Source of the DNA: a candidate division WWE3 bacterium
GTDB lineage: Bacteria; Patescibacteriota; WWE3; 2-01-FULL-39-13
Reading direction: 5' to 3'
Assembly: GCA_943354835.1 (NCBI GenBank)
Contig: CALRDH010000002.1
Location: 42,270-106,269, forward strand
Length of the DNA: 64,000 nucleotides
Shown: positions 1 to 64,000 of the stretch, in pieces
How the letters are laid out: every line of letters begins with the position of its first letter
How positions within the stretch are numbered: the stretch's first letter is position 1
Program-made: the position numbers and the translations under genes
The notes under the pieces: generated by a model
What the model was told of the DNA's origin: nothing
The model's database searches: none
What the model saw: the letters and a program-made list of their open reading frames with translations, nothing else

Positions 1-786
1 GTTGTAAGTGTAATTGCAAGTATTAATGGAAATGGACCTTTGGCATTTGGAAATATTATAGGTAGTAATGTTACAAATATTCTTTTGATCTTGGGTATTA
101 GTGCAATTATTCGTCCACTTGCCGTCGATAGATTTACAGTTTTGCGTGACATTCCGTATAGCCTTGTTGCAACACTTGTTTGTTTTTTCATGGTTATAAG
201 ATCTGATGTAATTCATCAAACAGATGGTTATATCTTGCTAGCTTTATTTGCATATTTTTTGTTTTATACATTTTTTAATAGCAATAAAATTGCAAGTACC
301 GACGAACATACAGAAGTTTTGAATATGAAAGTGAAAAAAACTTTTGTTTCTGTTTCTTTTATAACGCTTGGAATTATTGGTTTTGCTCTTGGCGGAAAAT
401 TGGTTGTAGAAGGCGCAGTTCAAATCGCATCATTATTTGGAATAAAGGAATCTGTGATTGGACTTACAATAGTTGCAATTGGAACATCTTTACCCGAACT
501 TGCAACTTCAATTGTTGCAGCATTTAAAAAACAAAGCGGTATCGCAATTGGAAATATCGTAGGATCAAATATATTTAATTTGCTATTTATATTTGGAATA
601 TGCGCAATCATAAAACCAATAAGTCTTCCTGCACTTGCATACTTTGATGTAATCTTTGCATCAATCGCAACAATATCACTATTTCTATTTGTATACGCAA
701 GAAAACCTCACAAACTAACACGCCTTCATGGAATAATGTTCATACTTCTATACATAGGATACATAATCACAATGTTTATGAGGTGA
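1..786 (+). CDS. Na+/Ca2+ (CaCA family, YrbG-like) cation antiporter; 5' partial, frame is open to the window edge
   Basis: Two alpha-repeat signatures (GSNVTNILLILG and GTSLPELATSIVAA). Polytopic hydrophobic profile. The frame is open from nt 1. Confidence 0.75.
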   Translation, partial: VVSVIASINGNGPLAFGNIIGSNVTNILLILGISAIIRPLAVDRFTVLRDIPYSLVATLVCFFMVIRSDVIHQTDGYILLALFAYFLFYTFFNSNKIASTDEHTEVLNMKVKKTFVSVSFITLGIIGFALGGKLVVEGAVQIASLFGIKESVIGLTIVAIGTSLPELATSIVAAFKKQSGIAIGNIVGSNIFNLLFIFGICAIIKPISLPALAYFDVIFASIATISLFLFVYARKPHKLTRLHGIMFILLYIGYIITMFMR

Positions 787-2122
787 TGAGGTCTGAAATT
801 TCTTTAGTTTTTTGGTCTACGATTTCTTGTGATTTAGCCTCTACGTTTAGTCTTACTAATGGTTCTGTATTTGATTTTCTTAAACTAAATCGCCAGTCTC
901 TTTCTCGACCTGTTGTGATACCGTCAAGTTCATCTATCTCATACCCTTGAGAAACAAAATATTGCTTCACCTTCTCTATTGTTGTGTCTGCGTTATCAAC
1001 TGTGAAATTTATTTCACCACTGATGAAATATTTTTCACTGTATGGCGCAAGTAGTTTTGCCAATGTTGTATTTTCTTGTGTGAGAAGTTCTAAAAGTAGA
1101 GCAATTGTTAGCATAGAACTATCCGCATAATATATATCCTTGTAGTAAAAATGGGAGCTAGTCTCTCCAGAGAAAACTGCATCAATTTCTCTCATTTTCG
1201 ATTTTAAAAAGGAGTGTCCTGGTTTACAAATTATGTAAGTTCCTCCACATTTCGAGACAGTATCCTCAATGGCCCAAGTAAGCCTATTTTCATATACTAT
1301 TTTTGATGATGGATATTTTTCTAATATTTTTTTTGCAAGAATCGCAACTAAAAAATAACCGAGTGTGTAGCCGCCATGTTCATCTATAAAGAATATTCTA
1401 TCCCCGTCTCCATCTAGTGCGATACCTAAATCTGCTTTTTCTTCTACAACCCTTTTTCTTAATTCTGCAACATTTTCTTCTTTTATTGGATTTGCTTCGT
1501 GATTAGGAAACCTTCCGTCAGGCTCAAAATACATAGGAATTACATTTAAGTTTGATCCTGAAAAGACTTTTTCAACGAGGACTCCACCCATTCCATTTCC
1601 TGCATCAATTACAATTTTTATCGGTTTTAATTTAGTTATATCTACGAGTTGTTCGACTCTTTGTCTAAACTCTGGGAACGGATCGATTTCTTCAACTTGA
1701 GTTGGCAGATTTAATCTTTCATACTTTGAATTTATAGCCAGATCTCGTATTTCGTATATTCCATTGTCTCCACTAATAGGTTCTGCACCTTTTTTTACCA
1801 TTTTCATTCCGTTGTATTCGGATGGATTATGAGAAGCTGTTAGCATTATTCCTGATTCGTAGTTGTTCTTTCCGACTGTGAAATATAAAACCTCTGTGCC
1901 TATTTGCCCGAGTTTGATTACTTTTGCACCCGCGTCATTTATACCTGCAATTAAGTGTGGCAATAAACTTGGAGTAGATACTCTCATGTCCCAACCAATG
2001 GCAACTTCTTTTACTTTCAGAAAATCGATGAAGGCCCTACCAATTTGATATATGTCATTTTCGTCCATTTGATCAGGATATATTGCACGAATGTCGTATG
2101 CTTTGAAGATTGTTGCATCCAT
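776..2122 (-). CDS. phosphomannomutase/phosphoglucomutase (alpha-D-phosphohexomutase)
   Basis: TASHNP phosphoserine loop, GIALDGDGDR Mg-binding loop, 448 aa. Confidence 0.85.
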   Translation of the reverse strand: MDATIFKAYDIRAIYPDQMDENDIYQIGRAFIDFLKVKEVAIGWDMRVSTPSLLPHLIAGINDAGAKVIKLGQIGTEVLYFTVGKNNYESGIMLTASHNPSEYNGMKMVKKGAEPISGDNGIYEIRDLAINSKYERLNLPTQVEEIDPFPEFRQRVEQLVDITKLKPIKIVIDAGNGMGGVLVEKVFSGSNLNVIPMYFEPDGRFPNHEANPIKEENVAELRKRVVEEKADLGIALDGDGDRIFFIDEHGGYTLGYFLVAILAKKILEKYPSSKIVYENRLTWAIEDTVSKCGGTYIICKPGHSFLKSKMREIDAVFSGETSSHFYYKDIYYADSSMLTIALLLELLTQENTTLAKLLAPYSEKYFISGEINFTVDNADTTIEKVKQYFVSQGYEIDELDGITTGRERDWRFSLRKSNTEPLVRLNVEAKSQEIVDQKTKEISDLITS

Positions 2123-2142
2123 ATCCAGAATTGTAATGAATT

Positions 2143-2961
2143 ATGCTTTTATGTCAAACTGTTATGATAATTTTTTCGCCATGGTACATTTTAATTATGG
2201 ATGAAGTTTTGGTTGTTAATAAACCGCTTGGTGTTACAAGTTTTGATGTTATAAGGGATTTGAAAAGAAGGTTTCCAGGTGAAAAGATTGGCCATGCGGG
2301 AACTTTAGATCCTTTGGCTAGTGGTGTTTTGATTTGCCTTGTTGGAAAAGACGCGACAAAAAGGCAAAGTGAGTTTATGGATTGTGATAAGGAATATGAA
2401 TTTGATGTTTTATTTGGATTTGAAACTGATACTTATGATATTTTGGGGCTGGTCAAGGGTAGGGCTTTTTATGTTTGTGAGGATATAGAAAGTAAGGTTG
2501 GTTCTTTTGTTAAAGGTTTGAAGGGCGACCTTGACCAGCCGGTGCCAGCCTTTAGTGCCGTAAAAGTCAAAGGTCGCGAATTGTATAGATGGTATTTAGA
2601 CGGCAAAATTAATGAAGTTGAGATTCCAATTAAGCAGGTTCACATAGATTCAATTGATATAAAGAATGTCGAAAAAATCTCAAAAGAAGATCTTCGTTTA
2701 AAAATAAATTCGCTATTAGAAACTGTTAAATCTGGATTTAGGCAGAACATGGTTTTTGAATCTTGGAAAAAAACGTTGGATGAATCAAAACAAGATTCGT
2801 TTTTGATTGTAAGAATACAGGCTGTTGTTTCAAAAGGAACTTATGTAAGGGCGATTGCTTACAAACTCGGGACAGACCTAAAAACTGGAGCATGTACACT
2901 AACAATTAAAAGGACAAGGGTTGGAAAATATACACTAGACGAAAAAGCTTTGCCTATTTGA
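2143..2961 (+). CDS. truB: tRNA pseudouridine(55) synthase TruB
   Basis: Contains the VLVVNKPLGVTSFDV and GHAGTLDPLASGVL motif II with the catalytic Asp. The start is more likely the internal ATG near 2197. Confidence 0.85.
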   Translation: MLLCQTVMIIFSPWYILIMDEVLVVNKPLGVTSFDVIRDLKRRFPGEKIGHAGTLDPLASGVLICLVGKDATKRQSEFMDCDKEYEFDVLFGFETDTYDILGLVKGRAFYVCEDIESKVGSFVKGLKGDLDQPVPAFSAVKVKGRELYRWYLDGKINEVEIPIKQVHIDSIDIKNVEKISKEDLRLKINSLLETVKSGFRQNMVFESWKKTLDESKQDSFLIVRIQAVVSKGTYVRAIAYKLGTDLKTGACTLTIKRTRVGKYTLDEKALPI

Positions 2962-3452
2962 TTTATCATTCACTTTTGTATGTGTTAGAATTTTTTAATA
3001 TGAATAAAAACACAAAAATTGTATTTGGCCTTATTTCTGTAACAGCTATATTAGTGGGCATTTTTTTTCTGAATGGTATGAATGATGTGTCAGAAAAAAA
3101 ACCGGAAGTTATTGTTAATAAGGAAGATGTTGTAAATACCCCCTCCGGCTCGTATGAAGCATTTAGTATAGATAAGATTTCGCGAGCAAAAACTTCAGAT
3201 GTCGTACTTTTTTTTAATGCGTCGTGGTGCCCTACATGTAGAGCATTAAATAAAGATATTGAAGAAAATCTTTCATCGATTCCTGAAAACGTGACAATTT
3301 TGAAGACAGATTACGATACAGAAACCGAATTGAAGAAAAAATATGAAGTTACCTATCAGCACACTCTTGTACAGGTTGATGAATCAGGGAATTTGATCAA
3401 AAAATGGAGCGGTGGCCTAAAACTGGAAAATCTTTTAACACAAATAAAATAA
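2958..3452 (+). CDS. membrane-anchored thioredoxin-like protein
   Basis: N-terminal TM helix, WCPTCR (CxxC) thioredoxin active site. It lies immediately upstream of the msrAB fusion. Confidence 0.7.
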   Translation: MIYHSLLYVLEFFNMNKNTKIVFGLISVTAILVGIFFLNGMNDVSEKKPEVIVNKEDVVNTPSGSYEAFSIDKISRAKTSDVVLFFNASWCPTCRALNKDIEENLSSIPENVTILKTDYDTETELKKKYEVTYQHTLVQVDESGNLIKKWSGGLKLENLLTQIK

Positions 3453-3453
3453 T

Positions 3454-5211
3454 ATGATTTTCTTTGTTATTTCAATTCTAGCTGGGATTTTAACAGTTCT
3501 TGCTCCATGTATATTACCGTTTTTACCAATTGTAATTGGGGCTTCTGAAAATAGTAAAAGGCGTATCTCAAAGCGTGCTATTATCGTTATTTTTTCACTT
3601 AGTGTTTCTGTCATAGCGTTTACATTGCTTCTTAAAGCGTCGACTGCATTTATAGGTATTCCTCAAAGTTTTTGGACTGGGTTTTCTGGTAGTGTAATTC
3701 TGCTTGTTGGACTTTCGATTGTATTTCCTTCATTTTGGGCAAGATTGCCATTTATTAATAAAATCAGTCAAATTGGAAATAGTGCTATTGCAACAGGACA
3801 TGGCAAGAAAAATTATATTGGAGATATTTTAGTTGGGCTCGCACTTGGACCAGTTTTTTCTACTTGTTCACCGACTTATTTATTTATAATTGCAACTACA
3901 TTACCTGCAACATTTTTTGTCGGTCTTATTTACCTTTTTGGATTTACGTTTGGCATGGCAGTATCACTTTTTTTAATTGCGAGTTTCGGACAACGATTAG
4001 TAAATAAGATAACTTCCCATATGCAAGCGGCTGGAAATGTTAAGAAGCTTTTTGGTTTACTAATTATTGTCGTTGGCTTAGCAATTTTTAGTGGCTATGA
4101 CAAGAAATTTGAAGCTTTTATTTTGGATTCAGGATATGGAGCAACAATTTATCTTGAAGAAAGCTTGATTGAGAAATTTGCACCTAAAGATTCGTTATCA
4201 AATGAAAATTATGAAGTAATTACACTTGCTGGTGGTTGTTTTTGGTGTATTGAAGCTCCTTTTCAAGAAACGCCTGGTGTAATAGATGCTGTTTCTGGTT
4301 ATGCCGGAGGAGATAAAAGCGATGCAATCTATTCTGTTGTTTCAAGTGGTGGTACTAAGCATAGAGAGGCTGTGCAGGTAACGTATGATCCACAGATTAT
4401 TTCAACCGAAGATATTCTTGATATCTTTTGGTCACATATAGATCCAACCGATTTAGAGGGTCAATTTGCAGACAAGGGTTTTCAGTATTCAACTGCAATT
4501 TTTTACCACACAGTAGAGCAGTCTAGAGTCGCTCGGATGTCAAAGGAGAAGTTAGAAGCAAGTGGGCTTTTTGATGAGCCGATCGTTACTGCTCTTTTAC
4601 CTTATACAACATTTTTTAAGGCAGAGGAATATCATCAAGATTATTATAAAAAGTCAGCTGATTATTATGACCGTTATAAAAAGGCTTCAGGAAGAGATAC
4701 CTTTGTAGAAGGGACCTGGGCGAAGGATGCTGCGCTTAAATTTTTGGAAAGTGATAAAAGTAGTAACGACAAATATAATTACACCGATGAGGAAATTGCC
4801 GAATTATTAAAAGATTTAGATCCACTTGCCTATCATGTTGTTGCTGAGAATGGTACGGAATCCCCATTTAACAATGCATACTGGGATAATAAGGCTGATG
4901 GGATTTATGTGGATATTGTTACTGGTAAACCACTTTTTTCAAGTACTCATAAGTATGATTCTGGAACTGGTTGGCCTAGTTTTTGGAGGACCATTGATGA
5001 TGATTCAGTTACGTTACATGAAGATAATTCACTGTCTACGACTCGCGTAGAAGTTAGAAGTGAGTCTGGACATTTAGGTCATGTTTTTGATGATGGACCA
5101 GTAAATGAAGGCGGTCGTCGATTTTGCACTAATTCTGCATCTTTAAATTTTGTTCCAAAAGAAGAAATGGTCGCTCGTGGATATGAAGCATATATGTATT
5201 TGTTTAAATAG
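3454..5211 (+). CDS. msrAB: CcdA/DsbD-like transmembrane thiol-disulfide transporter fused to MsrA and MsrB
   Basis: N-terminal polytopic region with Cys in TM1 (LAPCILPFLP) and a later TCSP. MsrA motif GGCFWCIE. MsrB motifs GTGWPSF and GHVFDDGP...RFCTNSASL. Confidence 0.85.
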   Translation: MIFFVISILAGILTVLAPCILPFLPIVIGASENSKRRISKRAIIVIFSLSVSVIAFTLLLKASTAFIGIPQSFWTGFSGSVILLVGLSIVFPSFWARLPFINKISQIGNSAIATGHGKKNYIGDILVGLALGPVFSTCSPTYLFIIATTLPATFFVGLIYLFGFTFGMAVSLFLIASFGQRLVNKITSHMQAAGNVKKLFGLLIIVVGLAIFSGYDKKFEAFILDSGYGATIYLEESLIEKFAPKDSLSNENYEVITLAGGCFWCIEAPFQETPGVIDAVSGYAGGDKSDAIYSVVSSGGTKHREAVQVTYDPQIISTEDILDIFWSHIDPTDLEGQFADKGFQYSTAIFYHTVEQSRVARMSKEKLEASGLFDEPIVTALLPYTTFFKAEEYHQDYYKKSADYYDRYKKASGRDTFVEGTWAKDAALKFLESDKSSNDKYNYTDEEIAELLKDLDPLAYHVVAENGTESPFNNAYWDNKADGIYVDIVTGKPLFSSTHKYDSGTGWPSFWRTIDDDSVTLHEDNSLSTTRVEVRSESGHLGHVFDDGPVNEGGRRFCTNSASLNFVPKEEMVARGYEAYMYLFK

Positions 5212-5266
5212 CAACTCTTTGCCTATTTGACATTTTTCATATAAAATTAAGCAGAAATTTCCGTAC

Positions 5267-5341
5267 GGGCCAGTAGCTCAGGGGTTCCATTTGCAAAGCA
5301 AATGATAGCCGAAGCGTAAGCGAGGCGTTTGAGCACCTGCC
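5267..5341 (+). pseudogene. truncated 5' fragment of tRNA-Lys (acceptor and D arm with a 43-nt insertion, anticodon-stem 5' strand, then divergence)
   Basis: The first 20 nt (gggccagtagctcaggggtt) and GAGCACCTGCC match the tRNA-Lys that starts at 5373. There is no anticodon loop, T-arm or 3' acceptor. Confidence 0.6.
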
Positions 5342-5372
5342 GAAAGTTAGTGAGTAAGGATGTGTATTTTTA

Positions 5373-5448
5373 GGGCCAGTAGCTCAGGGGTTAGAGCACC
5401 TGCCTTTTAAGCAGGGTGTCGTTGGTTCGATTCCAACCTGGCTCACCA
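5373..5448 (+). tRNA. tRNA-Lys (anticodon TTT)
   Basis: Cloverleaf is readable. The anticodon loop is cTTTTAa, the T-loop is GGTTCGATTCC and the acceptor is gggccag/ctggctc plus A-CCA. Confidence 0.85.
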
Positions 5449-5463
5449 GTTTATTCATATTTT

Positions 5464-7275
5464 ATGAAAAGTTTTACGTTAGGTCCAAATTTAATAGGAA
5501 TTGTTTCCCTTTTCGCATCTGCTTTTATTTCGTTTCTTTTAGTACCTAATAATGTAGAGTATTTTCCCTCTTTAGGCGTTTCATTATCGTTTTTGATTTT
5601 GAATATTTTGATTTTCGTCTCTATTCAACAAAAAAGTAATTTTCACAAAATTTTATTTGTCTTTGCAAGTTTAACTTCCCTATCTGTTGTTTTTTATGCG
5701 AATGGATTTTTGACATTTTTAAATATACTTGCGAGTTTGTATTTGATTAGTCTGTACAATTTAAAAAATTTGAACATTTTAGAAGTTATCTTTGCGCCAC
5801 TTGTTTCTGTTTTAAAGGCTATTGTCTCTATCAATCAATACAAAATAGATAAAAGTAAGTTTCATCTTACTAAACAAAAAATTAATAAAAATACAGTTTA
5901 TCCTGTAATAATTACAGTTGTTGTTTTAGCTTTAATATTACCTATTTTGGCTTCTGCTAATCCAATTTTTGAAAATCTAGTGACTAACATATTTAAATCT
6001 TTAAGACTTGAAGAACTTTTTGAAAATTTATCCGCGTGGATGTTCCGATTTATTGTGTTTGTATTTTGGTCTTTTGCAATCCCAAGATTTATAGGACTTG
6101 TTAATACTCCTAAAGAGGAAGTTTCAGAATCAACATCCGAACTTTCTTTGCTTATTCCAAAAACCGCAGTCATTTTTGTAATCGTAGCTTTTTTTGCAAC
6201 ACAAATACAGCTTTATACAGCCAGCGCCGAAGTTTTAAAGAACCTAGATATTTCTAACTCTTCACAAACCCGCGCTATTTTTTCGCAATTAAGCGTTGTA
6301 GCTTTAATAATTTTCGGCCTAATCTATAGCGATAAAATTCGAAAATATAATAATAAAGTTTCAACTTACGTTTTGATTATTGAAGGCTTATTTCTAACTG
6401 CTATTGCAACTTATAGCGATTATAGTTATATCTCAAACTGGGGGTTAACTCACAAAAGATTATATGGGATTGCTGTAATACTTTGGCTTGTTACTGCATT
6501 TGTTCTCTTCAGTTATAAGTATTTAAAAACGCAAAGTGATAATAAATTTATTAAGAATATTGTAACTTTAACCGGTGTCATAATTTTATCAATTAACTTT
6601 GCGAATTTTGATTTTTTAATTGCAAACTTTCAACCCAAAAATGAACAAGGCATCGATTATAACTATATTATTTACAACACTAGTGCCGATGGAAAAGCAT
6701 ATGACAGAATAGTTGATGAATCTTCTGTTGGTGATGAATGGTATGACATAAAAATGTCTATGGAACAATTGATTCAATTAAAGAAGAAGTATTACAATTA
6801 CGTACTTAGAGCAGGTGTAAGTCAAAAGTATTACGAAGAATTTTATCTTCAGCAACCTAAGATTTCAGATTTTCGACAAATAAATTTATCAGAATTTATG
6901 TATGTTTCCCAAATCTCAAATTCTAAAATGGACGATCTTGTTACAAAAACATTAAAAATGATAGATGCTCTTAGACCTGTTGAAACATTCCCTGAAGTGA
7001 ATATAGTGAATCCAGAGTTTGAATCAGTACTAGTAACCATAAAACTTAAGTCGATTGAAAATATGTGTAACGACAAATGCATATTCGTGGAATTAAAAGA
7101 TAGTATGGAACTTAGAAGTAGTAGCGTATTTGTTGGAAATTATTATAAATATTTGACCAAAGCCGGAAACTATCAAATTGCAATTTATCAAGCTGATGAA
7201 GATTGGAATAGATCTATCTTATTAATGCACACGACAATTGAGGTTAACGAAAACACTACAGAGATAGAGATTTGA
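5464..7275 (+). CDS. large polytopic membrane protein, function unknown
   Basis: About 14 hydrophobic helices followed by a soluble C-terminal roughly 200 aa. The track ORF starts at 5416 but overlaps tRNA-Lys, so the internal Met is preferred. Confidence 0.5.
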   Translation: MKSFTLGPNLIGIVSLFASAFISFLLVPNNVEYFPSLGVSLSFLILNILIFVSIQQKSNFHKILFVFASLTSLSVVFYANGFLTFLNILASLYLISLYNLKNLNILEVIFAPLVSVLKAIVSINQYKIDKSKFHLTKQKINKNTVYPVIITVVVLALILPILASANPIFENLVTNIFKSLRLEELFENLSAWMFRFIVFVFWSFAIPRFIGLVNTPKEEVSESTSELSLLIPKTAVIFVIVAFFATQIQLYTASAEVLKNLDISNSSQTRAIFSQLSVVALIIFGLIYSDKIRKYNNKVSTYVLIIEGLFLTAIATYSDYSYISNWGLTHKRLYGIAVILWLVTAFVLFSYKYLKTQSDNKFIKNIVTLTGVIILSINFANFDFLIANFQPKNEQGIDYNYIIYNTSADGKAYDRIVDESSVGDEWYDIKMSMEQLIQLKKKYYNYVLRAGVSQKYYEEFYLQQPKISDFRQINLSEFMYVSQISNSKMDDLVTKTLKMIDALRPVETFPEVNIVNPEFESVLVTIKLKSIENMCNDKCIFVELKDSMELRSSSVFVGNYYKYLTKAGNYQIAIYQADEDWNRSILLMHTTIEVNENTTEIEI

Positions 7276-7280
7276 GGGTT

Positions 7281-8264
7281 TTATACTTCACTTATTACGT
7301 CAAATCCTTTGTAGCTTCCGACTATGGAATAGCCGATTACTTTTATTTTTGCAACAGAGAGTTTGCGGATTTTTTTTGATACTTCGTTTAAAGTTGCCCC
7401 AGATCCTGTTGCATCATCAATTAGCAAAACATTTCCGTCTATTTTTTGCGTTGGTTTAACAATTATTGTATTAGCTGCGTTTTCTATACGATCCTCAAGC
7501 TTTTTTAACGTTTTTTGTGCAACTTTTGTTGAGCTTGGAAATTTATTAATTTGAATTTGGTGCTTCGTAAGCTTCAAAGTGTCTTTAATTACGTCGATAA
7601 ATTGCATCTTTCGATCTATTGTTGGTGGAATATAGCCGATATATTTTATATCGTACTTACTAATTAAGCTTTCAATAGAAGGTTTTATAATGCCTGCAAT
7701 TTCTATTCCTAACGCCTTGTTTTGAGAGGATTTGGAAATATAAACCAACTGCCCGAGTTTTGTTTTACCGAAATAGCCCATTGTGTAAAAATCACTAAAA
7801 TAAATTTGGTCAAGATCGACCTTGTATTTTTGTGAAAGTATCCTTTTTTTAGCTTTGATTAATCCGTTTTCTTTAAATTTCTCCATGGATTTATATGTTT
7901 TAACAAACCGGACTTTCTCTTTGTTAAAGTCAAATTTATTTTTAATGCACCAAGCGTTTAGACCGCTTAGTCCGCGAGTAAGATGTCCAGATGGTGAAAC
8001 ATAAATATAATTTTGTTCTATTAAAAGATCGTTTAAAGTTATTGGCTTTATGTTGGAATCAGTTTTATTGTTAACTGTATAGTAAATTTCTGGCGCGTTG
8101 CCATCTTTAATAATTATTCCTACATCTTTCAAATTAGATAGATGTTTGTAAATCGTTTTATCTGAAACTTTTAGATTCTTAATAAGTTCGGAAGACCTAA
8201 TCGGCCCTTTTTCCTTAATTTCTTCTAAAACCCTATTTGATTGGTTCGAAATATTAAACTTCAT
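7281..8264 (-). CDS. winged-HTH regulator fused to a phosphoribosyltransferase domain (PurR/ComF-like architecture)
   Basis: N-terminal HTH (SSELIKNLKVSDKTIYKHLSNLKDVGII). C-terminal PRPP-binding motif VLLIDDATGSGATL. Confidence 0.6.
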   Translation of the reverse strand: MKFNISNQSNRVLEEIKEKGPIRSSELIKNLKVSDKTIYKHLSNLKDVGIIIKDGNAPEIYYTVNNKTDSNIKPITLNDLLIEQNYIYVSPSGHLTRGLSGLNAWCIKNKFDFNKEKVRFVKTYKSMEKFKENGLIKAKKRILSQKYKVDLDQIYFSDFYTMGYFGKTKLGQLVYISKSSQNKALGIEIAGIIKPSIESLISKYDIKYIGYIPPTIDRKMQFIDVIKDTLKLTKHQIQINKFPSSTKVAQKTLKKLEDRIENAANTIIVKPTQKIDGNVLLIDDATGSGATLNEVSKKIRKLSVAKIKVIGYSIVGSYKGFDVISEV

Positions 8265-8376
8265 AGGCTGATTATATGGGGTGAGTACTCACCAGTCAAT
8301 GCTCACCCCTAGCGTTTCATACTTCATGAAGACAAGATTTAGTGTTATTGATATAATTCTAATCGAATCAAAGTGT

Positions 8377-8453
8377 GGCCCCGTCGTCTAGCGGTCTAGG
8401 ACATCTGGTTTTCATCCAGAAGATCGCGGGTTCGATTCCCGCCGGGGTCACCA
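8377..8453 (+). tRNA. tRNA-Glu (anticodon TTC)
   Basis: The anticodon arm is tctgg-tTTTCAt-ccaga and the T-loop is GGGTTCGATTCCCGC. It ends in A-CCA at 8450-8453, and its last 9 nt start the island's direct repeat. Confidence 0.85.
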
Positions 8454-9961
8454 AACGAGACATTATCATCTCCAAAGTGCGAAATGTATTGATATAAAGG
8501 GCTAATATGCTGGTTCGAATAGCCTGGATAGCCCCATACCATTCCTGAGGGGAATATCGAACCAAGAAGCACTTTGATCTGGGTAACATTTGATTCCTGA
8601 TATGTTTTTCCAAGATCTGAAAACTTTGCTCTCATAAATTCCACTACGCTTTGGATATTGTATTTGTTCACAAGCTCGTCGTCTTTGGTCATACGAACAG
8701 ATGCTACTTGTTCTTCAATAAGCTTATTTTGCTCCTTAAATACTTCATCACTGTACACACCACTCAAGTTTTTTTGTATTAATGCCTGTCTCATTTCGTA
8801 TAGACGACTCAAATCTACTTCAGCTCGTTCTTTACGAGATTTTAGGTCACTCACTCTCTTATAATAGGTAGTCCTCATCATAGCCAAAAAGGCGTTCAAA
8901 CATTGTTCTGTTGGTGATATTGCTCGTAAATGCTCCACGGTTGAATAATCCATCTCATAGGCTTTAATTGATGGTTCGCCACATCTTTTTCTACAAAAAT
9001 AATATGCATGCTTGTTTTTTCTTCCAGAGCTCCATCCTCCAGTCATGGGCGTACCACATTTCCCACATTTTACGATTCGTCTCAAAGGAAAATCTGGATT
9101 ATTTTGTAGTCTTCTGGGAACAATTGGCAAGTTAGCGCATTTATATCTTCCTGAAATAATATTTTGAACTCTATAAAACATTTCTTCTGTAATCATTGGC
9201 ACATGCTGACCCTTGACCTCTTCTGGATATTTTTCAGAAGTAATGATTCCTGCATAAAACTTATTTTTAAACATTCTACTAAGTGCCTGCATTATTATTT
9301 GATACCGCTTCCCTTTTATAACTTGTCTAACACCACAGGTATTTAAATACTCTGCAACTTCCTTCAATGTAGATTTGCCTGATGCCATCAACTCCCATCC
9401 TCTGCGAACGCTATCCCAATTTTCTGGATCTTTTGTGGCATACCCATCTTTAGAAATGTAGCCAAGTGGTGGTCTACTCGTGCTCAATCCAGACAAGAAC
9501 CGAGCCCGCATGCCGTTTTTGGTTCTCTCGCTTCGAACATCATTATCAAGTTGTGCAAAACCAGCCAGTATTGTTTCTACCAATTTTTCAGTAGGACTAT
9601 CACCAGTCGGTTCAGTTGCAGAGATAAGTGTAATATCGCATTCTGCTAGTTTTTTTCTAATTCCTAAGTAATCAGCTGTTTGCCTAGAAATTCTATCGAG
9701 TCGATAGACAATTACTGCATCAACAGATTTTTTATTCTTTCTGCAATATTCAAGCATTTCAATCAAGACAGGTCTTCCCGTAATGGTCTTTGCTGATTTA
9801 CCCTCTTCACGAAAGGTTTTATTTATTTGGATCCCCCTTCTTTCTGCCTCTTTTGTACAGATCTCCAACTGCGTATCCAATGAAAAATTATCTACCTGTT
9901 CCTCAGTAGACACTCTTAAGTAAATAACTGCTGAGTTTATACTTTTCGGTTCATTCATCAT
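8396..9961 (-). CDS. large serine recombinase (resolvase/invertase catalytic domain, recombinase domain, zinc ribbon)
   Basis: N-terminal AVIYLRVSTEEQ with the catalytic Ser. Also contains RLDRISR and the C-terminal zinc ribbon CGKCGT...CRKRC. The ORF runs through attL into tRNA-Glu on the opposite strand. Confidence 0.85.
   Translation of the reverse strand: MMNEPKSINSAVIYLRVSTEEQVDNFSLDTQLEICTKEAERRGIQINKTFREEGKSAKTITGRPVLIEMLEYCRKNKKSVDAVIVYRLDRISRQTADYLGIRKKLAECDITLISATEPTGDSPTEKLVETILAGFAQLDNDVRSERTKNGMRARFLSGLSTSRPPLGYISKDGYATKDPENWDSVRRGWELMASGKSTLKEVAEYLNTCGVRQVIKGKRYQIIMQALSRMFKNKFYAGIITSEKYPEEVKGQHVPMITEEMFYRVQNIISGRYKCANLPIVPRRLQNNPDFPLRRIVKCGKCGTPMTGGWSSGRKNKHAYYFCRKRCGEPSIKAYEMDYSTVEHLRAISPTEQCLNAFLAMMRTTYYKRVSDLKSRKERAEVDLSRLYEMRQALIQKNLSGVYSDEVFKEQNKLIEEQVASVRMTKDDELVNKYNIQSVVEFMRAKFSDLGKTYQESNVTQIKVLLGSIFPSGMVWGYPGYSNQHISPLYQYISHFGDDNVSFGDPGGNRTRDLLDENQMS
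8445..8531. repeat. attL-like direct repeat: the tRNA-Glu 3' end plus 78 bp
   Basis: The 87 bp are repeated at 36666-36752 with a single mismatch (8497 a versus c). Confidence 0.85.
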
Positions 9962-9963
9962 GT

Positions 9964-10272
9964 TTATTTTCCTTTCAATAAATTTTGTAATGTCATTCCA
10001 CCAAATATTTCCTTTTCAAATTGATCCAACCAAGCATCAATTAAAAATTGAAAATCACTCGTCATGCTCTGGATTTGGTCTTCAGAAAGATGCTCATTAA
10101 GTTCTCCTAAATTCCTGCGGTTTTTCTCAACTTGCGTAACTACTGATTGGATTGGAAAGAGCTTGTCTAGTTGAGAAATTGGTGAACTGATATAGTCTAT
10201 AGATGGATCTTCAACCAATAGTGAGTCAGGAATAGTTGAGGTTTGAAGTTGTGCTGATCTTAAGTATTCCAT
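9964..10272 (-). CDS. hypothetical protein directly upstream of the recombinase; possible directionality or regulatory factor
   Basis: A 102-aa acidic ORF, 2 bp upstream of the recombinase on the same strand. Confidence 0.35.
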   Translation of the reverse strand: MEYLRSAQLQTSTIPDSLLVEDPSIDYISSPISQLDKLFPIQSVVTQVEKNRRNLGELNEHLSEDQIQSMTSDFQFLIDAWLDQFEKEIFGGMTLQNLLKGK

Positions 10273-10365
10273 ATTTATTAACTATATCGATAGAGATAGT
10301 ATATATCCATATCGAGATAGTTGTCAAGTGATTTTTAAGCATAAATCAAAAGGATAATTTGTGTA

Positions 10366-10491
10366 TTTCCCTTTCATTCTTTGACCTAGTTTGTTATACT
10401 CCAAGCAACTATTTTTGCTGGTATATATGGAGTTTTCTTTGTTTTGGCAAACATATTTAGCAAACCCTGACCCACTCATTCTCTTTGGCAT
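10366..10491. repeat. 126-bp direct repeat, copy 1, carrying a truncated copy of the T4CP promoter and 5' end
   Basis: About 93% identical to 11672-11797. It encodes a YMEFSLFWQTYLANPDPLILFG remnant (ORF 10391-10633). Confidence 0.85.
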
Positions 10492-10548
10492 TTGTAAAAG
10501 AAAAATCGTCTCAGATTCTGCCATTTTAGCCCCCGAGCTGTTTCCTCT

Positions 10549-11022
10549 TTGGGCTCGGTTTCTTTCAAGTTGCCAAATTACAGGGTTTTCTATGCTAAAA
10601 TGCTTCGTTATATGGAAATTGAAGATCTACTAGAATCGGGAGATTATTATCGACAAGCGGAGGAGTTCATGCAGAACGTTAACTTATTGGGAACAGAGGA
10701 CGTTCCAGAAGGAATCACAGTGAATGCCTCTGACTTAACCAATGATTTGCTGAATTTTTTGCCTCGTGCTTCGGATGATTTTAAAAAGCAGGGATTACAT
10801 GAAGAAGCAGATGTAATGAGAGTAGCTGATGAGTCACTAAATAGAAAGAATCCAGGTCAACGAAATATTTCCGTTACTATTAGTGGTGGAGAAGAAATAG
10901 CTCGTTGGCAAGTATTTGCTCGAATAAATGACCTCGCAAAAGGATACAGAACTTTTGAAAGAAAGCTATCATATCTAACTTCTGAACAAAGCATATTTAG
11001 AAAATTTAATTTTAGAGATTGA
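10549..11022 (+). CDS. hypothetical protein
   Basis: A 157-aa ORF between the duplicated segments. No recognizable motif. Confidence 0.35.
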   Translation: MGSVSFKLPNYRVFYAKMLRYMEIEDLLESGDYYRQAEEFMQNVNLLGTEDVPEGITVNASDLTNDLLNFLPRASDDFKKQGLHEEADVMRVADESLNRKNPGQRNISVTISGGEEIARWQVFARINDLAKGYRTFERKLSYLTSEQSIFRKFNFRD

Positions 11023-11124
11023 AGTGTTTCAACTAATTATTGGCTAACTTAACAAACACTATCAAAAATTTATTCACCCAAACACAGCTTTACTAAGTGT
11101 TGGTTATACACCTTACCTAACTCA

Positions 11125-11358
11125 TTATTTGTAAAAATCCAAGTAAGAAAGAAGTATTAAAAAGTCATCAAAAAACATAGGACCCTCACACATTCTTTTT
11201 CTTGCTTCCTCACACTTCAAATTAATAGAAATCGTTGAATAACTACTAAAGCAAGCACATCCATCGATGGGTGCATATTTAAAACTACCAGGTGTTAAAT
11301 TCATCCAACCAATCAAGAGTAGAAAAAGTGCAATAATTAAATATGATACATTTTTCAT
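11125..11358 (-). CDS. small secreted Cys-containing peptide (paralog of 11362-11598)
   Basis: An MKN... signal peptide followed by a Cys-containing mature part. Confidence 0.4.
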   Translation of the reverse strand: MKNVSYLIIALFLLLIGWMNLTPGSFKYAPIDGCACFSSYSTISINLKCEEARKRMCEGPMFFDDFLILLSYLDFYK

Positions 11359-11361
11359 AAT

Positions 11362-11598
11362 TTAAAAAAGTAAAATACCTAAAAATAAAACATAATGACC
11401 CTCTTCGCAGTTTACAACCCATCTTCCAAATGGTGCCCACATTACTTGGTAGTCGCAACCCGTCCCACCTTCGTCTGTGCCAATAACACTGTACTGATCA
11501 GTGACTAAAGCATAGTTAGAATCTCTATCCATCCAGGGAGCCCATGCAAACACTATCAAAAACATTAGGGCAACAATTTTAATTACTTTATTTTTCAT
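11362..11598 (-). CDS. small secreted Cys-containing peptide (paralog of 11125-11358)
   Basis: Has a signal peptide. It has the same architecture as its neighbour and sits in tandem with it. Confidence 0.4.
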   Translation of the reverse strand: MKNKVIKIVALMFLIVFAWAPWMDRDSNYALVTDQYSVIGTDEGGTGCDYQVMWAPFGRWVVNCEEGHYVLFLGILLF

Positions 11599-11671
11599 TA
11601 CTGCTAATTATAATGGTCCTGTTGTATAAATCAAAGTTTAAATGTTTGTCGCGTGTGTAATTAAGAAAGCT

Positions 11672-11797
11672 TTTCCCTTTCATTCTTTGACCTACTTTGT
11701 TATACTCCTAGCAACTATTTTTGCTGGTATATATGGAGTTTTCTTACTTTTGGCAAACATATTTAACAAACCCTGACCCACTCATTCTCTTTGGCAT
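11672..11797. repeat. 126-bp direct repeat, copy 2 (the functional T4CP promoter and start)
   Basis: It matches 10366-10491. It contains TTGACC and an extended -10 (TGtTATACT). Confidence 0.85.
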
Positions 11798-14351
11798 ATT
11801 GGGAAGTATTTTCGTGTCTCTTATCCTTGTATTTACAGCGTTAGCGACTGTTGCAATTCTTCTCAAGATCAAGCGTACTCGAAGACTGCTAGAAACACCG
11901 CACACCTACCTTGAGGTAAAACCAACTGATAGAACTCTTAAAACAACACTTACCAACACGAAGCTTTTTGAAATTTTGCACTCTCTGGAAAAACCCTACA
12001 CTTGGTGGGATAAGCTATTGGGTTTTACTAAGCCTGTAAGCTACGAGCTTGTTTCAAGCAAGTACGAGGGTATTCGCTTTATTCTTCGGATTGCTACAGA
12101 AGACGCTTCAAGTATTAAAAAAACACTACTCGCATATCTACCTGGCATAGAGATTAAAAAAACAGACGACTACCTACCTAGTACTACCGACAAACCATAC
12201 GCAATTGAAGAACTAACCCTGAGTAATTCTTTTATTTATCCACTTTCAGAACAGCCACAATTACAGCAGTATGACCCGCTTGCGTATCTGACAGGGTACC
12301 TTACTAAGCTCAACGACTCAGAGCTTATTGCCCTGCAATTTATTTGTACTCCTGTACACACAGCAACGCACAAAAAAATCCTCCAGAAGATTGCAGATCT
12401 ACAGAAAAAAATCCTAAGTAACGAAAGTGCAGATCACATTCTTTCGAAGCATACAGGCTCAGACATCATCAGCTTGCTTGGAAGACTTCTGGCTTTTATC
12501 ATCCTCACCCCTGTAACACTGCTTTCTTGGGTTCTTGGTAACACAAGGCAAGTATTTCCAACTTGGCTTTTTGAAGCACCAATCACCAAACCACTACAAT
12601 CTGGACAAGCAAAAAATGACCTATTGCAAACGATATCCACTAAAATTAATCAGCCACTTTTTGAAGTCACCATTCGTGTGTACATCCAATCGGACACAAA
12701 ACCACAAGAACGATTCAAGGGTATTCTTGCGTCATTTGAATCCTTTGCCACACCGCACCAAACAATATATAGAAAGAAGACAGTCTTTACCTATATTCAC
12801 ACTCCACTGTTGCAAAAATTGCAGTATTTTCTTTTGCAAAACCGCCTGTCACTTTTCTCAAGCCCACTATTTTTATCCGCACTGGAATTAGCAGGTTTGT
12901 ATCATCTACCTCATGTGCTCAACACCAAAACTGAAGACTTACTGCAAGTCAAAAGCCCAAAACTTCCAGCGCCACTGTCTCTTAAAAAAAACAGATCAGA
13001 ATTTGACATATCGTTTGCCACAAATTCGTATGGAGAAACAATCACCCCAATTGGCGTGACTCTCGAGGAGCGTAGGCGACACACCTATATCATTGGTGCA
13101 ACAGGTACAGGTAAAACCACACTTTTATTACAGATGATTTACCAAGATATATGCAAGGGCAATGGTCTAGCAGTTATTGATCCACATGGAGACTTAGCAG
13201 AGCGGTTGATTGGAGTTATTCCAGAAGAGCGCGTCAAAGATGTTGTCTACTTTAACCCCTACGATATTGAATTTCCCATTGGTCTTAATGTACTTGAGAT
13301 TCCAGAAGGGCTTTCAGAAGTCGAGCTACAGCGAGAAAAGGACTTTATTACCTCAACACTCATATCTATCTTTCATAAACTGTATGACGCACGATATTCT
13401 GGGCCAAGAATGGAACACATCTTGCGCAATGTAATTTTAACGGCACTCGAGCAAGATAAGCCAACACTTTTTACTATCTATGATCTCTTAACCAACATGA
13501 ACTATCGCAAGCAGGTAACAAGCAAACTTACCGATGAAGTTCTGAAATCGTTCTGGAAAAATGAGTTTGAAAAGCTTGGTAGTTTTCAAAAGGCAGAGCA
13601 AATCTCACCTATCACCAATAAACTTGGCAGGTTTTTAACAACCAGCATGACGCGCAATATCTTGAACCAGAGCGAGAGCAAACTTGATTTTGAAGACATT
13701 ATGAATAACAAAAAGATCTTGATTTGCAACCTCTCAAAAGGAAAAATAGGAGAAGACACAGCCTACTTCCTTGGCGGGCTTTTTACTGCCAAAATACAGC
13801 TGACAGCACTAAGAAGAGTACATATAAAAGAATCAGAACGCCCAGACTTTTTCTTGTATATCGATGAGTTTCAGAATTTTGCCACCATGTCGTTTGCTCA
13901 AATTCTATCTGAGGCACGAAAGTATCGATTAAGCGTTATTCTGGCACATCAAAACACGGTACAGATTGAGCCTGACTTACTGGAAACAATTATCGGAAAT
14001 ACTGGTACGCTGATATGCTTTAGAACCACAAGTCCAAAAGATGAGGTCAAACTACTTCCAGTGTTTGCGCCAGAAGTTGAGATAGGGCAGATCCCAAACC
14101 TACCCTCATACAACTTTTATATGAAGATCAATGCGCTCCAACCTCAGGCAACCTTTAGTGGAGAGATTGAAAACTTTGTGATTGCAGATACTGAGCAAAT
14201 AAGGGCAGAAGTAATGACTCACTCACAGCAAACCTATGGAAACGAACGATCAACAATTACTCTTTCAAAGGAAACACAGAAAGAGAAAAAGACCCAAAAG
14301 ACTGTAAAAGAAGCTCCGAGTACTGAGAACTTTTTCGAGCAGGTGAAATAG
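11721..14351 (+). CDS. type IV secretion coupling protein-like ATPase (VirD4/TraG/TraD family, TraG-D_C type)
   Basis: N-terminal TM helix. Walker A IIGATGTGKTT, VIDPHGDL, Walker B FFLYIDEFQNF, and ARKYRLSVILAHQN. 876 aa. Confidence 0.75.
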   Translation: MLVYMEFSYFWQTYLTNPDPLILFGILGSIFVSLILVFTALATVAILLKIKRTRRLLETPHTYLEVKPTDRTLKTTLTNTKLFEILHSLEKPYTWWDKLLGFTKPVSYELVSSKYEGIRFILRIATEDASSIKKTLLAYLPGIEIKKTDDYLPSTTDKPYAIEELTLSNSFIYPLSEQPQLQQYDPLAYLTGYLTKLNDSELIALQFICTPVHTATHKKILQKIADLQKKILSNESADHILSKHTGSDIISLLGRLLAFIILTPVTLLSWVLGNTRQVFPTWLFEAPITKPLQSGQAKNDLLQTISTKINQPLFEVTIRVYIQSDTKPQERFKGILASFESFATPHQTIYRKKTVFTYIHTPLLQKLQYFLLQNRLSLFSSPLFLSALELAGLYHLPHVLNTKTEDLLQVKSPKLPAPLSLKKNRSEFDISFATNSYGETITPIGVTLEERRRHTYIIGATGTGKTTLLLQMIYQDICKGNGLAVIDPHGDLAERLIGVIPEERVKDVVYFNPYDIEFPIGLNVLEIPEGLSEVELQREKDFITSTLISIFHKLYDARYSGPRMEHILRNVILTALEQDKPTLFTIYDLLTNMNYRKQVTSKLTDEVLKSFWKNEFEKLGSFQKAEQISPITNKLGRFLTTSMTRNILNQSESKLDFEDIMNNKKILICNLSKGKIGEDTAYFLGGLFTAKIQLTALRRVHIKESERPDFFLYIDEFQNFATMSFAQILSEARKYRLSVILAHQNTVQIEPDLLETIIGNTGTLICFRTTSPKDEVKLLPVFAPEVEIGQIPNLPSYNFYMKINALQPQATFSGEIENFVIADTEQIRAEVMTHSQQTYGNERSTITLSKETQKEKKTQKTVKEAPSTENFFEQVK

Positions 14352-14364
14352 ATTAAAATAAGTA

Positions 14365-14625
14365 ATGACTAAATTTATATTATCGATTCTTTTGGGCATA
14401 ATAGTCGCATTTCTATATGAGAATGTAGCAAGAATTTTCGGTACCAAAGTTTTACATAAAACCGAGCTAGTCATTTGGGGATTCAAACTACACCATAGTC
14501 TTTATGGACTAATATCCTTTGCAATTTACGGCATAAACAGGGATATATTTTTCCTTGGGTTTGGTATTGGAATAATACTGCAACATTCTCTTACTGATGG
14601 GTTCAGATTCATTCAAAAAATATAG
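14365..14625 (+). CDS. small membrane protein
   Basis: An 86-aa ORF with two hydrophobic helices. Confidence 0.3.
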   Translation: MTKFILSILLGIIVAFLYENVARIFGTKVLHKTELVIWGFKLHHSLYGLISFAIYGINRDIFFLGFGIGIILQHSLTDGFRFIQKI

Positions 14626-14683
14626 TTCCAAAAACACCCCAGCCGATTATGAATTTTTTTTTATTTTCTGTCATAATAAAAAC

Positions 14684-15640
14684 ATGTTTTTCTACAATGT
14701 AATAACAGAATTGGTAGCTTCACAGATTTTGTTTCTTGCGCTACTTGAAATAATCTCCTTATTAATAGCAATTTTTGTTTTCAAAATAAGGATATCTTCA
14801 AAAATTATTTTATACAGCGCAATTATTGCTTTTATTCTTTCATTGTTAAGTGTAGTTGTCGTGCGTGGCAACTACGGTGGTATGGCATACCATGAAAGAT
14901 TTGGTTGGCCATTTCAGTACCACAATGTATCGAGAGATATGGAGGGCAGTAAGGTAGCTATTCCATATCAAACAAATTTTGACTCCCTAAGATTTTTTAC
15001 AAATACCGTATTCTGGTGGTTTATTTCCCTTATCTCATTAGTTGTTAGCGTTAATAAGAAAAAAAATATGAAAGCCTCATATTTTTTAGCAATTGCACTG
15101 TTGGTATTTATTTCAATAACTTTACTATTTTCCTATAAAAATCATTTGGGTGAAAAAGAGCTGAATACTGGGGAGCCTTCGGTTAAAACAAACGGTGCTG
15201 CTGAGTATCAAAATAGTAGCAACGAAACAAATATCTGCATTTCTATTTTTTCTGGCATGCCTGATCCTTGCGTGGATCTAACGGAAGAACAAACCGTTGC
15301 CCTTGTTGAAAAAATTGAATCGTTACCAAAGGCAGACAACAGTGCATATATTCCAGATATTGGGCTGGGTTACAGAGGAATAACCGGAAACCTTGCTAAT
15401 AACTTGGATTTAAGTACTGATAAATCATTTATAGAGTTTCATGTCTTTGATGGACTAGTAGCATATAACCCCAATCAAAAGGCTATTATTAGCTCAATGA
15501 GCTATACAGATAAACATAATCCTAACTTGGTTTATAAAGTTGACGAAAATCGTGAATTGGAAAAATGGCTTATTAGTTTGATTGCTGTTGACGCAAAAAC
15601 ACAGAAGCTTGTAGAAGAACTACTTCAAGAATTAAAATGA
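14684..15640 (+). CDS. membrane protein, unknown; possible transfer-apparatus component
   Basis: Multiple TM helices with a soluble C-terminal domain. The track ORF starts at 14597. It lies inside the island operon after the T4CP. Confidence 0.4.
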   Translation: MFFYNVITELVASQILFLALLEIISLLIAIFVFKIRISSKIILYSAIIAFILSLLSVVVVRGNYGGMAYHERFGWPFQYHNVSRDMEGSKVAIPYQTNFDSLRFFTNTVFWWFISLISLVVSVNKKKNMKASYFLAIALLVFISITLLFSYKNHLGEKELNTGEPSVKTNGAAEYQNSSNETNICISIFSGMPDPCVDLTEEQTVALVEKIESLPKADNSAYIPDIGLGYRGITGNLANNLDLSTDKSFIEFHVFDGLVAYNPNQKAIISSMSYTDKHNPNLVYKVDENRELEKWLISLIAVDAKTQKLVEELLQELK

Positions 15641-15647
15641 AAAATAT

Positions 15648-16442
15648 ATGAACAAAAAATATTTATTTATTGTAGTTGTAGTGCTATTTCTTCTAATTGC
15701 CTTTATTTCTTGGGGGATTCATGACCTTAACACTAAGGGAGAAGATTATAGTAACTATGTTAAGGAGAACTACTCAAATATCACAGGAAAAATCATTAGA
15801 ATTGGCGACGAGGATAAAAACATAGCCCTGAAAAAACTAAAGAAGATAGGAGCCACAGATATAAATTTAGCTGTAGCGAGCTACTCAGAAAATTCTGATC
15901 CTAAATATTACCTTCTATACGATCTAAGTGGAATTTATGACGAGGAACTTTTAGCACTTGACCCAGACAATATAGCTGGCAGATGTATCGATATGTTCGC
16001 ACTACCCGACACGAAAAAAGACTCAGTTCCAAATACATATGCCGATGGCATTCAAATATTGTTTATAGATACATACAAAATCCTTGAAAACACTGACTGT
16101 TATGCAAATAGTATTCAAACTAACCCTATTTATACTGAATACGAAAATCTTATAACTATTACAGCTAAAATTAAAAGTGCGACAAGGCCAGCCTATGATA
16201 TAGCTTATGATTACAAAATAGTTATGACTTACGATGAGGCTAAGAGTTATGGGTATGGTGACTCATCTGGTCGTGAAAAAGAGAGTTCCGACATAGTGGA
16301 AATACCCATTACAACTAAGAATCTTGATATTCTAGAAAAACTTGAGGAAACAAAACGTACAAATGCTATAATAAAATTAGAAGGTGTTTTGGAGTGGGGA
16401 TATGCTGAGTCAATGGTTTTTAATGTAATATCGATTGAATAA
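15648..16442 (+). CDS. secreted or membrane-anchored hypothetical protein
   Basis: N-terminal signal or TM helix, 264 aa, no motif. Confidence 0.4.
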   Translation: MNKKYLFIVVVVLFLLIAFISWGIHDLNTKGEDYSNYVKENYSNITGKIIRIGDEDKNIALKKLKKIGATDINLAVASYSENSDPKYYLLYDLSGIYDEELLALDPDNIAGRCIDMFALPDTKKDSVPNTYADGIQILFIDTYKILENTDCYANSIQTNPIYTEYENLITITAKIKSATRPAYDIAYDYKIVMTYDEAKSYGYGDSSGREKESSDIVEIPITTKNLDILEKLEETKRTNAIIKLEGVLEWGYAESMVFNVISIE

Positions 16443-16453
16443 AAGAAAAATAT

Positions 16454-16813
16454 ATGAAAATAAAAAAAATTGTTATCTTCGGAGTAGCCATAGTGTTGTT
16501 AGGTGTCTTTTTACCACGCATCATTAGTGGCTCTGGAGTACGCGGATACCATGGTGAAGAAGAAGTATTTGCACGATTTGCTATGAAACAGACCGAACTA
16601 GCACTTGGCGGCTCCCTTGAGCCTTTACTAATACCAGGTATGTACGTAGCAAGTATTAAACAACTATCCCCTGAAAGTACGTCTTGTGCCTATGAACCAT
16701 TTCTTGTGGAACATAAATACGAGGCAACTGTACGATTAGTATCTTGGTTTGGTATTCCCTATGGAAAAATCGAAATTGACTGCGAAGGGGCAAGTTCAGT
16801 CGAACGCTTCTAG
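16454..16813 (+). CDS. small secreted hypothetical protein
   Basis: A signal peptide, 119 aa, two Cys. Confidence 0.4.
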   Translation: MKIKKIVIFGVAIVLLGVFLPRIISGSGVRGYHGEEEVFARFAMKQTELALGGSLEPLLIPGMYVASIKQLSPESTSCAYEPFLVEHKYEATVRLVSWFGIPYGKIEIDCEGASSVERF

Positions 16814-16856
16814 AAAATTTCACTCTGATTACATTGCATCACCTTACATCCAAAAT

Positions 16857-16888
16857 CACCCTAGCCGACTAGGGTATATCTTTTTTTC
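16857..16888 (+). terminator. Rho-independent terminator
   Basis: A caccctag-ccga-ctagggt hairpin followed by ATATCTTTTTTT. Confidence 0.6.
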
Positions 16889-17013
16889 TTTTTGCCTTGC
16901 ATACGCTATAATTATGGTAAGTTTGTAGTCTCTTTATCTTATAAATAAGAAAGAAACTTATTTCCTCACATATATAATATATGGGAGGATAGAGGTGGGT
17001 AACTCAATAACCT

Positions 17014-17694
17014 ATGCTACTACCTACAATTACTAATAAACAAAAAGAAATACTTCACTATCTCTATAGATTCAGATTCCTCAACCGTATTCAAATTCAA
17101 TCACTCCTCAATCACAAAGACCCAAAAAATACCAATGTCTGGCTCAAAGATCTTACAACCAAAAACTACACTGGCAAAATCTTCGAAAGAACACCGGGAA
17201 TAAATAAACCAGCACTGTATTACCTTACAAATAACGGAATCAAGTTTTTTAGCTCTGCCGAGGGAGCGGATAAGAAACGATTAAGAAAACTGTATCAAGA
17301 GAAAAGAAGATCTCAAGGCTTCATTGATCAGTGCGTACTCATTGCAGATATATACCTCAAGCTGAAAGCTCAAAATCTACAAGACTTCAAACTGTACACA
17401 CAAGCAGACTTGCCAACAAACTCAGTCATCCGTGATCTTTTACCAAGCTTTGCCTATGTCTACTCAAAAGATGCCAAACTACAGCATCACACTTGCGAGA
17501 TCATTAAAGACGGCACGCCACGGTTTGCCATTCGCTCAAGAATTAACCAATACATTGAGTTTTTTAAAGATCAACCAACCATGCAGATTGTGTTTGTCTG
17601 CCAGTCGCAAAAAATTCTTGCCTTTGTTCAAAAATTCATAGAAAAAATTTCTGAAGAAAGCGAATTGCAAAATATTCATGTAACAAATATATAA
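17014..17694 (+). CDS. replication-relaxation (Replic_Relax)-like protein; candidate DNA-processing protein of the element
   Basis: N-terminal KQKEILHYLYRFRFLNRIQIQSLL resembles PF13814. 226 aa. Assignment is tentative. Confidence 0.35.
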   Translation: MLLPTITNKQKEILHYLYRFRFLNRIQIQSLLNHKDPKNTNVWLKDLTTKNYTGKIFERTPGINKPALYYLTNNGIKFFSSAEGADKKRLRKLYQEKRRSQGFIDQCVLIADIYLKLKAQNLQDFKLYTQADLPTNSVIRDLLPSFAYVYSKDAKLQHHTCEIIKDGTPRFAIRSRINQYIEFFKDQPTMQIVFVCQSQKILAFVQKFIEKISEESELQNIHVTNI

Positions 17695-17702
17695 TTAGAA
17701 AA

Positions 17703-18056
17703 ATGAAACCTAACACAAAAGAAAAAATTCATATCCTGTGGAAACAAGTTTTAATACTTCTTGGTATTTTTCTTGTTTTACATTTTTTAAAAGACATTAC
17801 TCAAGATGTATTAAAAATACAAACACCACTCGATTACATGGGCGATATTAAAGAAGATGCATCCTCACTCCCCAGTTGGCTACAAGCAATTTACTTTGCA
17901 TTATGGATACTAGCAACCATAGTGCAACCTCTCATGGTGTACTTCATTTTTAAAACATGGAAGCACAATACCTTTAACAGAAACGACAAGATCATTGTTT
18001 ACCTATTGTGCTATTTCCTAGCAATGATGATTTGGGCATTTACTCTGACTCTTTGA
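17703..18056 (+). CDS. small membrane protein
   Basis: Three hydrophobic helices, 117 aa. Confidence 0.35.
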   Translation: MKPNTKEKIHILWKQVLILLGIFLVLHFLKDITQDVLKIQTPLDYMGDIKEDASSLPSWLQAIYFALWILATIVQPLMVYFIFKTWKHNTFNRNDKIIVYLLCYFLAMMIWAFTLTL

Positions 18057-18279
18057 GTATCTCGTGCCCTCGCTCCATGATCTTGTTGACCAACACGGTC
18101 ACAACTCCTTGCAAGTCACTAGTTGTAAACTCGTCACTCGTTTCTATCAGTTCCAAAATCTCACTTTCAAATGGTTCAGTTAGTAATGGGTTTATCATAT
18201 TTTTTATATCCTTTAACTACTAATAATAATCTGTAACTAAATCCGCAGGTAGCTTTCACTACCCACGGATTAGTATAAT

Positions 18280-18606
18280 TTACTCAAGTATCGCACTTGG
18301 CATTACCTCACTCATTCGTTTCTCGGTAAAATACCTATCTCTTTCTATACCTAAGCCAAATCTACCAACGTAGCTTTCTAGCTCATCAAGAGAAAAGTAT
18401 CCCCATTCATCATTGTAATCACCAAATATCGATACAAATCCAAAGAATTCTTTTGAATTGGTATCGTATTCAGTTGCAAGCCAAGTACCTGCTCCTGTTG
18501 GATTAAAGAACTTTGCAATAACAATCGGATCTTTATCATCCTCTTGTCTACCAACCTTCTCAAATCTCAATAACAACTCCTTTGTTAACAATTTCATAAC
18601 TTTCAC
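18280..18606 (-). CDS. DUF2958-like protein, common on conjugative elements
   Basis: KFFNPTGAGTWLATEYD...FFGF is a DUF2958 signature recalled from memory. Confidence 0.5.
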   Translation of the reverse strand: MKVMKLLTKELLLRFEKVGRQEDDKDPIVIAKFFNPTGAGTWLATEYDTNSKEFFGFVSIFGDYNDEWGYFSLDELESYVGRFGLGIERDRYFTEKRMSEVMPSAILE

Positions 18607-18640
18607 CTCCTTTAAGGGAATAAATTAATAACTACTACCT

Positions 18641-19057
18641 CTAAATCAGCTCATGCTCTTTAAAGCTATAGAACTCTTTATCAGTAAAAATGATGTGATC
18701 TATTACATCTGTTGAGAGTATCTTTCCAGCTTCACACAAGCGCTTAGTTATGCTTATGTCCTCATAAGACGGACTTGTTTCACCTGATGGATGATTATGG
18801 GCAAGTATTATTGCTGGAGTTCTCTTATGTATAACTCTTGTAAATACCTCTCTTGGATGCGCTAATGACTGTGTCAGAGTACCAACGCTAACCAAATCCA
18901 TAATTTTAATTTTGTTTCTAATATCCAGATGAAAAACAAAGAAGTGTTCTTTATCTTGATCAAAATCATCAAGTGTCAGAAAGTAAGCTTTTAACAGCTC
19001 AAATACACACTTAGGACTCGCTACAGATACTTTGGCATCTTGCAGTTTGATAATCAT
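18641..19057 (-). CDS. radC: RadC-like JAB/MPN domain protein
   Basis: HNHPSGETSPSYEDI is the JAMM motif (HxHx7Sx2D). 138 aa, C-terminal domain only. Confidence 0.8.
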   Translation of the reverse strand: MIIKLQDAKVSVASPKCVFELLKAYFLTLDDFDQDKEHFFVFHLDIRNKIKIMDLVSVGTLTQSLAHPREVFTRVIHKRTPAIILAHNHPSGETSPSYEDISITKRLCEAGKILSTDVIDHIIFTDKEFYSFKEHELI

Positions 19058-19446
19058 CTCGATCTCACCCCCTTTCTTTAATAAATTAATAACTTGCAGA
19101 TAAGATTTTTATTCCTATCATGCAAAAAAAGGGGCATGGGGTGAAAATCAAACGAAGTGGTATGTCAAAAGTTTTTGCGGAGCAAAGCAGAGTCAAAAAG
19201 GATTTTTAGTGAGGAACGAGCTAAAAACCCACCTTTTGACAGATGATTTTAACCCCATAAAATGAAGAAGCATGATAGGAAGAAAAGGGGGAATCATCCT
19301 TATTAATATAAGAGTGAGGGTTTACTTCTAACTTATATTTTTAAATCACCATCGTTTAGTCACTTTGCTATAAAGGTGTAGAATTGATTTTCAATTAACT
19401 CTGGTATCAGATGGAAGCAAGTCTTTATACTGCGGATGACCTTTTG

Positions 19447-22400
19447 CTACCAATCTGTGTATGAATTCATTTGCTTTAGATATTGCATCTTGATTTTTGC
19501 TTCCTGTACCAACTTGATAACATTGCTTAATTCTTCTCCCCATGTAGGAACTCCCCAGCCTTTTTTGTCATTTTCAACCATGAGCTCTATGCTGGTAATA
19601 ACTTCCAAAGGATATTCGGGAGCGAGCGTAATAAATCTCTCAACTATAAGATGATCTCCTTCAATGTCACATCCGAGCTTCAAAACCTCAATTAGTTTTT
19701 CCAAGCTCCACTCGTTTTCAAACTTTTCAGAATACACCCACCAGCTAAAGTCTTTGAATTCCTGTATTTCAGCATGGACGTTTTTACCTGCTTTGATTTC
19801 TGTGAGTCTTTTCTCAGCAAGTGCGATAAACTTATCTTTTATTGGAACTGCCATCATTTCACCATTTTTTGCTGATCCTCCAATAAAGTCGATCACTTCT
19901 GCTCTCAACTCCAAAGGAGCAACATCATAAAAGTCTTTCAATAAATCTTTATCCAGAGGAATTTTTCCACGGCAGTAGAAGAGAATGAGATGCTGTGCGA
20001 GATTCTGTTCTGGGTTTTCTAAATGGTGTCTCCCGTCAGTATGCTTACCAATTTCTTCGACTGCTCTTTGATACTGCGGTATGAGCATAGGCATGAAATT
20101 GTCATAAGCAGTATTAAAAGTGATGAAAGTTTCCCATGCTGCATCAAAGTATTTTTGTTTTTCAGGATCATTAGGGAAAATGTCCTTTACATGTTCTTCT
20201 ACCCAAGTAGCATCTAGCCAAGCAAGGTTTCCAAGTCGTTCCCCATACAATGCTCGTATACCAACTGAGGGATCAATTTTTGTATCTAAATGGTCATTCA
20301 ACACCTTCAAAAGCTCTGGGGCATTTTTGTCTATGCTCCAATCTTTTCGTTTATCTTCAGGTACTGAACTCTTCAACCATATACCGTATCTGATGGCAGC
20401 CTGCATTGCGTCTCCTCGGGTAGAACTTATCGCAACTGTTAAAGGATCACGATCTGACTCTAGTTGCTTTGCTTCTTCCTCGGGGGTTGGGTTAGCGTCA
20501 TTTGTCAAAACTTCAATGATCTTCCAAACTTCTTCTTTCAATTCCTGAGGTATTTTTCCTTCCTCTGCATCCAATCCTTCTCTGAGCAATTCTGCAATTG
20601 CTTTCCTGCTCCAATTCCAATCAGGATCATCACCGTAAAAACCAGATAGCTTCCGGTCTTTTACTTCAATCGGCTTTGTCAAAATCGTTACTGAAAGGTC
20701 GAGTATTGGTTTCCAGTCAAAACTTTTATTTTGCCTTAATGCGTCACGATGACCAGTAAAAACAGAACGGACATACGTTGGATCTAAATCCATGAAAGAA
20801 GTAAGGCTCTGCGACCATTTAGCAGGGTCATTTGCTATTTGTGTCACCAAGGCTCTGCTTGTTCCTTCTCGTGAGATATCAAGGGGATCACCTTCTGTTG
20901 GTGGTTCCCATTTTTTAAGAAAATCCACCACTTCGCCAGGTTTCATATCTTTGAATTGTTCGTCAGATATACTGCTCTTATATCCCCAGCTTGATCCACC
21001 TGACCAAGAACGAAAGGAAGGGAATTCAGGTTCTCCAACTACAGACACTAGTTCTTCATAGTATTTTTTCCAATCAGGATCAGTTTCCTTGAAAGGCAGC
21101 AAGTGATACATCTGCCAATTTTTCTTATACTTTGCTACTTGTTCATCTGAGGGTTCTACACCATTCTCCTTGCATCTTGCCTTGTAGGCTTCCATGTCTA
21201 CTTCCACACCTTTCTCAATCCATGACCACAACTCTTTCCTTTGCGCTGTTGATAAAAGGGATGCGTGTGTTTCTGCAAGTAGGAAGTATTCGTGAGTAAG
21301 GCGCTTTTTATCTGCAAACTCCTCCTTGTTCATAAGAAGCTGCGTTATCTTCTTTTCAGAACCCTTTGGGAATAATCGCAGAAGATGCAATACAAGGCGC
21401 TGAAAGACGAGTAGCTTTCGTGGCTCCAATTCCGAAAGGAGTGCTTCTATTTGATCAGGATGGTTCGTAAGATATCTCTCGCAAGCATCTCTCATTCCTG
21501 TTACCAGCACGTCTTTAATGCCGTATTTATGGTTTTGAGAGTGGTCTTCAATGGCTGATCTCCATATCTCAGAGTAGTCATCTTTGGAACCACTTTCCCT
21601 GTCAACATCAGAGTGTTTTATGTAATTCTCATACTGATCGATAAGAACTTTGACTGCATCTATACCCGCAGCATCAACAAAATCAGGAAAATCCTTTTCG
21701 AGTATTTCTTCATAATCGTAATCTCTTATGAGAGGTATCGGATCGTGTGGGATCTTGTGTCCACCATATTCAGGAGCTGGACGAGGATCAGGTTGAATAG
21801 CAAGCACTCTATTGGCGAGTGTTACGGCTTCTTTTACTTTTCCATATAGAGCTAAATATTTGATGAGTTTTCCATATTTCTCAGGGCTCAAAAAATAGTC
21901 GATTTCATCAATACTTTCAACAATCTGAACAGACATTTCTACCGGAAGTAATAATGCTATTTCCAATAACTCAGTTCGTGCTCGTGTGTTTTCTGTTTCC
22001 ACATCAAGACATATGGCCAAGACCTCACTTTGCTTTTGAGGAATTACTGCCATCTTTTTCAAATACAAAGCTTGTGACCAAAAAGGGTAGCTGGTTCCTC
22101 CTTCTGGGTGCTCCATTGGAGGTGGTGGTATCTTGAAAAATCCCGCATCTTTTAGAAGGATCAACCAATTTGGATTATCCAACTTTTCAAAAAAATAATT
22201 GTAGGAAACTGGACTATTTGGCACCTTCTCTTTAAGTTTTTTGACATCATCTGTGGTAACTATTTTTAATTCAACCAACTGATCGAGAATTGCAAAAAAT
22301 CCTAAATACTTACCCTCCATTTTGTTTAAAACTGCATCAAGGATTATTTGGACACTTTCCCATAAGTCTTTGAAGGAATTGCTTCTGCTTGCAGGAAAAC

Positions 22401-22794
22401 CAAGGTTATTTCTATGAACAAAGTGGTATATAGCAATATCATCCTGTTTATTTGCAGTTCGCAACCATAAGCCTGCAATATCACTATCAGAATCTAAGTC
22501 ATAAGCTTCGAGTATTGCTTTAACCTTTTCCTTATGTGACTCTTCTTTCTTTTCACCCTCAGCAGACACTGCAAAGCCCTCTGGAAGTAACATATCAATA
22601 ACTGTTCCCATTACTTCTCTTAAACAGTGGGCAATCAGGTTGGTTTTTGAGTCTTTTGGTGGTTCCTCATCCCACATTCGACAAGCATCCTTAAAAAATC
22701 CAGCAGGGACATGTCCAATTTCCAAAAGTTTTTTGTGTATTCTTTCTTGTCTTGGATCGCTAAATTTAAAAACTTGGGGAGTTTTCGTATTCAT
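19447..22794 (-). CDS. 1115-aa hypothetical protein, translationally coupled downstream of hsdS; candidate defence-associated protein
   Basis: Long uninterrupted ORF. Its start overlaps the hsdS 3' end by 29 nt. Trp-rich, no P-loop, and it appears GC-richer than its surroundings. Confidence 0.55.
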   Translation of the reverse strand: MNTKTPQVFKFSDPRQERIHKKLLEIGHVPAGFFKDACRMWDEEPPKDSKTNLIAHCLREVMGTVIDMLLPEGFAVSAEGEKKEESHKEKVKAILEAYDLDSDSDIAGLWLRTANKQDDIAIYHFVHRNNLGFPASRSNSFKDLWESVQIILDAVLNKMEGKYLGFFAILDQLVELKIVTTDDVKKLKEKVPNSPVSYNYFFEKLDNPNWLILLKDAGFFKIPPPPMEHPEGGTSYPFWSQALYLKKMAVIPQKQSEVLAICLDVETENTRARTELLEIALLLPVEMSVQIVESIDEIDYFLSPEKYGKLIKYLALYGKVKEAVTLANRVLAIQPDPRPAPEYGGHKIPHDPIPLIRDYDYEEILEKDFPDFVDAAGIDAVKVLIDQYENYIKHSDVDRESGSKDDYSEIWRSAIEDHSQNHKYGIKDVLVTGMRDACERYLTNHPDQIEALLSELEPRKLLVFQRLVLHLLRLFPKGSEKKITQLLMNKEEFADKKRLTHEYFLLAETHASLLSTAQRKELWSWIEKGVEVDMEAYKARCKENGVEPSDEQVAKYKKNWQMYHLLPFKETDPDWKKYYEELVSVVGEPEFPSFRSWSGGSSWGYKSSISDEQFKDMKPGEVVDFLKKWEPPTEGDPLDISREGTSRALVTQIANDPAKWSQSLTSFMDLDPTYVRSVFTGHRDALRQNKSFDWKPILDLSVTILTKPIEVKDRKLSGFYGDDPDWNWSRKAIAELLREGLDAEEGKIPQELKEEVWKIIEVLTNDANPTPEEEAKQLESDRDPLTVAISSTRGDAMQAAIRYGIWLKSSVPEDKRKDWSIDKNAPELLKVLNDHLDTKIDPSVGIRALYGERLGNLAWLDATWVEEHVKDIFPNDPEKQKYFDAAWETFITFNTAYDNFMPMLIPQYQRAVEEIGKHTDGRHHLENPEQNLAQHLILFYCRGKIPLDKDLLKDFYDVAPLELRAEVIDFIGGSAKNGEMMAVPIKDKFIALAEKRLTEIKAGKNVHAEIQEFKDFSWWVYSEKFENEWSLEKLIEVLKLGCDIEGDHLIVERFITLAPEYPLEVITSIELMVENDKKGWGVPTWGEELSNVIKLVQEAKIKMQYLKQMNSYTDW

Positions 22795-23962
22795 AAGTTG
22801 CGTTGGTGCTTGGCAAAAACGATTTTTGCATTAATGCCTGAAATTGATTTTCCATCTCAGACGACTGAATCAACATTTTTTGTTTAATTGAAACTACTGA
22901 ATTGAATCTATTTACGAAATCTAATTGCTTAGTTATAGGTGGCAAAAGTATCGATAATTTATTTATTTTTCCCAAAAATAAATTTGCTTGACTTGATTGA
23001 TTCACACTTCGCATCATTTCTCTCTGAGAATAATCGGTTCTTAAAAAGTACTCTAAATATTTGGAGAGTATTAAACTTCTATTTGGCTTAATGAGAGCTG
23101 CACTTCTAACAAGTGTAAAAGGCTCGTCGATATCTATAGTTGTCACTCGACCTATCGTTCCAGAGCAAGATATTAATACATCACCCAATTCCGGATTACA
23201 TCTCTTTCGTATTCTCTCGTATTCCACTTCCCCGATATAATCTACACCAGCATTAAAATCTAAATATCCATTTTTAATATTTCTGGCAGATAATAATTTA
23301 ATTCCGTCTATTGTTCTAATCGGCGTAATATGCTCACCATCGGTCACCTTATCAGCAATTTCTTGAATAGTACATTTCTCATATTTGTGCGGATTCATAC
23401 CGGGATTTCCAAACATATCTAAAAAGACAGATTTTAAGTAGTCGTCGAGTAAATCTATTGCTTGCTTGCGTTTTTGGCGAAGTTCGTCTGCTTGATCAAG
23501 AAGTTTTACAATCCTTTTTTGTTCTTCGAGAGGATGTAAAACAAAGCTAAAATTTGAAAAGGTTGTTTTATTTACAATTGGAACTACAGCGCTATTGGCA
23601 ACTTGCTTTAACAAAGGTGCTAATGTTAATGCAAAATAGTACCCATATTTATAGTTAACTAATTTTGGATTAAATGTTAAAGAATTAATTTGCTGATTAG
23701 TGACTAAGTCACAACCCGCTATACCTACCTTGCCAAGAGATCCAATACAGGAAACCATTATAGAATTTTTTGGTATTAAATTAGCTTGTTTTGCTCCATC
23801 TGTTGTAAGATATTCTTCTGTTGAAGTAATTTCTACAGCACCTCCCAAATTTGGTGGTTTTACAAACGGAATAGTTCCATCGAGATAGTAAATGTTTGAC
23901 GATTTACTTGGTGTTTTTCCAGTAGTGACTTGAGCTATGTCTCCAAGCTTTACAATTCTCAT
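22766..23962 (-). CDS. hsdS: Type I restriction-modification specificity subunit HsdS
   Basis: Two target-recognition domains with conserved central and C-terminal coiled regions. It overlaps the hsdM stop. Confidence 0.8.
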   Translation of the reverse strand: MRIVKLGDIAQVTTGKTPSKSSNIYYLDGTIPFVKPPNLGGAVEITSTEEYLTTDGAKQANLIPKNSIMVSCIGSLGKVGIAGCDLVTNQQINSLTFNPKLVNYKYGYYFALTLAPLLKQVANSAVVPIVNKTTFSNFSFVLHPLEEQKRIVKLLDQADELRQKRKQAIDLLDDYLKSVFLDMFGNPGMNPHKYEKCTIQEIADKVTDGEHITPIRTIDGIKLLSARNIKNGYLDFNAGVDYIGEVEYERIRKRCNPELGDVLISCSGTIGRVTTIDIDEPFTLVRSAALIKPNRSLILSKYLEYFLRTDYSQREMMRSVNQSSQANLFLGKINKLSILLPPITKQLDFVNRFNSVVSIKQKMLIQSSEMENQFQALMQKSFLPSTNATYEYENSPSF

Positions 23963-24501
23963 TGTTTAATTTGTTTCAAAACTGAGATTCCATTTAATAT
24001 TTCTTGTTCCAATTTTTCAATCTTTTCTAAAATTACTTTTGGATCTTCGTATACAACTTCTTCATAATTACTTTCTTTATATCTATTAATACTCAAGTCA
24101 AATTTTGCATCTTCAATTTCCTTTTTAGGTACATAAAAAAACTTACTCCTTCTATCGTTTTCAGTAATTGCTTTTCTTGATTCCCATTTTTCTACGATAT
24201 CTGGAATATCGTTATCTTTAATCTTTGCACGCTTATCATCGAGACTGAAGCCATCCGCCTGCATGTCATAAAACCACACTTTTTCAGTTTCCCCACCTTT
24301 TACAAATATCAGAATTGCAGTGCTGACTCCTGCATATGGCTTAAATACACCACTTGGAAGAGAGATAACACCTTGCAACTCACAATCATTTAAAAGCATT
24401 TTTCGTGCCATTACATGCGCATTGCTCGAGCCAAAAAGCACACCATCAGGAACAATTACGCCAGCACGACCACCAATTTTAAGGGATTTAATAATCCTGT
24501 T

Positions 24502-25231
24502 GGGGCTAGTGAAGTTAAAGCGGTATAATGAATCGCAATGGCATCATCTATCAACCTAAATAGCTACTACAAACGTTCACGAATTTCCGAGCGTCAATTT
24601 CGAGTGTTTGTGAAGCATTTTTGCTTCGATGACACAGCTGAAAGAATTGCGAATGAAGTAGGTATTTCACGAAGAGCTACCATTACTTTGCTTGCAAAAA
24701 TGCGGAATAGGATACTCGAGTGGTGTGATGAAGAAGAACGACTGAGTGGCGAAATTGAAGTGGATGAGAGTTATTTTGGTGCCAGGAGAGTTCGAGGAAA
24801 ACGTGGGCGAGGCGCTTCTGGGAAAGTGCCAGTCATTGGTTTACTCAAGAGAAATGGCAAAGTCTACACGCAAGTAGTTCAAAACTGTTCTCGAGAACAA
24901 TTGCTGCCAATTATCCAAGGAAAAGTATTGTCTGAAAGCACAGTTTTTACTGACGCATGGCGCAGTTATGACAGTTTGATCTTACATGGGTATGATCACT
25001 ACCGAATCCACCACCATGAAAATGAGTTTTCTCGAGGAAAAAACCACATCAATGGCATTGAAAGTTTCTGGAGTTTTACCAAAGCCAGATTACTCAAGAT
25101 GAAAGGAGTGCGAAAAGACAAATTCGTGCTACACTTAAAGGAATCTGAGTTTCGTTGGAATTACCGAAAAAGTATGTACCAAGAAATTCTCAAAAGATTG
25201 AGGAAAATTCCGCTTTAACTTCACTAGCCCC
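24502..25231 (+). mobile_element. IS1595-family (IS1016-like) insertion sequence, 730 bp
   Basis: Perfect 22-bp terminal IRs (ggggctagtgaagttaaagcgg and ccgctttaacttcactagcccc). A 7-bp TSD, tcctgtt, sits at 24495-24501 and 25232-25238. Confidence 0.85.
24538..25218 (+). CDS. IS1595-family DDE transposase
   Basis: 226 aa. The N-terminal region is followed by a DDE_Tnp_IS1595-like core (VDESYFG...GYDHYRIHH). Confidence 0.75.
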   Translation: MASSINLNSYYKRSRISERQFRVFVKHFCFDDTAERIANEVGISRRATITLLAKMRNRILEWCDEEERLSGEIEVDESYFGARRVRGKRGRGASGKVPVIGLLKRNGKVYTQVVQNCSREQLLPIIQGKVLSESTVFTDAWRSYDSLILHGYDHYRIHHHENEFSRGKNHINGIESFWSFTKARLLKMKGVRKDKFVLHLKESEFRWNYRKSMYQEILKRLRKIPL

Positions 25232-26211
25232 TCCTGTTTATAAATAGAAGTTCTGTCTTGGTAGTAGGTAATGACAATGATTCGTTAATATCGCCTTTAT
25301 CAATACTCCCTTTAAATGGGGGATTGGCCATAATGACATCGAAATAATTATCTTCGTCATATTTTTTAGAAAGTGTATCTTTTTGCTCAATATTTGGTGA
25401 AGATATACCATGCATCATGAGGTTCATAAGTCCAATGCGCACCATACTATCGTCCATGTCGTAACCAAAAAAAGTATTTTCTTTTAACTGTTTCCACTGT
25501 CTTTCATCTGTTAGCTTATCGCCAAGTGTGCCTCTGGTAAGTCCGTTCTCATCTGTTTTTTGATGCTCTTTACTTGTGTGTTGAGTAAGAATGTGTTGAT
25601 ACGCCCCAAGCAAAAACCCACCAGTGCCACAGGCTGGATCACAAATGGTATCTCCAAGCTTTGGGTTTACTAGCTCACAAATAAGCTGAATGATATGTCT
25701 TGGAGTTCTAAACTGTCCAAGTTTGCCCGCACTTGTTATCTCTGCAAGCAAATGCTCGTATATATCTCCCTGTGTATCTTGAAATGCTTGTCCAGCATCT
25801 TGTTGTTTGGCGATATCCTCAAAAATCTCATCAATAATGCTAACTGCCTCAACAACAAGAGAGGGCTTAGAGATAATAAAAACGGCATTTCCCATGTGTT
25901 TAGAAAAGTTGCTGTTATCAGAGTTTAAATTCTTTAAAAAAGGGAAAACTTTTGTCTGAATATGAGTAAGCATTTCAGAGCCCTCCATATGTCTAAAATG
26001 ACTCCAACGCATTACTTCATTTTCGCCTGCAAAAATAGATTTATATGCTTCTCCCGTAAATTCTGAGTCCTGAACTTTTTTTAGATCCATCTGATCAAGT
26101 CGTTTCATGAAAAGAAGATATGAGATCTGCTCGATAGCAGTAAGTGGATTTGAAATACCACCGCTCCAAAATTTATCCCAAAGTCTATCTATGGATGATT
26201 TGATTGTTGTA

Positions 26212-29022
26212 TTAAGCATAAGCAAATATTTGTTCTGTAAATTGTAAAATTTCTCGTTGCATATGTTTATCAAATAACCCTAAAAATCCATTTTCATGAA
26301 TTTTGGTGAATGGCTCTTGTACGAGGTCTTTTTTATTGAGTGCTCCATTCTCGATGATAAAGGTTTGCAAAGTAGTCAAAAACTGAATTTGCTTTGCAGT
26401 AAGGGTGTTATGTGTTGCAATAAATGTTGCAAAAGCTTCTGTGACTTTTTCAGGAAAAGTTACAAGTTCACCAATCCCCATGATGTATTTAATAAGATCA
26501 AGAAAGCCAACTTTTCTAGCATCATACGCTTTTTGTAAGTTTTCTTCTGTAGGATACGGATCGTATTCAGACAGTGCTTCTGCAAGATCTTCAATTTCTT
26601 CTGCAGTTATACTTTCTCCCTGTTTAATTTTCTGTAGTGTTTCATTTTCTTCTTCTAGTTTTTTGACAAGAGCCTCAACTTTTTCTCTATATTTTTGAAT
26701 GGTGATTCTTTCATTAGAAGGACCAAACTTGATGTACATTTTTTCTGAAGTGACATCTTTTAAGTTGAAAGAGTCTTGCTTTGGCTTAATTCCCTCGTCT
26801 CGATACTTCATGAGAGGACATATCTTCTCGATGACTATATTTAGTTCATCTTCACCAGCGTTTGATAGATATCCTCCGTTTAGTATGGCCTCAATTAACG
26901 CTTCTTGCTTTGCAACGATATTAACGGTTAGTGGAAGGTCAGAGACTATTTCAATCAGTGCTTCTCCTGTTGTTGCAAGCTTCTTCTCATCCCTTTCATC
27001 TCCTTGCAACTTGATGATAGAGTAGCGAATCACTTTTATCTCAAAACTCATTGCTTTGTAGTCTTCACCTGTTCGAGTTCTCATTAGTGGCGCAATCTCC
27101 TTGAGAAGGAAATCTTTTTTATCTTGAGTGAGTCGTTGCCAAAAAGATTCATTTACTTGCGCAAGGAGTTCTTTATTGTCCAAAATAACTACATTATTTT
27201 GTGGAAGTTTTGCAATTTCTTGCTGTAATTTTGCAATACAATCAGCAACGACTGCTTCATTTCCTACATTTTGTGCAAGCTCAAGTTTTTCAAGTCGTGC
27301 TTCAAAAAGTCGTACTGGCATAGGTTTTGTAGGTCTATCAATCTTCCCCGTTGGATTCATCTGAAAGTATTCAAAATTCTCCCAGCAGTCCATGATTAAA
27401 AACTTATCCTTTTTCTTGCACCAAGGTTTGATTTTCTTAGCTTCAAGTAAGCGTGTGCCACGTCCAATCATTTGCCAAAACTTTGTATACGAAAAAACAG
27501 GCTTAGCAAACACCAGATTCACAAGCTCTCGAATATCAATGCCTGTATCAAGCATGTCTACGCTTATGGCAATTCTTGGAAAATCATTATTTATAAATTG
27601 ATCAAGCAAACCACCCTTGCCATAAACCCTAGAATCATCCGACACAATTACTTTGGCTAAATTTCCCTTATGTTCTGGGTACAGATCATCAAAAACTTCT
27701 TGCAATCTTCTGGCATGTTTCATGGTCATAGCAAAAAAGATTGATTTTCCCGGTAATGTACCGCTTTCATCCTTGATAGATTCTTCCATGAATTCTTGTA
27801 CTATAAGAGCGTTTGTTCCTTTGTTTGTTACCTTTTTTTCAATATCCGTACCCTCATAATTAATTTCCTCTGGTTCTTTGCCATCAGCTAATAATTTTTG
27901 TTGTTCCCCAACAGAAATATTATCTTTACGAATACCTTCTTTTTGAAATTTTGTTCTTATCTTCAAAACTTCGTAATCACTAAGATATGGGGGGATATTA
28001 TTTATAGCTTCCTCGTAGGAGTAAGCAAAAGTAGGCAATCCATCCTCACATTCAAAAAGCCCAAAAGTATTATGTTCTACTGCATCTTTAGGAGTAGCTG
28101 TTAATCCTAGCTGTATGGAATCAAAATAATCAAATATGTTTTTATATACATTGTAGATCGATCTGTGACTTTCATCGGCAATTATTAGATCAAAGAAGTG
28201 GGGGCTTAATGGACAATCTTCTTTCTCAATAATATTGAGCATTGTTGGATATGTCGCGGAGTAAACTCGTCTATCGGTTTGAATATCAGTCTCACCAATT
28301 TTTGGCCAGATTGGTGCATTAGGTAAATACTCTTTAAACGCATCTAGTGCCTGATTGCGAAGAGCAATTCTATCGACTAAAAATAATACTTTTTGAATTC
28401 TATTTGCTCGCATCAGCACATCAATCATCGACACGGCGGTTCTTGTCTTACCAGTACCCGTAGCCATTACTAAAAGAGCTTTCCTTTTGCCTTTATCTAA
28501 GGTCTCAAATACTGATCTAATTGCCTCAATTTGATACGGTCGTCCAGAAATCTCTCTATTAATTAGTTCTTGAGATAATGGCTTTTCATTTTTTCTTTGA
28601 AAAAGAAGTCTTTCTAAATCTTTTTTACTTGGAAAGCCATGAACTTTTCTAGGTGGCGACTTTTCTGTATCCCAAAAGTAAATGTCATGTCCATTCGTAT
28701 AAAAAACAAACGGCATTTCTTTACCAGAATTTTTTTGAATATTAACTGCGTACTGTTTAGCTTGTTCTTGACCAACTCGAGCATCTCTAGAAGTCTTTTT
28801 TGCTTCTACTACTGCAAGAGGATACCCATCATCACCTAGTAGAACATAATCTGCATACTGAAACCCTTGGTGTTCATGTTCTGGCTCAGTAATACCTTCA
28901 GGCAAACCTACCCAAATATCCAACTCTGAAGTTACCTGTGAAGGATTACCAATGTCCCAACCAGCTTTTAACAGCCGTTTATCAATTATTTCTTGTCTTG
29001 TTTTTGCTTCTGTAGGACTCAT
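26212..29022 (-). CDS. hsdR: Type I restriction enzyme R subunit HsdR
   Basis: Walker A LLVMATGTGKT, the DEAH-box IIADESHRS, helicase C motifs, 936 aa. Confidence 0.85.
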   Translation of the reverse strand: MSPTEAKTRQEIIDKRLLKAGWDIGNPSQVTSELDIWVGLPEGITEPEHEHQGFQYADYVLLGDDGYPLAVVEAKKTSRDARVGQEQAKQYAVNIQKNSGKEMPFVFYTNGHDIYFWDTEKSPPRKVHGFPSKKDLERLLFQRKNEKPLSQELINREISGRPYQIEAIRSVFETLDKGKRKALLVMATGTGKTRTAVSMIDVLMRANRIQKVLFLVDRIALRNQALDAFKEYLPNAPIWPKIGETDIQTDRRVYSATYPTMLNIIEKEDCPLSPHFFDLIIADESHRSIYNVYKNIFDYFDSIQLGLTATPKDAVEHNTFGLFECEDGLPTFAYSYEEAINNIPPYLSDYEVLKIRTKFQKEGIRKDNISVGEQQKLLADGKEPEEINYEGTDIEKKVTNKGTNALIVQEFMEESIKDESGTLPGKSIFFAMTMKHARRLQEVFDDLYPEHKGNLAKVIVSDDSRVYGKGGLLDQFINNDFPRIAISVDMLDTGIDIRELVNLVFAKPVFSYTKFWQMIGRGTRLLEAKKIKPWCKKKDKFLIMDCWENFEYFQMNPTGKIDRPTKPMPVRLFEARLEKLELAQNVGNEAVVADCIAKLQQEIAKLPQNNVVILDNKELLAQVNESFWQRLTQDKKDFLLKEIAPLMRTRTGEDYKAMSFEIKVIRYSIIKLQGDERDEKKLATTGEALIEIVSDLPLTVNIVAKQEALIEAILNGGYLSNAGEDELNIVIEKICPLMKYRDEGIKPKQDSFNLKDVTSEKMYIKFGPSNERITIQKYREKVEALVKKLEEENETLQKIKQGESITAEEIEDLAEALSEYDPYPTEENLQKAYDARKVGFLDLIKYIMGIGELVTFPEKVTEAFATFIATHNTLTAKQIQFLTTLQTFIIENGALNKKDLVQEPFTKIHENGFLGLFDKHMQREILQFTEQIFAYA

Positions 29023-29173
29023 ATGTAGGATTAGATACTAAATCACTCAATTTGCACAACTATATTTTACCGTAAATATCATCAAATACCTCAGGGTATT
29101 CTTGTTACACTCGGCTCAAAGCTGATTTTACTCCTAAAATCTATATATTAGCTAGTGAATCAACAAATTATGG

Positions 29174-29202
29174 TTGACATAAAGATATTCAGTTTATATA
29201 AT
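29174..29202 (+). promoter_or_regulatory. consensus sigma70-type promoter (TTGACA, 17 nt, TATAAT) upstream of the T4SS operon
   Basis: TTGACA at 29174-29179, a 17-nt spacer, and TATAAT at 29197-29202, 58 nt before the pilin-like gene. Confidence 0.6.
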
Positions 29203-29259
29203 TCGATCACTTTATAGTATTTCGTTATAAGTTTCCCTACCCAGAGAAAAATAAAATAT

Positions 29260-29544
29260 ATGGGCAACAATATTCCAGGATACGACAGCGCGCAACCTAT
29301 TCAGTTCGCCAACTTAGACAGTCTGCTATGGGGTGTTGTAAAAACTCTCCAGTATTTTTCACTTCCAGTTATGGCTCTTTCAATTGCAGCACTTGGCATT
29401 GCGTTAATCGCTAGTGGTGATGACACAGAGAGAAAATCCAGACTCAAAGGATGGATATTTAATATATTGATTGGTGGTCTTTTAGTCTTTGGGTCAGCCA
29501 GTATAGCAAGTATTCTTAAACAATTTGTTGGTGGCACAAACTAA
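29260..29544 (+). CDS. VirB2/TrbC pilin-like small membrane protein
   Basis: A 94-aa protein with two hydrophobic helices. It is the first gene of the VirB4 operon. Confidence 0.45.
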   Translation: MGNNIPGYDSAQPIQFANLDSLLWGVVKTLQYFSLPVMALSIAALGIALIASGDDTERKSRLKGWIFNILIGGLLVFGSASIASILKQFVGGTN

Positions 29545-29573
29545 AAAGACTAACATTCGTAATTGTTAGCTTT

Positions 29574-31316
29574 ATGAAACATTTGATACTAGTATGCACG
29601 ATCATACTCATATCGATTTTCTTAGCACCGCCTGCCTCTGCACAAGAAGATCAAGAAAACTCAGACCCTGACCCTCAAATCACTTGGACTAATGAGTTTG
29701 CTGTAGAAGACGACTCATCCAGTGTTATTTCCTTACTTAAAAACTTTGTAAATGGCTTTGATTCACTCCTTGGTGGCTTTATCTTCTATACACCAGATCC
29801 ACTGGCAGAAACTATCACGCTCAAAGACGGCTCGGCAATCCCTGGAGTCACACACTACAGAAATATTTTTTATCAGATCGCTATTCCTATACTTGCCATC
29901 ATTATTTCGTTTATCGCCATCACCAAAATAGGTTCTGACAACACCTATGAGCTCAAGTCATTTGCTGTGCGACTACTGATGGTCGTTGTGCTGTTTTTGA
30001 CTGTTCCGCATGCACTTTCCTACTCTGTGCAGTTTAATAACTTGCTTGTTACTAAAATCTCAGAAACACAGCAGTTTACTGGCTTTCTAGATGACTACTT
30101 CGAAAAATCCCAAGAAAGAATAGATGCCAATGAAAGTTCTGAAAAATTTGGTATTCCTTCTTTTGACATCGCCCTTCGTGGCGGGATTTTTAAATCACTC
30201 GGTAAGTTTATTGTGCAGGTCTTTTTATTTGCCATCACCTTTTTATTTCTCCTATGTGGGTTTTTGTATCTAGGCTTTCAATTTGTCATTCGTTTTTCAA
30301 CCCTACTGTTTTTAGGAGTGATTTACCCCATTGTGATTCCGTTTGCTCTTGCAGAAAGAACACAATCCATTGTCCAAACCTTTTTCAAAACTTGGTTCAC
30401 CTTTCTGATACAACAACCTGCCTTTGTGCTTGGTTTTGCTATCGCAACAGATATTTTCAGAAGTATTTTAGAATCTCAGGGACCAAGTGTTGGTATGTTG
30501 TTTTTCTACACTGGTTTTTTGTTTTTCCTTGGTGGAGTAAACATGTTGGTGGCTCGCATATTTGGTGATGCCTGGTCTGCTATGTCAAATAACATGATGG
30601 CCGCTGTCTCATCACGAAGCATAATGTCGCCAGTTTCTTCAAGTATTGGTGACTTCAAAAAAGGTGTGACTGGAAGCAAAAGTTTTAGTACTGCCCTGGG
30701 TAACCAGATACGCAATCGATTTTTGACCAAACAATCTACCTCAGAGTTTAACAACTTATCAAACACTGAAAACAAAAACTATACCGCAAACAATGCGGGG
30801 AGTGAGTATAAGGTGCAAACAGCTACAGAACCTCAAGCTCCGTTTTCACAAAAACTTACGCACAAAGGATTTGCCGTTCAAGCAGAAAATTCCAAACAAG
30901 GAATAGTTTCTGTTTCTGGTACTGCATACAAGCACGATGGTGCTCAGGGGTTATCTACATACTACCCAACAATGATAGAAGCCGTTCAAGACGGAGTGCC
31001 ACAAGACAAGCTTAAGCAAGTTGAGTTTGATCATGAAAAATTTATTGATCTTTCTAGTTTTAATAAACTGCATCCCAATCCGCATAACTTCAACGCCATG
31101 CAAGAGGCAAAAAAACAAGGCAAAGAGATCGACTACGCCTATATCAAGGAATCAAGTCCAGTCCACAAAGTACGGCAATTCTTGGAACTTTCAGAAAACC
31201 GCAATCAAGCATTTGGAGTCAAAGGGGTAATAGTAGAACGACACGCCAAAAAAGGCACAGATCCAGTTATCAGGCTGTATACCAAAAAATCATATGAGAA
31301 ACATACGAATATATAA
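29574..31316 (+). CDS. VirB6/TrbL/TcpH-like polytopic membrane protein with a C-terminal extension
   Basis: A signal peptide, at least 6 TM helices in the first 350 aa, and a soluble roughly 230-aa tail. It sits upstream of VirB3-like and VirB4. Confidence 0.5.
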   Translation: MKHLILVCTIILISIFLAPPASAQEDQENSDPDPQITWTNEFAVEDDSSSVISLLKNFVNGFDSLLGGFIFYTPDPLAETITLKDGSAIPGVTHYRNIFYQIAIPILAIIISFIAITKIGSDNTYELKSFAVRLLMVVVLFLTVPHALSYSVQFNNLLVTKISETQQFTGFLDDYFEKSQERIDANESSEKFGIPSFDIALRGGIFKSLGKFIVQVFLFAITFLFLLCGFLYLGFQFVIRFSTLLFLGVIYPIVIPFALAERTQSIVQTFFKTWFTFLIQQPAFVLGFAIATDIFRSILESQGPSVGMLFFYTGFLFFLGGVNMLVARIFGDAWSAMSNNMMAAVSSRSIMSPVSSSIGDFKKGVTGSKSFSTALGNQIRNRFLTKQSTSEFNNLSNTENKNYTANNAGSEYKVQTATEPQAPFSQKLTHKGFAVQAENSKQGIVSVSGTAYKHDGAQGLSTYYPTMIEAVQDGVPQDKLKQVEFDHEKFIDLSSFNKLHPNPHNFNAMQEAKKQGKEIDYAYIKESSPVHKVRQFLELSENRNQAFGVKGVIVERHAKKGTDPVIRLYTKKSYEKHTNI

Positions 31317-32103
31317 AGACGACATACGAACACATATCTTGCGGAGCCTATTTTTTACCGATACGGCTATCGTTTCTGCTGGCATTGTTTTTATATCGGT
31401 TGGCATTTACCTTATTTTTGTCTACGGCTTTCATTTTTTCGATTGGGGGTATTATCTCTCAACACTCTTTGTTGCCATCATCTTTTTTATTGCATTTGTC
31501 AGTCAGAAAATCGACAACCAACCAATTTTTAAAATTGTCCCACGAGCAACTACTTTTTCGACATCTACAAAAGAACTGCGGGTAACAAATATAGATCCGT
31601 ACTTTACTGATTTTCATATTCAAGATGATCTGATTGTCCGCAAAGACAAACTTATTCGAGTCTATGAAATCGAGCCATTCGATATTGCGCTACTCAACGA
31701 ACAAGACCGTGAGCACTTTTTTATTAGACTAAAACAGGCTATTCATGTACTACCAGCGCAAACACAGTTTATTGTGCGAAAGGTACCAGCAAAAAGTAGT
31801 GACTACTCAAAGCACTTCTTTTCTCTCTATGATGATTCGTCTTCTGATCGAGAATCACTCGTGCATGAATATATTGAGAATCTAACCAAACTTGTTGATA
31901 CCAGTTCATTTTTTATTACCAAACACTTTGCAGTACTTTCAGTAAGCTGTACAACACACAAACCACAAGCAGTTGTTGAGGGGGTAAAAAAACTAAACGA
32001 TAGTAGCTCACGACTTACTGCATCTTTGGTAGTGTGCAATATTTCTACAAAACCCGTGATTAATGAAGAGTTGAAACAATTTGTTAGGAGTATTTTACGA
32101 TGA
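31294..32103 (+). CDS. VirB3-like / small T4SS membrane component
   Basis: Two adjacent TM helices near the N-terminus. Its stop overlaps the VirB4 start. Confidence 0.35.
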   Translation: MRNIRIYKDDIRTHILRSLFFTDTAIVSAGIVFISVGIYLIFVYGFHFFDWGYYLSTLFVAIIFFIAFVSQKIDNQPIFKIVPRATTFSTSTKELRVTNIDPYFTDFHIQDDLIVRKDKLIRVYEIEPFDIALLNEQDREHFFIRLKQAIHVLPAQTQFIVRKVPAKSSDYSKHFFSLYDDSSSDRESLVHEYIENLTKLVDTSSFFITKHFAVLSVSCTTHKPQAVVEGVKKLNDSSSRLTASLVVCNISTKPVINEELKQFVRSILR

Positions 32104-34202
32104 TCAAACATTCTATAAAAACCAGCATGCGCACACTACTACAAAATATTCGGAACTTTAGTCTCACCTTTACACTAAAAGATCAAGTTGACTCTCTTAG
32201 CCACGAAAGAGATGTCTATACCGAAGAATTGATTGCTATAAAAAAAGAAACAGACCTACTTAAAACTCGAAATGAGGGTTTAAAGAAACTCGAAGAACAA
32301 GTATTGCAGTCTGCACAATCTACAACAGAAAAGGCACTCAAGGAAGAAATTAAACGACTTATGGAAGTGGTGTCATCTCAGGCTGAAACAATAGAAAAAC
32401 AGCCATTTTTAGGCCATACAGTAGCTAAGATTGCCAAGCCAACACAAGCAAAAAGCAGAACTCCACTTGGGTTTATAAAAAGCTACTTTGCCTTTAAAAA
32501 GGAGCTTAAAGCTTATGAGAAAAAAATCTTGCATGATGCAAAAGAGAAATTTCACTTAGTAGTTGAGAAACGAGATGAAACTATACACATTGATAGAGCA
32601 ACTGAAAGTTCATATAAAAGTGAATATATTGTTGAACACAGTAATTATCTTGATGTGAATGGCAAAGTTAAACGGTTATATTACCTTGCCGATATTCCAG
32701 CGTACCTCAGTCCCTATGTATTTTTCCGTCTTCTGACTTCTTCATTGCCATTTACACTCAGTATTTTTATTGAACCTGCCTCAAGTACTGAACTGCTCAA
32801 AAAGGCACGACAAAGATTGTCTGTTCTTGAAATGCAACAGAATGAAAGACTCAGATCTGGAAAAATACGAGACCAACAAATTGATAAAAATATTGATGAA
32901 GTCATGAGTTTTATAGATGAACTAGTGCACGAGGCAGAAAAAGGTATTGTCTATTCCCTCTATCTACAACTTGAAGCAGATACGCCAAAAGAACTAGAGG
33001 CACTACATAAAGAGCTTCAAAATATTGCGGGAAGCATGGATTTAACATTCAATCAATACACCTTTGGTCAAAAACAAGCGTTCAAAAACTTTTTACCATT
33101 TGCTCAAGATCATGTGCAGGAAAATAGAATTTTACAATCAACTGCAGTCTCATACTTAATGCCGTTTGTTTCAAAACATCTGAATGACCCTGACGGTATA
33201 TTTATGGGGCTGAATGCTTATAACGACTCGCTCATATTTATGGATCCGTTCACCTCAAGGAATAATAATATCAACATCTTTGGTGTATCTGGATCGGGGA
33301 AAAGTGTGACTTCAAAAGTATTGATGAACAGACTGTATATGAGAGGTGTCCAAATTTTAGCAATTGATCCAGAAGGCGAATATGTAAACCTTGCAAAATC
33401 GCTCGGTGGAGAGGTGATTCAGTTTTCCAGAGAAAATGGTATCAATCCTTTTCATATCAACAGCACCAGAGAAAACGATATTCTCGATCACATCTCGACA
33501 CTCAAAACATTCTTTAAGTTTTTTATTCCTCAAGATCACTACGATGGAGCTGTGCTTGATGAACATTTAATTACACTCTATGACTCTAGTACACCAAACT
33601 TTGAAAACTTACTAGAACTATTGGGCACACACCCTATGGCAAAAGATTTAAGCGTGTTGTCTACTGGAAGCTTGCGAGGAATATTTAATTCAAAGCGAAA
33701 ACTAGAACTAGATAATAATTTCATTGTTTTTGATCTGCATGACCTCAAAAAAGACGAGAAGCGTGAGCCTGCCATGTACCTTTTGACTTCACTTATCTGG
33801 AATCTGATCAATATACAAAATGGCAAAAAGCGCATGCTTTTTATTGATGAAGCCCACAAACTACTCGTTGATCCAGAGGTTGCAGTTTTCTATAGAGAAC
33901 TAGTCAAGCAAGCACGAAAAAGAAACACGGGAGTTGTCTCAATTACTCAGGATGTTGAGGACTTTTTACATAACGACTACGGCAAGGCGATTATCACAAA
34001 CTCTGAAACTAAGATTTTGCTAAAACAATCCTATGCTGCATTATCTGAAATAGGGACAATCTACCCTATGACTGATGAAGAAAAGCAACAACTCGGGCAT
34101 CTGGGCATTGGTGAAGTAATTCTTTTTAGAGAAGCAGAGCACCTACGACTCAATACGATTGTACTTCCATTTGAGAAACCACTTGTTTTTACCAGTGATT
34201 AA
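32100..34202 (+). CDS. virB4: VirB4/TrbE/TcpF-family type IV secretion ATPase
   Basis: Walker A IFGVSGSGKSVT, AIDPEGEY, Walker B LFIDEAHKLL, and ITQD. 700 aa. Confidence 0.85.
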   Translation: MIKHSIKTSMRTLLQNIRNFSLTFTLKDQVDSLSHERDVYTEELIAIKKETDLLKTRNEGLKKLEEQVLQSAQSTTEKALKEEIKRLMEVVSSQAETIEKQPFLGHTVAKIAKPTQAKSRTPLGFIKSYFAFKKELKAYEKKILHDAKEKFHLVVEKRDETIHIDRATESSYKSEYIVEHSNYLDVNGKVKRLYYLADIPAYLSPYVFFRLLTSSLPFTLSIFIEPASSTELLKKARQRLSVLEMQQNERLRSGKIRDQQIDKNIDEVMSFIDELVHEAEKGIVYSLYLQLEADTPKELEALHKELQNIAGSMDLTFNQYTFGQKQAFKNFLPFAQDHVQENRILQSTAVSYLMPFVSKHLNDPDGIFMGLNAYNDSLIFMDPFTSRNNNINIFGVSGSGKSVTSKVLMNRLYMRGVQILAIDPEGEYVNLAKSLGGEVIQFSRENGINPFHINSTRENDILDHISTLKTFFKFFIPQDHYDGAVLDEHLITLYDSSTPNFENLLELLGTHPMAKDLSVLSTGSLRGIFNSKRKLELDNNFIVFDLHDLKKDEKREPAMYLLTSLIWNLINIQNGKKRMLFIDEAHKLLVDPEVAVFYRELVKQARKRNTGVVSITQDVEDFLHNDYGKAIITNSETKILLKQSYAALSEIGTIYPMTDEEKQQLGHLGIGEVILFREAEHLRLNTIVLPFEKPLVFTSD

Positions 34203-34208
34203 TACAGT

Positions 34209-34976
34209 ATGAAAGCACTCGGTTACGCACATGCTTTTAAAAAGCTCAAAGAAGACCCATTCGGAGTTGCTGTTGATGCTCTGATTACTGTTGTGGTGCA
34301 TATATTTTCGCCACTTCCTATACCCGGCGCACTTGTGGCGCAGTTTAAAGTTCCTATTCTTGGATTTTTAGCGTCTCTAGCTATTTTATTCTTCTTCATG
34401 ATTATGCTTGTTGGTACAGTTTTTATGTCGCCACTGATTGTCAGCTCTGGATACTGGACAGAATTTATTTCACATTTTCAGGATCAAGAGGGAGAATATC
34501 AATCTGATTCTGGATTTACTCAAACACAAATTCCAAAACAAAGCCCACTCGGAGGATCAGGGATGAATTTTGTCACAGTAACTGCTTATTTTTTAGATCC
34601 AAGTTATTATCTGCAATTTGGAAGAAATCATACAGGTATTGATCTTGTTCCATCAGATTCTTACTATCAAAATAGCCAAGCATACAAAGACACGGGTGAA
34701 GTAGTAACCTTTGCAACAATTAATGGAAATGTCCGCTACTACATTGACCAATATGGCGGGAATACCGTTGAAATCACTAGTGATAACGGCTCAATTCAAG
34801 TACTTTACATCCATTTTAGTAGAGTTTTGGTTCAATCTGGTAAGGTAACGGCGGGCACTCCGATTGGAATTATGGGAGATACGGGTAATGCGACAGGTGA
34901 ACATGTACACTATGAAGTACGCACTAAAAATGGTAATAACTGGCAGGCGGTAAATCCGTTAAACTATATAGAGTAA
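34209..34976 (+). CDS. M23/LytM peptidoglycan endopeptidase; T4SS-associated cell-wall hydrolase
   Basis: HTGIDL, and GTPIGIMGDTGNATGEHVHYEV with the HxH zinc site. It has an N-terminal TM region. Confidence 0.8.
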   Translation: MKALGYAHAFKKLKEDPFGVAVDALITVVVHIFSPLPIPGALVAQFKVPILGFLASLAILFFFMIMLVGTVFMSPLIVSSGYWTEFISHFQDQEGEYQSDSGFTQTQIPKQSPLGGSGMNFVTVTAYFLDPSYYLQFGRNHTGIDLVPSDSYYQNSQAYKDTGEVVTFATINGNVRYYIDQYGGNTVEITSDNGSIQVLYIHFSRVLVQSGKVTAGTPIGIMGDTGNATGEHVHYEVRTKNGNNWQAVNPLNYIE

Positions 34977-34977
34977 T

Positions 34978-35781
34978 ATGAAAAAAATAGAACTTAATCC
35001 ACTAGACTCAAATCAAAGAAGATTGCCACAACTTGGAGTTGTACTCGTACTTGGTATCTTTCTTGTGGGGTATTTTTTACTTCGAAAAAGTCCTACGCCA
35101 GAACCAACAACCAAAAACTATGCTGTGTATATCGAGGATTCGATTTTACATGCATTTGACGACACTATATCTATTGCAGAATATCCTAGTAGAGTCTCGG
35201 TACACTACCCATATGCGCTTGTAATTTTACCCAAAAAACAAAGCACTCAAATCTTCAACCTCAAAAATGCATCAAAAGAAAAATCTTTTAATGAAGCATT
35301 GCTAGATTATTCCGAAGGGAAAATCCTGAAAAATACTGGTAAAACAACATTTCTTGATGAACTAGACCTGCAAGTGCTGTGTGAAAAAGGGGTTATAAAA
35401 AGTGATATAGAAGTTTTGTGTCTAACTAAAGTAAATGCAAACACGGTAGAAAACAAACTTATCTCAATAACCATTCCAGATGCTAAACAAAAAGAAATCT
35501 ATGTTTCAAAAGATATCATAACCGACTTTTCAGTTGTAAACGACAAAATATATATCGGGGAAATAAATCTTCACAACAAGCAAAACTACTTAATTATTGA
35601 TGGTACAAAAGTAGAAGTTCCAAGTGTTGTTAGTTTCATCTATGAGCTAGGAGGAGAGCCGTACTATGCAACTCTGAAAGGTGCACTTAGTCAGGAAGAG
35701 AGCTGGTATAAGATTGAAAATAACACTGCAAATAAACTCGATGGTGAGAAAATTTTCCTTAGATATGCTCTAGAGAACTAA
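34978..35781 (+). CDS. bitopic membrane protein; possibly VirB8/TcpC-like
   Basis: A single N-terminal TM helix plus a roughly 230-aa beta-rich domain. The assignment rests on position only. Confidence 0.3.
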   Translation: MKKIELNPLDSNQRRLPQLGVVLVLGIFLVGYFLLRKSPTPEPTTKNYAVYIEDSILHAFDDTISIAEYPSRVSVHYPYALVILPKKQSTQIFNLKNASKEKSFNEALLDYSEGKILKNTGKTTFLDELDLQVLCEKGVIKSDIEVLCLTKVNANTVENKLISITIPDAKQKEIYVSKDIITDFSVVNDKIYIGEINLHNKQNYLIIDGTKVEVPSVVSFIYELGGEPYYATLKGALSQEESWYKIENNTANKLDGEKIFLRYALEN

Positions 35782-35846
35782 TTTGAGAGGTTTTTTATAC
35801 AAACTATCTCTAAAGGATGTATAATTGTAGTCAGAGGTAACTCTAT

Positions 35847-36059
35847 ATGGAATCAAAAAGTCAATTTGGGAAAATTCTCAAGTCTGCACGCCTTAAGTCA
35901 AAAATGACTCAAGCACAAGTTGCAGTAAAAGCAGACATAACAACAAATTACTATGCTCGTATCGAGCGGGGTGAAGTGAGTCCTACAGTTGAAGTTATTA
36001 ACTCAGTAGTGCAAGCTTTGGGAATAGAACTAAACTTCCCTCTTAAAAAGACTAAATAA
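35847..36059 (+). CDS. XRE-family HTH transcriptional regulator
   Basis: A 70-aa ORF. QAQVAVKADITTNYYARIERGE is an HTH_3 signature. Confidence 0.75.
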   Translation: MESKSQFGKILKSARLKSKMTQAQVAVKADITTNYYARIERGEVSPTVEVINSVVQALGIELNFPLKKTK

Positions 36060-36588
36060 ATTTTGAGTAATTCAAAAAATCTATCATTGATCTTGATTCT
36101 TTTGCATCATCAATTCTTCTCATGATTTCTAGACTATTTGTTTGAGATAAAATATTTAAGCTCCCCTCCCATAAGATTTTCTTATCGATAACTGATAGTT
36201 TTCTATGGTGAAAACCATTCAATAATACAAATTTAATACCCATATCCGAATACTTTAGAATTTCATCTGTTGCCTGATAACGATAGAACTCTGTCTCGTG
36301 CTCTGACGGTTCTCTCGTAATGATCTTAATTTTGATGTTTTTATGTAATAAACGTTGAAAGACTTGTTCAAATAATTCCATTCGAAGACTTGTAATGTAG
36401 GGACTTTCAATAATCACTTCACTTGAGCAAGATTCCAAGTCTTTCAAAAATTGCTTATAAAATGTCTTTTCATTAAATAAAACTGGTGCTTTAAAGAAGC
36501 TATGTTGGTTTATCATATAGTTAGTTAATAACCTCCTTTCTCTTCGGGAATGGTAAAGATCGCGAAGGCAGGGCCTCAGGTTTATCAT
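36052..36588 (-). CDS. PLD-family (HKD) nuclease, Nuc-like
   Basis: A single HKD motif, HHRKLSVIDKKILWEGSLN. 178 aa. Confidence 0.7.
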   Translation of the reverse strand: MINLRPCLRDLYHSRRERRLLTNYMINQHSFFKAPVLFNEKTFYKQFLKDLESCSSEVIIESPYITSLRMELFEQVFQRLLHKNIKIKIITREPSEHETEFYRYQATDEILKYSDMGIKFVLLNGFHHRKLSVIDKKILWEGSLNILSQTNSLEIMRRIDDAKESRSMIDFLNYSKFI

Positions 36589-36665
36589 TTTGATCTGAAT
36601 TGATCGGGTAAAATAGCATTAGTTTCTGAATCCAGCTCAAAAGTGGTTCGAAGGAAAGTGCATTA

Positions 36666-36752
36666 GGGTCACCAAACGAGACATTATCATCTCCAAAGTG
36701 CGAAATGTATTGATATAAAGGGCTAATCTGCTGGTTCGAATAGCCTGGATAG
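36666..36752. repeat. attR-like direct repeat (copy of the tRNA-Glu 3' end plus 78 bp)
   Basis: It matches 8445-8531 with one mismatch. It flanks the island at the opposite end from the intact tRNA. Confidence 0.85.
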
Positions 36753-36754
36753 AA

Positions 36755-37930
36755 TTACGATATTTGTTTAAAAATTTTTTCAAGACTTTTCCATGACACA
36801 AGTGTATTGTTTTTTACTTTTTGGTTGTCTTCCCCACTATAAACAACATATCCTTCTGACTTGTCATCTACATTCTCTCTCCAATAATTTACTCCGTTGA
36901 AAAATTCGTTCCTAAAAGTACTCGATGACTTGATTTCAATTGGGATTGTACTATTGCCCGTGTCAATAATTAGGTCTATTTCATTCCCATGACTGTCACG
37001 AAAAAAGTAAATTGAAGCTGATTTTGATGAATTATTTATATATTTAACAAATTCACTAACCGCAAAATTTTCAAAAATATTGCCAATGGCGTAATGTGAT
37101 GACAACTCAGTGACCGAGGAGATATTTAGTAAATTGCATAGCAACCCCGAATCATAAAAATATATTTTTGCTGACTTAATAACTCTTTTACCGATATTTT
37201 TATAATATGGTTTGAGTCTAAATACAATATAACTTGCTTCAAGTATAGAAATCCAATCCTCTGCAGTATTTGGTGAGATCCCTACATCTGTTGCCAAAGA
37301 TGCAACATTTAACACCTGCCCAACTCTGCCTGATAGTAAAACTAATAAATTTCTAAATTTAGAAAGACTGCTTATGTTTTTAATTAATCTAGCATCTCTT
37401 TCGACATATGTCGCGGTATACTGGTTATAGTAGTCAGATGAAGTAACATCCCTTGTGTATAGTGCAGGATAAAATCCGAAAATAATTTGCTCAAATACAT
37501 TTCTAGTCAATAACCCATTGTTCTTGAGTTCAAGCAGACTGAATGGCAAAATTGTTTGATATGCAGCTCTTCCAGCTAATGATTGTGAGACTTGCTCTGA
37601 AATAAGCAAGTTTTGAGATCCACTGATAATTACACTCCCCATTTGATTTTCACTATCAACTAATACTTGAATATAAGAGAGTAACTCCGGTAATCTCTGA
37701 ATTTCATCAATTATTATCTTGCTTTTGTTTAACGCAAAGAATCCTTGTATATCAGCTTCAATTAGTCCTCTCGTTTGCGGGTTTTCAAGGTTGAAGTATT
37801 TGTAATTTTTAAAATGGTGTTGTAAAAATGTTGTTTTGCCAGATTGCCTTGGTCCAGTAACAGATATTACAGGAAATCCTTTTTGTAATTTCTTTATTTG
37901 ATTTTCTATTTGTCTTTGGTAGTATTCCAT
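36755..37930 (-). CDS. AAA-family ATPase with a DUF4143 C-terminal domain
   Basis: Walker A GPRQSGKTT. The C-terminal is IFENFAVSEF...EIDLII. 391 aa. Confidence 0.75.
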   Translation of the reverse strand: MEYYQRQIENQIKKLQKGFPVISVTGPRQSGKTTFLQHHFKNYKYFNLENPQTRGLIEADIQGFFALNKSKIIIDEIQRLPELLSYIQVLVDSENQMGSVIISGSQNLLISEQVSQSLAGRAAYQTILPFSLLELKNNGLLTRNVFEQIIFGFYPALYTRDVTSSDYYNQYTATYVERDARLIKNISSLSKFRNLLVLLSGRVGQVLNVASLATDVGISPNTAEDWISILEASYIVFRLKPYYKNIGKRVIKSAKIYFYDSGLLCNLLNISSVTELSSHYAIGNIFENFAVSEFVKYINNSSKSASIYFFRDSHGNEIDLIIDTGNSTIPIEIKSSSTFRNEFFNGVNYWRENVDDKSEGYVVYSGEDNQKVKNNTLVSWKSLEKIFKQIS

Positions 37931-38130
37931 GTGTTAAATCCTACACCAGTCTGTGTAACTATGCAATTCGATTGCAATATTGCACACGTAGTCCGGCTAT
38001 GGATATTAGTTTGTGTGCACATTGGTGTTTTAAAATAACTCAAAAGTTTTATGCATAAACCTTAGCTTCATCAAAGTTTTTTAAAAGTTGCAAACTAGAC
38101 ACATTATGGTCACCAATAGGTTTTCACTAA

Positions 38131-38640
38131 TTGCATAATCGTCTTTTTAATGCTATAAATTGGCTCATAGCATTTGTAGGATCTATGAAATTAAAAAAAT
38201 ATGGCTTTCGTATAGATAATATACAAACTGCACTTGTCCCCTATATTTTGTTGCTGGTACTCCTGACACCACTCCTTTTAATTTTTAAGTTTTGGGAAGA
38301 TTCTCTTCTCAGTTTATATCGATCAATGTATCCAGTTTTTTATGTATCAATCATTGGAAGCATATTACAGGAAATTGTTTTTAGAGGGTGGTTAGTGTAT
38401 AAACTAAAGGAAATATTTGATTGTCCGCTTACAGTAATATTGATCAGTGCGTCTCTATTTGCTGTAATGCACTTTTTTATTCCCTTTCAATATATTTTTG
38501 TCACAGTTTCTTTTATCATTGGAGTTGGTTTTGCAACAGTCTATTACTACAATCCCAATATTTATTTAGCCTCTTTAGTCCATATCATTATAAATCTTAT
38601 AGTGCCAATAGGATGCTACTTTAGATTTTTGAATTGTTAA
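38131..38640 (+). CDS. CPBP-family (CAAX/Abi) intramembrane metalloprotease
   Basis: EIVFRGW (the EExxxR motif) and FAVMHF. Polytopic. Confidence 0.7.
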   Translation: MHNRLFNAINWLIAFVGSMKLKKYGFRIDNIQTALVPYILLLVLLTPLLLIFKFWEDSLLSLYRSMYPVFYVSIIGSILQEIVFRGWLVYKLKEIFDCPLTVILISASLFAVMHFFIPFQYIFVTVSFIIGVGFATVYYYNPNIYLASLVHIIINLIVPIGCYFRFLNC

Positions 38641-38884
38641 ACCGATTAGTGATTTTTTCGATAGCTATTAATTTCAGTTGTGTAAAATGTGTTCTCGGCC
38701 AAATAGTCTAGTAAATTGCTAGTTCTTTCGATTGAGTCATCGTTTAGTTTAGTACAAAGTGTAGCGATGTTTAATCGATTATTTCATCGTCAGGCATTTT
38801 GCAACTCGAGTTGCACCCATCACCATACTTTTATAAAGTTGACTGTGCATAAAGTATTGACTTTTGTAAAGTCTGGCTTAAAAC

Positions 38885-39169
38885 ATGCATATGATTACAG
38901 ATAATCTAAATATTCGCAGTGACGCAGGTGCAATGTTCGAAAACTTCGTGGTTGCAGAAATCAAAAAGGAAATATCATATCTTGGTTTAGACTACAAATT
39001 GAAATATTGGAGATTAAAATCTGGATCAGAGATTGATTTGGTCATAAGTAACAAAGATGAATTTATCGGATGTGAAATAAGGCTAACTGATGGAAAAATA
39101 TCACAAGCTTTCAAAAACAGATATCCTGAAGCAAAAACGCATCTTATCAATTCAGATAATTTTATCTAG
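38885..39169 (+). pseudogene. C-terminal remnant of a second AAA/DUF4143 gene
   Basis: MFENFVVAEIKK...SGSEIDLVI aligns with the C-terminus of the 36755-37930 protein. There is no N-terminal ATPase part. Confidence 0.55.
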
Positions 39170-39718
39170 GTACCGATTCATTTCAATACTAAACTAAACT
39201 CTACCTCGAAATACGTTAAATACATTTGCTAAATGCTATGTGACTAATTATTTTGCATGGGTATTACCTGCCTGCTGTTGTGTTTTTTCGTAGTTTAAGT
39301 TAGAATTTCGCCATCACGATCATCAAGTTAAGTAGCCTAAGGTTTCGACCGACCGCTGATCTTGGTCTTTCCTATTTCCACGATATATTTATTGAACTTT
39401 CGTAACAAACTAGAATATTTGATCCAACTGATATAATCCAAGTATGGACACATCAAAAATAATTAACCCTGAGGCCAAAAGATTTATTAATGCTTTTTTT
39501 GCGAATAGAGCAATTAACCGCGAGTATTATGAACTTGTGCTAGAAGAACAATATGATTATAGAATGGTCGATACAGCCGAGCGAAAATCTGATTCACCGG
39601 AAGAAAGTTTGGCACATCAAGCGATTTGATAGCCTTAAAATGATGTGGGGATAAATTAAATTAGACTCCGTACCTTCTCCCCCGTTGAAGTAGTCTGTAA
39701 GTTCTGTATTATTGATTT

Positions 39719-40138
39719 ATGGCAAAAAGTGAAATGAGTTATAACGATTGGATTATTAGAAATTCATCAGTAATATTTTTGATCGAAGTTGTAATTTATG
39801 GAGTAAGTCTGCTTTTGATTTCTATGCAGGCAGTAAGTGGCTCCGCGTATATGAGTAAAGACGTCCTCGACAGTTATTTGTCTTTTTATCAAATCGTTTC
39901 TATTCCTTTAGTTATTGTTTTTTCTTTCGTTCACTATTTGCGTATAAAAAGCCTTAGAGAAAAGGGAAAATCTTTCTTCTACCTTTCCAAACAAACAATC
40001 CAAATATTATGGTTAGCACTAGCCTTTCTATTTATGTATTTTGCAGGAAGATCATTTTTGATCGCAATAACTGGACTTGGATTTGATATGTGCAACTATA
40101 GTTGGAGTTACTGTATAAGACAAAACTTGTCGAGTTAA
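39719..40138 (+). CDS. membrane protein, unknown
   Basis: A 139-aa ORF with four hydrophobic segments. Confidence 0.35.
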   Translation: MAKSEMSYNDWIIRNSSVIFLIEVVIYGVSLLLISMQAVSGSAYMSKDVLDSYLSFYQIVSIPLVIVFSFVHYLRIKSLREKGKSFFYLSKQTIQILWLALAFLFMYFAGRSFLIAITGLGFDMCNYSWSYCIRQNLSS

Positions 40139-40227
40139 AACTAGTTCCCCATTTAGACTTTTTACTTTTTTTCCTAAATAAACAACTCGGATTACAACAT
40201 ATTTTATAGATATGGCATAATAAACGC

Positions 40228-40689
40228 ATGAATAAATTTTATACACTTTTAGTATTAGCAGTTTTTTTATTAGTGCTAGTATTTAAAACCAATTCCGTTT
40301 TTGCGACTGGCATGGTAACTGGCACAGGATCAATTTCTGGAACAGTATATTTAGATTCTAAGTGCGATGGGTATGATCTATCTGACACATCTTTAGCTGG
40401 TGTGAAAGTTACACTAGTTTCAAAGACACCAAAGATAAATCAAAAGGTCAAGTCTGATCTGCAGGGTAATTTCATATTTTTAGATTTGCCTTATTCTAGG
40501 TATTTACTTTCAGTTGATCCAGATAAAGGGTATATGCCTAAAAGGTTGATTTCTACCTATGAAATTGGTGAGGCTAATGGGGCTGTAAGTGGGATGTTTG
40601 TTTTTTGTGAAAAAAATAATAGAATGAATGCTATTCCCAACATCAACGTTGTTACTTCTCCTTTTTCCCAAATGAGAATGTTTGAATAA
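40228..40689 (+). CDS. secreted protein, unknown
   Basis: Signal peptide MNKFYTLLVLAVFLLVLVF. 153 aa. Confidence 0.4.
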   Translation: MNKFYTLLVLAVFLLVLVFKTNSVFATGMVTGTGSISGTVYLDSKCDGYDLSDTSLAGVKVTLVSKTPKINQKVKSDLQGNFIFLDLPYSRYLLSVDPDKGYMPKRLISTYEIGEANGAVSGMFVFCEKNNRMNAIPNINVVTSPFSQMRMFE

Positions 40690-40729
40690 TCGGGAACTGC
40701 AATAAGAATTGCCCCTAAGAATGCCAATG

Positions 40730-41584
40730 CTAAAAAATAGAAAGCTTATACCTTTTGTATTCTTCTTGGTAATTATCTACGTAATCGAAAATAAAGCTTT
40801 TGTTACTAATAAACGGGATTAAGTCATTTGCAAAATCATTTTTATATTTTGTGCAAGCCAGATTAACTTTAATGTCTATGAGATCTTTTAATTCTTCTAA
40901 ATCTAAATTTGGATTATTGATTTTCTCTTTCACTAAATTAATATTTACATTTATTCCTTTTTTTAAATACCATAATAAATCGTAAAAATCTCTACCTTTA
41001 ATTGTTTGCACATTATCTTTTCCAGTTAGTAAATTTCTTGTTAGAATAGCTGAAATTTTCCCTGCAAATAAGCTTGGAAGATCGTAATGTAGTGCAACAA
41101 AGTTATACCCAAAGGCACTTTTAGAAGCTCTTTCAATTTTATAAGATTTGCTATCTACTAAAGTAATGTCAATTTTAATATAAAGCATCTCGGATTCATT
41201 CGGGCCGGCAATACCAATTTCTCTAAGCATCGGAAATTTAAGTAGAATTTGCTTACCTTGTTGTTTGATTGAAATTTTTAATTCAGAATATCTTAATGAA
41301 CTTTTAAAGTATTTCCCTATTTTGTTTGCAATTTCTCTTGGCTCTATTGATTCTATACAATCAAAATCAAGATCTTCTGATAATCTGTCTGTTCCATAAA
41401 AATATCGTAGACATGTGCCTCCTGTAAAAATAAGATTGGATTTAAAATCATTTGACGTATAAATATACTGTAGAACTAAAATTTGCAAATACTCCTTTAT
41501 AACACTTCTAATATAAAGTGGGTTTGACTCTTTGGCTCGCTCTTCTAAAATGATTTCTTTAATATAGTTAAGTATCATATTCAT
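40730..41584 (-). CDS. AbiEii-type nucleotidyltransferase toxin (type IV TA / abortive infection)
   Basis: IKEYLQILVLQYIY...LIFTGGTCL...SEDLDFD is a DUF1814/AbiEii signature. Confidence 0.75.
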   Translation of the reverse strand: MNMILNYIKEIILEERAKESNPLYIRSVIKEYLQILVLQYIYTSNDFKSNLIFTGGTCLRYFYGTDRLSEDLDFDCIESIEPREIANKIGKYFKSSLRYSELKISIKQQGKQILLKFPMLREIGIAGPNESEMLYIKIDITLVDSKSYKIERASKSAFGYNFVALHYDLPSLFAGKISAILTRNLLTGKDNVQTIKGRDFYDLLWYLKKGINVNINLVKEKINNPNLDLEELKDLIDIKVNLACTKYKNDFANDLIPFISNKSFIFDYVDNYQEEYKRYKLSIF

Positions 41585-42308
41585 TAAAGACTAATTTGTC
41601 TAAATTAAGAAATTTATCAATAGCCGTGCTTTTGCAATAGTCGGAAAACTCTTTTATTTCCTCTTTAGTAAATTCATCCAAATTTAACCTTAAGTCATGA
41701 ATCATTGACTTAGTTATCAATGAATTTCTGTATAGTTTCAGATAAAGGAAATCAAACAAGGCTTTTGGTTTTGTAGCAATAGCAATTTCAAAACCATCTT
41801 GTTTTATTACTGAATAACCTGTAAATAATGATTTACTAATATTCCTGTAAGAAAATATTCCAAGATTGTTTGAGTATGATCGTGTTGATTTTTGGGTAAT
41901 TGCAGTATAACTAAAAACACTCTCAGTAAGTATTTGATATTTACTTAAAACATATTCTAAACTTAGATATGATGGGTAACGTAGTTTATTACTTATAAAC
42001 TCAAGATAACTTTTAGCATTTTGTTTTGAATAAAAAGATTCAGTTGTGTACACTCCCCTCTTTAATGGGATAATTAATCCTTGTTTTATCCATCTTGAGA
42101 TGTTTTTGTATAAAGTGTTTTTTTCAAGTTCGCATACCTGAGCTATCGTTGCCGTATCAAAATAACTTAGATTTTCTAGTTGTTTAAGCTTGCCTACTTG
42201 TTTCACTATTCGTACATTATATATACAGTAAGCGGAACAAGTCAAACAGTAAAAAACTGTGCACTCCGAAATGACATAAGGGGCCTTATATCTCCGCTTA
42301 AGTTGCAA
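41568..42308 (-). CDS. AbiEi-like antitoxin / transcriptional regulator
   Basis: It sits upstream of AbiEii and overlaps it. There is an N-terminal wHTH-like region and RGVY. Confidence 0.55.
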   Translation of the reverse strand: MQLKRRYKAPYVISECTVFYCLTCSAYCIYNVRIVKQVGKLKQLENLSYFDTATIAQVCELEKNTLYKNISRWIKQGLIIPLKRGVYTTESFYSKQNAKSYLEFISNKLRYPSYLSLEYVLSKYQILTESVFSYTAITQKSTRSYSNNLGIFSYRNISKSLFTGYSVIKQDGFEIAIATKPKALFDFLYLKLYRNSLITKSMIHDLRLNLDEFTKEEIKEFSDYCKSTAIDKFLNLDKLVFNEYDT

Positions 42309-42328
42309 TAACTGGACTTGGATTTGAC

Positions 42329-43483
42329 CTATATTCCTTCAAATCTCGCAGTCATTGTAGGGTTTCCATGCGTCAGTCTTTTTATTGTTAATTCGTCTGC
42401 TTTGTTATTCGCACGCCTTAGATTGTCTTCAGAAGATAACAATGCGTCTTTTGTTTTTTGAAGATGATCTATCGTTTTATCTATTTCTTCTATCGCCGTT
42501 TTAAACCTGCGACTTGCTAGCTCATAGTTTTTTGCAAATCCTTCTTTAAATTTATTAACATTATCTTCAAAATTTGTAATATCAATATTTTGACTTTTTA
42601 CCAATGCAAGTTCGGCCTTGTATTTAAGCGAATTCAATCCCGCATTTCGAAGCAGTGTAATTATAGGAATAAAAAATTGCGGCCTTACAACATACATTTT
42701 TGGAAATTTATGCGAGACATCAACAATACCAGCATTATAAAGTTCATTGTCGGCTTCAAGAAGTGTTACAAGAACGCCGTACTCACACTTTTTTTCTAAA
42801 CGATCTTTATCTAGTTCGCGAAAAAAATCTTCATTTTTTTGTTTTGTACTACTTTGATCGCCTTCATTTTTCATTTCAAACATAATAGAAATTATCTCTG
42901 TACCAGATTCATCATTCTCGCGATAAATATAATCGCCTTTGCTTCCTGATTTTGCATCATTATCTTTTTCGAAATATGCATTCTGAAAACCTGTTGCACG
43001 AAGTCTATTAAATTCAATCTCGCAATGTTGCTCAAGAGTTTCTCCAATCATCTTTGTTGAAAGTTTGACCTTCATGTCCTTTCGAAGCTCGATCTCTTCG
43101 TCTTTCATTTTTATAATATTGTCTCTTGTGCTAAGTTCGGCTAAAAATTTCTCTTTAAGGGCAACATCGTGAAGTTGAATCTCCGTTTCTTTGCTTTTTA
43201 ACTTCCCTATTACTTCGTCTCTTTCCTTTTCGATTTTATTGACAGCCTCTGTAATTGCCAACTTTTTTTCAAGCTCGGCACTGTTTATTTTTGAATTTAA
43301 TTCAGATAACTTTGTTTGAAGTTCATTTTTAACATTCGCCTCGGTTAGTTTAACCGCGGATTCTAACCGATCATGCAATTCCTTTTCGAACTCATGATTG
43401 CGGACTTGTGTAAGAATATCTGCAAATCCAGATTCATCTACCTTAAAGGCCTTTTTGCAATGTGGACAAATAATATCTTGCAT
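42329..43483 (-). CDS. DUF2130-family protein (zinc ribbon plus coiled coil)
   Basis: The N-terminus is [24 protein letters not shown], followed by a long coiled coil. Confidence 0.55.
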
Positions 43484-43553
43484 ATTGAATTATGGTAGCA
43501 TGTTTTACTTGATTATTGGTCAATCGGAGACAGACTGGATGAGTTGAGAAATC

Positions 43554-44249
43554 TTATTTCTTCGCACACGTAAGTACGTCTTTTTTGTCGAGGCCAAGTA
43601 TTAGGTAGCATTCGATGTTTTCGTTTTTATATGCATCGATTGTTTGGCCTGCTCCGGCTGCGGATTTTGTTATGTCTAATGTTAATTCTTGTTCTAGCAA
43701 GTTTTTAACTATAACTATTTGAGCTTTTTCTTTAACAGCACTTGTAAAATCTATAGTCCATGACTTTTTATCTCCATCTACATTCATTGTTGGTACGAAA
43801 TTCGAAGACAAACCTGAATTTAATTTTCCAAAAAGTACTGATATTTCAGAAGGAATTTCGCTTGTAACAATTATTGATCCCTTCATAAAAGGATGTATTC
43901 CACAATGATATGTATAAGTTCCTTCTTTAGTAAATGTATAGCTGAATTTTTCGCTATTTGCTAATTTGGGGCTTTTGAATAAATCTGAATCGCTAATAAC
44001 ATCATGTCCGTATACCTCATTATTAACCCAAGAAACAGTATCCCCTACTTTAACATTAAGAGTACTTGGCTCGAATGAATTTTTCAGTATGCTAATGTCA
44101 TTTGGATTTAAAGTTGTGGCTGGTTTGAGAACAACTTGAGGTGTCTTTCTCTGATTCACATACACAAATCCAATTACCAAAGCGATAAGTACGATTCCGA
44201 AAAAGGCAAAAATAATTTTCTTATCAAACATATAAATAAATAGTAACAC
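43554..44249 (-). CDS. membrane-anchored cupredoxin (plastocyanin/azurin-like blue copper protein)
   Basis: Type-1 copper ligands: H in YGHDV, and YTYHCGIHPFMKG (C-x2-H-x2-M). There is an N-terminal TM helix. Confidence 0.75.
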   Translation of the reverse strand: MLLFIYMFDKKIIFAFFGIVLIALVIGFVYVNQRKTPQVVLKPATTLNPNDISILKNSFEPSTLNVKVGDTVSWVNNEVYGHDVISDSDLFKSPKLANSEKFSYTFTKEGTYTYHCGIHPFMKGSIIVTSEIPSEISVLFGKLNSGLSSNFVPTMNVDGDKKSWTIDFTSAVKEKAQIVIVKNLLEQELTLDITKSAAGAGQTIDAYKNENIECYLILGLDKKDVLTCAKK

Positions 44250-44263
44250 ATTGGCCGGAATAT

Positions 44264-45480
44264 TTACTTTATGAATTGGTATTGTATGAACCAGACGGCG
44301 ATAGCCGCGATATATCCGAATAGAGCTGGAAGTGTTGCGTATTTTAGGTATTTATCAAATGTTAATTCTTTTACCATTCCCATAGCGACAACGCCTGAAA
44401 CACTTCCTATTACAAGTAAGGATCCACCTGTTCCAACAGTTAATGCTAAAAGTGTCCAAATTGGAACATCATTAATTCGAATAATGTCTATAGCAAGTGC
44501 TGTTAACGGAACATTATCAACGATAGCTGAAAAAACTCCCATAATAATATTTCCCCAAATAACGCGGGCGATTTCTTGCATTTCTCCGAATAATACCTTT
44601 GAAAGCATTTCTAAAAAGCCAAGTGCGCTTAAGGCTGAAACTGAAAGCAAAATTCCTGCAAAGAATTTCAAAGAAGAAATATTTGTTTTTTGTAAAAGGT
44701 GTTCAATATTTGCTTCTAAGTGTGTGTATGTTTGGGATCTAACTTTCAAATATTCAATCAATGACCAAACAATACCAAGTCCGAATAAAAGTCCAAAGTA
44801 TGGTTGAAGTCCAATACTATTCATTAGAACAGGAAGTATAAAAGACAAAAGGCTTAACGTAATGACCAACTTTTCTCCAGCTGTTAATGTGATTTTCTCT
44901 ACTGCTACCTTTTTTGCGACTTCATTTACAATATTTTTTCTAAGCATGAATCCTGAAACTACTGCCAATGTAGCGGCCGGTAAAAATCCTTCTCTAATAA
45001 CATCAAGTGCACTAAACTTTCCTGCAAGCCATATCATAATTGTCGTAACATCCCCAATTGGTGACCAAGCGCCACCGGCATTAGCTAAAATAACAATTCC
45101 TGCTGCAACAACGATAAGGTTTTTATCTTTAAAAAACTTTCGTGCAATCTGAATCATAACTATAGTTACAGTTAAATTATCAAGTACTGCAGAAATGAAA
45201 AATGTAAGGATTCCTATAACAACAAAAAGTTATAGTGGACAAGGATTTCAACCAAAGTCATAGCGGCAAGTAGAAACATCATAATGCTAAAAACTTCTGT
45301 TCCTGCCTCGGCCATATGTTCATGAAGAAATTCTTTGTCAACGCCTGATAATGCAACAAGGATCCATAAAACACTTGCAAGAGCCAATGCAATTGCTGAC
45401 TTGTGTGTGTGTAATTTGTGCTCTAAGGTTATAAAAACATAACCTACTATAAAGATAATGCCTGCTAAAATTGTAATCAT
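44264..45480 (-). pseudogene. NhaD/ArsB-family ion transporter, apparently split into 88-aa and 297-aa ORFs (frameshift or authentic split)
   Basis: The N-terminal piece 45214-45480 and the C-terminal piece 44264-45157 together make about 400 aa, typical of the family. They are separated by 56 nt. Confidence 0.5.
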
Positions 45481-45541
45481 AAATTTAAAACCTGCAGACT
45501 ATACTACAAAATGTTTATGTTGTATATATGAGAACGGAAAG

Positions 45542-46789
45542 TTAAAAATTTGTCTCAAAGAACCTTTTATGCCCTTTTGATATGATCAATAGCATAACCA
45601 TTATTAGTCCAATTAATGAATAAATGCTAAATATTGTTGTGAATCCAAAGATTTGTGCAAAGAAGCCTCCTAAAACTGGACCAATAACATAAGCCATATT
45701 TATAAAGAAGTCATTAACTCCGAGTATATCTACTTCGTGCTCTGGATGTATTCGCACAAATTTTACAAAAAGTGAGCTTAAAGATGGTAAACATAGAGAG
45801 AAAAAGAACGATGATAGAAGTACAAGTCCTACCATTATGACTTCCGAACTTCTGAATGGGAATATTAAAGCTAAAAATAGGCTTCCTAATATAAATGATC
45901 CAAATGCGACCTTTTTATCGCCATGTTTTTTTGCAAGATTCCCTATAAAAAAGCCTGTAAATAATCCAGGTATCATAAAACATGTTAAAAATAATGATCC
46001 TAAAAAATGATTGCTAAATTGTTCTATTAATAAAGGGCCGATTGTCCAATAAAACGCATCAAGTAAACTTAAAAGCAAACTTAAAATCAACAGGTGACGA
46101 ATTTTTTTTGATACCTTTATCCAAGTTTTTATCTCAGTTATAAAGCTAATTTTCTTGTGTTTGTATGTATTTATTGTTTGAGGTGTTTTTTTATGTTTAA
46201 CCAATAACACCGTGGACAAGAAAAATATCAATGCTAATACAAGGAAGAAGTAAGTAAACGCAATTGGATACCAAGTTAGTGTATAAATAATTAAAAGAGA
46301 AGCAATAAATGGAGCTAACATATATCCAAGGCCTTCAAAGACACTCATTAATCCGAATGAAGATGTATGTTCTGATTCCTTAATTTCAGAAACTGCAAAA
46401 TCAAATTTGCTAAATATTTTTAAGTCGTAGTAAATTCCCCAAACAGCCATTGCGGTTACAAATAAAAATGCGTTATTGGCTTTAAATAAAAGTAGAGGAT
46501 AAGCAAAACACAATAATAAAAGCGCATAAATAAAGCGTTTGTACTTTGTGTTTTGAAAATATCTGCCGATAACAAGATCAAAGATTGCTCCAAATACTGA
46601 AGAAGAACTATATATAAGCCCCATTGTAAAAACAGAGAAACCACGTTCTGTAATAAGTATTGGTGTGAAAAAGCTAACAAATCCGTCAAAGAGTGTCCAG
46701 AAAAATAAGAAAAGAGAAAAAGCGATTAATGGTTTATTTGTAAGACCATAGCTTTTAAAATAGTCCCTAAGATGGTTTATAGAATGCAT
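45542..46789 (-). CDS. MFS transporter
   Basis: 12 predicted TM helices, 415 aa. Confidence 0.6.
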   Translation of the reverse strand: MHSINHLRDYFKSYGLTNKPLIAFSLFLFFWTLFDGFVSFFTPILITERGFSVFTMGLIYSSSSVFGAIFDLVIGRYFQNTKYKRFIYALLLLCFAYPLLLFKANNAFLFVTAMAVWGIYYDLKIFSKFDFAVSEIKESEHTSSFGLMSVFEGLGYMLAPFIASLLIIYTLTWYPIAFTYFFLVLALIFFLSTVLLVKHKKTPQTINTYKHKKISFITEIKTWIKVSKKIRHLLILSLLLSLLDAFYWTIGPLLIEQFSNHFLGSLFLTCFMIPGLFTGFFIGNLAKKHGDKKVAFGSFILGSLFLALIFPFRSSEVIMVGLVLLSSFFFSLCLPSLSSLFVKFVRIHPEHEVDILGVNDFFINMAYVIGPVLGGFFAQIFGFTTIFSIYSLIGLIMVMLLIISKGHKRFFETNF

Positions 46790-47288
46790 TTACTTCCTTC
46801 CATTGATTGGGTGAATAAACTTTAGTGGCAGAACTAAATGGCCAGAATTTTCCTAAAAATTTGCCGAGTTTTGATTTAAATGGATACGGCCTAAAAATTG
46901 TGTCATCTGGATTATAAAAAATATCTGAAGGAAGACCGCTTTTTAAATAAGCATTTTGTAAAACTTTAAATTCATCTTTAGAAAGTGTTATTTCCCAGCA
47001 ACTAGTGACGTCGTGATGGCTGAATTTGCTGAAATTTGGTCTTGAATATAAATGTAATCCAAAAATACTAATGCTATTTTTTATTAGTGAATATACTAAA
47101 TCCTCTATAAAATTTTCCTTTTCCTTTTGATTTTTGGGAAGCCTGCCTTCTTTTATATCGTTTGCGAAACCTTTGGCCTTGTAATGACTACACCAATTTC
47201 CGATAGTCTTCGCAGTAACTAAAATAGCCTTATCAGATGGGAAATCCTCTTTATTGTGAAAATAATAAAGGTCCGGAATATACCTCAT
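46767..47288 (-). CDS. hypothetical protein
   Basis: A 173-aa ORF that overlaps the MFS start. Confidence 0.35.
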   Translation of the reverse strand: MRYIPDLYYFHNKEDFPSDKAILVTAKTIGNWCSHYKAKGFANDIKEGRLPKNQKEKENFIEDLVYSLIKNSISIFGLHLYSRPNFSKFSHHDVTSCWEITLSKDEFKVLQNAYLKSGLPSDIFYNPDDTIFRPYPFKSKLGKFLGKFWPFSSATKVYSPNQWKEVNAFYKPS

Positions 47289-47552
47289 TAGAATATGATA
47301 TCACTTGTTTGGATTTGATATAATATGCGCCATAATGCAAATGCTACAAGGTTTTGGACAAATAGAGACTCAAATTAACGAACCTGCAAGTGGACTTTTG
47401 GAAACTAGTGCTGCAAAAAACTCTTTGGAGTTGATAATACACAACTACAGACCTTAGCAAGCGATAGATCTAATTGGCCATCGACTGCTCTTAACGAGAG
47501 AGCTATTTATGAAACTCCAGAAGGTTGGTTTGGTATAAGAAGTGGTGAAGCA

Positions 47553-48329
47553 ATGAATAGTACTGTTATTACAGTTTACTTTACTGATAGCACAGGAGAG
47601 TTAGTTACATCAGTTAGCGCAACTATAGATAATCATCAAGCTTTTCCTACTTCAAGCCCAAAAGTTGTAACACTTGTTGGATACAGACATCAAGTTGTTG
47701 TTCCTGGATGTATAGATTCGGAAATTCTAATTGAAACATTATATCCAAATTTTATTGAAACAAAACCAAAAAATACAGCTGGACTTATCTTGATTGATAA
47801 ACATGAAATAACAGAAAAGGAAGCTGAAAGAAAATCTCTTGGTGATGTTAGTCACGAACAGGATAGAAAGCGTTTGATTACGCAAGCCGAACAAGATGAA
47901 TATATTTTAAAACTAAGTGAAGGTTTGAATTGGTACATTGCTAACAGCCAAAACTTACCAAGACCATTAATGTCATTTGAAAGGTATTCAGAAGAATTGC
48001 GTTTGATTGATCGTCTATTAAAGGATGAGCCATCCAAAGATAAAAAACCCATGATAGAAGACCTTGTGAAAGCTTTTTTTGAGACATCTGATAACGTCGT
48101 CCAGGAATTTTTAGAAAAATGGGAGGTCGATCAGTTGTCTGGCCATACGGATAGGGAAACTGCTGATTATGTAAGTTTAGTATTAAAATGTAATGATCTC
48201 AAAAAATCATATGATGAAGGTTCTTTCGTGCCAGATGATATTGTAAGATCGATCTGGGTATCATTTTCTGGATTAAAGAATAGAAAATCAGGAAATGGAA
48301 TTACAACTCTTCGCTCTGTACAGCTTTAA
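47553..48329 (+). CDS. hypothetical protein
   Basis: A 258-aa ORF with no motif. Confidence 0.35.
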   Translation: MNSTVITVYFTDSTGELVTSVSATIDNHQAFPTSSPKVVTLVGYRHQVVVPGCIDSEILIETLYPNFIETKPKNTAGLILIDKHEITEKEAERKSLGDVSHEQDRKRLITQAEQDEYILKLSEGLNWYIANSQNLPRPLMSFERYSEELRLIDRLLKDEPSKDKKPMIEDLVKAFFETSDNVVQEFLEKWEVDQLSGHTDRETADYVSLVLKCNDLKKSYDEGSFVPDDIVRSIWVSFSGLKNRKSGNGITTLRSVQL

Positions 48330-49639
48330 ATTTTGTAATCAATTCTTTCCATATCGCGCGGGAACATTGTTGCTTCGCGTACGTTTTTAAGACCTAATAC
48401 TTGCATGGTTATTCTTTCTGCTCCGAATGCAAATCCGCCTTCTGGTGGAACGCCGTATTTAAATGCTTCCAAAAATCCTTTTATTTTTTCAGTGTCCATT
48501 CCCCACTCTTTTGCATGTTTTAATAATTGTTCGTAATCGTTGATACGTCTTCCTCCTGATAAAAGTTCAACGCCTCTGCATAAAAGATCTACGCCTTCGT
48601 TAAATTCTGGATTTTCTGGGTTTGGATAGACATAAAACGGTTTCTTTTTTGTTGGATATCCATAAACAAAAACCAAATCTGATCCAGTTTCTTCTTTTAT
48701 AATAGAGCAAATATCACGTTCACTTTCTGGATTTAGATCTTTATCACCTCGCATATCCTTGCCAAGCTTTTGAAAAATCATTTCTTGCGCTTCGGTTAAG
48801 CTTAACGTTGGAGTCTTTTCTATTGTTTGAGGCAATTTAACGTCGAACATTTTTAATTCATGTGGACATTGTTTTTCGATTTGTTCAAAGACATATTTAA
48901 TCAAATTTTCTGCCATGTCTTTTACATCTGTCCAACTTTCAATAAATCCCATTTCGGCATCAAGTGAAACGATTTCAGTTAAATGTCTTGTTGTAACGCT
49001 TGGTTCAGCCCTAAAAACTTTATTAACGCTAAATACTCTTTCAAAAGCGCTCATAACAATTTGTTTGTAAAGTTGCGGGCTTTGTGAAAGATAAGCCTTT
49101 TTATCAAAATAATTGACTTCAAAAACTTCAGCGCCGCCTTCGGCAACGGCCGGAGTAATTGCAGGAGCCTGAAATTCAAAAAAGCCATTTTGCTTTAAGA
49201 ATTCTCTAAACGAATCTATTATTACTGCTTGGATTTTAAAGATTGCTTGAACTTTTGGATGTCTTAATGAAACTGGTCTATGATCAAGCAAAGTTGGAAG
49301 TTCAACATCAAGTTCTGCTTTTCCTAAATCAAAAGGCAAAGTTTCTGCCGGAACGGCAAAAACTTTGTATTCTTCTACATCAATTTCGACAGTTCCTGTT
49401 GGCATATCTGGATTCACCATTTTTTCTGGTCTGGCTTTTACCATTCCTATAATTTCGATTGCGGATTGTGTAAGAAGTTCACTCATCTTATTAAAGCCGA
49501 CGCACTGAATGCGTCCTGTGCGATCCCTAAGCTCAATAAAAGTTAGCTTTCCATGATCACGCTTGATATCAACCCATCCTTTTAGTAAAACTTTTTGTCC
49601 AATAAGTGAAATTGTTTCTGTTGCAAGTGTTCGATTCAT
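48326..49639 (-). CDS. aspartyl/asparaginyl-tRNA synthetase (class IIb, archaeal-type short form)
   Basis: An N-terminal OB anticodon-binding domain. Motif 2 FRAEPSVTTRHLTE and motif 3 GGFAFGAERI. 437 aa. Confidence 0.8.
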   Translation of the reverse strand: MNRTLATETISLIGQKVLLKGWVDIKRDHGKLTFIELRDRTGRIQCVGFNKMSELLTQSAIEIIGMVKARPEKMVNPDMPTGTVEIDVEEYKVFAVPAETLPFDLGKAELDVELPTLLDHRPVSLRHPKVQAIFKIQAVIIDSFREFLKQNGFFEFQAPAITPAVAEGGAEVFEVNYFDKKAYLSQSPQLYKQIVMSAFERVFSVNKVFRAEPSVTTRHLTEIVSLDAEMGFIESWTDVKDMAENLIKYVFEQIEKQCPHELKMFDVKLPQTIEKTPTLSLTEAQEMIFQKLGKDMRGDKDLNPESERDICSIIKEETGSDLVFVYGYPTKKKPFYVYPNPENPEFNEGVDLLCRGVELLSGGRRINDYEQLLKHAKEWGMDTEKIKGFLEAFKYGVPPEGGFAFGAERITMQVLGLKNVREATMFPRDMERIDYKI

Positions 49640-49687
49640 GTTGGAATTGTAGTTGGTTCGGAAAAAGGAGTCAAATGAGAACTAAAA

Positions 49688-49717
49688 AGGAGAGGCTTTA
49701 AGACCTCTCCTTTTTTT
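49688..49717. terminator. bidirectional Rho-independent terminator
   Basis: An aggagagg...cctctcct hairpin flanked by AAAAA on the 5' side and TTTTTTT on the 3' side. Confidence 0.6.
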
Positions 49718-49962
49718 GCTTAAGCAAAAATTTTCAAACTTAGTTACTTTTTTGCTTTCTTTTTTACGGCTGTTTTTGGTTTCTTTGCAGCTTTTTTTGC
49801 AGGACTTTTTGCTTTCATCGAATATCACCGCCCAAAATACTGCGCCATAATCTACAAAATCTAATCATAGTTTATGGGCAGAAAAACTATTTATAAACCA
49901 ATGATGCGACTTATATTTCATACGTCAAGCATGTGTAAATGTATATAGGATACTTTGCGAAT

Positions 49963-51030
49963 TTAGTTGATGTAGTCTGCGATTTCTTTGTGTATTAAAG
50001 AATAATCATTATCTTTTGCAACAAGTGTCCAGGCGCCGCCGTAGGCGGCGCGGTCTTGCGGATTATACAAAAAATTTGTTGTATCAAGACTTAAGTTTTT
50101 AATTTCAATATTTTTATAATTCATTAAAAGATCAAATAGTATTGTAGTGTCAGAAATCGTTATATCAGTGTATATATTTCGTGTTGCGATTTCGTATAAA
50201 ACTTTTGCGGTTTTTGGATTAAACATATTTTCAGGTTTAAAAAAGTTCTTTACTACAGCACTCATTACTATTTGTTGTCTTTTGCCACGTGCATAATCAC
50301 TTCCTTCGCCATTTGTTCCTTTGCGTGACCTTGCATATTGAAGTGCTGTTTCTCCATCCATTGTTTGTAATCCTTTATCAAATTTGATACTTATTACTTC
50401 ATCTGTTCCTTTTCTGTCATTTGGATACCAATCATCAGTAAAATCGACTGGCACATCTATATCAACTCCGGAAACGGCATCAACAGCATAAACAAAAGCG
50501 TCAAAATCTACACGAATGATTCGATCAGGTCTTTGTCCTGTAACTTCTTCGACTATATCTTTCATAGCATCAGGGCCCTTTAGGTTGTAGACCGAATTTA
50601 TTTTATATGTGCCAGCCCAAACGTCTCGTGGAATGTGTGTAATAACGGCTTTTTTTCTATCGTTTGATAGTGTAATCAATTGAATAACATCTGTACGGAA
50701 ATTTGTTTGATCGCCCGTTCTTCTATCGATTCCTAGAACTAAAATGTTAAATGGTTTAGTTTTATCGTCTGGTTTATTTGCTTTTTTTGATTTTACTAAA
50801 GATGCCTTTTCATCAATTTTTGTTTTTGAAGTTTTATCGTTTTGTATTCCTTCAAATTCTTTATCATCAATAGCTGCTGTTAAATCGGATTGATCTACTA
50901 GTGGTGATTCGATTTTTGTTGATGTATTTAAATATGGCCTCGCAAAAAAATAGCCGAATGTTAGAACAGAAAGCATTAATGTCCACAGAATTATGAAATT
51001 AATTGAAGATAAACCTTTATGGGCAGTCAT
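49963..51030 (-). CDS. LytR-CpsA-Psr (LCP) family cell-envelope phosphotransferase
   Basis: An N-terminal TM helix, FNILVLGIDRR...RTDVIQLITL, and an LCP core. Confidence 0.75.
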   Translation of the reverse strand: MTAHKGLSSINFIILWTLMLSVLTFGYFFARPYLNTSTKIESPLVDQSDLTAAIDDKEFEGIQNDKTSKTKIDEKASLVKSKKANKPDDKTKPFNILVLGIDRRTGDQTNFRTDVIQLITLSNDRKKAVITHIPRDVWAGTYKINSVYNLKGPDAMKDIVEEVTGQRPDRIIRVDFDAFVYAVDAVSGVDIDVPVDFTDDWYPNDRKGTDEVISIKFDKGLQTMDGETALQYARSRKGTNGEGSDYARGKRQQIVMSAVVKNFFKPENMFNPKTAKVLYEIATRNIYTDITISDTTILFDLLMNYKNIEIKNLSLDTTNFLYNPQDRAAYGGAWTLVAKDNDYSLIHKEIADYIN

Positions 51031-51058
51031 ACTAAAATGAGTATATCAGATTATAAAG

Positions 51059-51144
51059 TGGTCCAGGGGGGTGGGTTCGAACCACCGTAGGGAAAACCCG
51101 CCAGATTTACAGTCTGGTGCGATTGACCGCTCCGCCACCCCTGG
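51059..51144 (-). tRNA. tRNA-Tyr (anticodon GTA), long variable arm
   Basis: The reverse complement gives CCAGGGG...cagaCTGTAAAtctg...GGTTCGAAC...CCCCTGG-A-CCA, with a type II variable arm. Confidence 0.8.
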
Positions 51145-51198
51145 AAGCTTTATTTAAGCATATAATGCTACGCCGAAATTATATCATTATGTTAGAAT

Positions 51199-53508
51199 TT
51201 GGTAACAATGAAGAGTTTTGTAAATCGTGCTAATTCGCTTATTCCACGTACAGGTCAAAATAAGTTTCTATACATAGTGGCGGTATTGTCCGGACTTGGT
51301 CTTATGGGGACAATTCTTGGCGCTATAACAACTATTTTTGTTTTTACTGCTTTTTCTAGCACACTTCCCTCGCCTACTAAGCTTACAAATAGACAAGTTC
51401 AAGAATCAACGAAAATTCTTGATAGAAACGGTGTTTTGTTATATTCAGTATTTCAAGATAAAGATAGAACACTTGTAAAGCTTGGAAATATTACTCCGTA
51501 TTTAATAAATGCAACATTGGCAGCGGAAGATGCAGATTTTTATTTGCATTCTGGAATTGATCCTTTGGGAATTGCTCGTAGCTTTTTAGTAACTTTAACT
51601 GGACGCGGAAAACAAGGTGGTTCAACACTTACACAACAGGTTGCTAAAAACGCACTTTTAACATCTGAAAGAACTGTATCTAGAAAAATCAAAGATGTAG
51701 TTTTAGCTTTGCAAATTGAAAAGAATTATTCAAAAGATGAGATTCTTCAAATGTATTTAAATGAAGTTCCATACGGAGGAACAACTTGGGGCGCTGAGGC
51801 AGCATCGAAAACTATTTTTGGCATAAGTGCTTCAAACCTAACATTAGCCCAGGCCGCTTTAATTGCGGGACTGCCTCAGCGCCCCACATACTATTCTCCA
51901 TTTAATGATCCAGAAATTGCTAAAAATCGTCAAAAATATGTTCTCAAATTAATGCATGAAAGAGGTTGGGTCGATCGTGATGGTGTTCATAGAAAGCTAA
52001 CCGATGAGGAATACAAGCAAGCTATTTCTGAGCCATTAATATATGCAACACTAGATACATCAATAAAAGCACCTCATTTTGTAATGTATGTATTAAAGCT
52101 TCTTCGCGAAAAATATGGAGACGCGACGGTTGATGGTGGCGGATTGAGTGTTAGAACTTCACTAGATTTAAAACTTCAAGATGAATTTCAATCTATCGTA
52201 AAAGAAGAAGTTTTAAAATCTCCAAAATTAGAATTTTCAAATGCAGGTCTTATAGCTCTTGAGCCTAAATCTCGAAATATATTAGCGATGGTTGGTTCCA
52301 TAGATTATTTCTCGAAAGAAATTGATGGACAATACAATGTAACAACAGGAAGACGTCAGCCAGGTTCTTCCTTAAAGCCTTTTACATATTTAACAGGACT
52401 TTTACAAGGTTATACAGCTTCATCTCTTATGTATGATGTCTATACTGAATTTCCTATAAAAGATGATCCATCACAAAAACCATATACACCACAAAACTAT
52501 GGAGGTTGGGGCTTTCGTGGCCCTATTCAAGTTAGGTATGCACTTGCCAACTCTGTTAACTCAACTGCTGTAAAAATGCTTGATCTTGTTGGAATTCCTA
52601 ATATGGTAAAGCTCGCCAATGATTTGGGTATTAAATCGTTGGAATATAACCCTACAAAGATTGGTCTTTCTATTGCACTTGGCGGTGGAACTGTTTCTTT
52701 ACTTGATAACACAAATGGATATGCGTCTTTAGCTGATTTGGGGTATTCCAAAGATCCAGTTGCAATTTTAGAAGTTGTCGATAGTAATGGCAAAGTTTTA
52801 GAAAAGGATGTTGATTTCGCAGGAAGACAGGTTGCTGATCCACGAGCTGTTTGGATAATTACAGATATTTTGTCAGATAATAATGCAAGAACGCAAGCTT
52901 TTGGGCCAAGATCGCAGTTATATATTCCAGGAAATAATAAAGTTGCAGTTAAAACAGGAACTTCTAATGATCTAAAAGATAACTGGACTATTGGTTTTAC
53001 ACCAGATATAACAATTGGCGTATGGGTCGGAAATAATGATGGAACTCCTATGAATATACGTTTAGCATCAGGTCTAACGGGTGCTGCACCTATTTGGAAT
53101 CGTGCAATTACTTCATACTTAAAGGATCATCCAAACCCAGAATTCCCAAAGCCAGAAGGTGTTGTTGATGCTTGGGTTGGAACTTTATCTGGAATGGTTC
53201 AGTATGAAGATAAAGAAGATCGTCGAATGGAATATTTTGTAACAGGAACAGAGCCAAAATCAAAGTCAGAAATATTTCAACGAGCTAAAATTTGTGACGA
53301 TGGCAAAATCGAAGACAGGGTATATACGGTTTATACAGCCGAGAAACCTGACTGGCAAAAATATGTTGAAGCATGGATCGATAATAAATATAAAGATGAT
53401 GAAGATGCTCGCAATTTATACAGAGGCCCAGAATACGATAAGGAACATAATTCAGATAAATTTGATTTAGAAAATTGCGAAGATAACAATGAGGACGAGA
53501 ATAATTAG
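51199..53508 (+). CDS. ponA: class A penicillin-binding protein (PBP1A: glycosyltransferase plus transpeptidase)
   Basis: GT51 motifs EDADFYLHSGID and RQQ-like. Transpeptidase motifs SSLKPF (SxxK), SVN and KTGT. Confidence 0.85.
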   Translation: MVTMKSFVNRANSLIPRTGQNKFLYIVAVLSGLGLMGTILGAITTIFVFTAFSSTLPSPTKLTNRQVQESTKILDRNGVLLYSVFQDKDRTLVKLGNITPYLINATLAAEDADFYLHSGIDPLGIARSFLVTLTGRGKQGGSTLTQQVAKNALLTSERTVSRKIKDVVLALQIEKNYSKDEILQMYLNEVPYGGTTWGAEAASKTIFGISASNLTLAQAALIAGLPQRPTYYSPFNDPEIAKNRQKYVLKLMHERGWVDRDGVHRKLTDEEYKQAISEPLIYATLDTSIKAPHFVMYVLKLLREKYGDATVDGGGLSVRTSLDLKLQDEFQSIVKEEVLKSPKLEFSNAGLIALEPKSRNILAMVGSIDYFSKEIDGQYNVTTGRRQPGSSLKPFTYLTGLLQGYTASSLMYDVYTEFPIKDDPSQKPYTPQNYGGWGFRGPIQVRYALANSVNSTAVKMLDLVGIPNMVKLANDLGIKSLEYNPTKIGLSIALGGGTVSLLDNTNGYASLADLGYSKDPVAILEVVDSNGKVLEKDVDFAGRQVADPRAVWIITDILSDNNARTQAFGPRSQLYIPGNNKVAVKTGTSNDLKDNWTIGFTPDITIGVWVGNNDGTPMNIRLASGLTGAAPIWNRAITSYLKDHPNPEFPKPEGVVDAWVGTLSGMVQYEDKEDRRMEYFVTGTEPKSKSEIFQRAKICDDGKIEDRVYTVYTAEKPDWQKYVEAWIDNKYKDDEDARNLYRGPEYDKEHNSDKFDLENCEDNNEDENN

Positions 53509-55490
53509 TCTCTTAGCTTGAATCCTTTTTTAGAAAGCATATTTACGATTTTTTCTTTTAGTTTTCCTACTGATTCTTTTGTGAGTTTATTTTCTGCATC
53601 TTCAAATATAATTTTTACAGTAATGGATATTTTATTTAAACCAAGTTTTGCATCTTCATAAAGGTCTACTATTTCTATTTGAGAAATCAATTCCTTTTCT
53701 GATTTTATGATTTCAATAATTTCACCTAGCGCTTTATTTTTTGAAACAACGAGTGAAAGCTCCTCTACTATTTTTTGAGACAGTGACGATTTTATAAGCG
53801 TTGATGGAACGTTTTGAAGATTCACAATTTCAGATATTTCATCTGTTATTAATTCGAATCCAGATTGGAATAAATTCGCAATTAGTTTTTTGTTGTAAAA
53901 ATACTTTAGGTGATTTTCTTCTGCATCATATTTGAGGCCATCGTCATTTATGCCAAGTTTATTAATGAGTGCTATAAAATCAGGTTTAACTTTTTGTTTG
54001 AATAATGTTTCAAGATTTTTATCTGTTGCATAAACTGTTTCAATTCTTCGTTCTTCGTTATATTCGCCCTGCTTTACTTTCATATATATTTTGCCGACTT
54101 CAAAAATGCCGATGTTAAGATTTCCTGCTTTTGCATTTCTTGATAAAACTGGAAGTAATGTTTCTCTTATTGTTGTCCTTAGACCGTCTAGTTCAGCATT
54201 TAACGGATTTTCAAGTTGAATTTGATTCTTTATCTCTTTTGTATATTTAACAAGTGGATTTGTAATGTGTTCTGACAAACCAATGTTTACTAAAATGTCT
54301 CTGATTTTTTCTTCAACTAGAAGAACTTTTGGCGTTGAGAAATCTGGTGGAGAAGCACTTATTCCTGTTCGTGGAATATGTTCATATCCTTTTAATCTTA
54401 GAACTTCTTCTACAAGATCCGCCTGGATTTTTACATCTGTACGATGATCTGGAATAGCAACCGTAATTATATCTTTGTTTACTCCCAAAGCCTCTTTTTG
54501 ATCTGTGATTTTAAATTCTAAGTTTTCTAAAAGTCTAATTACCTCCTCTTTCTCTAGATGAATTCCACCAAGTCTTTCAATTTCAAACACATTAAAATCA
54601 ATTGTTTTAAGTGGTTCATTGTTTTCGTAGTGATCCTCAATTTGAACTACAACTCCAGAGCAAAGTTGTTGTATTAAAAGTGTTGCGCGTCTTATCGCAA
54701 CTTCAACCATTTCAGGATTTAAGAATTTTTCATGTCTTAATGATGCTTCGGTTCTAATTCCATGTCTAAGCGCGGTTCTTCTTACAGTTGCATGGTCGTA
54801 TACTGCGGCTTCAAGTAAAATTTCTGAAGTATTCGCATCAATATCTGAATTTGCTCCGCCTATTATGCCTGCAATTGCCACTGGTTTTTTTGAATCAGCG
54901 ACAACAATATCTTCTGTTGTTAGATTTATTTTTGTTTTTTGCCAGGTTTCAAAACTTTCCTCATCGGCTGCGTGTCTAATAGTTAAGAGAGAGTGCCCTT
55001 TTGATTTGTCTAATTTTTTGACATCAAATGCATGTAGTGGAATTCCATATTCAAGCATTACATAGTTTGTAATATCCACTAAATTGTTTTTTGTAGAAAT
55101 TCCATATGCATTTAACGCGTTAATAATATATTCGGGCGATTTTTTGATGTGAATATTTTTTATTTGAACAGTACAGAATCTTTTCACGCTATTTTTTGAT
55201 TGAACGCTTAAGTTTTCTTTTGGAGTTCCCCAATTTGTGTCAAATTCTTGAGTGATTTCAGGATAATTTACTTTTTTCCCAAGGTACGCTGCGTATTCTC
55301 TTGCGACTCCAATAATTGACAACATGTCCGAACGGTTTTGTCTAATTTCTAAATCTATAACTTTGTCATTTTCAATATCTTTAATTGGACCATCTTGCAT
55401 AAATTCAAGACCGGTCATGATATCGCCAAATTCCTTTGGTGTGTGTTCAAGTTTTATATATTTTTCAAGCCAGCTTAATGGTACTTTCAT
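53505..55490 (-). CDS. pheT: phenylalanine--tRNA ligase beta subunit (short form lacking the N-terminal tRNA-binding domain)
   Basis: Directly downstream of pheS. B3/B4 and B5 domains with a C-terminal FDX-ACB-like region. 661 aa. Confidence 0.8.
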   Translation of the reverse strand: MKVPLSWLEKYIKLEHTPKEFGDIMTGLEFMQDGPIKDIENDKVIDLEIRQNRSDMLSIIGVAREYAAYLGKKVNYPEITQEFDTNWGTPKENLSVQSKNSVKRFCTVQIKNIHIKKSPEYIINALNAYGISTKNNLVDITNYVMLEYGIPLHAFDVKKLDKSKGHSLLTIRHAADEESFETWQKTKINLTTEDIVVADSKKPVAIAGIIGGANSDIDANTSEILLEAAVYDHATVRRTALRHGIRTEASLRHEKFLNPEMVEVAIRRATLLIQQLCSGVVVQIEDHYENNEPLKTIDFNVFEIERLGGIHLEKEEVIRLLENLEFKITDQKEALGVNKDIITVAIPDHRTDVKIQADLVEEVLRLKGYEHIPRTGISASPPDFSTPKVLLVEEKIRDILVNIGLSEHITNPLVKYTKEIKNQIQLENPLNAELDGLRTTIRETLLPVLSRNAKAGNLNIGIFEVGKIYMKVKQGEYNEERRIETVYATDKNLETLFKQKVKPDFIALINKLGINDDGLKYDAEENHLKYFYNKKLIANLFQSGFELITDEISEIVNLQNVPSTLIKSSLSQKIVEELSLVVSKNKALGEIIEIIKSEKELISQIEIVDLYEDAKLGLNKISITVKIIFEDAENKLTKESVGKLKEKIVNMLSKKGFKLRD

Positions 55491-55501
55491 GTTTTTTTCA
55501 A

Positions 55502-56503
55502 CTATACGTAAACAATATTTCCATTTATCAAAAGTCTTATATCGCGAATTTTGAATCTTTGCATTGCAATTCTATCGAGACCCCATCCGAATGCAAAACC
55601 TGAATATTCATTTGTATCAATGCCAGCTTCTTTAAGTGTATTAGGGTGTATCATTCCGCCTCCGGCAATTTCAATCCAACCTCTAAATTTACATATTTCA
55701 CAACCAGCACCAACACAAAATTTACATTCAATATCGGGGCTTAGTCCAGGCTCAACTTCTGGATAGTATTTTGCCCTAAATCGTATTTTTGTATCTTCAC
55801 CAAGTATAAATTTTAGTGACTTTGTAAAAATCCATTTTAGATTTGCCATTGTTATATTCTTATCTACGCAAACGCCTTGGAATTGATGGAATATTGCGCC
55901 ATTACTTTTGCTTCCCGTTTCGTTTCGGAATGCCTTTCCTCCGTTTACAAATCTAATTGGTGGTTTTGTGTTTTTTAAAATGCGAGCTTCTATACTTGAT
56001 GTTTGAGTGCGAAGCAAATGTTCTGGTTCTAGAATATATAAAGTATCTTGTAATTCACGGGCTGGATGATCTTTTGGAACTCCCATCATTTCAAAATTAT
56101 AGTAATCGCTTTCAATTTCAGGGCCATCTTGTACAGAAAATCCATAATAATGGAAAAATTGATAGAGTTCTCTTGTTACGATAGTTACGGGATGAAGATT
56201 TCCAATCTTTGTTGGATTTACAGGATAAGTTAAATCGAATTTTTCAGAACTAGTGTTATCTGATGTGTCTTTTTTATTTTTAATTTCAGATTCGACTAAA
56301 GATTTAAAGGTATTAAGGTCTTTTGATACATCTTTTTTTATGTCTGATGAGAGATCTCTTATACCGGCAAAAAGGGTATTAACAATACCCTTTTTGCCCA
56401 AGTATTTTACATAAATGGAATCAATATCTAAATCCTCAAGGTCCTTTTTGAACTCTTTAATATAGGTGTCTATTGCAGGATTTTCTTTATTTGTGTTCAC
56501 CAT
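55502..56503 (-). CDS. pheS: phenylalanine--tRNA ligase alpha subunit
   Basis: Class II motifs FRNETGSKSNGAIFHQFQG and GFAFGWGLDRIAM. Confidence 0.85.
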   Translation of the reverse strand: MVNTNKENPAIDTYIKEFKKDLEDLDIDSIYVKYLGKKGIVNTLFAGIRDLSSDIKKDVSKDLNTFKSLVESEIKNKKDTSDNTSSEKFDLTYPVNPTKIGNLHPVTIVTRELYQFFHYYGFSVQDGPEIESDYYNFEMMGVPKDHPARELQDTLYILEPEHLLRTQTSSIEARILKNTKPPIRFVNGGKAFRNETGSKSNGAIFHQFQGVCVDKNITMANLKWIFTKSLKFILGEDTKIRFRAKYYPEVEPGLSPDIECKFCVGAGCEICKFRGWIEIAGGGMIHPNTLKEAGIDTNEYSGFAFGWGLDRIAMQRFKIRDIRLLINGNIVYV

Positions 56504-56519
56504 GAAAAGCGTTGTCCTA

Positions 56520-56867
56520 TTACTCTGTTACTTTTTTTACGACTTTTTCAAAAGCTTTCGGATATGAAACTGCTAATTCAGATAAAATCTTTCTGTCTAA
56601 TATTATCTTGCTTGCGTTTAGATTTTTGATAAATAAAGAATATCTGGTATTGAAAGCTTTTAGTCCGGCATTTATTCGGATTATCCATAATTGCTTCATA
56701 TCTCTTTTTCGAAGTTTGCGTCCTTTAAAAGCATGTTCGCCTGAACGAATAAATGCCTCTTCTGCTCTTCTAAAAAGCTTGCTTCTTGTTCCCCAAAAGC
56801 CTTTGTTTGCATCTAATATCTTTTTGTGTCGTCTGCGTCTTACAACGCCAGTTTTTGCTCGTGGCAT
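56520..56867 (-). CDS. rplT: 50S ribosomal protein L20
   Basis: MPRAKTGVVRRRRHKKIL... Confidence 0.9.
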   Translation of the reverse strand: MPRAKTGVVRRRRHKKILDANKGFWGTRSKLFRRAEEAFIRSGEHAFKGRKLRKRDMKQLWIIRINAGLKAFNTRYSLFIKNLNASKIILDRKILSELAVSYPKAFEKVVKKVTE

Positions 56868-56886
56868 AATTTATTATTGACTAATT

Positions 56887-57090
56887 TTATACTTTTAACA
56901 TCTTCAAGAACTTCTTTTTGAATTTTCCTTTGATTGTTTCAATACCTTTTTTTCTGTTTTTTGTACTAGAGTCATCTTTTCTACCTAAATGTGTAGTTTT
57001 GCTGTGTTCTCTTAATACCTTCCCTGTTTTTGAAAGTTTAAATCTTTTAACTACGACTTTTCTTGTTTTCATTTTTTGTTTTTTTGCCAT
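56887..57090 (-). CDS. rpmI: 50S ribosomal protein L35
   Basis: MAKKQKMKTRKVVVKRFKLSKTGKV..., 67 aa. Confidence 0.85.
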   Translation of the reverse strand: MAKKQKMKTRKVVVKRFKLSKTGKVLREHSKTTHLGRKDDSSTKNRKKGIETIKGKFKKKFLKMLKV

Positions 57091-57097
57091 TTTATTT

Positions 57098-57598
57098 TTA
57101 TTTAGATACCGGCATGAATGTTACAGTCATAAGTTGTCCAAGCATTTGCATTGGTCTTTCAACTTTTCCTACTCCATTCAGCTCTGACTCTATTATTTTA
57201 ATCTTAATTTCGCCACGTTCTGGGTAAGTTGCTTCCCTACCCTTGAATTTCACAGTGTATTTTACCATATTACCGTCTTCTAGAAATTCTTTTCCGCGTC
57301 TAATACGAACATTCAAATCCCCTTCACTTATATTCGGAGACATTGTGAATTCTTTTAATTCAGTCTTTTTGGTTTTTGTTTTTTTGAGTTTACCTTTTTG
57401 TTCGTAGATATACTTGTTGTAGTCTACTATTTTACAAACTGGTGGAACCGCAAATCCTGAAACCTCTAAAAGATCGAGGCCGGCATCTTTTGCCATTTTG
57501 ATTGCCTCGTCACGAGATTTCACACCAACATTTTCTCCGTTTTGATCAATAAGCCTTACTTCTTTCGAGCTTATCTTTTCATTAAGTTTTAGATACAA
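57098..57598 (-). CDS. infC: translation initiation factor IF-3
   Basis: EVRLIDQNGENVGV...AGLDLLEVS...PVCKIVDY. Confidence 0.85.
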   Translation of the reverse strand: MYLKLNEKISSKEVRLIDQNGENVGVKSRDEAIKMAKDAGLDLLEVSGFAVPPVCKIVDYNKYIYEQKGKLKKTKTKKTELKEFTMSPNISEGDLNVRIRRGKEFLEDGNMVKYTVKFKGREATYPERGEIKIKIIESELNGVGKVERPMQMLGQLMTVTFMPVSK

Positions 57599-57615
57599 CC
57601 GAAAACCCTTTCAAA

Positions 57616-59412
57616 TCAAATATTAACTTCAAGCGATTTCGTCATTATATTGGTTTTTATAGTACTAGTAAAGGTTTTTAAATCAACATTATTTTTTTGT
57701 TTACCTTCCCTTGTTCTTATTGAAACCGTTTGTGCCTCTGCTTCCTTTTCGCCAATGATTAACATATATGGAACCTTCTGTTCTTGTGCCTTCCTAATCT
57801 TATTTCCCATAGTTTCGGAAGTTAAGTCAGATTCTGTACGTATATCTTCCATATTTAATACTGATTCAATCTTTTTTGCATAGTCAAAAGATTTCTCGGA
57901 AATGGCTATAATCATAACTTGAACCGGAGAAAGCCAAACCGGAAAGGCTCCGCCAGTGCTTTCAATCAGATTTGCAATAAACCTTCCATATGATCCTAGT
58001 ATTGCTCTATGCATCATAACAGGAGTTTTTTCGGCACCATTTTCGTCTATGTAAGTAAGCTCAAATCTTTTTGGCATTGCAAAATCAACTTGAACAGTCG
58101 CTAATTGTCTATCGTTTCCTTGAACATCTTTTAACATGAAATCTATCTTTGGTCCGTAAAGTGCTGCTTCTCCAATCATTACTTTTGCATTTAGTTTTAG
58201 CTCATCAGAAATTTGTTGCAACATAGATTCAGCTTTTTTCCAGTCAGCTACTTCACCAATATATTTTTCTGGAGTATTTGGGTTACTAAATGAAAGTGAT
58301 ATCCAATGTTTTCCCCACATGCCAAGGCCAGTATAAAATTCCTCTACGATTTTTATCGTATTTATTATTTCTTGTTTTATTTGGTCGGGTGTACAAAAAG
58401 TGTGCCCGTCATCTATTTCAAATGATCTTGTTCTATTTAAACCACCAATTGCGCCTGGTTTTTCATCTCGGTGTTGTTGAGTTGATTCTATATACCTAAT
58501 TGGCAAATCCCTATAGCTTCTTGGTTTTGAAGCGTAAATTTGCGTGTGATGAGGGCAATTTACAGGTTTTAGCACAAACTCTTCATCGTAGTGGCTTGTT
58601 ACTTTAAAAAGCTCGTCTGAGAATTTCTGCGCATGCCCTGATATTTTATATAGGTCTATTTTGGCAAGGTGTGGAATATTAACTTCTTGTACGCCGTACT
58701 TTTTGCTCATTTTAACAAGTGCGTTTTTAAGTTCATTTTTGATTATTGTGCCTTTTGGTGTGTACATAACAAAGCCTTTACCGACAAGGTCTGAAAACGC
58801 AAAAAGATCAAGTTTTTTTCCTAATACTCTGTGATCATTTGCTAATTGTTTTTCTCTTTCTTCTATATAGGCATCTAAATCTTTCTGCGTTTCAAATGCC
58901 GTTCCATATATTCTTGTTAGCATTTCATTTTTTTCGCTACCTCTCCAATAGGCTCCAGCGATTGAAAGTAATTTAAAAGCACCAACTTCAGATGTTTTTG
59001 TAACATGAGGTCCTGCACATAGGTCTACGAATACATCTTCGCCCTTCTCTGGATCGCCTGTGTAATAAATCGAAAGAGTTTTCCCTTCTGCCAAAAATTC
59101 ATCTATAAACTCTTGTTTAAACGGATTATCTTTAAATAGTTCTCTTGCTTTGCTTTCTGATATTTCTTTATAAATGAATGGCAAATTCGCATCAATGATT
59201 TTTTGCATTTCTGCTTCTATCTTTGGAAAATCTTCTTCTGTAATTTTGTAACCCCATCTAGAATCGTTGTAAAAACCGGTATCAATAGCTGGTCCCATTG
59301 CTCTAAGGACTTGATTTGGGAAAACAGACTCCACTGCTTGATTAAAAATATGCTCGGCAGAGTGGCGTATTTTGTCTAGTTTGTTAAATTTATCTATATC
59401 TTTATCTTTCAT
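57616..59412 (-). CDS. thrS: threonine--tRNA ligase
   Basis: HRAILGSYGRFIANLIE...FPVWLSPVQV, class II motifs, and a C-terminal anticodon-binding domain. Confidence 0.85.
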   Translation of the reverse strand: MKDKDIDKFNKLDKIRHSAEHIFNQAVESVFPNQVLRAMGPAIDTGFYNDSRWGYKITEEDFPKIEAEMQKIIDANLPFIYKEISESKARELFKDNPFKQEFIDEFLAEGKTLSIYYTGDPEKGEDVFVDLCAGPHVTKTSEVGAFKLLSIAGAYWRGSEKNEMLTRIYGTAFETQKDLDAYIEEREKQLANDHRVLGKKLDLFAFSDLVGKGFVMYTPKGTIIKNELKNALVKMSKKYGVQEVNIPHLAKIDLYKISGHAQKFSDELFKVTSHYDEEFVLKPVNCPHHTQIYASKPRSYRDLPIRYIESTQQHRDEKPGAIGGLNRTRSFEIDDGHTFCTPDQIKQEIINTIKIVEEFYTGLGMWGKHWISLSFSNPNTPEKYIGEVADWKKAESMLQQISDELKLNAKVMIGEAALYGPKIDFMLKDVQGNDRQLATVQVDFAMPKRFELTYIDENGAEKTPVMMHRAILGSYGRFIANLIESTGGAFPVWLSPVQVMIIAISEKSFDYAKKIESVLNMEDIRTESDLTSETMGNKIRKAQEQKVPYMLIIGEKEAEAQTVSIRTREGKQKNNVDLKTFTSTIKTNIMTKSLEVNI

Positions 59413-59471
59413 TTTTTATATTATATACGAAAAAATTATACTTTTGGTTGTTTTACGAAAATATGTACCCC

Positions 59472-59849
59472 TTAAGGGGTTTGTGTTTTTGTTGAAAGCA
59501 TTGACTTGATTTCTTCTAGAGCTTTTGTTGAATTCATTTGATGTTCTTTTAGCATTTTTATTTCATCCATTACGTTTTGTGTGATATTAACGTCTTCCTT
59601 TACCAATTTCCTGTCGCTTTCGCGATGTGACATGTCTTTCTTTTCTTTTTCTTCTTCTTGTCTATATTCAGCCATTAAAATTAAAATACCAATGTAAATT
59701 GCTTCAATCGAAACGAAAGTCGTAAAAAATAATAAATCATGAGACAGAATTAGTATTATTATAAAAAGCACTGTGTGCCCTATTATTGAGTACCAAGACC
59801 CAAAAAGTGCAATTATTAATTTATTGAATAGTCCAGAATGTTGATTCAT
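59472..59849 (-). CDS. small membrane protein (DUF1003-like)
   Basis: Two TM helices and a charged C-terminal tail. 125 aa. Confidence 0.4.
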   Translation of the reverse strand: MNQHSGLFNKLIIALFGSWYSIIGHTVLFIIILILSHDLLFFTTFVSIEAIYIGILILMAEYRQEEEKEKKDMSHRESDRKLVKEDVNITQNVMDEIKMLKEHQMNSTKALEEIKSMLSTKTQTP

Positions 59850-59973
59850 TTTGTAGTGTCTAATCTTTTGACAAGATCATTGTATGCCTTTAGAGTGTTA
59901 ACAGCAATCCAGCAATTTGTCCAGAAATATCATCAAGTGGGAAAGACACTCCATAATTTATTATTATAGCCTT

Positions 59974-61053
59974 TTACAAATAATCCGTTTTTCCCTCAAG
60001 TTCGAGTTCTTTAAGAAATTGTTTTATTTTCCCATTATCATCTTTGTGGAAAATTGCTACAACATCCTCAGTATTTATGACAATCATATCTTTTAACCTT
60101 ATTGTTGCGATTAATTTTTTAGGTTCATAGTTATAGATTAAAGTTCCATTTGAATCCATGTCTTTCACATTGCCTTTGGTAACGACGGATTCTGCTGATT
60201 CAGCTAGTGTTTCATGTAGTGATATCCATTCTCCTACGTCGCTCCAACCCATATCGACTTTTAGGACTATTGCTTCATCCTTATTAATGTTTTCTGATAT
60301 GACGTAATCGAAACTTATTTTTTCTAGTACACTAAAAAGTCTAAGTGAGTTATCTGAAAAACCTTGTGAGGCAATCTCCATTATTGTTTTATATACCTCA
60401 GGAGCAAAGGTTTTGTATTTATCCATAATTAGGTTTGGTTTTGAGACAAAGTAACCAGGGTTCCAACTATAATCACCGGATTTTAGGTATTGTTGCGCTA
60501 CTTCAAGTGTTGGTTTTTCAACAAATCTTAAAAATTCACAAATTACTATTTTTCCGGCATTATCAACAGTTTTTATTTTTTTTCCGTATTTTATATATCC
60601 TCGGTGTGGGCTTGCCATTCTTGGAGGTACGCCAATTATTACTATTTTGTCACTTGTTTTAGCCAGCTTTTCAGCAGATTTTAGTGCTAAGTTAAAGATT
60701 GCGGGATCTTTTATAAAATGGTCAGCCCATTGAGTGGAAACAATTTCATTTGGATGTTTTGCGTTTACATAAGCTATAGCAAGTGCGACCGCAGGTCCCG
60801 TATCTCTCATATCTGGCTCAAATATAAAGTTTTCTTTTGGCAATTCAGGAATAATCTTCTCCGCTTCGTTTTTATATGCGATACCAGTACTTAAGAATAT
60901 GTCTTCTGCTTTAAATCCTCTTAATAAATATTCAAATTTTACCCTAATTAAAGGTTTATTTTCTATAATTGATTGAAATTGTTTTGGAGATTTTTTTCTA
61001 CTTGCTGGCCAAAATCTAGTCCCGGTTCCTCCTGCGAATATTATATGTTTCAT
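59974..61053 (-). CDS. mannose-1-phosphate guanylyltransferase-like sugar nucleotidyltransferase
   Basis: N-terminal IIFAGGTGTRFWPASR (G-x-G-x-R nucleotide-binding loop). 359 aa. Confidence 0.75.
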   Translation of the reverse strand: MKHIIFAGGTGTRFWPASRKKSPKQFQSIIENKPLIRVKFEYLLRGFKAEDIFLSTGIAYKNEAEKIIPELPKENFIFEPDMRDTGPAVALAIAYVNAKHPNEIVSTQWADHFIKDPAIFNLALKSAEKLAKTSDKIVIIGVPPRMASPHRGYIKYGKKIKTVDNAGKIVICEFLRFVEKPTLEVAQQYLKSGDYSWNPGYFVSKPNLIMDKYKTFAPEVYKTIMEIASQGFSDNSLRLFSVLEKISFDYVISENINKDEAIVLKVDMGWSDVGEWISLHETLAESAESVVTKGNVKDMDSNGTLIYNYEPKKLIATIRLKDMIVINTEDVVAIFHKDDNGKIKQFLKELELEGKTDYL

Positions 61054-61137
61054 ATTAAAATTTTAACTCCTTTAATTCTTTTTCTATACAAGTAGCTTAA
61101 AAAATAAACTGTATTCCGATCTTACTTTTAAGTTTTC

Positions 61138-61214
61138 TGGTGGGTAGTATAGGACTTGAACCTATGACCTTCACAATGTCAATGTGACGCTCTAGCCAGC
61201 TGAGCTAACCACCC
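61138..61214 (-). tRNA. tRNA-Val (anticodon GAC)
   Basis: The reverse complement gives GGGTGGTTAGCTCAGCTGG...tcacaTTGACATtgtga...GGTTCAAGTCC...ACTACCC-A-CCA. Confidence 0.8.
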
Positions 61215-61235
61215 ACGAAATGTGAATTAAACTAA

Positions 61236-61820
61236 TTATTTCTTTAGTATTTTATCAATTATGCCGTATTTTAGAGCTTCATCTGGAGTCATATGAAAAT
61301 CGCGCTCTGCATCTTTTTCGATTTGCTTTACAGATGTTCCTGTGTCTTCACTTAATCTTTTATAAAGTTGTTCTCGAAGTCTTATAATTTCTTTTGCTTG
61401 GATTTCAATATCTGTTGCTTGACCTTCTGAACCGCCACTTGGTTGATGAATCATTATCATTGAATGTGGCAATGAAAATCTTTTTCCTTTTGTTCCGGCC
61501 GCAAGCAAAACTGATCCCATAGATGCTGCCATTCCAACGCAAATTGTTGAGACGTCACATTTAAGGTGTTTTATAGTATCGTATATCGCCATTCCGCTAT
61601 ATACCATTCCGCCCGGAGAATTCACATAAATACTTATATCCTTTGTTTCATCTTCGGCTTGAAGGTACAAAAGTTGTGCGATTACAGTATTTGCCATATC
61701 CATATCAATGGCTCCACCAATAAACACAATTCTTTCTTTTAAAAGTCTTGAATAAATATCATAAGATCTTTCGTATCCACTTGGATCTTTTTCTACGACC
61801 ATCGGAATAAGTATGCTCAT
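61236..61820 (-). CDS. clpP: ATP-dependent Clp protease proteolytic subunit
   Basis: [11 protein letters not shown] with the catalytic Ser, MIHQPSGG with the catalytic His. 194 aa. Confidence 0.9.
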
Positions 61821-61840
61821 GTTTTTGATTATACTATAAA

Positions 61841-62653
61841 TTACTTTGCTTCTGCCAACTTCTGAATAGTCTTATTTTTCAATAAAACAGCTTTTATATA
61901 CATTCTTTGATCTGGATTTGATAAAGCTTTTTTACTTGCTTCGTCAGGAATTGCAGAAAGTGTTTTCTCGACTTCTTCATCTGAAATCGTAACGCCTTCT
62001 TTATCAGCGATTTCTGTAATTATGAAATCAGATTTAATATTTTTTTCAGCTGATTTTGCATATTCATCTCTTAAACTTTGAGGGTTTTTGCTTTGTGACT
62101 CCATATACTTATCAATTGTTAGTCCAAGTCTTGCTAATTGATCAATTAAAGAAGACATCATTCTGTCTGTTTCTTCGGTTATAAGCTCTGATGCAACCTT
62201 CACTTCTGAACATTTTAAAACTGCATCTATAATTTGCTGAACGCTTGGACTTTCTTTTTCCTTAGTTTCGATTTTGGAAATTTCGGCTTTGTAATCTCCA
62301 AGTTTAATTTCAGGAGCCTCTATAATTGTTACTGTAAACTTTAAATCCTTGTCTTCTTCAAATTCAGTAATATTAAATCTTGGATAAACAATTGGTTTAA
62401 GCTTATTTTCTTTAACAACATTTGAATAAGCATCTGACAAAATGTGATTTAATGCGTGACTTCGAAGCTTTGCCTGATCTATATTCTTTTTAACAACATC
62501 AAGTGGAGCTTTGCCTTTTCTAAATCCTTTAATTTCGATATCTTTGGCTTCATGCTCTAAAGCCTCATTAAGAGAACTATTAACTTTATCCTTCTCTATA
62601 ACAACTTCGGCCTTGTAAGTATTATTCTCGGCTTTGTTTATTGTGATTTGCAT
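61841..62653 (-). CDS. tig: trigger factor (short form)
   Basis: An N-terminal ribosome-binding domain with the GFRKGKAP signature. It lies upstream of clpP. 270 aa. Confidence 0.7.
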
Positions 62654-62667
62654 AATTATTCTTAAAA

Positions 62668-62886
62668 TTAACTACTTGGTTCCTCGTAGACCGATGTGAA
62701 CTCATCAACAATTTCATATACGATGCTCCATTTTATAAGATTTCCACCATACTGCTCCAACAAATCTTTTGTATTAGGAGCTTTTGGCAAATTTAAGTTC
62801 GCGTACCATGCTTCATACCAATCTGTATAACTCCTTTGAATACGTCTTAGCTCCTCTTCCGAGATCTCTGCTGTTTCCTCACTCAT
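62668..62886 (-). CDS. small hypothetical protein
   Basis: A 72-aa acidic ORF between tig and the permease gene. Confidence 0.3.
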   Translation of the reverse strand: MSEETAEISEEELRRIQRSYTDWYEAWYANLNLPKAPNTKDLLEQYGGNLIKWSIVYEIVDEFTSVYEEPSS

Positions 62887-64000
62887 ATCTTAATGCTTCA
62901 ATTGGATCTTTCTTACTCGCTTTGACTGCAGGATAAGTCCCGAAAATTATACCGACAAATGCTGCAAATGAAAAGGCGATTGCAACAGACCACCATGGAA
63001 CTTCTGTCCTTATATATGCTCGACCCGCAAATGATGCAAGCCAACCTATCATAATTCCAATCGAACCTCCGGTGACGCTTAAAAGTACAGATTCAATCAA
63101 GAATTGTAGTGCCACATCAAAAGGAGTTGCTCCAAGAGCTTTTCTAAGACCAATTTCGCGAGTTCTTTCAGTCACAGAAACAAGCATAATATTCATAATC
63201 CCAATTCCTCCAACTAGAAGCGAAATTCCGGCGATTGCGCCAAGTCCTATTGTTAACATTTGTAAAATATTTTGAATAGTTGCCAAAATATCGGCTTGAG
63301 ATAAAACTGTAAAATCATCGTCTTCTAAATCTCGAAGTAATGCTTTCTCGATTAATTTTGTAGCACTGTTTAGGTCCTTGTCGGCTTTTACTTTTACAAC
63401 AATTCGGCTTATATTTTTTAATTCAAATGAATTTATCGCAGATGTATAAGGAACAACAACTTGTTCATCAAAATCACTGCCCTTTTCTTTTGAAGTACCA
63501 ATTACAACATAACTATCTCCGCTAATCTTTATACTTTGACCTATTGGACTTTGATTTGGAAATAATTCATCTTTAACAGATTTCCCTAAAATGGCGACTC
63601 GGCTTCCTGACCTAACATCGGCTCTTGTAAAAAAAGCGCCTTCATCTATTGAATAATCAAATAAATATTTACCTTCTTCGTTTATACCTGTAACTGCCGC
63701 ATTATAATATTTAGTTTTATATTTTACCGTTTCGCTTACATTCACCATTGGAGTTATTTGTTCGACAATATCCGTGGCATGAGTCTGAATTAACTTAATA
63801 TGTTTTTCTTCTAATTTATTTCGGCTAAATGAATTTCCAGGATCCCTGCCAAATGAAACTTTTCCTGGTGAAACAAATAATAAATTTGAGCCCAATGCAT
63901 CAAACTGATCTGTTATGTAATTTTGAATGCCACGTCCAATAGAAATCAATAAAATGACTGCGGAAACTCCGATAATAACGCCAAGCATAGTTAGAAAAGT
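62879..64000 (-). CDS. MacB/FtsX-type ABC transporter permease; N-terminus lies beyond the window
   Basis: A MacB_PCD-like periplasmic domain plus a C-terminal FtsX 4-TM bundle (IGIMNIMLVSVTERTREIG). The ORF is open to the window edge. Confidence 0.7.
   Translation of the reverse strand, partial: TFLTMLGVIIGVSAVILLISIGRGIQNYITDQFDALGSNLLFVSPGKVSFGRDPGNSFSRNKLEEKHIKLIQTHATDIVEQITPMVNVSETVKYKTKYYNAAVTGINEEGKYLFDYSIDEGAFFTRADVRSGSRVAILGKSVKDELFPNQSPIGQSIKISGDSYVVIGTSKEKGSDFDEQVVVPYTSAINSFELKNISRIVVKVKADKDLNSATKLIEKALLRDLEDDDFTVLSQADILATIQNILQMLTIGLGAIAGISLLVGGIGIMNIMLVSVTERTREIGLRKALGATPFDVALQFLIESVLLSVTGGSIGIMIGWLASFAGRAYIRTEVPWWSVAIAFSFAAFVGIIFGTYPAVKASKKDPIEALRYE

Follow-up and report, generated by a model that had tools for sequence, protein, structure and literature searches.

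An intact IS1016-type insertion sequence splits the hsdM gene of a type I restriction-modification operon in a WWE3 bacterium

Introduction

In a 64-kb stretch of DNA (the window) from an uncultured candidate division WWE3 (CPR) bacterium, the hsdM gene of a type I restriction-modification (R-M) operon is found in two pieces, one on each side of a transposase gene. This arrangement raises the question of whether the gene was genuinely split by a transposition event, how old such an event might be, and whether the R-M system can still be active. An initial annotation, made from the sequence alone, had interpreted the locus as a recent insertion of an IS1595-family element that probably inactivates the system. 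Here, we describe the anatomy of the gene and the element, compare both with their relatives, and weigh the alternative explanations.

Results

The genes hsdR, hsdM and hsdS lie together with overlapping start and stop codons (Table 1). PADLOC calls REase_I, MTase_I and Specificity_I in this operon. The HsdR product contains ResIII, HSDR_N and EcoEI_R_C domains; compared over the entire protein with HsdR from L086, an intact syntenic locus, it shows 85.7% identity. As regards a sub-family such as EcoAI/EcoEI-like (type IB), HsdR matches the models PRK11448 and EcoAI/FtnUII best, with about 285 bits where the cut-offs are 729 and 550, respectively. The first 29 nt of the Dsr1-like open reading frame (ORF) are shared with the end of hsdS, and therefore this gene is probably co-transcribed with hsdS.

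Table 1. Coordinates of the split operon and of the inserted element in the window
Feature	Position	Strand	Description
Dsr1-like ORF	19447..22794	-	1115 aa; PADLOC Dsr1 E=1e-51, profile positions 309-1210 only
hsdS	22766..23962	-	398 aa, full length, two Methylase_S domains; start overlaps hsdM stop (ATGA)
hsdM 3' fragment	23959..24501	-	residues 328/330-507: remaining catalytic domain, C-terminal helical region; MTase_I profile 330-488 of 491
TSD, left copy	24495..24501		TCCTGTT; in hsdM sense AACAGGA = codons N328, R329 and first base of I330
Insertion sequence	24502..25231	+	complete, IS1595 family, IS1016 subgroup; 730 bp, exact 22-bp IRs, 7-bp TSD
IRL	24502..24523	+	left terminal inverted repeat, GGGGCTAGTGAAGTTAAAGCGG
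Transposase gene	24538..25218	+	226 aa, intact; DESYFG / VFTD....Y / HINGIESFW / ESEFRWN; no zinc finger
IRR	25210..25231	-	exact reverse complement of IRL; contains transposase stop TAA 25216-25218
TSD, right copy	25232..25238		TCCTGTT; abuts IRR
hsdM 5' fragment	25232..26219	-	residues 1-329: HsdM_N, motif I, motif IV; MTase_I profile 2-310 of 491
hsdR	26212..29022	-	936 aa, intact; stop overlaps hsdM start (ATGCTTAA)

The initial annotation had placed the split gene at 23959-26273 and had predicted that removal of 24502-25238 would restore a continuous HsdM of about 510 aa that includes motifs I and IV. Indeed, deletion of this segment in silico yielded a single open minus-strand frame of 1524 nt, encoding 507 aa with HsdM_N and N6_Mtase domains, motif I (DPACGTGGF, residues 194-202) and motif IV (NPPF, residues 299-302), whereas deletion of the element with both repeat copies left in place resulted in a frameshift. 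Thus, the split and the restoration held, and two details required correction: translation begins not with the upstream TTG at 26273 but with the ATG at 26219, which gives the N terminus MLNTTIK... found in every homologue, and the length is 507 aa. Across its full length, the restored protein shows 93% and 92% identity with intact proteins of 505 and 507 aa. Its junction peptide (...ELLFINRIIKSLKIGGRAGVIVPDGVLF...; uninterrupted site ...TTTATAAACAGGATTATTAAA...) agrees with the initial annotation and is invariant in eight intact homologues. The break falls inside the block TELLFINRIIKSLKIGGRAG, which is 100% conserved across the homologues, and within residues 26-503, which align without interruption to HsdM in the solved structure 5ybb. 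In the syntenic loci L086 and L087, hsdM is uninterrupted within the same neighbourhood of TrbC, a 580-aa protein and hsdR.

At present, the 5' frame of hsdM runs into IRR and ends there at a TAG, so that the ORF at 25224-26219 encodes 329 native amino acids followed by RG. The gamma-class N6-adenine methyltransferase domain is split after codon 329 and is intact only after in-silico excision. The 3' fragment has no start codon at the junction; its longest internal ORF comprises 160 aa and starts with a GTG at 24441, and upstream of the fragment no promoter or ribosome-binding signal was found above chance. Split methyltransferases occur in nature, and the system might conceivably remain active if the two fragments reassembled into such an enzyme or if the 331-aa fragment alone sufficed. 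The N-terminal fragment retains motifs I and IV, the GTG-initiated ORF spans most of the C-terminal part, and hsdR and hsdS are still intact. However, the break lies within the invariant block and the catalytic fold, residues 330-347 would be absent from any restart product, and the 3' fragment lacks a detectable expression signal of its own. Taken together, these observations make residual activity of a split HsdM very unlikely.

The ends of the element are sharply defined. IRL and IRR match at 22 of 22 positions, and the identity stops at position 23. A search of the whole window with the inverted repeat (IR) motif, allowing up to three mismatches, retrieved two sites, namely both ends of the element, compared to none expected from 100 shuffles. 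The 7/7 match of TCCTGTT at a fixed position has a chance probability of about 1.1e-4. An 8-bp target site duplication (TSD) was considered and rejected, because, with the IR boundaries as they are, the match does not continue in either direction. The exact 22-bp IRs, the 7-bp repeat and the 730-bp length noted earlier were therefore all correct on re-inspection. The GC content of the element is 41%, versus 35% for the window. A TATAAT hexamer is located directly after IRL (24524-24529); a scan for promoters and terminators around the element, including an outward-facing candidate at 24554-24525, revealed nothing above the shuffled expectation.

Copies of insertion sequences often break or confuse metagenome assemblies, and many relatives of this element reside on contigs of only about 1 kb. 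A short-read assembler could thus have misplaced a repeated element into an hsdM gene that is intact in the organism. However, identical junctions are present in independent assemblies (ENA megahit, Logan and the 443-kb NCBI contig) from at least three samples, with 99.99-100% identity, and mis-assembly can therefore be ruled out for practical purposes. In addition, the clean 7-bp TSD and the frame-exact restoration are the mark of real transposition, and no other copy of this variant was found that an assembler could have confused with it.

The assignment to the IS1595 family made in the initial annotation was borne out by the transposase, which scores 107.6 bits against PF12762 (DDE_Tnp_IS1595; cut-off 27) over profile positions 1-153 of 153, and 161.3 bits against the NCBIfam model NF033547, 'IS1595 family transposase' (cut-off 75). 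The features of this family, namely an ISXO2-like catalytic domain, a single ORF, terminal IRs and a short target duplication of typically about 8 bp, are all present. The assignment can be refined further. In ISfinder, elements of the IS1016 subgroup are about 700-745 bp long and their IR consensus starts with GGGgctg; the IR of the element described here starts with GGGGCTAG. No match to the N-terminal zinc finger (PF12760) was detected in the transposase at E<=0.01, and only two cysteines (C29 and C63) precede the catalytic domain. IS1016 is the IS1595 subgroup without the N-terminal Zn_Tnp_IS1595 domain, whereas all other subgroups have one (PMC8101967). The catalytic motifs DESYFG (residues 76-81), VFTDAWRSY (136-144), HINGIESFW (170-178) and ESEFRWN (202-208) correspond to the published IS1016 signature, E-DESYFG(53)VYTD----Y(24)HINGIENFWSQAK(14)LFIKECEFRFN (PMC12561309), so that DESYFG ... 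V(Y/F)TD....Y ... HINGIE.FW ... E.EFR(F/W)N is shared between the element and the subgroup. The spacings that we counted, 54/25/15, each exceed the published values by one, which probably reflects a counting convention. TSDs of 7-9 bp are likewise reported for the subgroup (PMC12561309). Because of its size, the length of its TSD, the lack of an N-terminal zinc finger and the catalytic signature, we place the element in the IS1016 subgroup. With an intact ORF, intact ends and an intact TSD, it is apparently functional.

To place the element among its relatives, we compared 68 relatives from many phyla that have definable ends. Of these, 64 are 730-754 bp long (range 702-773), all 68 start with GG(G/C), most of them with GGG(G/T)CT, and 50 are flanked by a TSD of 7 bp (19 loci) or 8 bp (31 loci), at differing sites. 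Relatives are multicopy in complete long-read genomes, and the transposase of close relatives also has 226 aa. Obviously, the group is mobile. The TSDs of the group have a mean AT content of 91%, compared to 57% for TCCTGTT; thus, the target is atypical for the group, although the flanking sequence is AT-rich. The closest elements, found in metagenome-assembled genomes (L007 and L100-L107), are also 730 bp long and align without gaps, with 92% amino acid and about 86% DNA identity. They occupy other insertion sites in other hosts, their IR differs from that of the window element in one base (GGGGCTAGTAAAGTTAAAGCGG), and the TSD of L007 is 7 bp long. Under the usual naming thresholds (ISfinder practice), a DNA divergence of 13-14% denotes a different insertion sequence. 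None of the collections searched contained a sibling copy above 87% DNA identity, and a search of metagenome contigs with the exact 22-bp IR gave 12 matches, all of them diverged relatives (72-87%) or truncated relics. The best match in a plasmid collection was a Francisella element annotated as 'IS1595 family transposase' (54% amino acid identity), whereas ISEc69 and ISEc75 reached 39-40%. The Francisella match was not adopted as a named reference because it is ambiguous; ISFtu3 (ISHpaI-IS1016) as well as ISFtu6 (IS1595 family) are described in the literature. In the window itself, a second 226-aa ORF (17014-17694) was considered as another transposase copy and rejected, since it is unrelated to the transposase and encodes a Replic_Relax protein.

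When did the insertion occur? The perfect IRs and the TSD had been taken to imply a recent event. The first part of this argument is weak: the elements L007 and L100 have perfect 22/22 IRs despite about 14% DNA divergence from the window element, and perfect IRs therefore say little about age. The intact TSD is the better evidence, together with an hsdM sequence that has neither a further lesion nor an excess of private substitutions, and even so the term 'recent' is only weakly constrained. An exact-protein look-up with the transposase and HsdS retrieved six public contigs, all of which have the insertion and match the window with an identity of 99.99% or more; an isogenic empty-site allele was not found among these six. 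The pre-insertion state was consequently read from homologues that are 83% identical in DNA. The insertion might also be old and fixed, as part of a long-dead pseudogene cluster without visible decay: the site is occupied in 6/6 contigs, no empty allele was seen, the nearest other copy of the element is 13-14% diverged, and the perfect IRs do not bear on age. We consider an old insertion rather unlikely, since the TSD is identical in both copies, hsdM is free of stops and frameshifts over its 1524 nt, and hsdR, hsdS and the transposase gene are all intact. Furthermore, the restored HsdM has four private substitutions, all conservative, versus one to six in close intact relatives. Since the six contigs in effect represent a single strain, they provide no independent information on the occupancy of the site, so that 'fixed' means little here.

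The operon is part of a larger structure. It resides within a chromosomal island resembling an integrative and conjugative element (ICE), which contains genes for a large serine recombinase adjoining tRNA-Glu, a TrwB/TraG-like T4 coupling protein (T4CP), Replic_Relax, TrbC, a VirB4/TraG-like ATPase and an M23 peptidase. Housekeeping genes are present on both sides of the island on the 443-kb contig, and a homology search with the ThrRS assigned the host to candidate division WWE3. Thus, the proposal that the R-M system resides on a mobile element appears to hold in the form of a chromosomal ICE-like island. An Rfam scan of the region from 19 to 30 kb on both strands gave no match at E<=0.1.

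Discussion

The results make it highly probable that an intact IS1016-subgroup element transposed into codons 328-330 of hsdM, presumably switching off the type I system as a whole. The DDE transposase would have cut the two target strands at staggered positions 7 bp apart, and repair of the gaps would have generated the duplication of TCCTGTT. The insertion splits HsdM midway through the catalytic domain: the N-terminal product stops after 329 residues plus two foreign ones, and the other 178 residues lack a start codon at the junction. In type I enzymes, HsdM is required within the M2S1 core for methylation and restriction alike, and therefore the entire R-M system is expected to be off. Inactivation as a unit, as proposed in the initial annotation, is thus a sound expectation from type I R-M biology. 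In addition, the element is antisense to the operon and would interrupt translational coupling, and therefore hsdS as well as the Dsr1-like gene may be under-expressed, the latter through polarity of the insertion.

Could the knockout have been selected rather than accidental? If a whole ICE-borne defence operon, consisting of the type I R-M genes and the co-transcribed, SIR2-less Dsr1-like gene, were silenced, incoming DNA would meet one barrier less, to the possible benefit of the CPR host, a DNA-scavenging episymbiont, or of the ICE itself. This would account for the insertion being the sole allele in several samples and for the intact neighbouring genes. We regard a selected knockout as improbable. 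In a variant of the same scenario, the element may act as a rarely reversible switch via precise excision. Defence would then be turned on and off reversibly, and the TSD and the perfect ends would indeed allow precise excision to rebuild the gene exactly. However, an empty-site contig was present in no sample surveyed, the element shows no sign of a dedicated mechanism, and precise excision of DDE-type elements is generally rare and not driven by the transposase. Such a switch is therefore very improbable. Apparently, the event is a genuine but ordinary knockout of a defence gene by an insertion sequence.

This knockout leaves the current understanding of insertion sequences and R-M systems unchallenged, and its significance lies mainly in annotation. 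The two 'N6_Mtase' fragments, together with the adjacent hsdR and hsdS, should be marked as a type I system that is disabled and should not be counted among active defences. The locus provides a clean, reconstructible case of a defence system presumably inactivated by an insertion sequence. It also places on record, for a WWE3 (CPR) genome, both an intact IS1016-type element and an ICE-like island, and the element is a candidate for registration as a new insertion sequence. A comparable loss of a type I R-M system, associated with an insertion sequence or a rearrangement, is that of the hsdM gene FTT1171c in type B strains of Francisella tularensis (PMC2682660). There, as presumably here, the system is lost by disruption of hsdM in a genome with active insertion sequences, but the WWE3 lesion is a single clean insertion that can be fully reconstructed, and the affected system is ICE-borne and belongs to an uncultured CPR bacterium.

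IS1016 of Haemophilus and ISApl4 of Actinobacillus pleuropneumoniae are likewise very small (712 bp for ISApl4 [PMC12561309], compared to 730 bp here), and, as in the element described here, a lone transposase ORF occupies the whole element and terminates within the right IR. Unlike the annotated members of this type, the WWE3 element is distant in sequence, resides in a CPR host and has a less AT-rich target. A distant family link extends to the eukaryotic Merlin DNA transposons, which also have a DDE_Tnp_IS1595 domain without a zinc-ribbon domain, and of which IS1016 has been reported to be the closest prokaryotic relative (PMC8101967). Merlin elements are, however, larger than the element described here, with TSDs of 8-9 bp and longer terminal inverted repeats.

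The interruption of hsdM

The hsdM gene within the type I restriction-modification (R-M) operon hsdR-hsdM-hsdS is interrupted by an insertion sequence (IS) of 730 bp. Its left and right terminal inverted repeats (IRL, GGGGCTAGTGAAGTTAAAGCGG, and IRR) are each other's exact reverse complement for 22 bp, the match stopping at position 23, and a motif search allowing up to three mismatches returned only these two sites in the window, with zero expected in shuffled sequence. The heptamer TCCTGTT lies flush with both ends; this repeat is not extendable and has a chance probability of about 1e-4 at a fixed position. Re-inspection of the sequence thus confirmed the exact 22-bp repeats, the 7-bp target-site duplication (TSD) and the 730-bp length that the initial annotation had described. 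The GC content of the IS (41%, vs. 35% for the window) is consistent with a foreign origin. A mis-assembly that placed the IS inside hsdM is excluded by the presence of the TSD and by identical junctions across independent assemblies.

Deletion of 24502-25238, that is, of the element and one repeat copy, yields a continuous minus-strand ORF of 1524 nt (507 aa); deletion of the element alone causes a frameshift, the expected outcome for a target duplication. The restored protein contains the HsdM_N and N6_Mtase domains and, as had been anticipated for this removal, carries motifs I (DPACGTGGF) and IV (NPPF). The single HsdM frame therefore stands, but the protein has 507 aa rather than about 510, and the true start is the ATG at 26219, which opens the sequence MLNTTIK... 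that all homologues conserve, instead of the upstream TTG (26273); in all other respects, the sequence is exactly as initially described. Over its full length, restored HsdM shares 93% and 92% identity with intact proteins of 505 and 507 aa. All 8 aligned intact homologues have the junction peptide ELLFINRIIKSLKIGGRAG unchanged, and the solved HsdM structure 5ybb aligns to the restored protein without a break over residues 26-503.

Features of the interrupted hsdM region and of the surrounding island (window coordinates)
Feature	Position	Strand	Remarks
tRNA-Glu	8377-8453		next to the island, adjoins recombinase
Large serine recombinase	8396-9961		ORF 3' end overlaps tRNA-Glu
T4 coupling protein (T4CP)	11721-14351
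Replic_Relax	17014-17694
RadC	18641-19057
Dsr1-like ORF	19447-22794	-	1115 aa; start overlaps hsdS end by 29 nt; PADLOC Dsr1 E=1e-51
hsdM (interrupted)	23959-26219	-
TSD copies	24495-24501, 25232-25238		TCCTGTT
IRL	24502-24523
Transposase	24538-25218	+	226 aa
IRR	25210-25231
TrbC	29260-29544
580-aa membrane protein			in island, ~8377-36000
VirB4-like ATPase	32100-34202
M23 peptidase	34209-34976
AAA_14/DUF4143 ATPase	36755-37930	-

Predicted consequences for the R-M operon

At present, the 5' fragment of hsdM comprises 329 native residues followed by Arg-Gly and a TAG within IRR, and no start codon was found at the junction for the 3' fragment. On a single PADLOC model, MTase_I, the two fragments cover profile positions 2-310 and 330-488. 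The break falls centrally in the catalytic domain, a position that makes it unlikely that the split HsdM is still functional. In type I systems, neither methylation nor restriction works without the M2S1 core. Ordinary DDE transposition into hsdM, with a cut staggered by 7 bp, is the account with the best support; it would disable HsdM and, because the core serves both activities, is predicted from type I biology to switch off the whole R-M system. IS insertions are known, as are losses of hsd genes associated with IS elements, one example being hsdM disruption in Francisella (PMC2682660). The insertion described here is real, was correctly read initially, and is of an ordinary type.

The genes on either side of hsdM, hsdR (936 aa) and hsdS (398 aa), are intact and overlap it at their start and stop codons. 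Being antisense and breaking translational coupling, the IS could plausibly exert a polar effect on hsdS and the Dsr1-like gene; promoter and terminator scans gave no information on polarity. The Dsr1-like ORF matches only positions 309-1210 of the 1227 of the PADLOC Dsr1 profile, which correspond to the body without the N-terminal SIR2 part, no Pfam match was found in its first ~183 residues, and its NCBIfam Dsr1 score of 40 bits is far under the cut-off of 1400. The product may be a Dsr1-like defence protein carrying another effector domain, its gene being transcribed together with those of the type I R-M system. A search for structured RNAs at 19-30 kb of the window found none.

L086 and L087 contain a syntenic locus in which hsdM is uninterrupted and has TrbC, the 580-aa protein and hsdR again as neighbours. 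Because the DNA at the insertion site is only 83% identical overall to the window, this is a homologous site, not an isogenic empty one. Between hsdM and hsdS, both loci have an extra gene for a 466-aa AAA_15/AAA_21 ATPase (L086 7319-8719; L087 4536-5936), for which tblastn found no match in the window. A further difference is the large ORF downstream of hsdS, which has 866+ aa and 2142 aa there. The cargo at the R-M position appears to be variable.

The element and its relatives

IS1016-type elements are well described. The single ORF of the element scored well over the curated cut-offs of PF12762 (DDE_Tnp_IS1595) and NF033547 (NCBIfam, IS1595 family transposase), which bears out the initial family assignment. 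Its stop codon falls within IRR and a TATAAT hexamer immediately follows IRL; very small IS elements typically have such a compact arrangement. No zinc-ribbon domain was found in the transposase, which has only two cysteines N-terminal to the catalytic core; in the literature, the IS1016 subgroup is set apart by lacking this domain (PMC8101967). The catalytic signature (DESYFG ... VFTDAWRSY ... HINGIESFW ... ESEFRWN) is of the IS1016 type and matches that quoted for ISApl4 and IS1016 elements, with 712 bp and direct repeats of 7-9 bp given for the subgroup (PMC12561309). Judged by sequence, the element is a new, unnamed IS within this known subgroup.

With at least 7,998 clusters matching at E<1e-10, mostly of 221-229 aa, the transposase belongs to a very large family. 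When one genome per species was scanned, 542 relatives emerged, 68 of which had both ends definable. These 68 measure 702-773 bp, mostly 730-739, and all start with GG(G/C), most with GGG(G/T)CT. Of these loci, 19 have a TSD of 7 bp, 31 have one of 8 bp and 17 have none; the mean A+T content is 91% (51 TSDs; loci L007-L085), far above the 57% of TCCTGTT. Several complete long-read genomes have more than one copy, inserted at different sites and with identical ends, which shows that the group is mobile. By record label, the hosts are Patescibacteria, several proteobacterial classes, Verrucomicrobiota, Planctomycetota, Nitrospirota and one Woesearchaeota bin. The last contains a 738-bp relative (L027; 54% aa identity, 8-bp TSD) labelled Candidatus Woesearchaeota (DPANN archaea), which could reflect either spread of the group across domains or a binning error.

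The closest relatives, L007 and the P0123 copies, show 92% aa and about 86% DNA identity, gapless over 730 bp. L007 occupies a different site, with a 7-bp TSD. The P0123 copies (L100-L107; 86.6% identical) have perfect IRs without a TSD and adjoin a zinc-ribbon-containing IS1595-family element. Several of the closest relatives (L007-L010, L016) lie in MAGs labelled Gammaproteobacteria or Pseudomonadales, yet isolate names (e.g. HK-STAS-PATE-17) point to Patescibacteria; these labels may be unreliable, which makes it uncertain how wide a host range the closest relatives have. The exact 22-bp IR occurs on 12 further metagenome contigs, in elements 72-87% identical to the window copy or in truncated relics; the right-end relics of L094/L095, L098 and L088/L091 (151-514 bp) still carry it terminally. 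On annotated plasmids, the best match to the transposase has 54% aa identity. No sibling copy was found among the relatives, exact-IR contigs and plasmids (best DNA identity ~87%).

Age of the insertion

The initial annotation took perfect IRs and TSD together to imply a recent insertion. Perfect IRs are no evidence of youth, because relatives that are 14% diverged have them too; the intact TSD does lend weak support. The TSD copies, transposase, hsdR and hsdS are intact and hsdM has no further lesion, which weakly suggests that the insertion is recent; an old, fixed insertion is not favoured. Restored hsdM has four conservative private substitutions, vs. one to six in intact close relatives. 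The insertion is present in all six public contigs carrying the locus; sharing at least 99.99% identity with the window, these represent one strain resampled. Nothing supports a reversible on/off switch, as none of these contigs has an empty-site allele.

The chromosomal island

The ends of the window carry housekeeping genes (aminoacyl-tRNA synthetases, PBP, phosphoglucomutase, MsrAB) that share one 443-kb contig with hsdR and the transposase. Given these flanks and the conjugation and recombination genes at ~8.4-36 kb, the R-M-bearing mobile element is, by gene content, a chromosomal ICE-like island (~8377-36000). The recombinase, T4CP, Replic_Relax, TrbC and VirB4-like ATPase support the initial view that the R-M genes lie on a mobile element. 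Restored HsdM shows 81-93% aa identity to proteins (P0133-P0252) of genomes labelled Gottesmanbacteria, Dojkabacteria and Falkowbacteria. The host ThrRS is 82% identical to its nearest named relative, a WWE3 genome, the other named matches being Patescibacteria, and by this protein the host belongs to candidate division WWE3. Such unusual conservation of HsdM across CPR lineages, with ThrRS at only 82%, suggests that the R-M or ICE module has recently spread horizontally among CPR bacteria. The AAA_14/DUF4143 ATPase, located near the island's right side, matches PDC-S01, a candidate defence family of PADLOC (E=1e-99).
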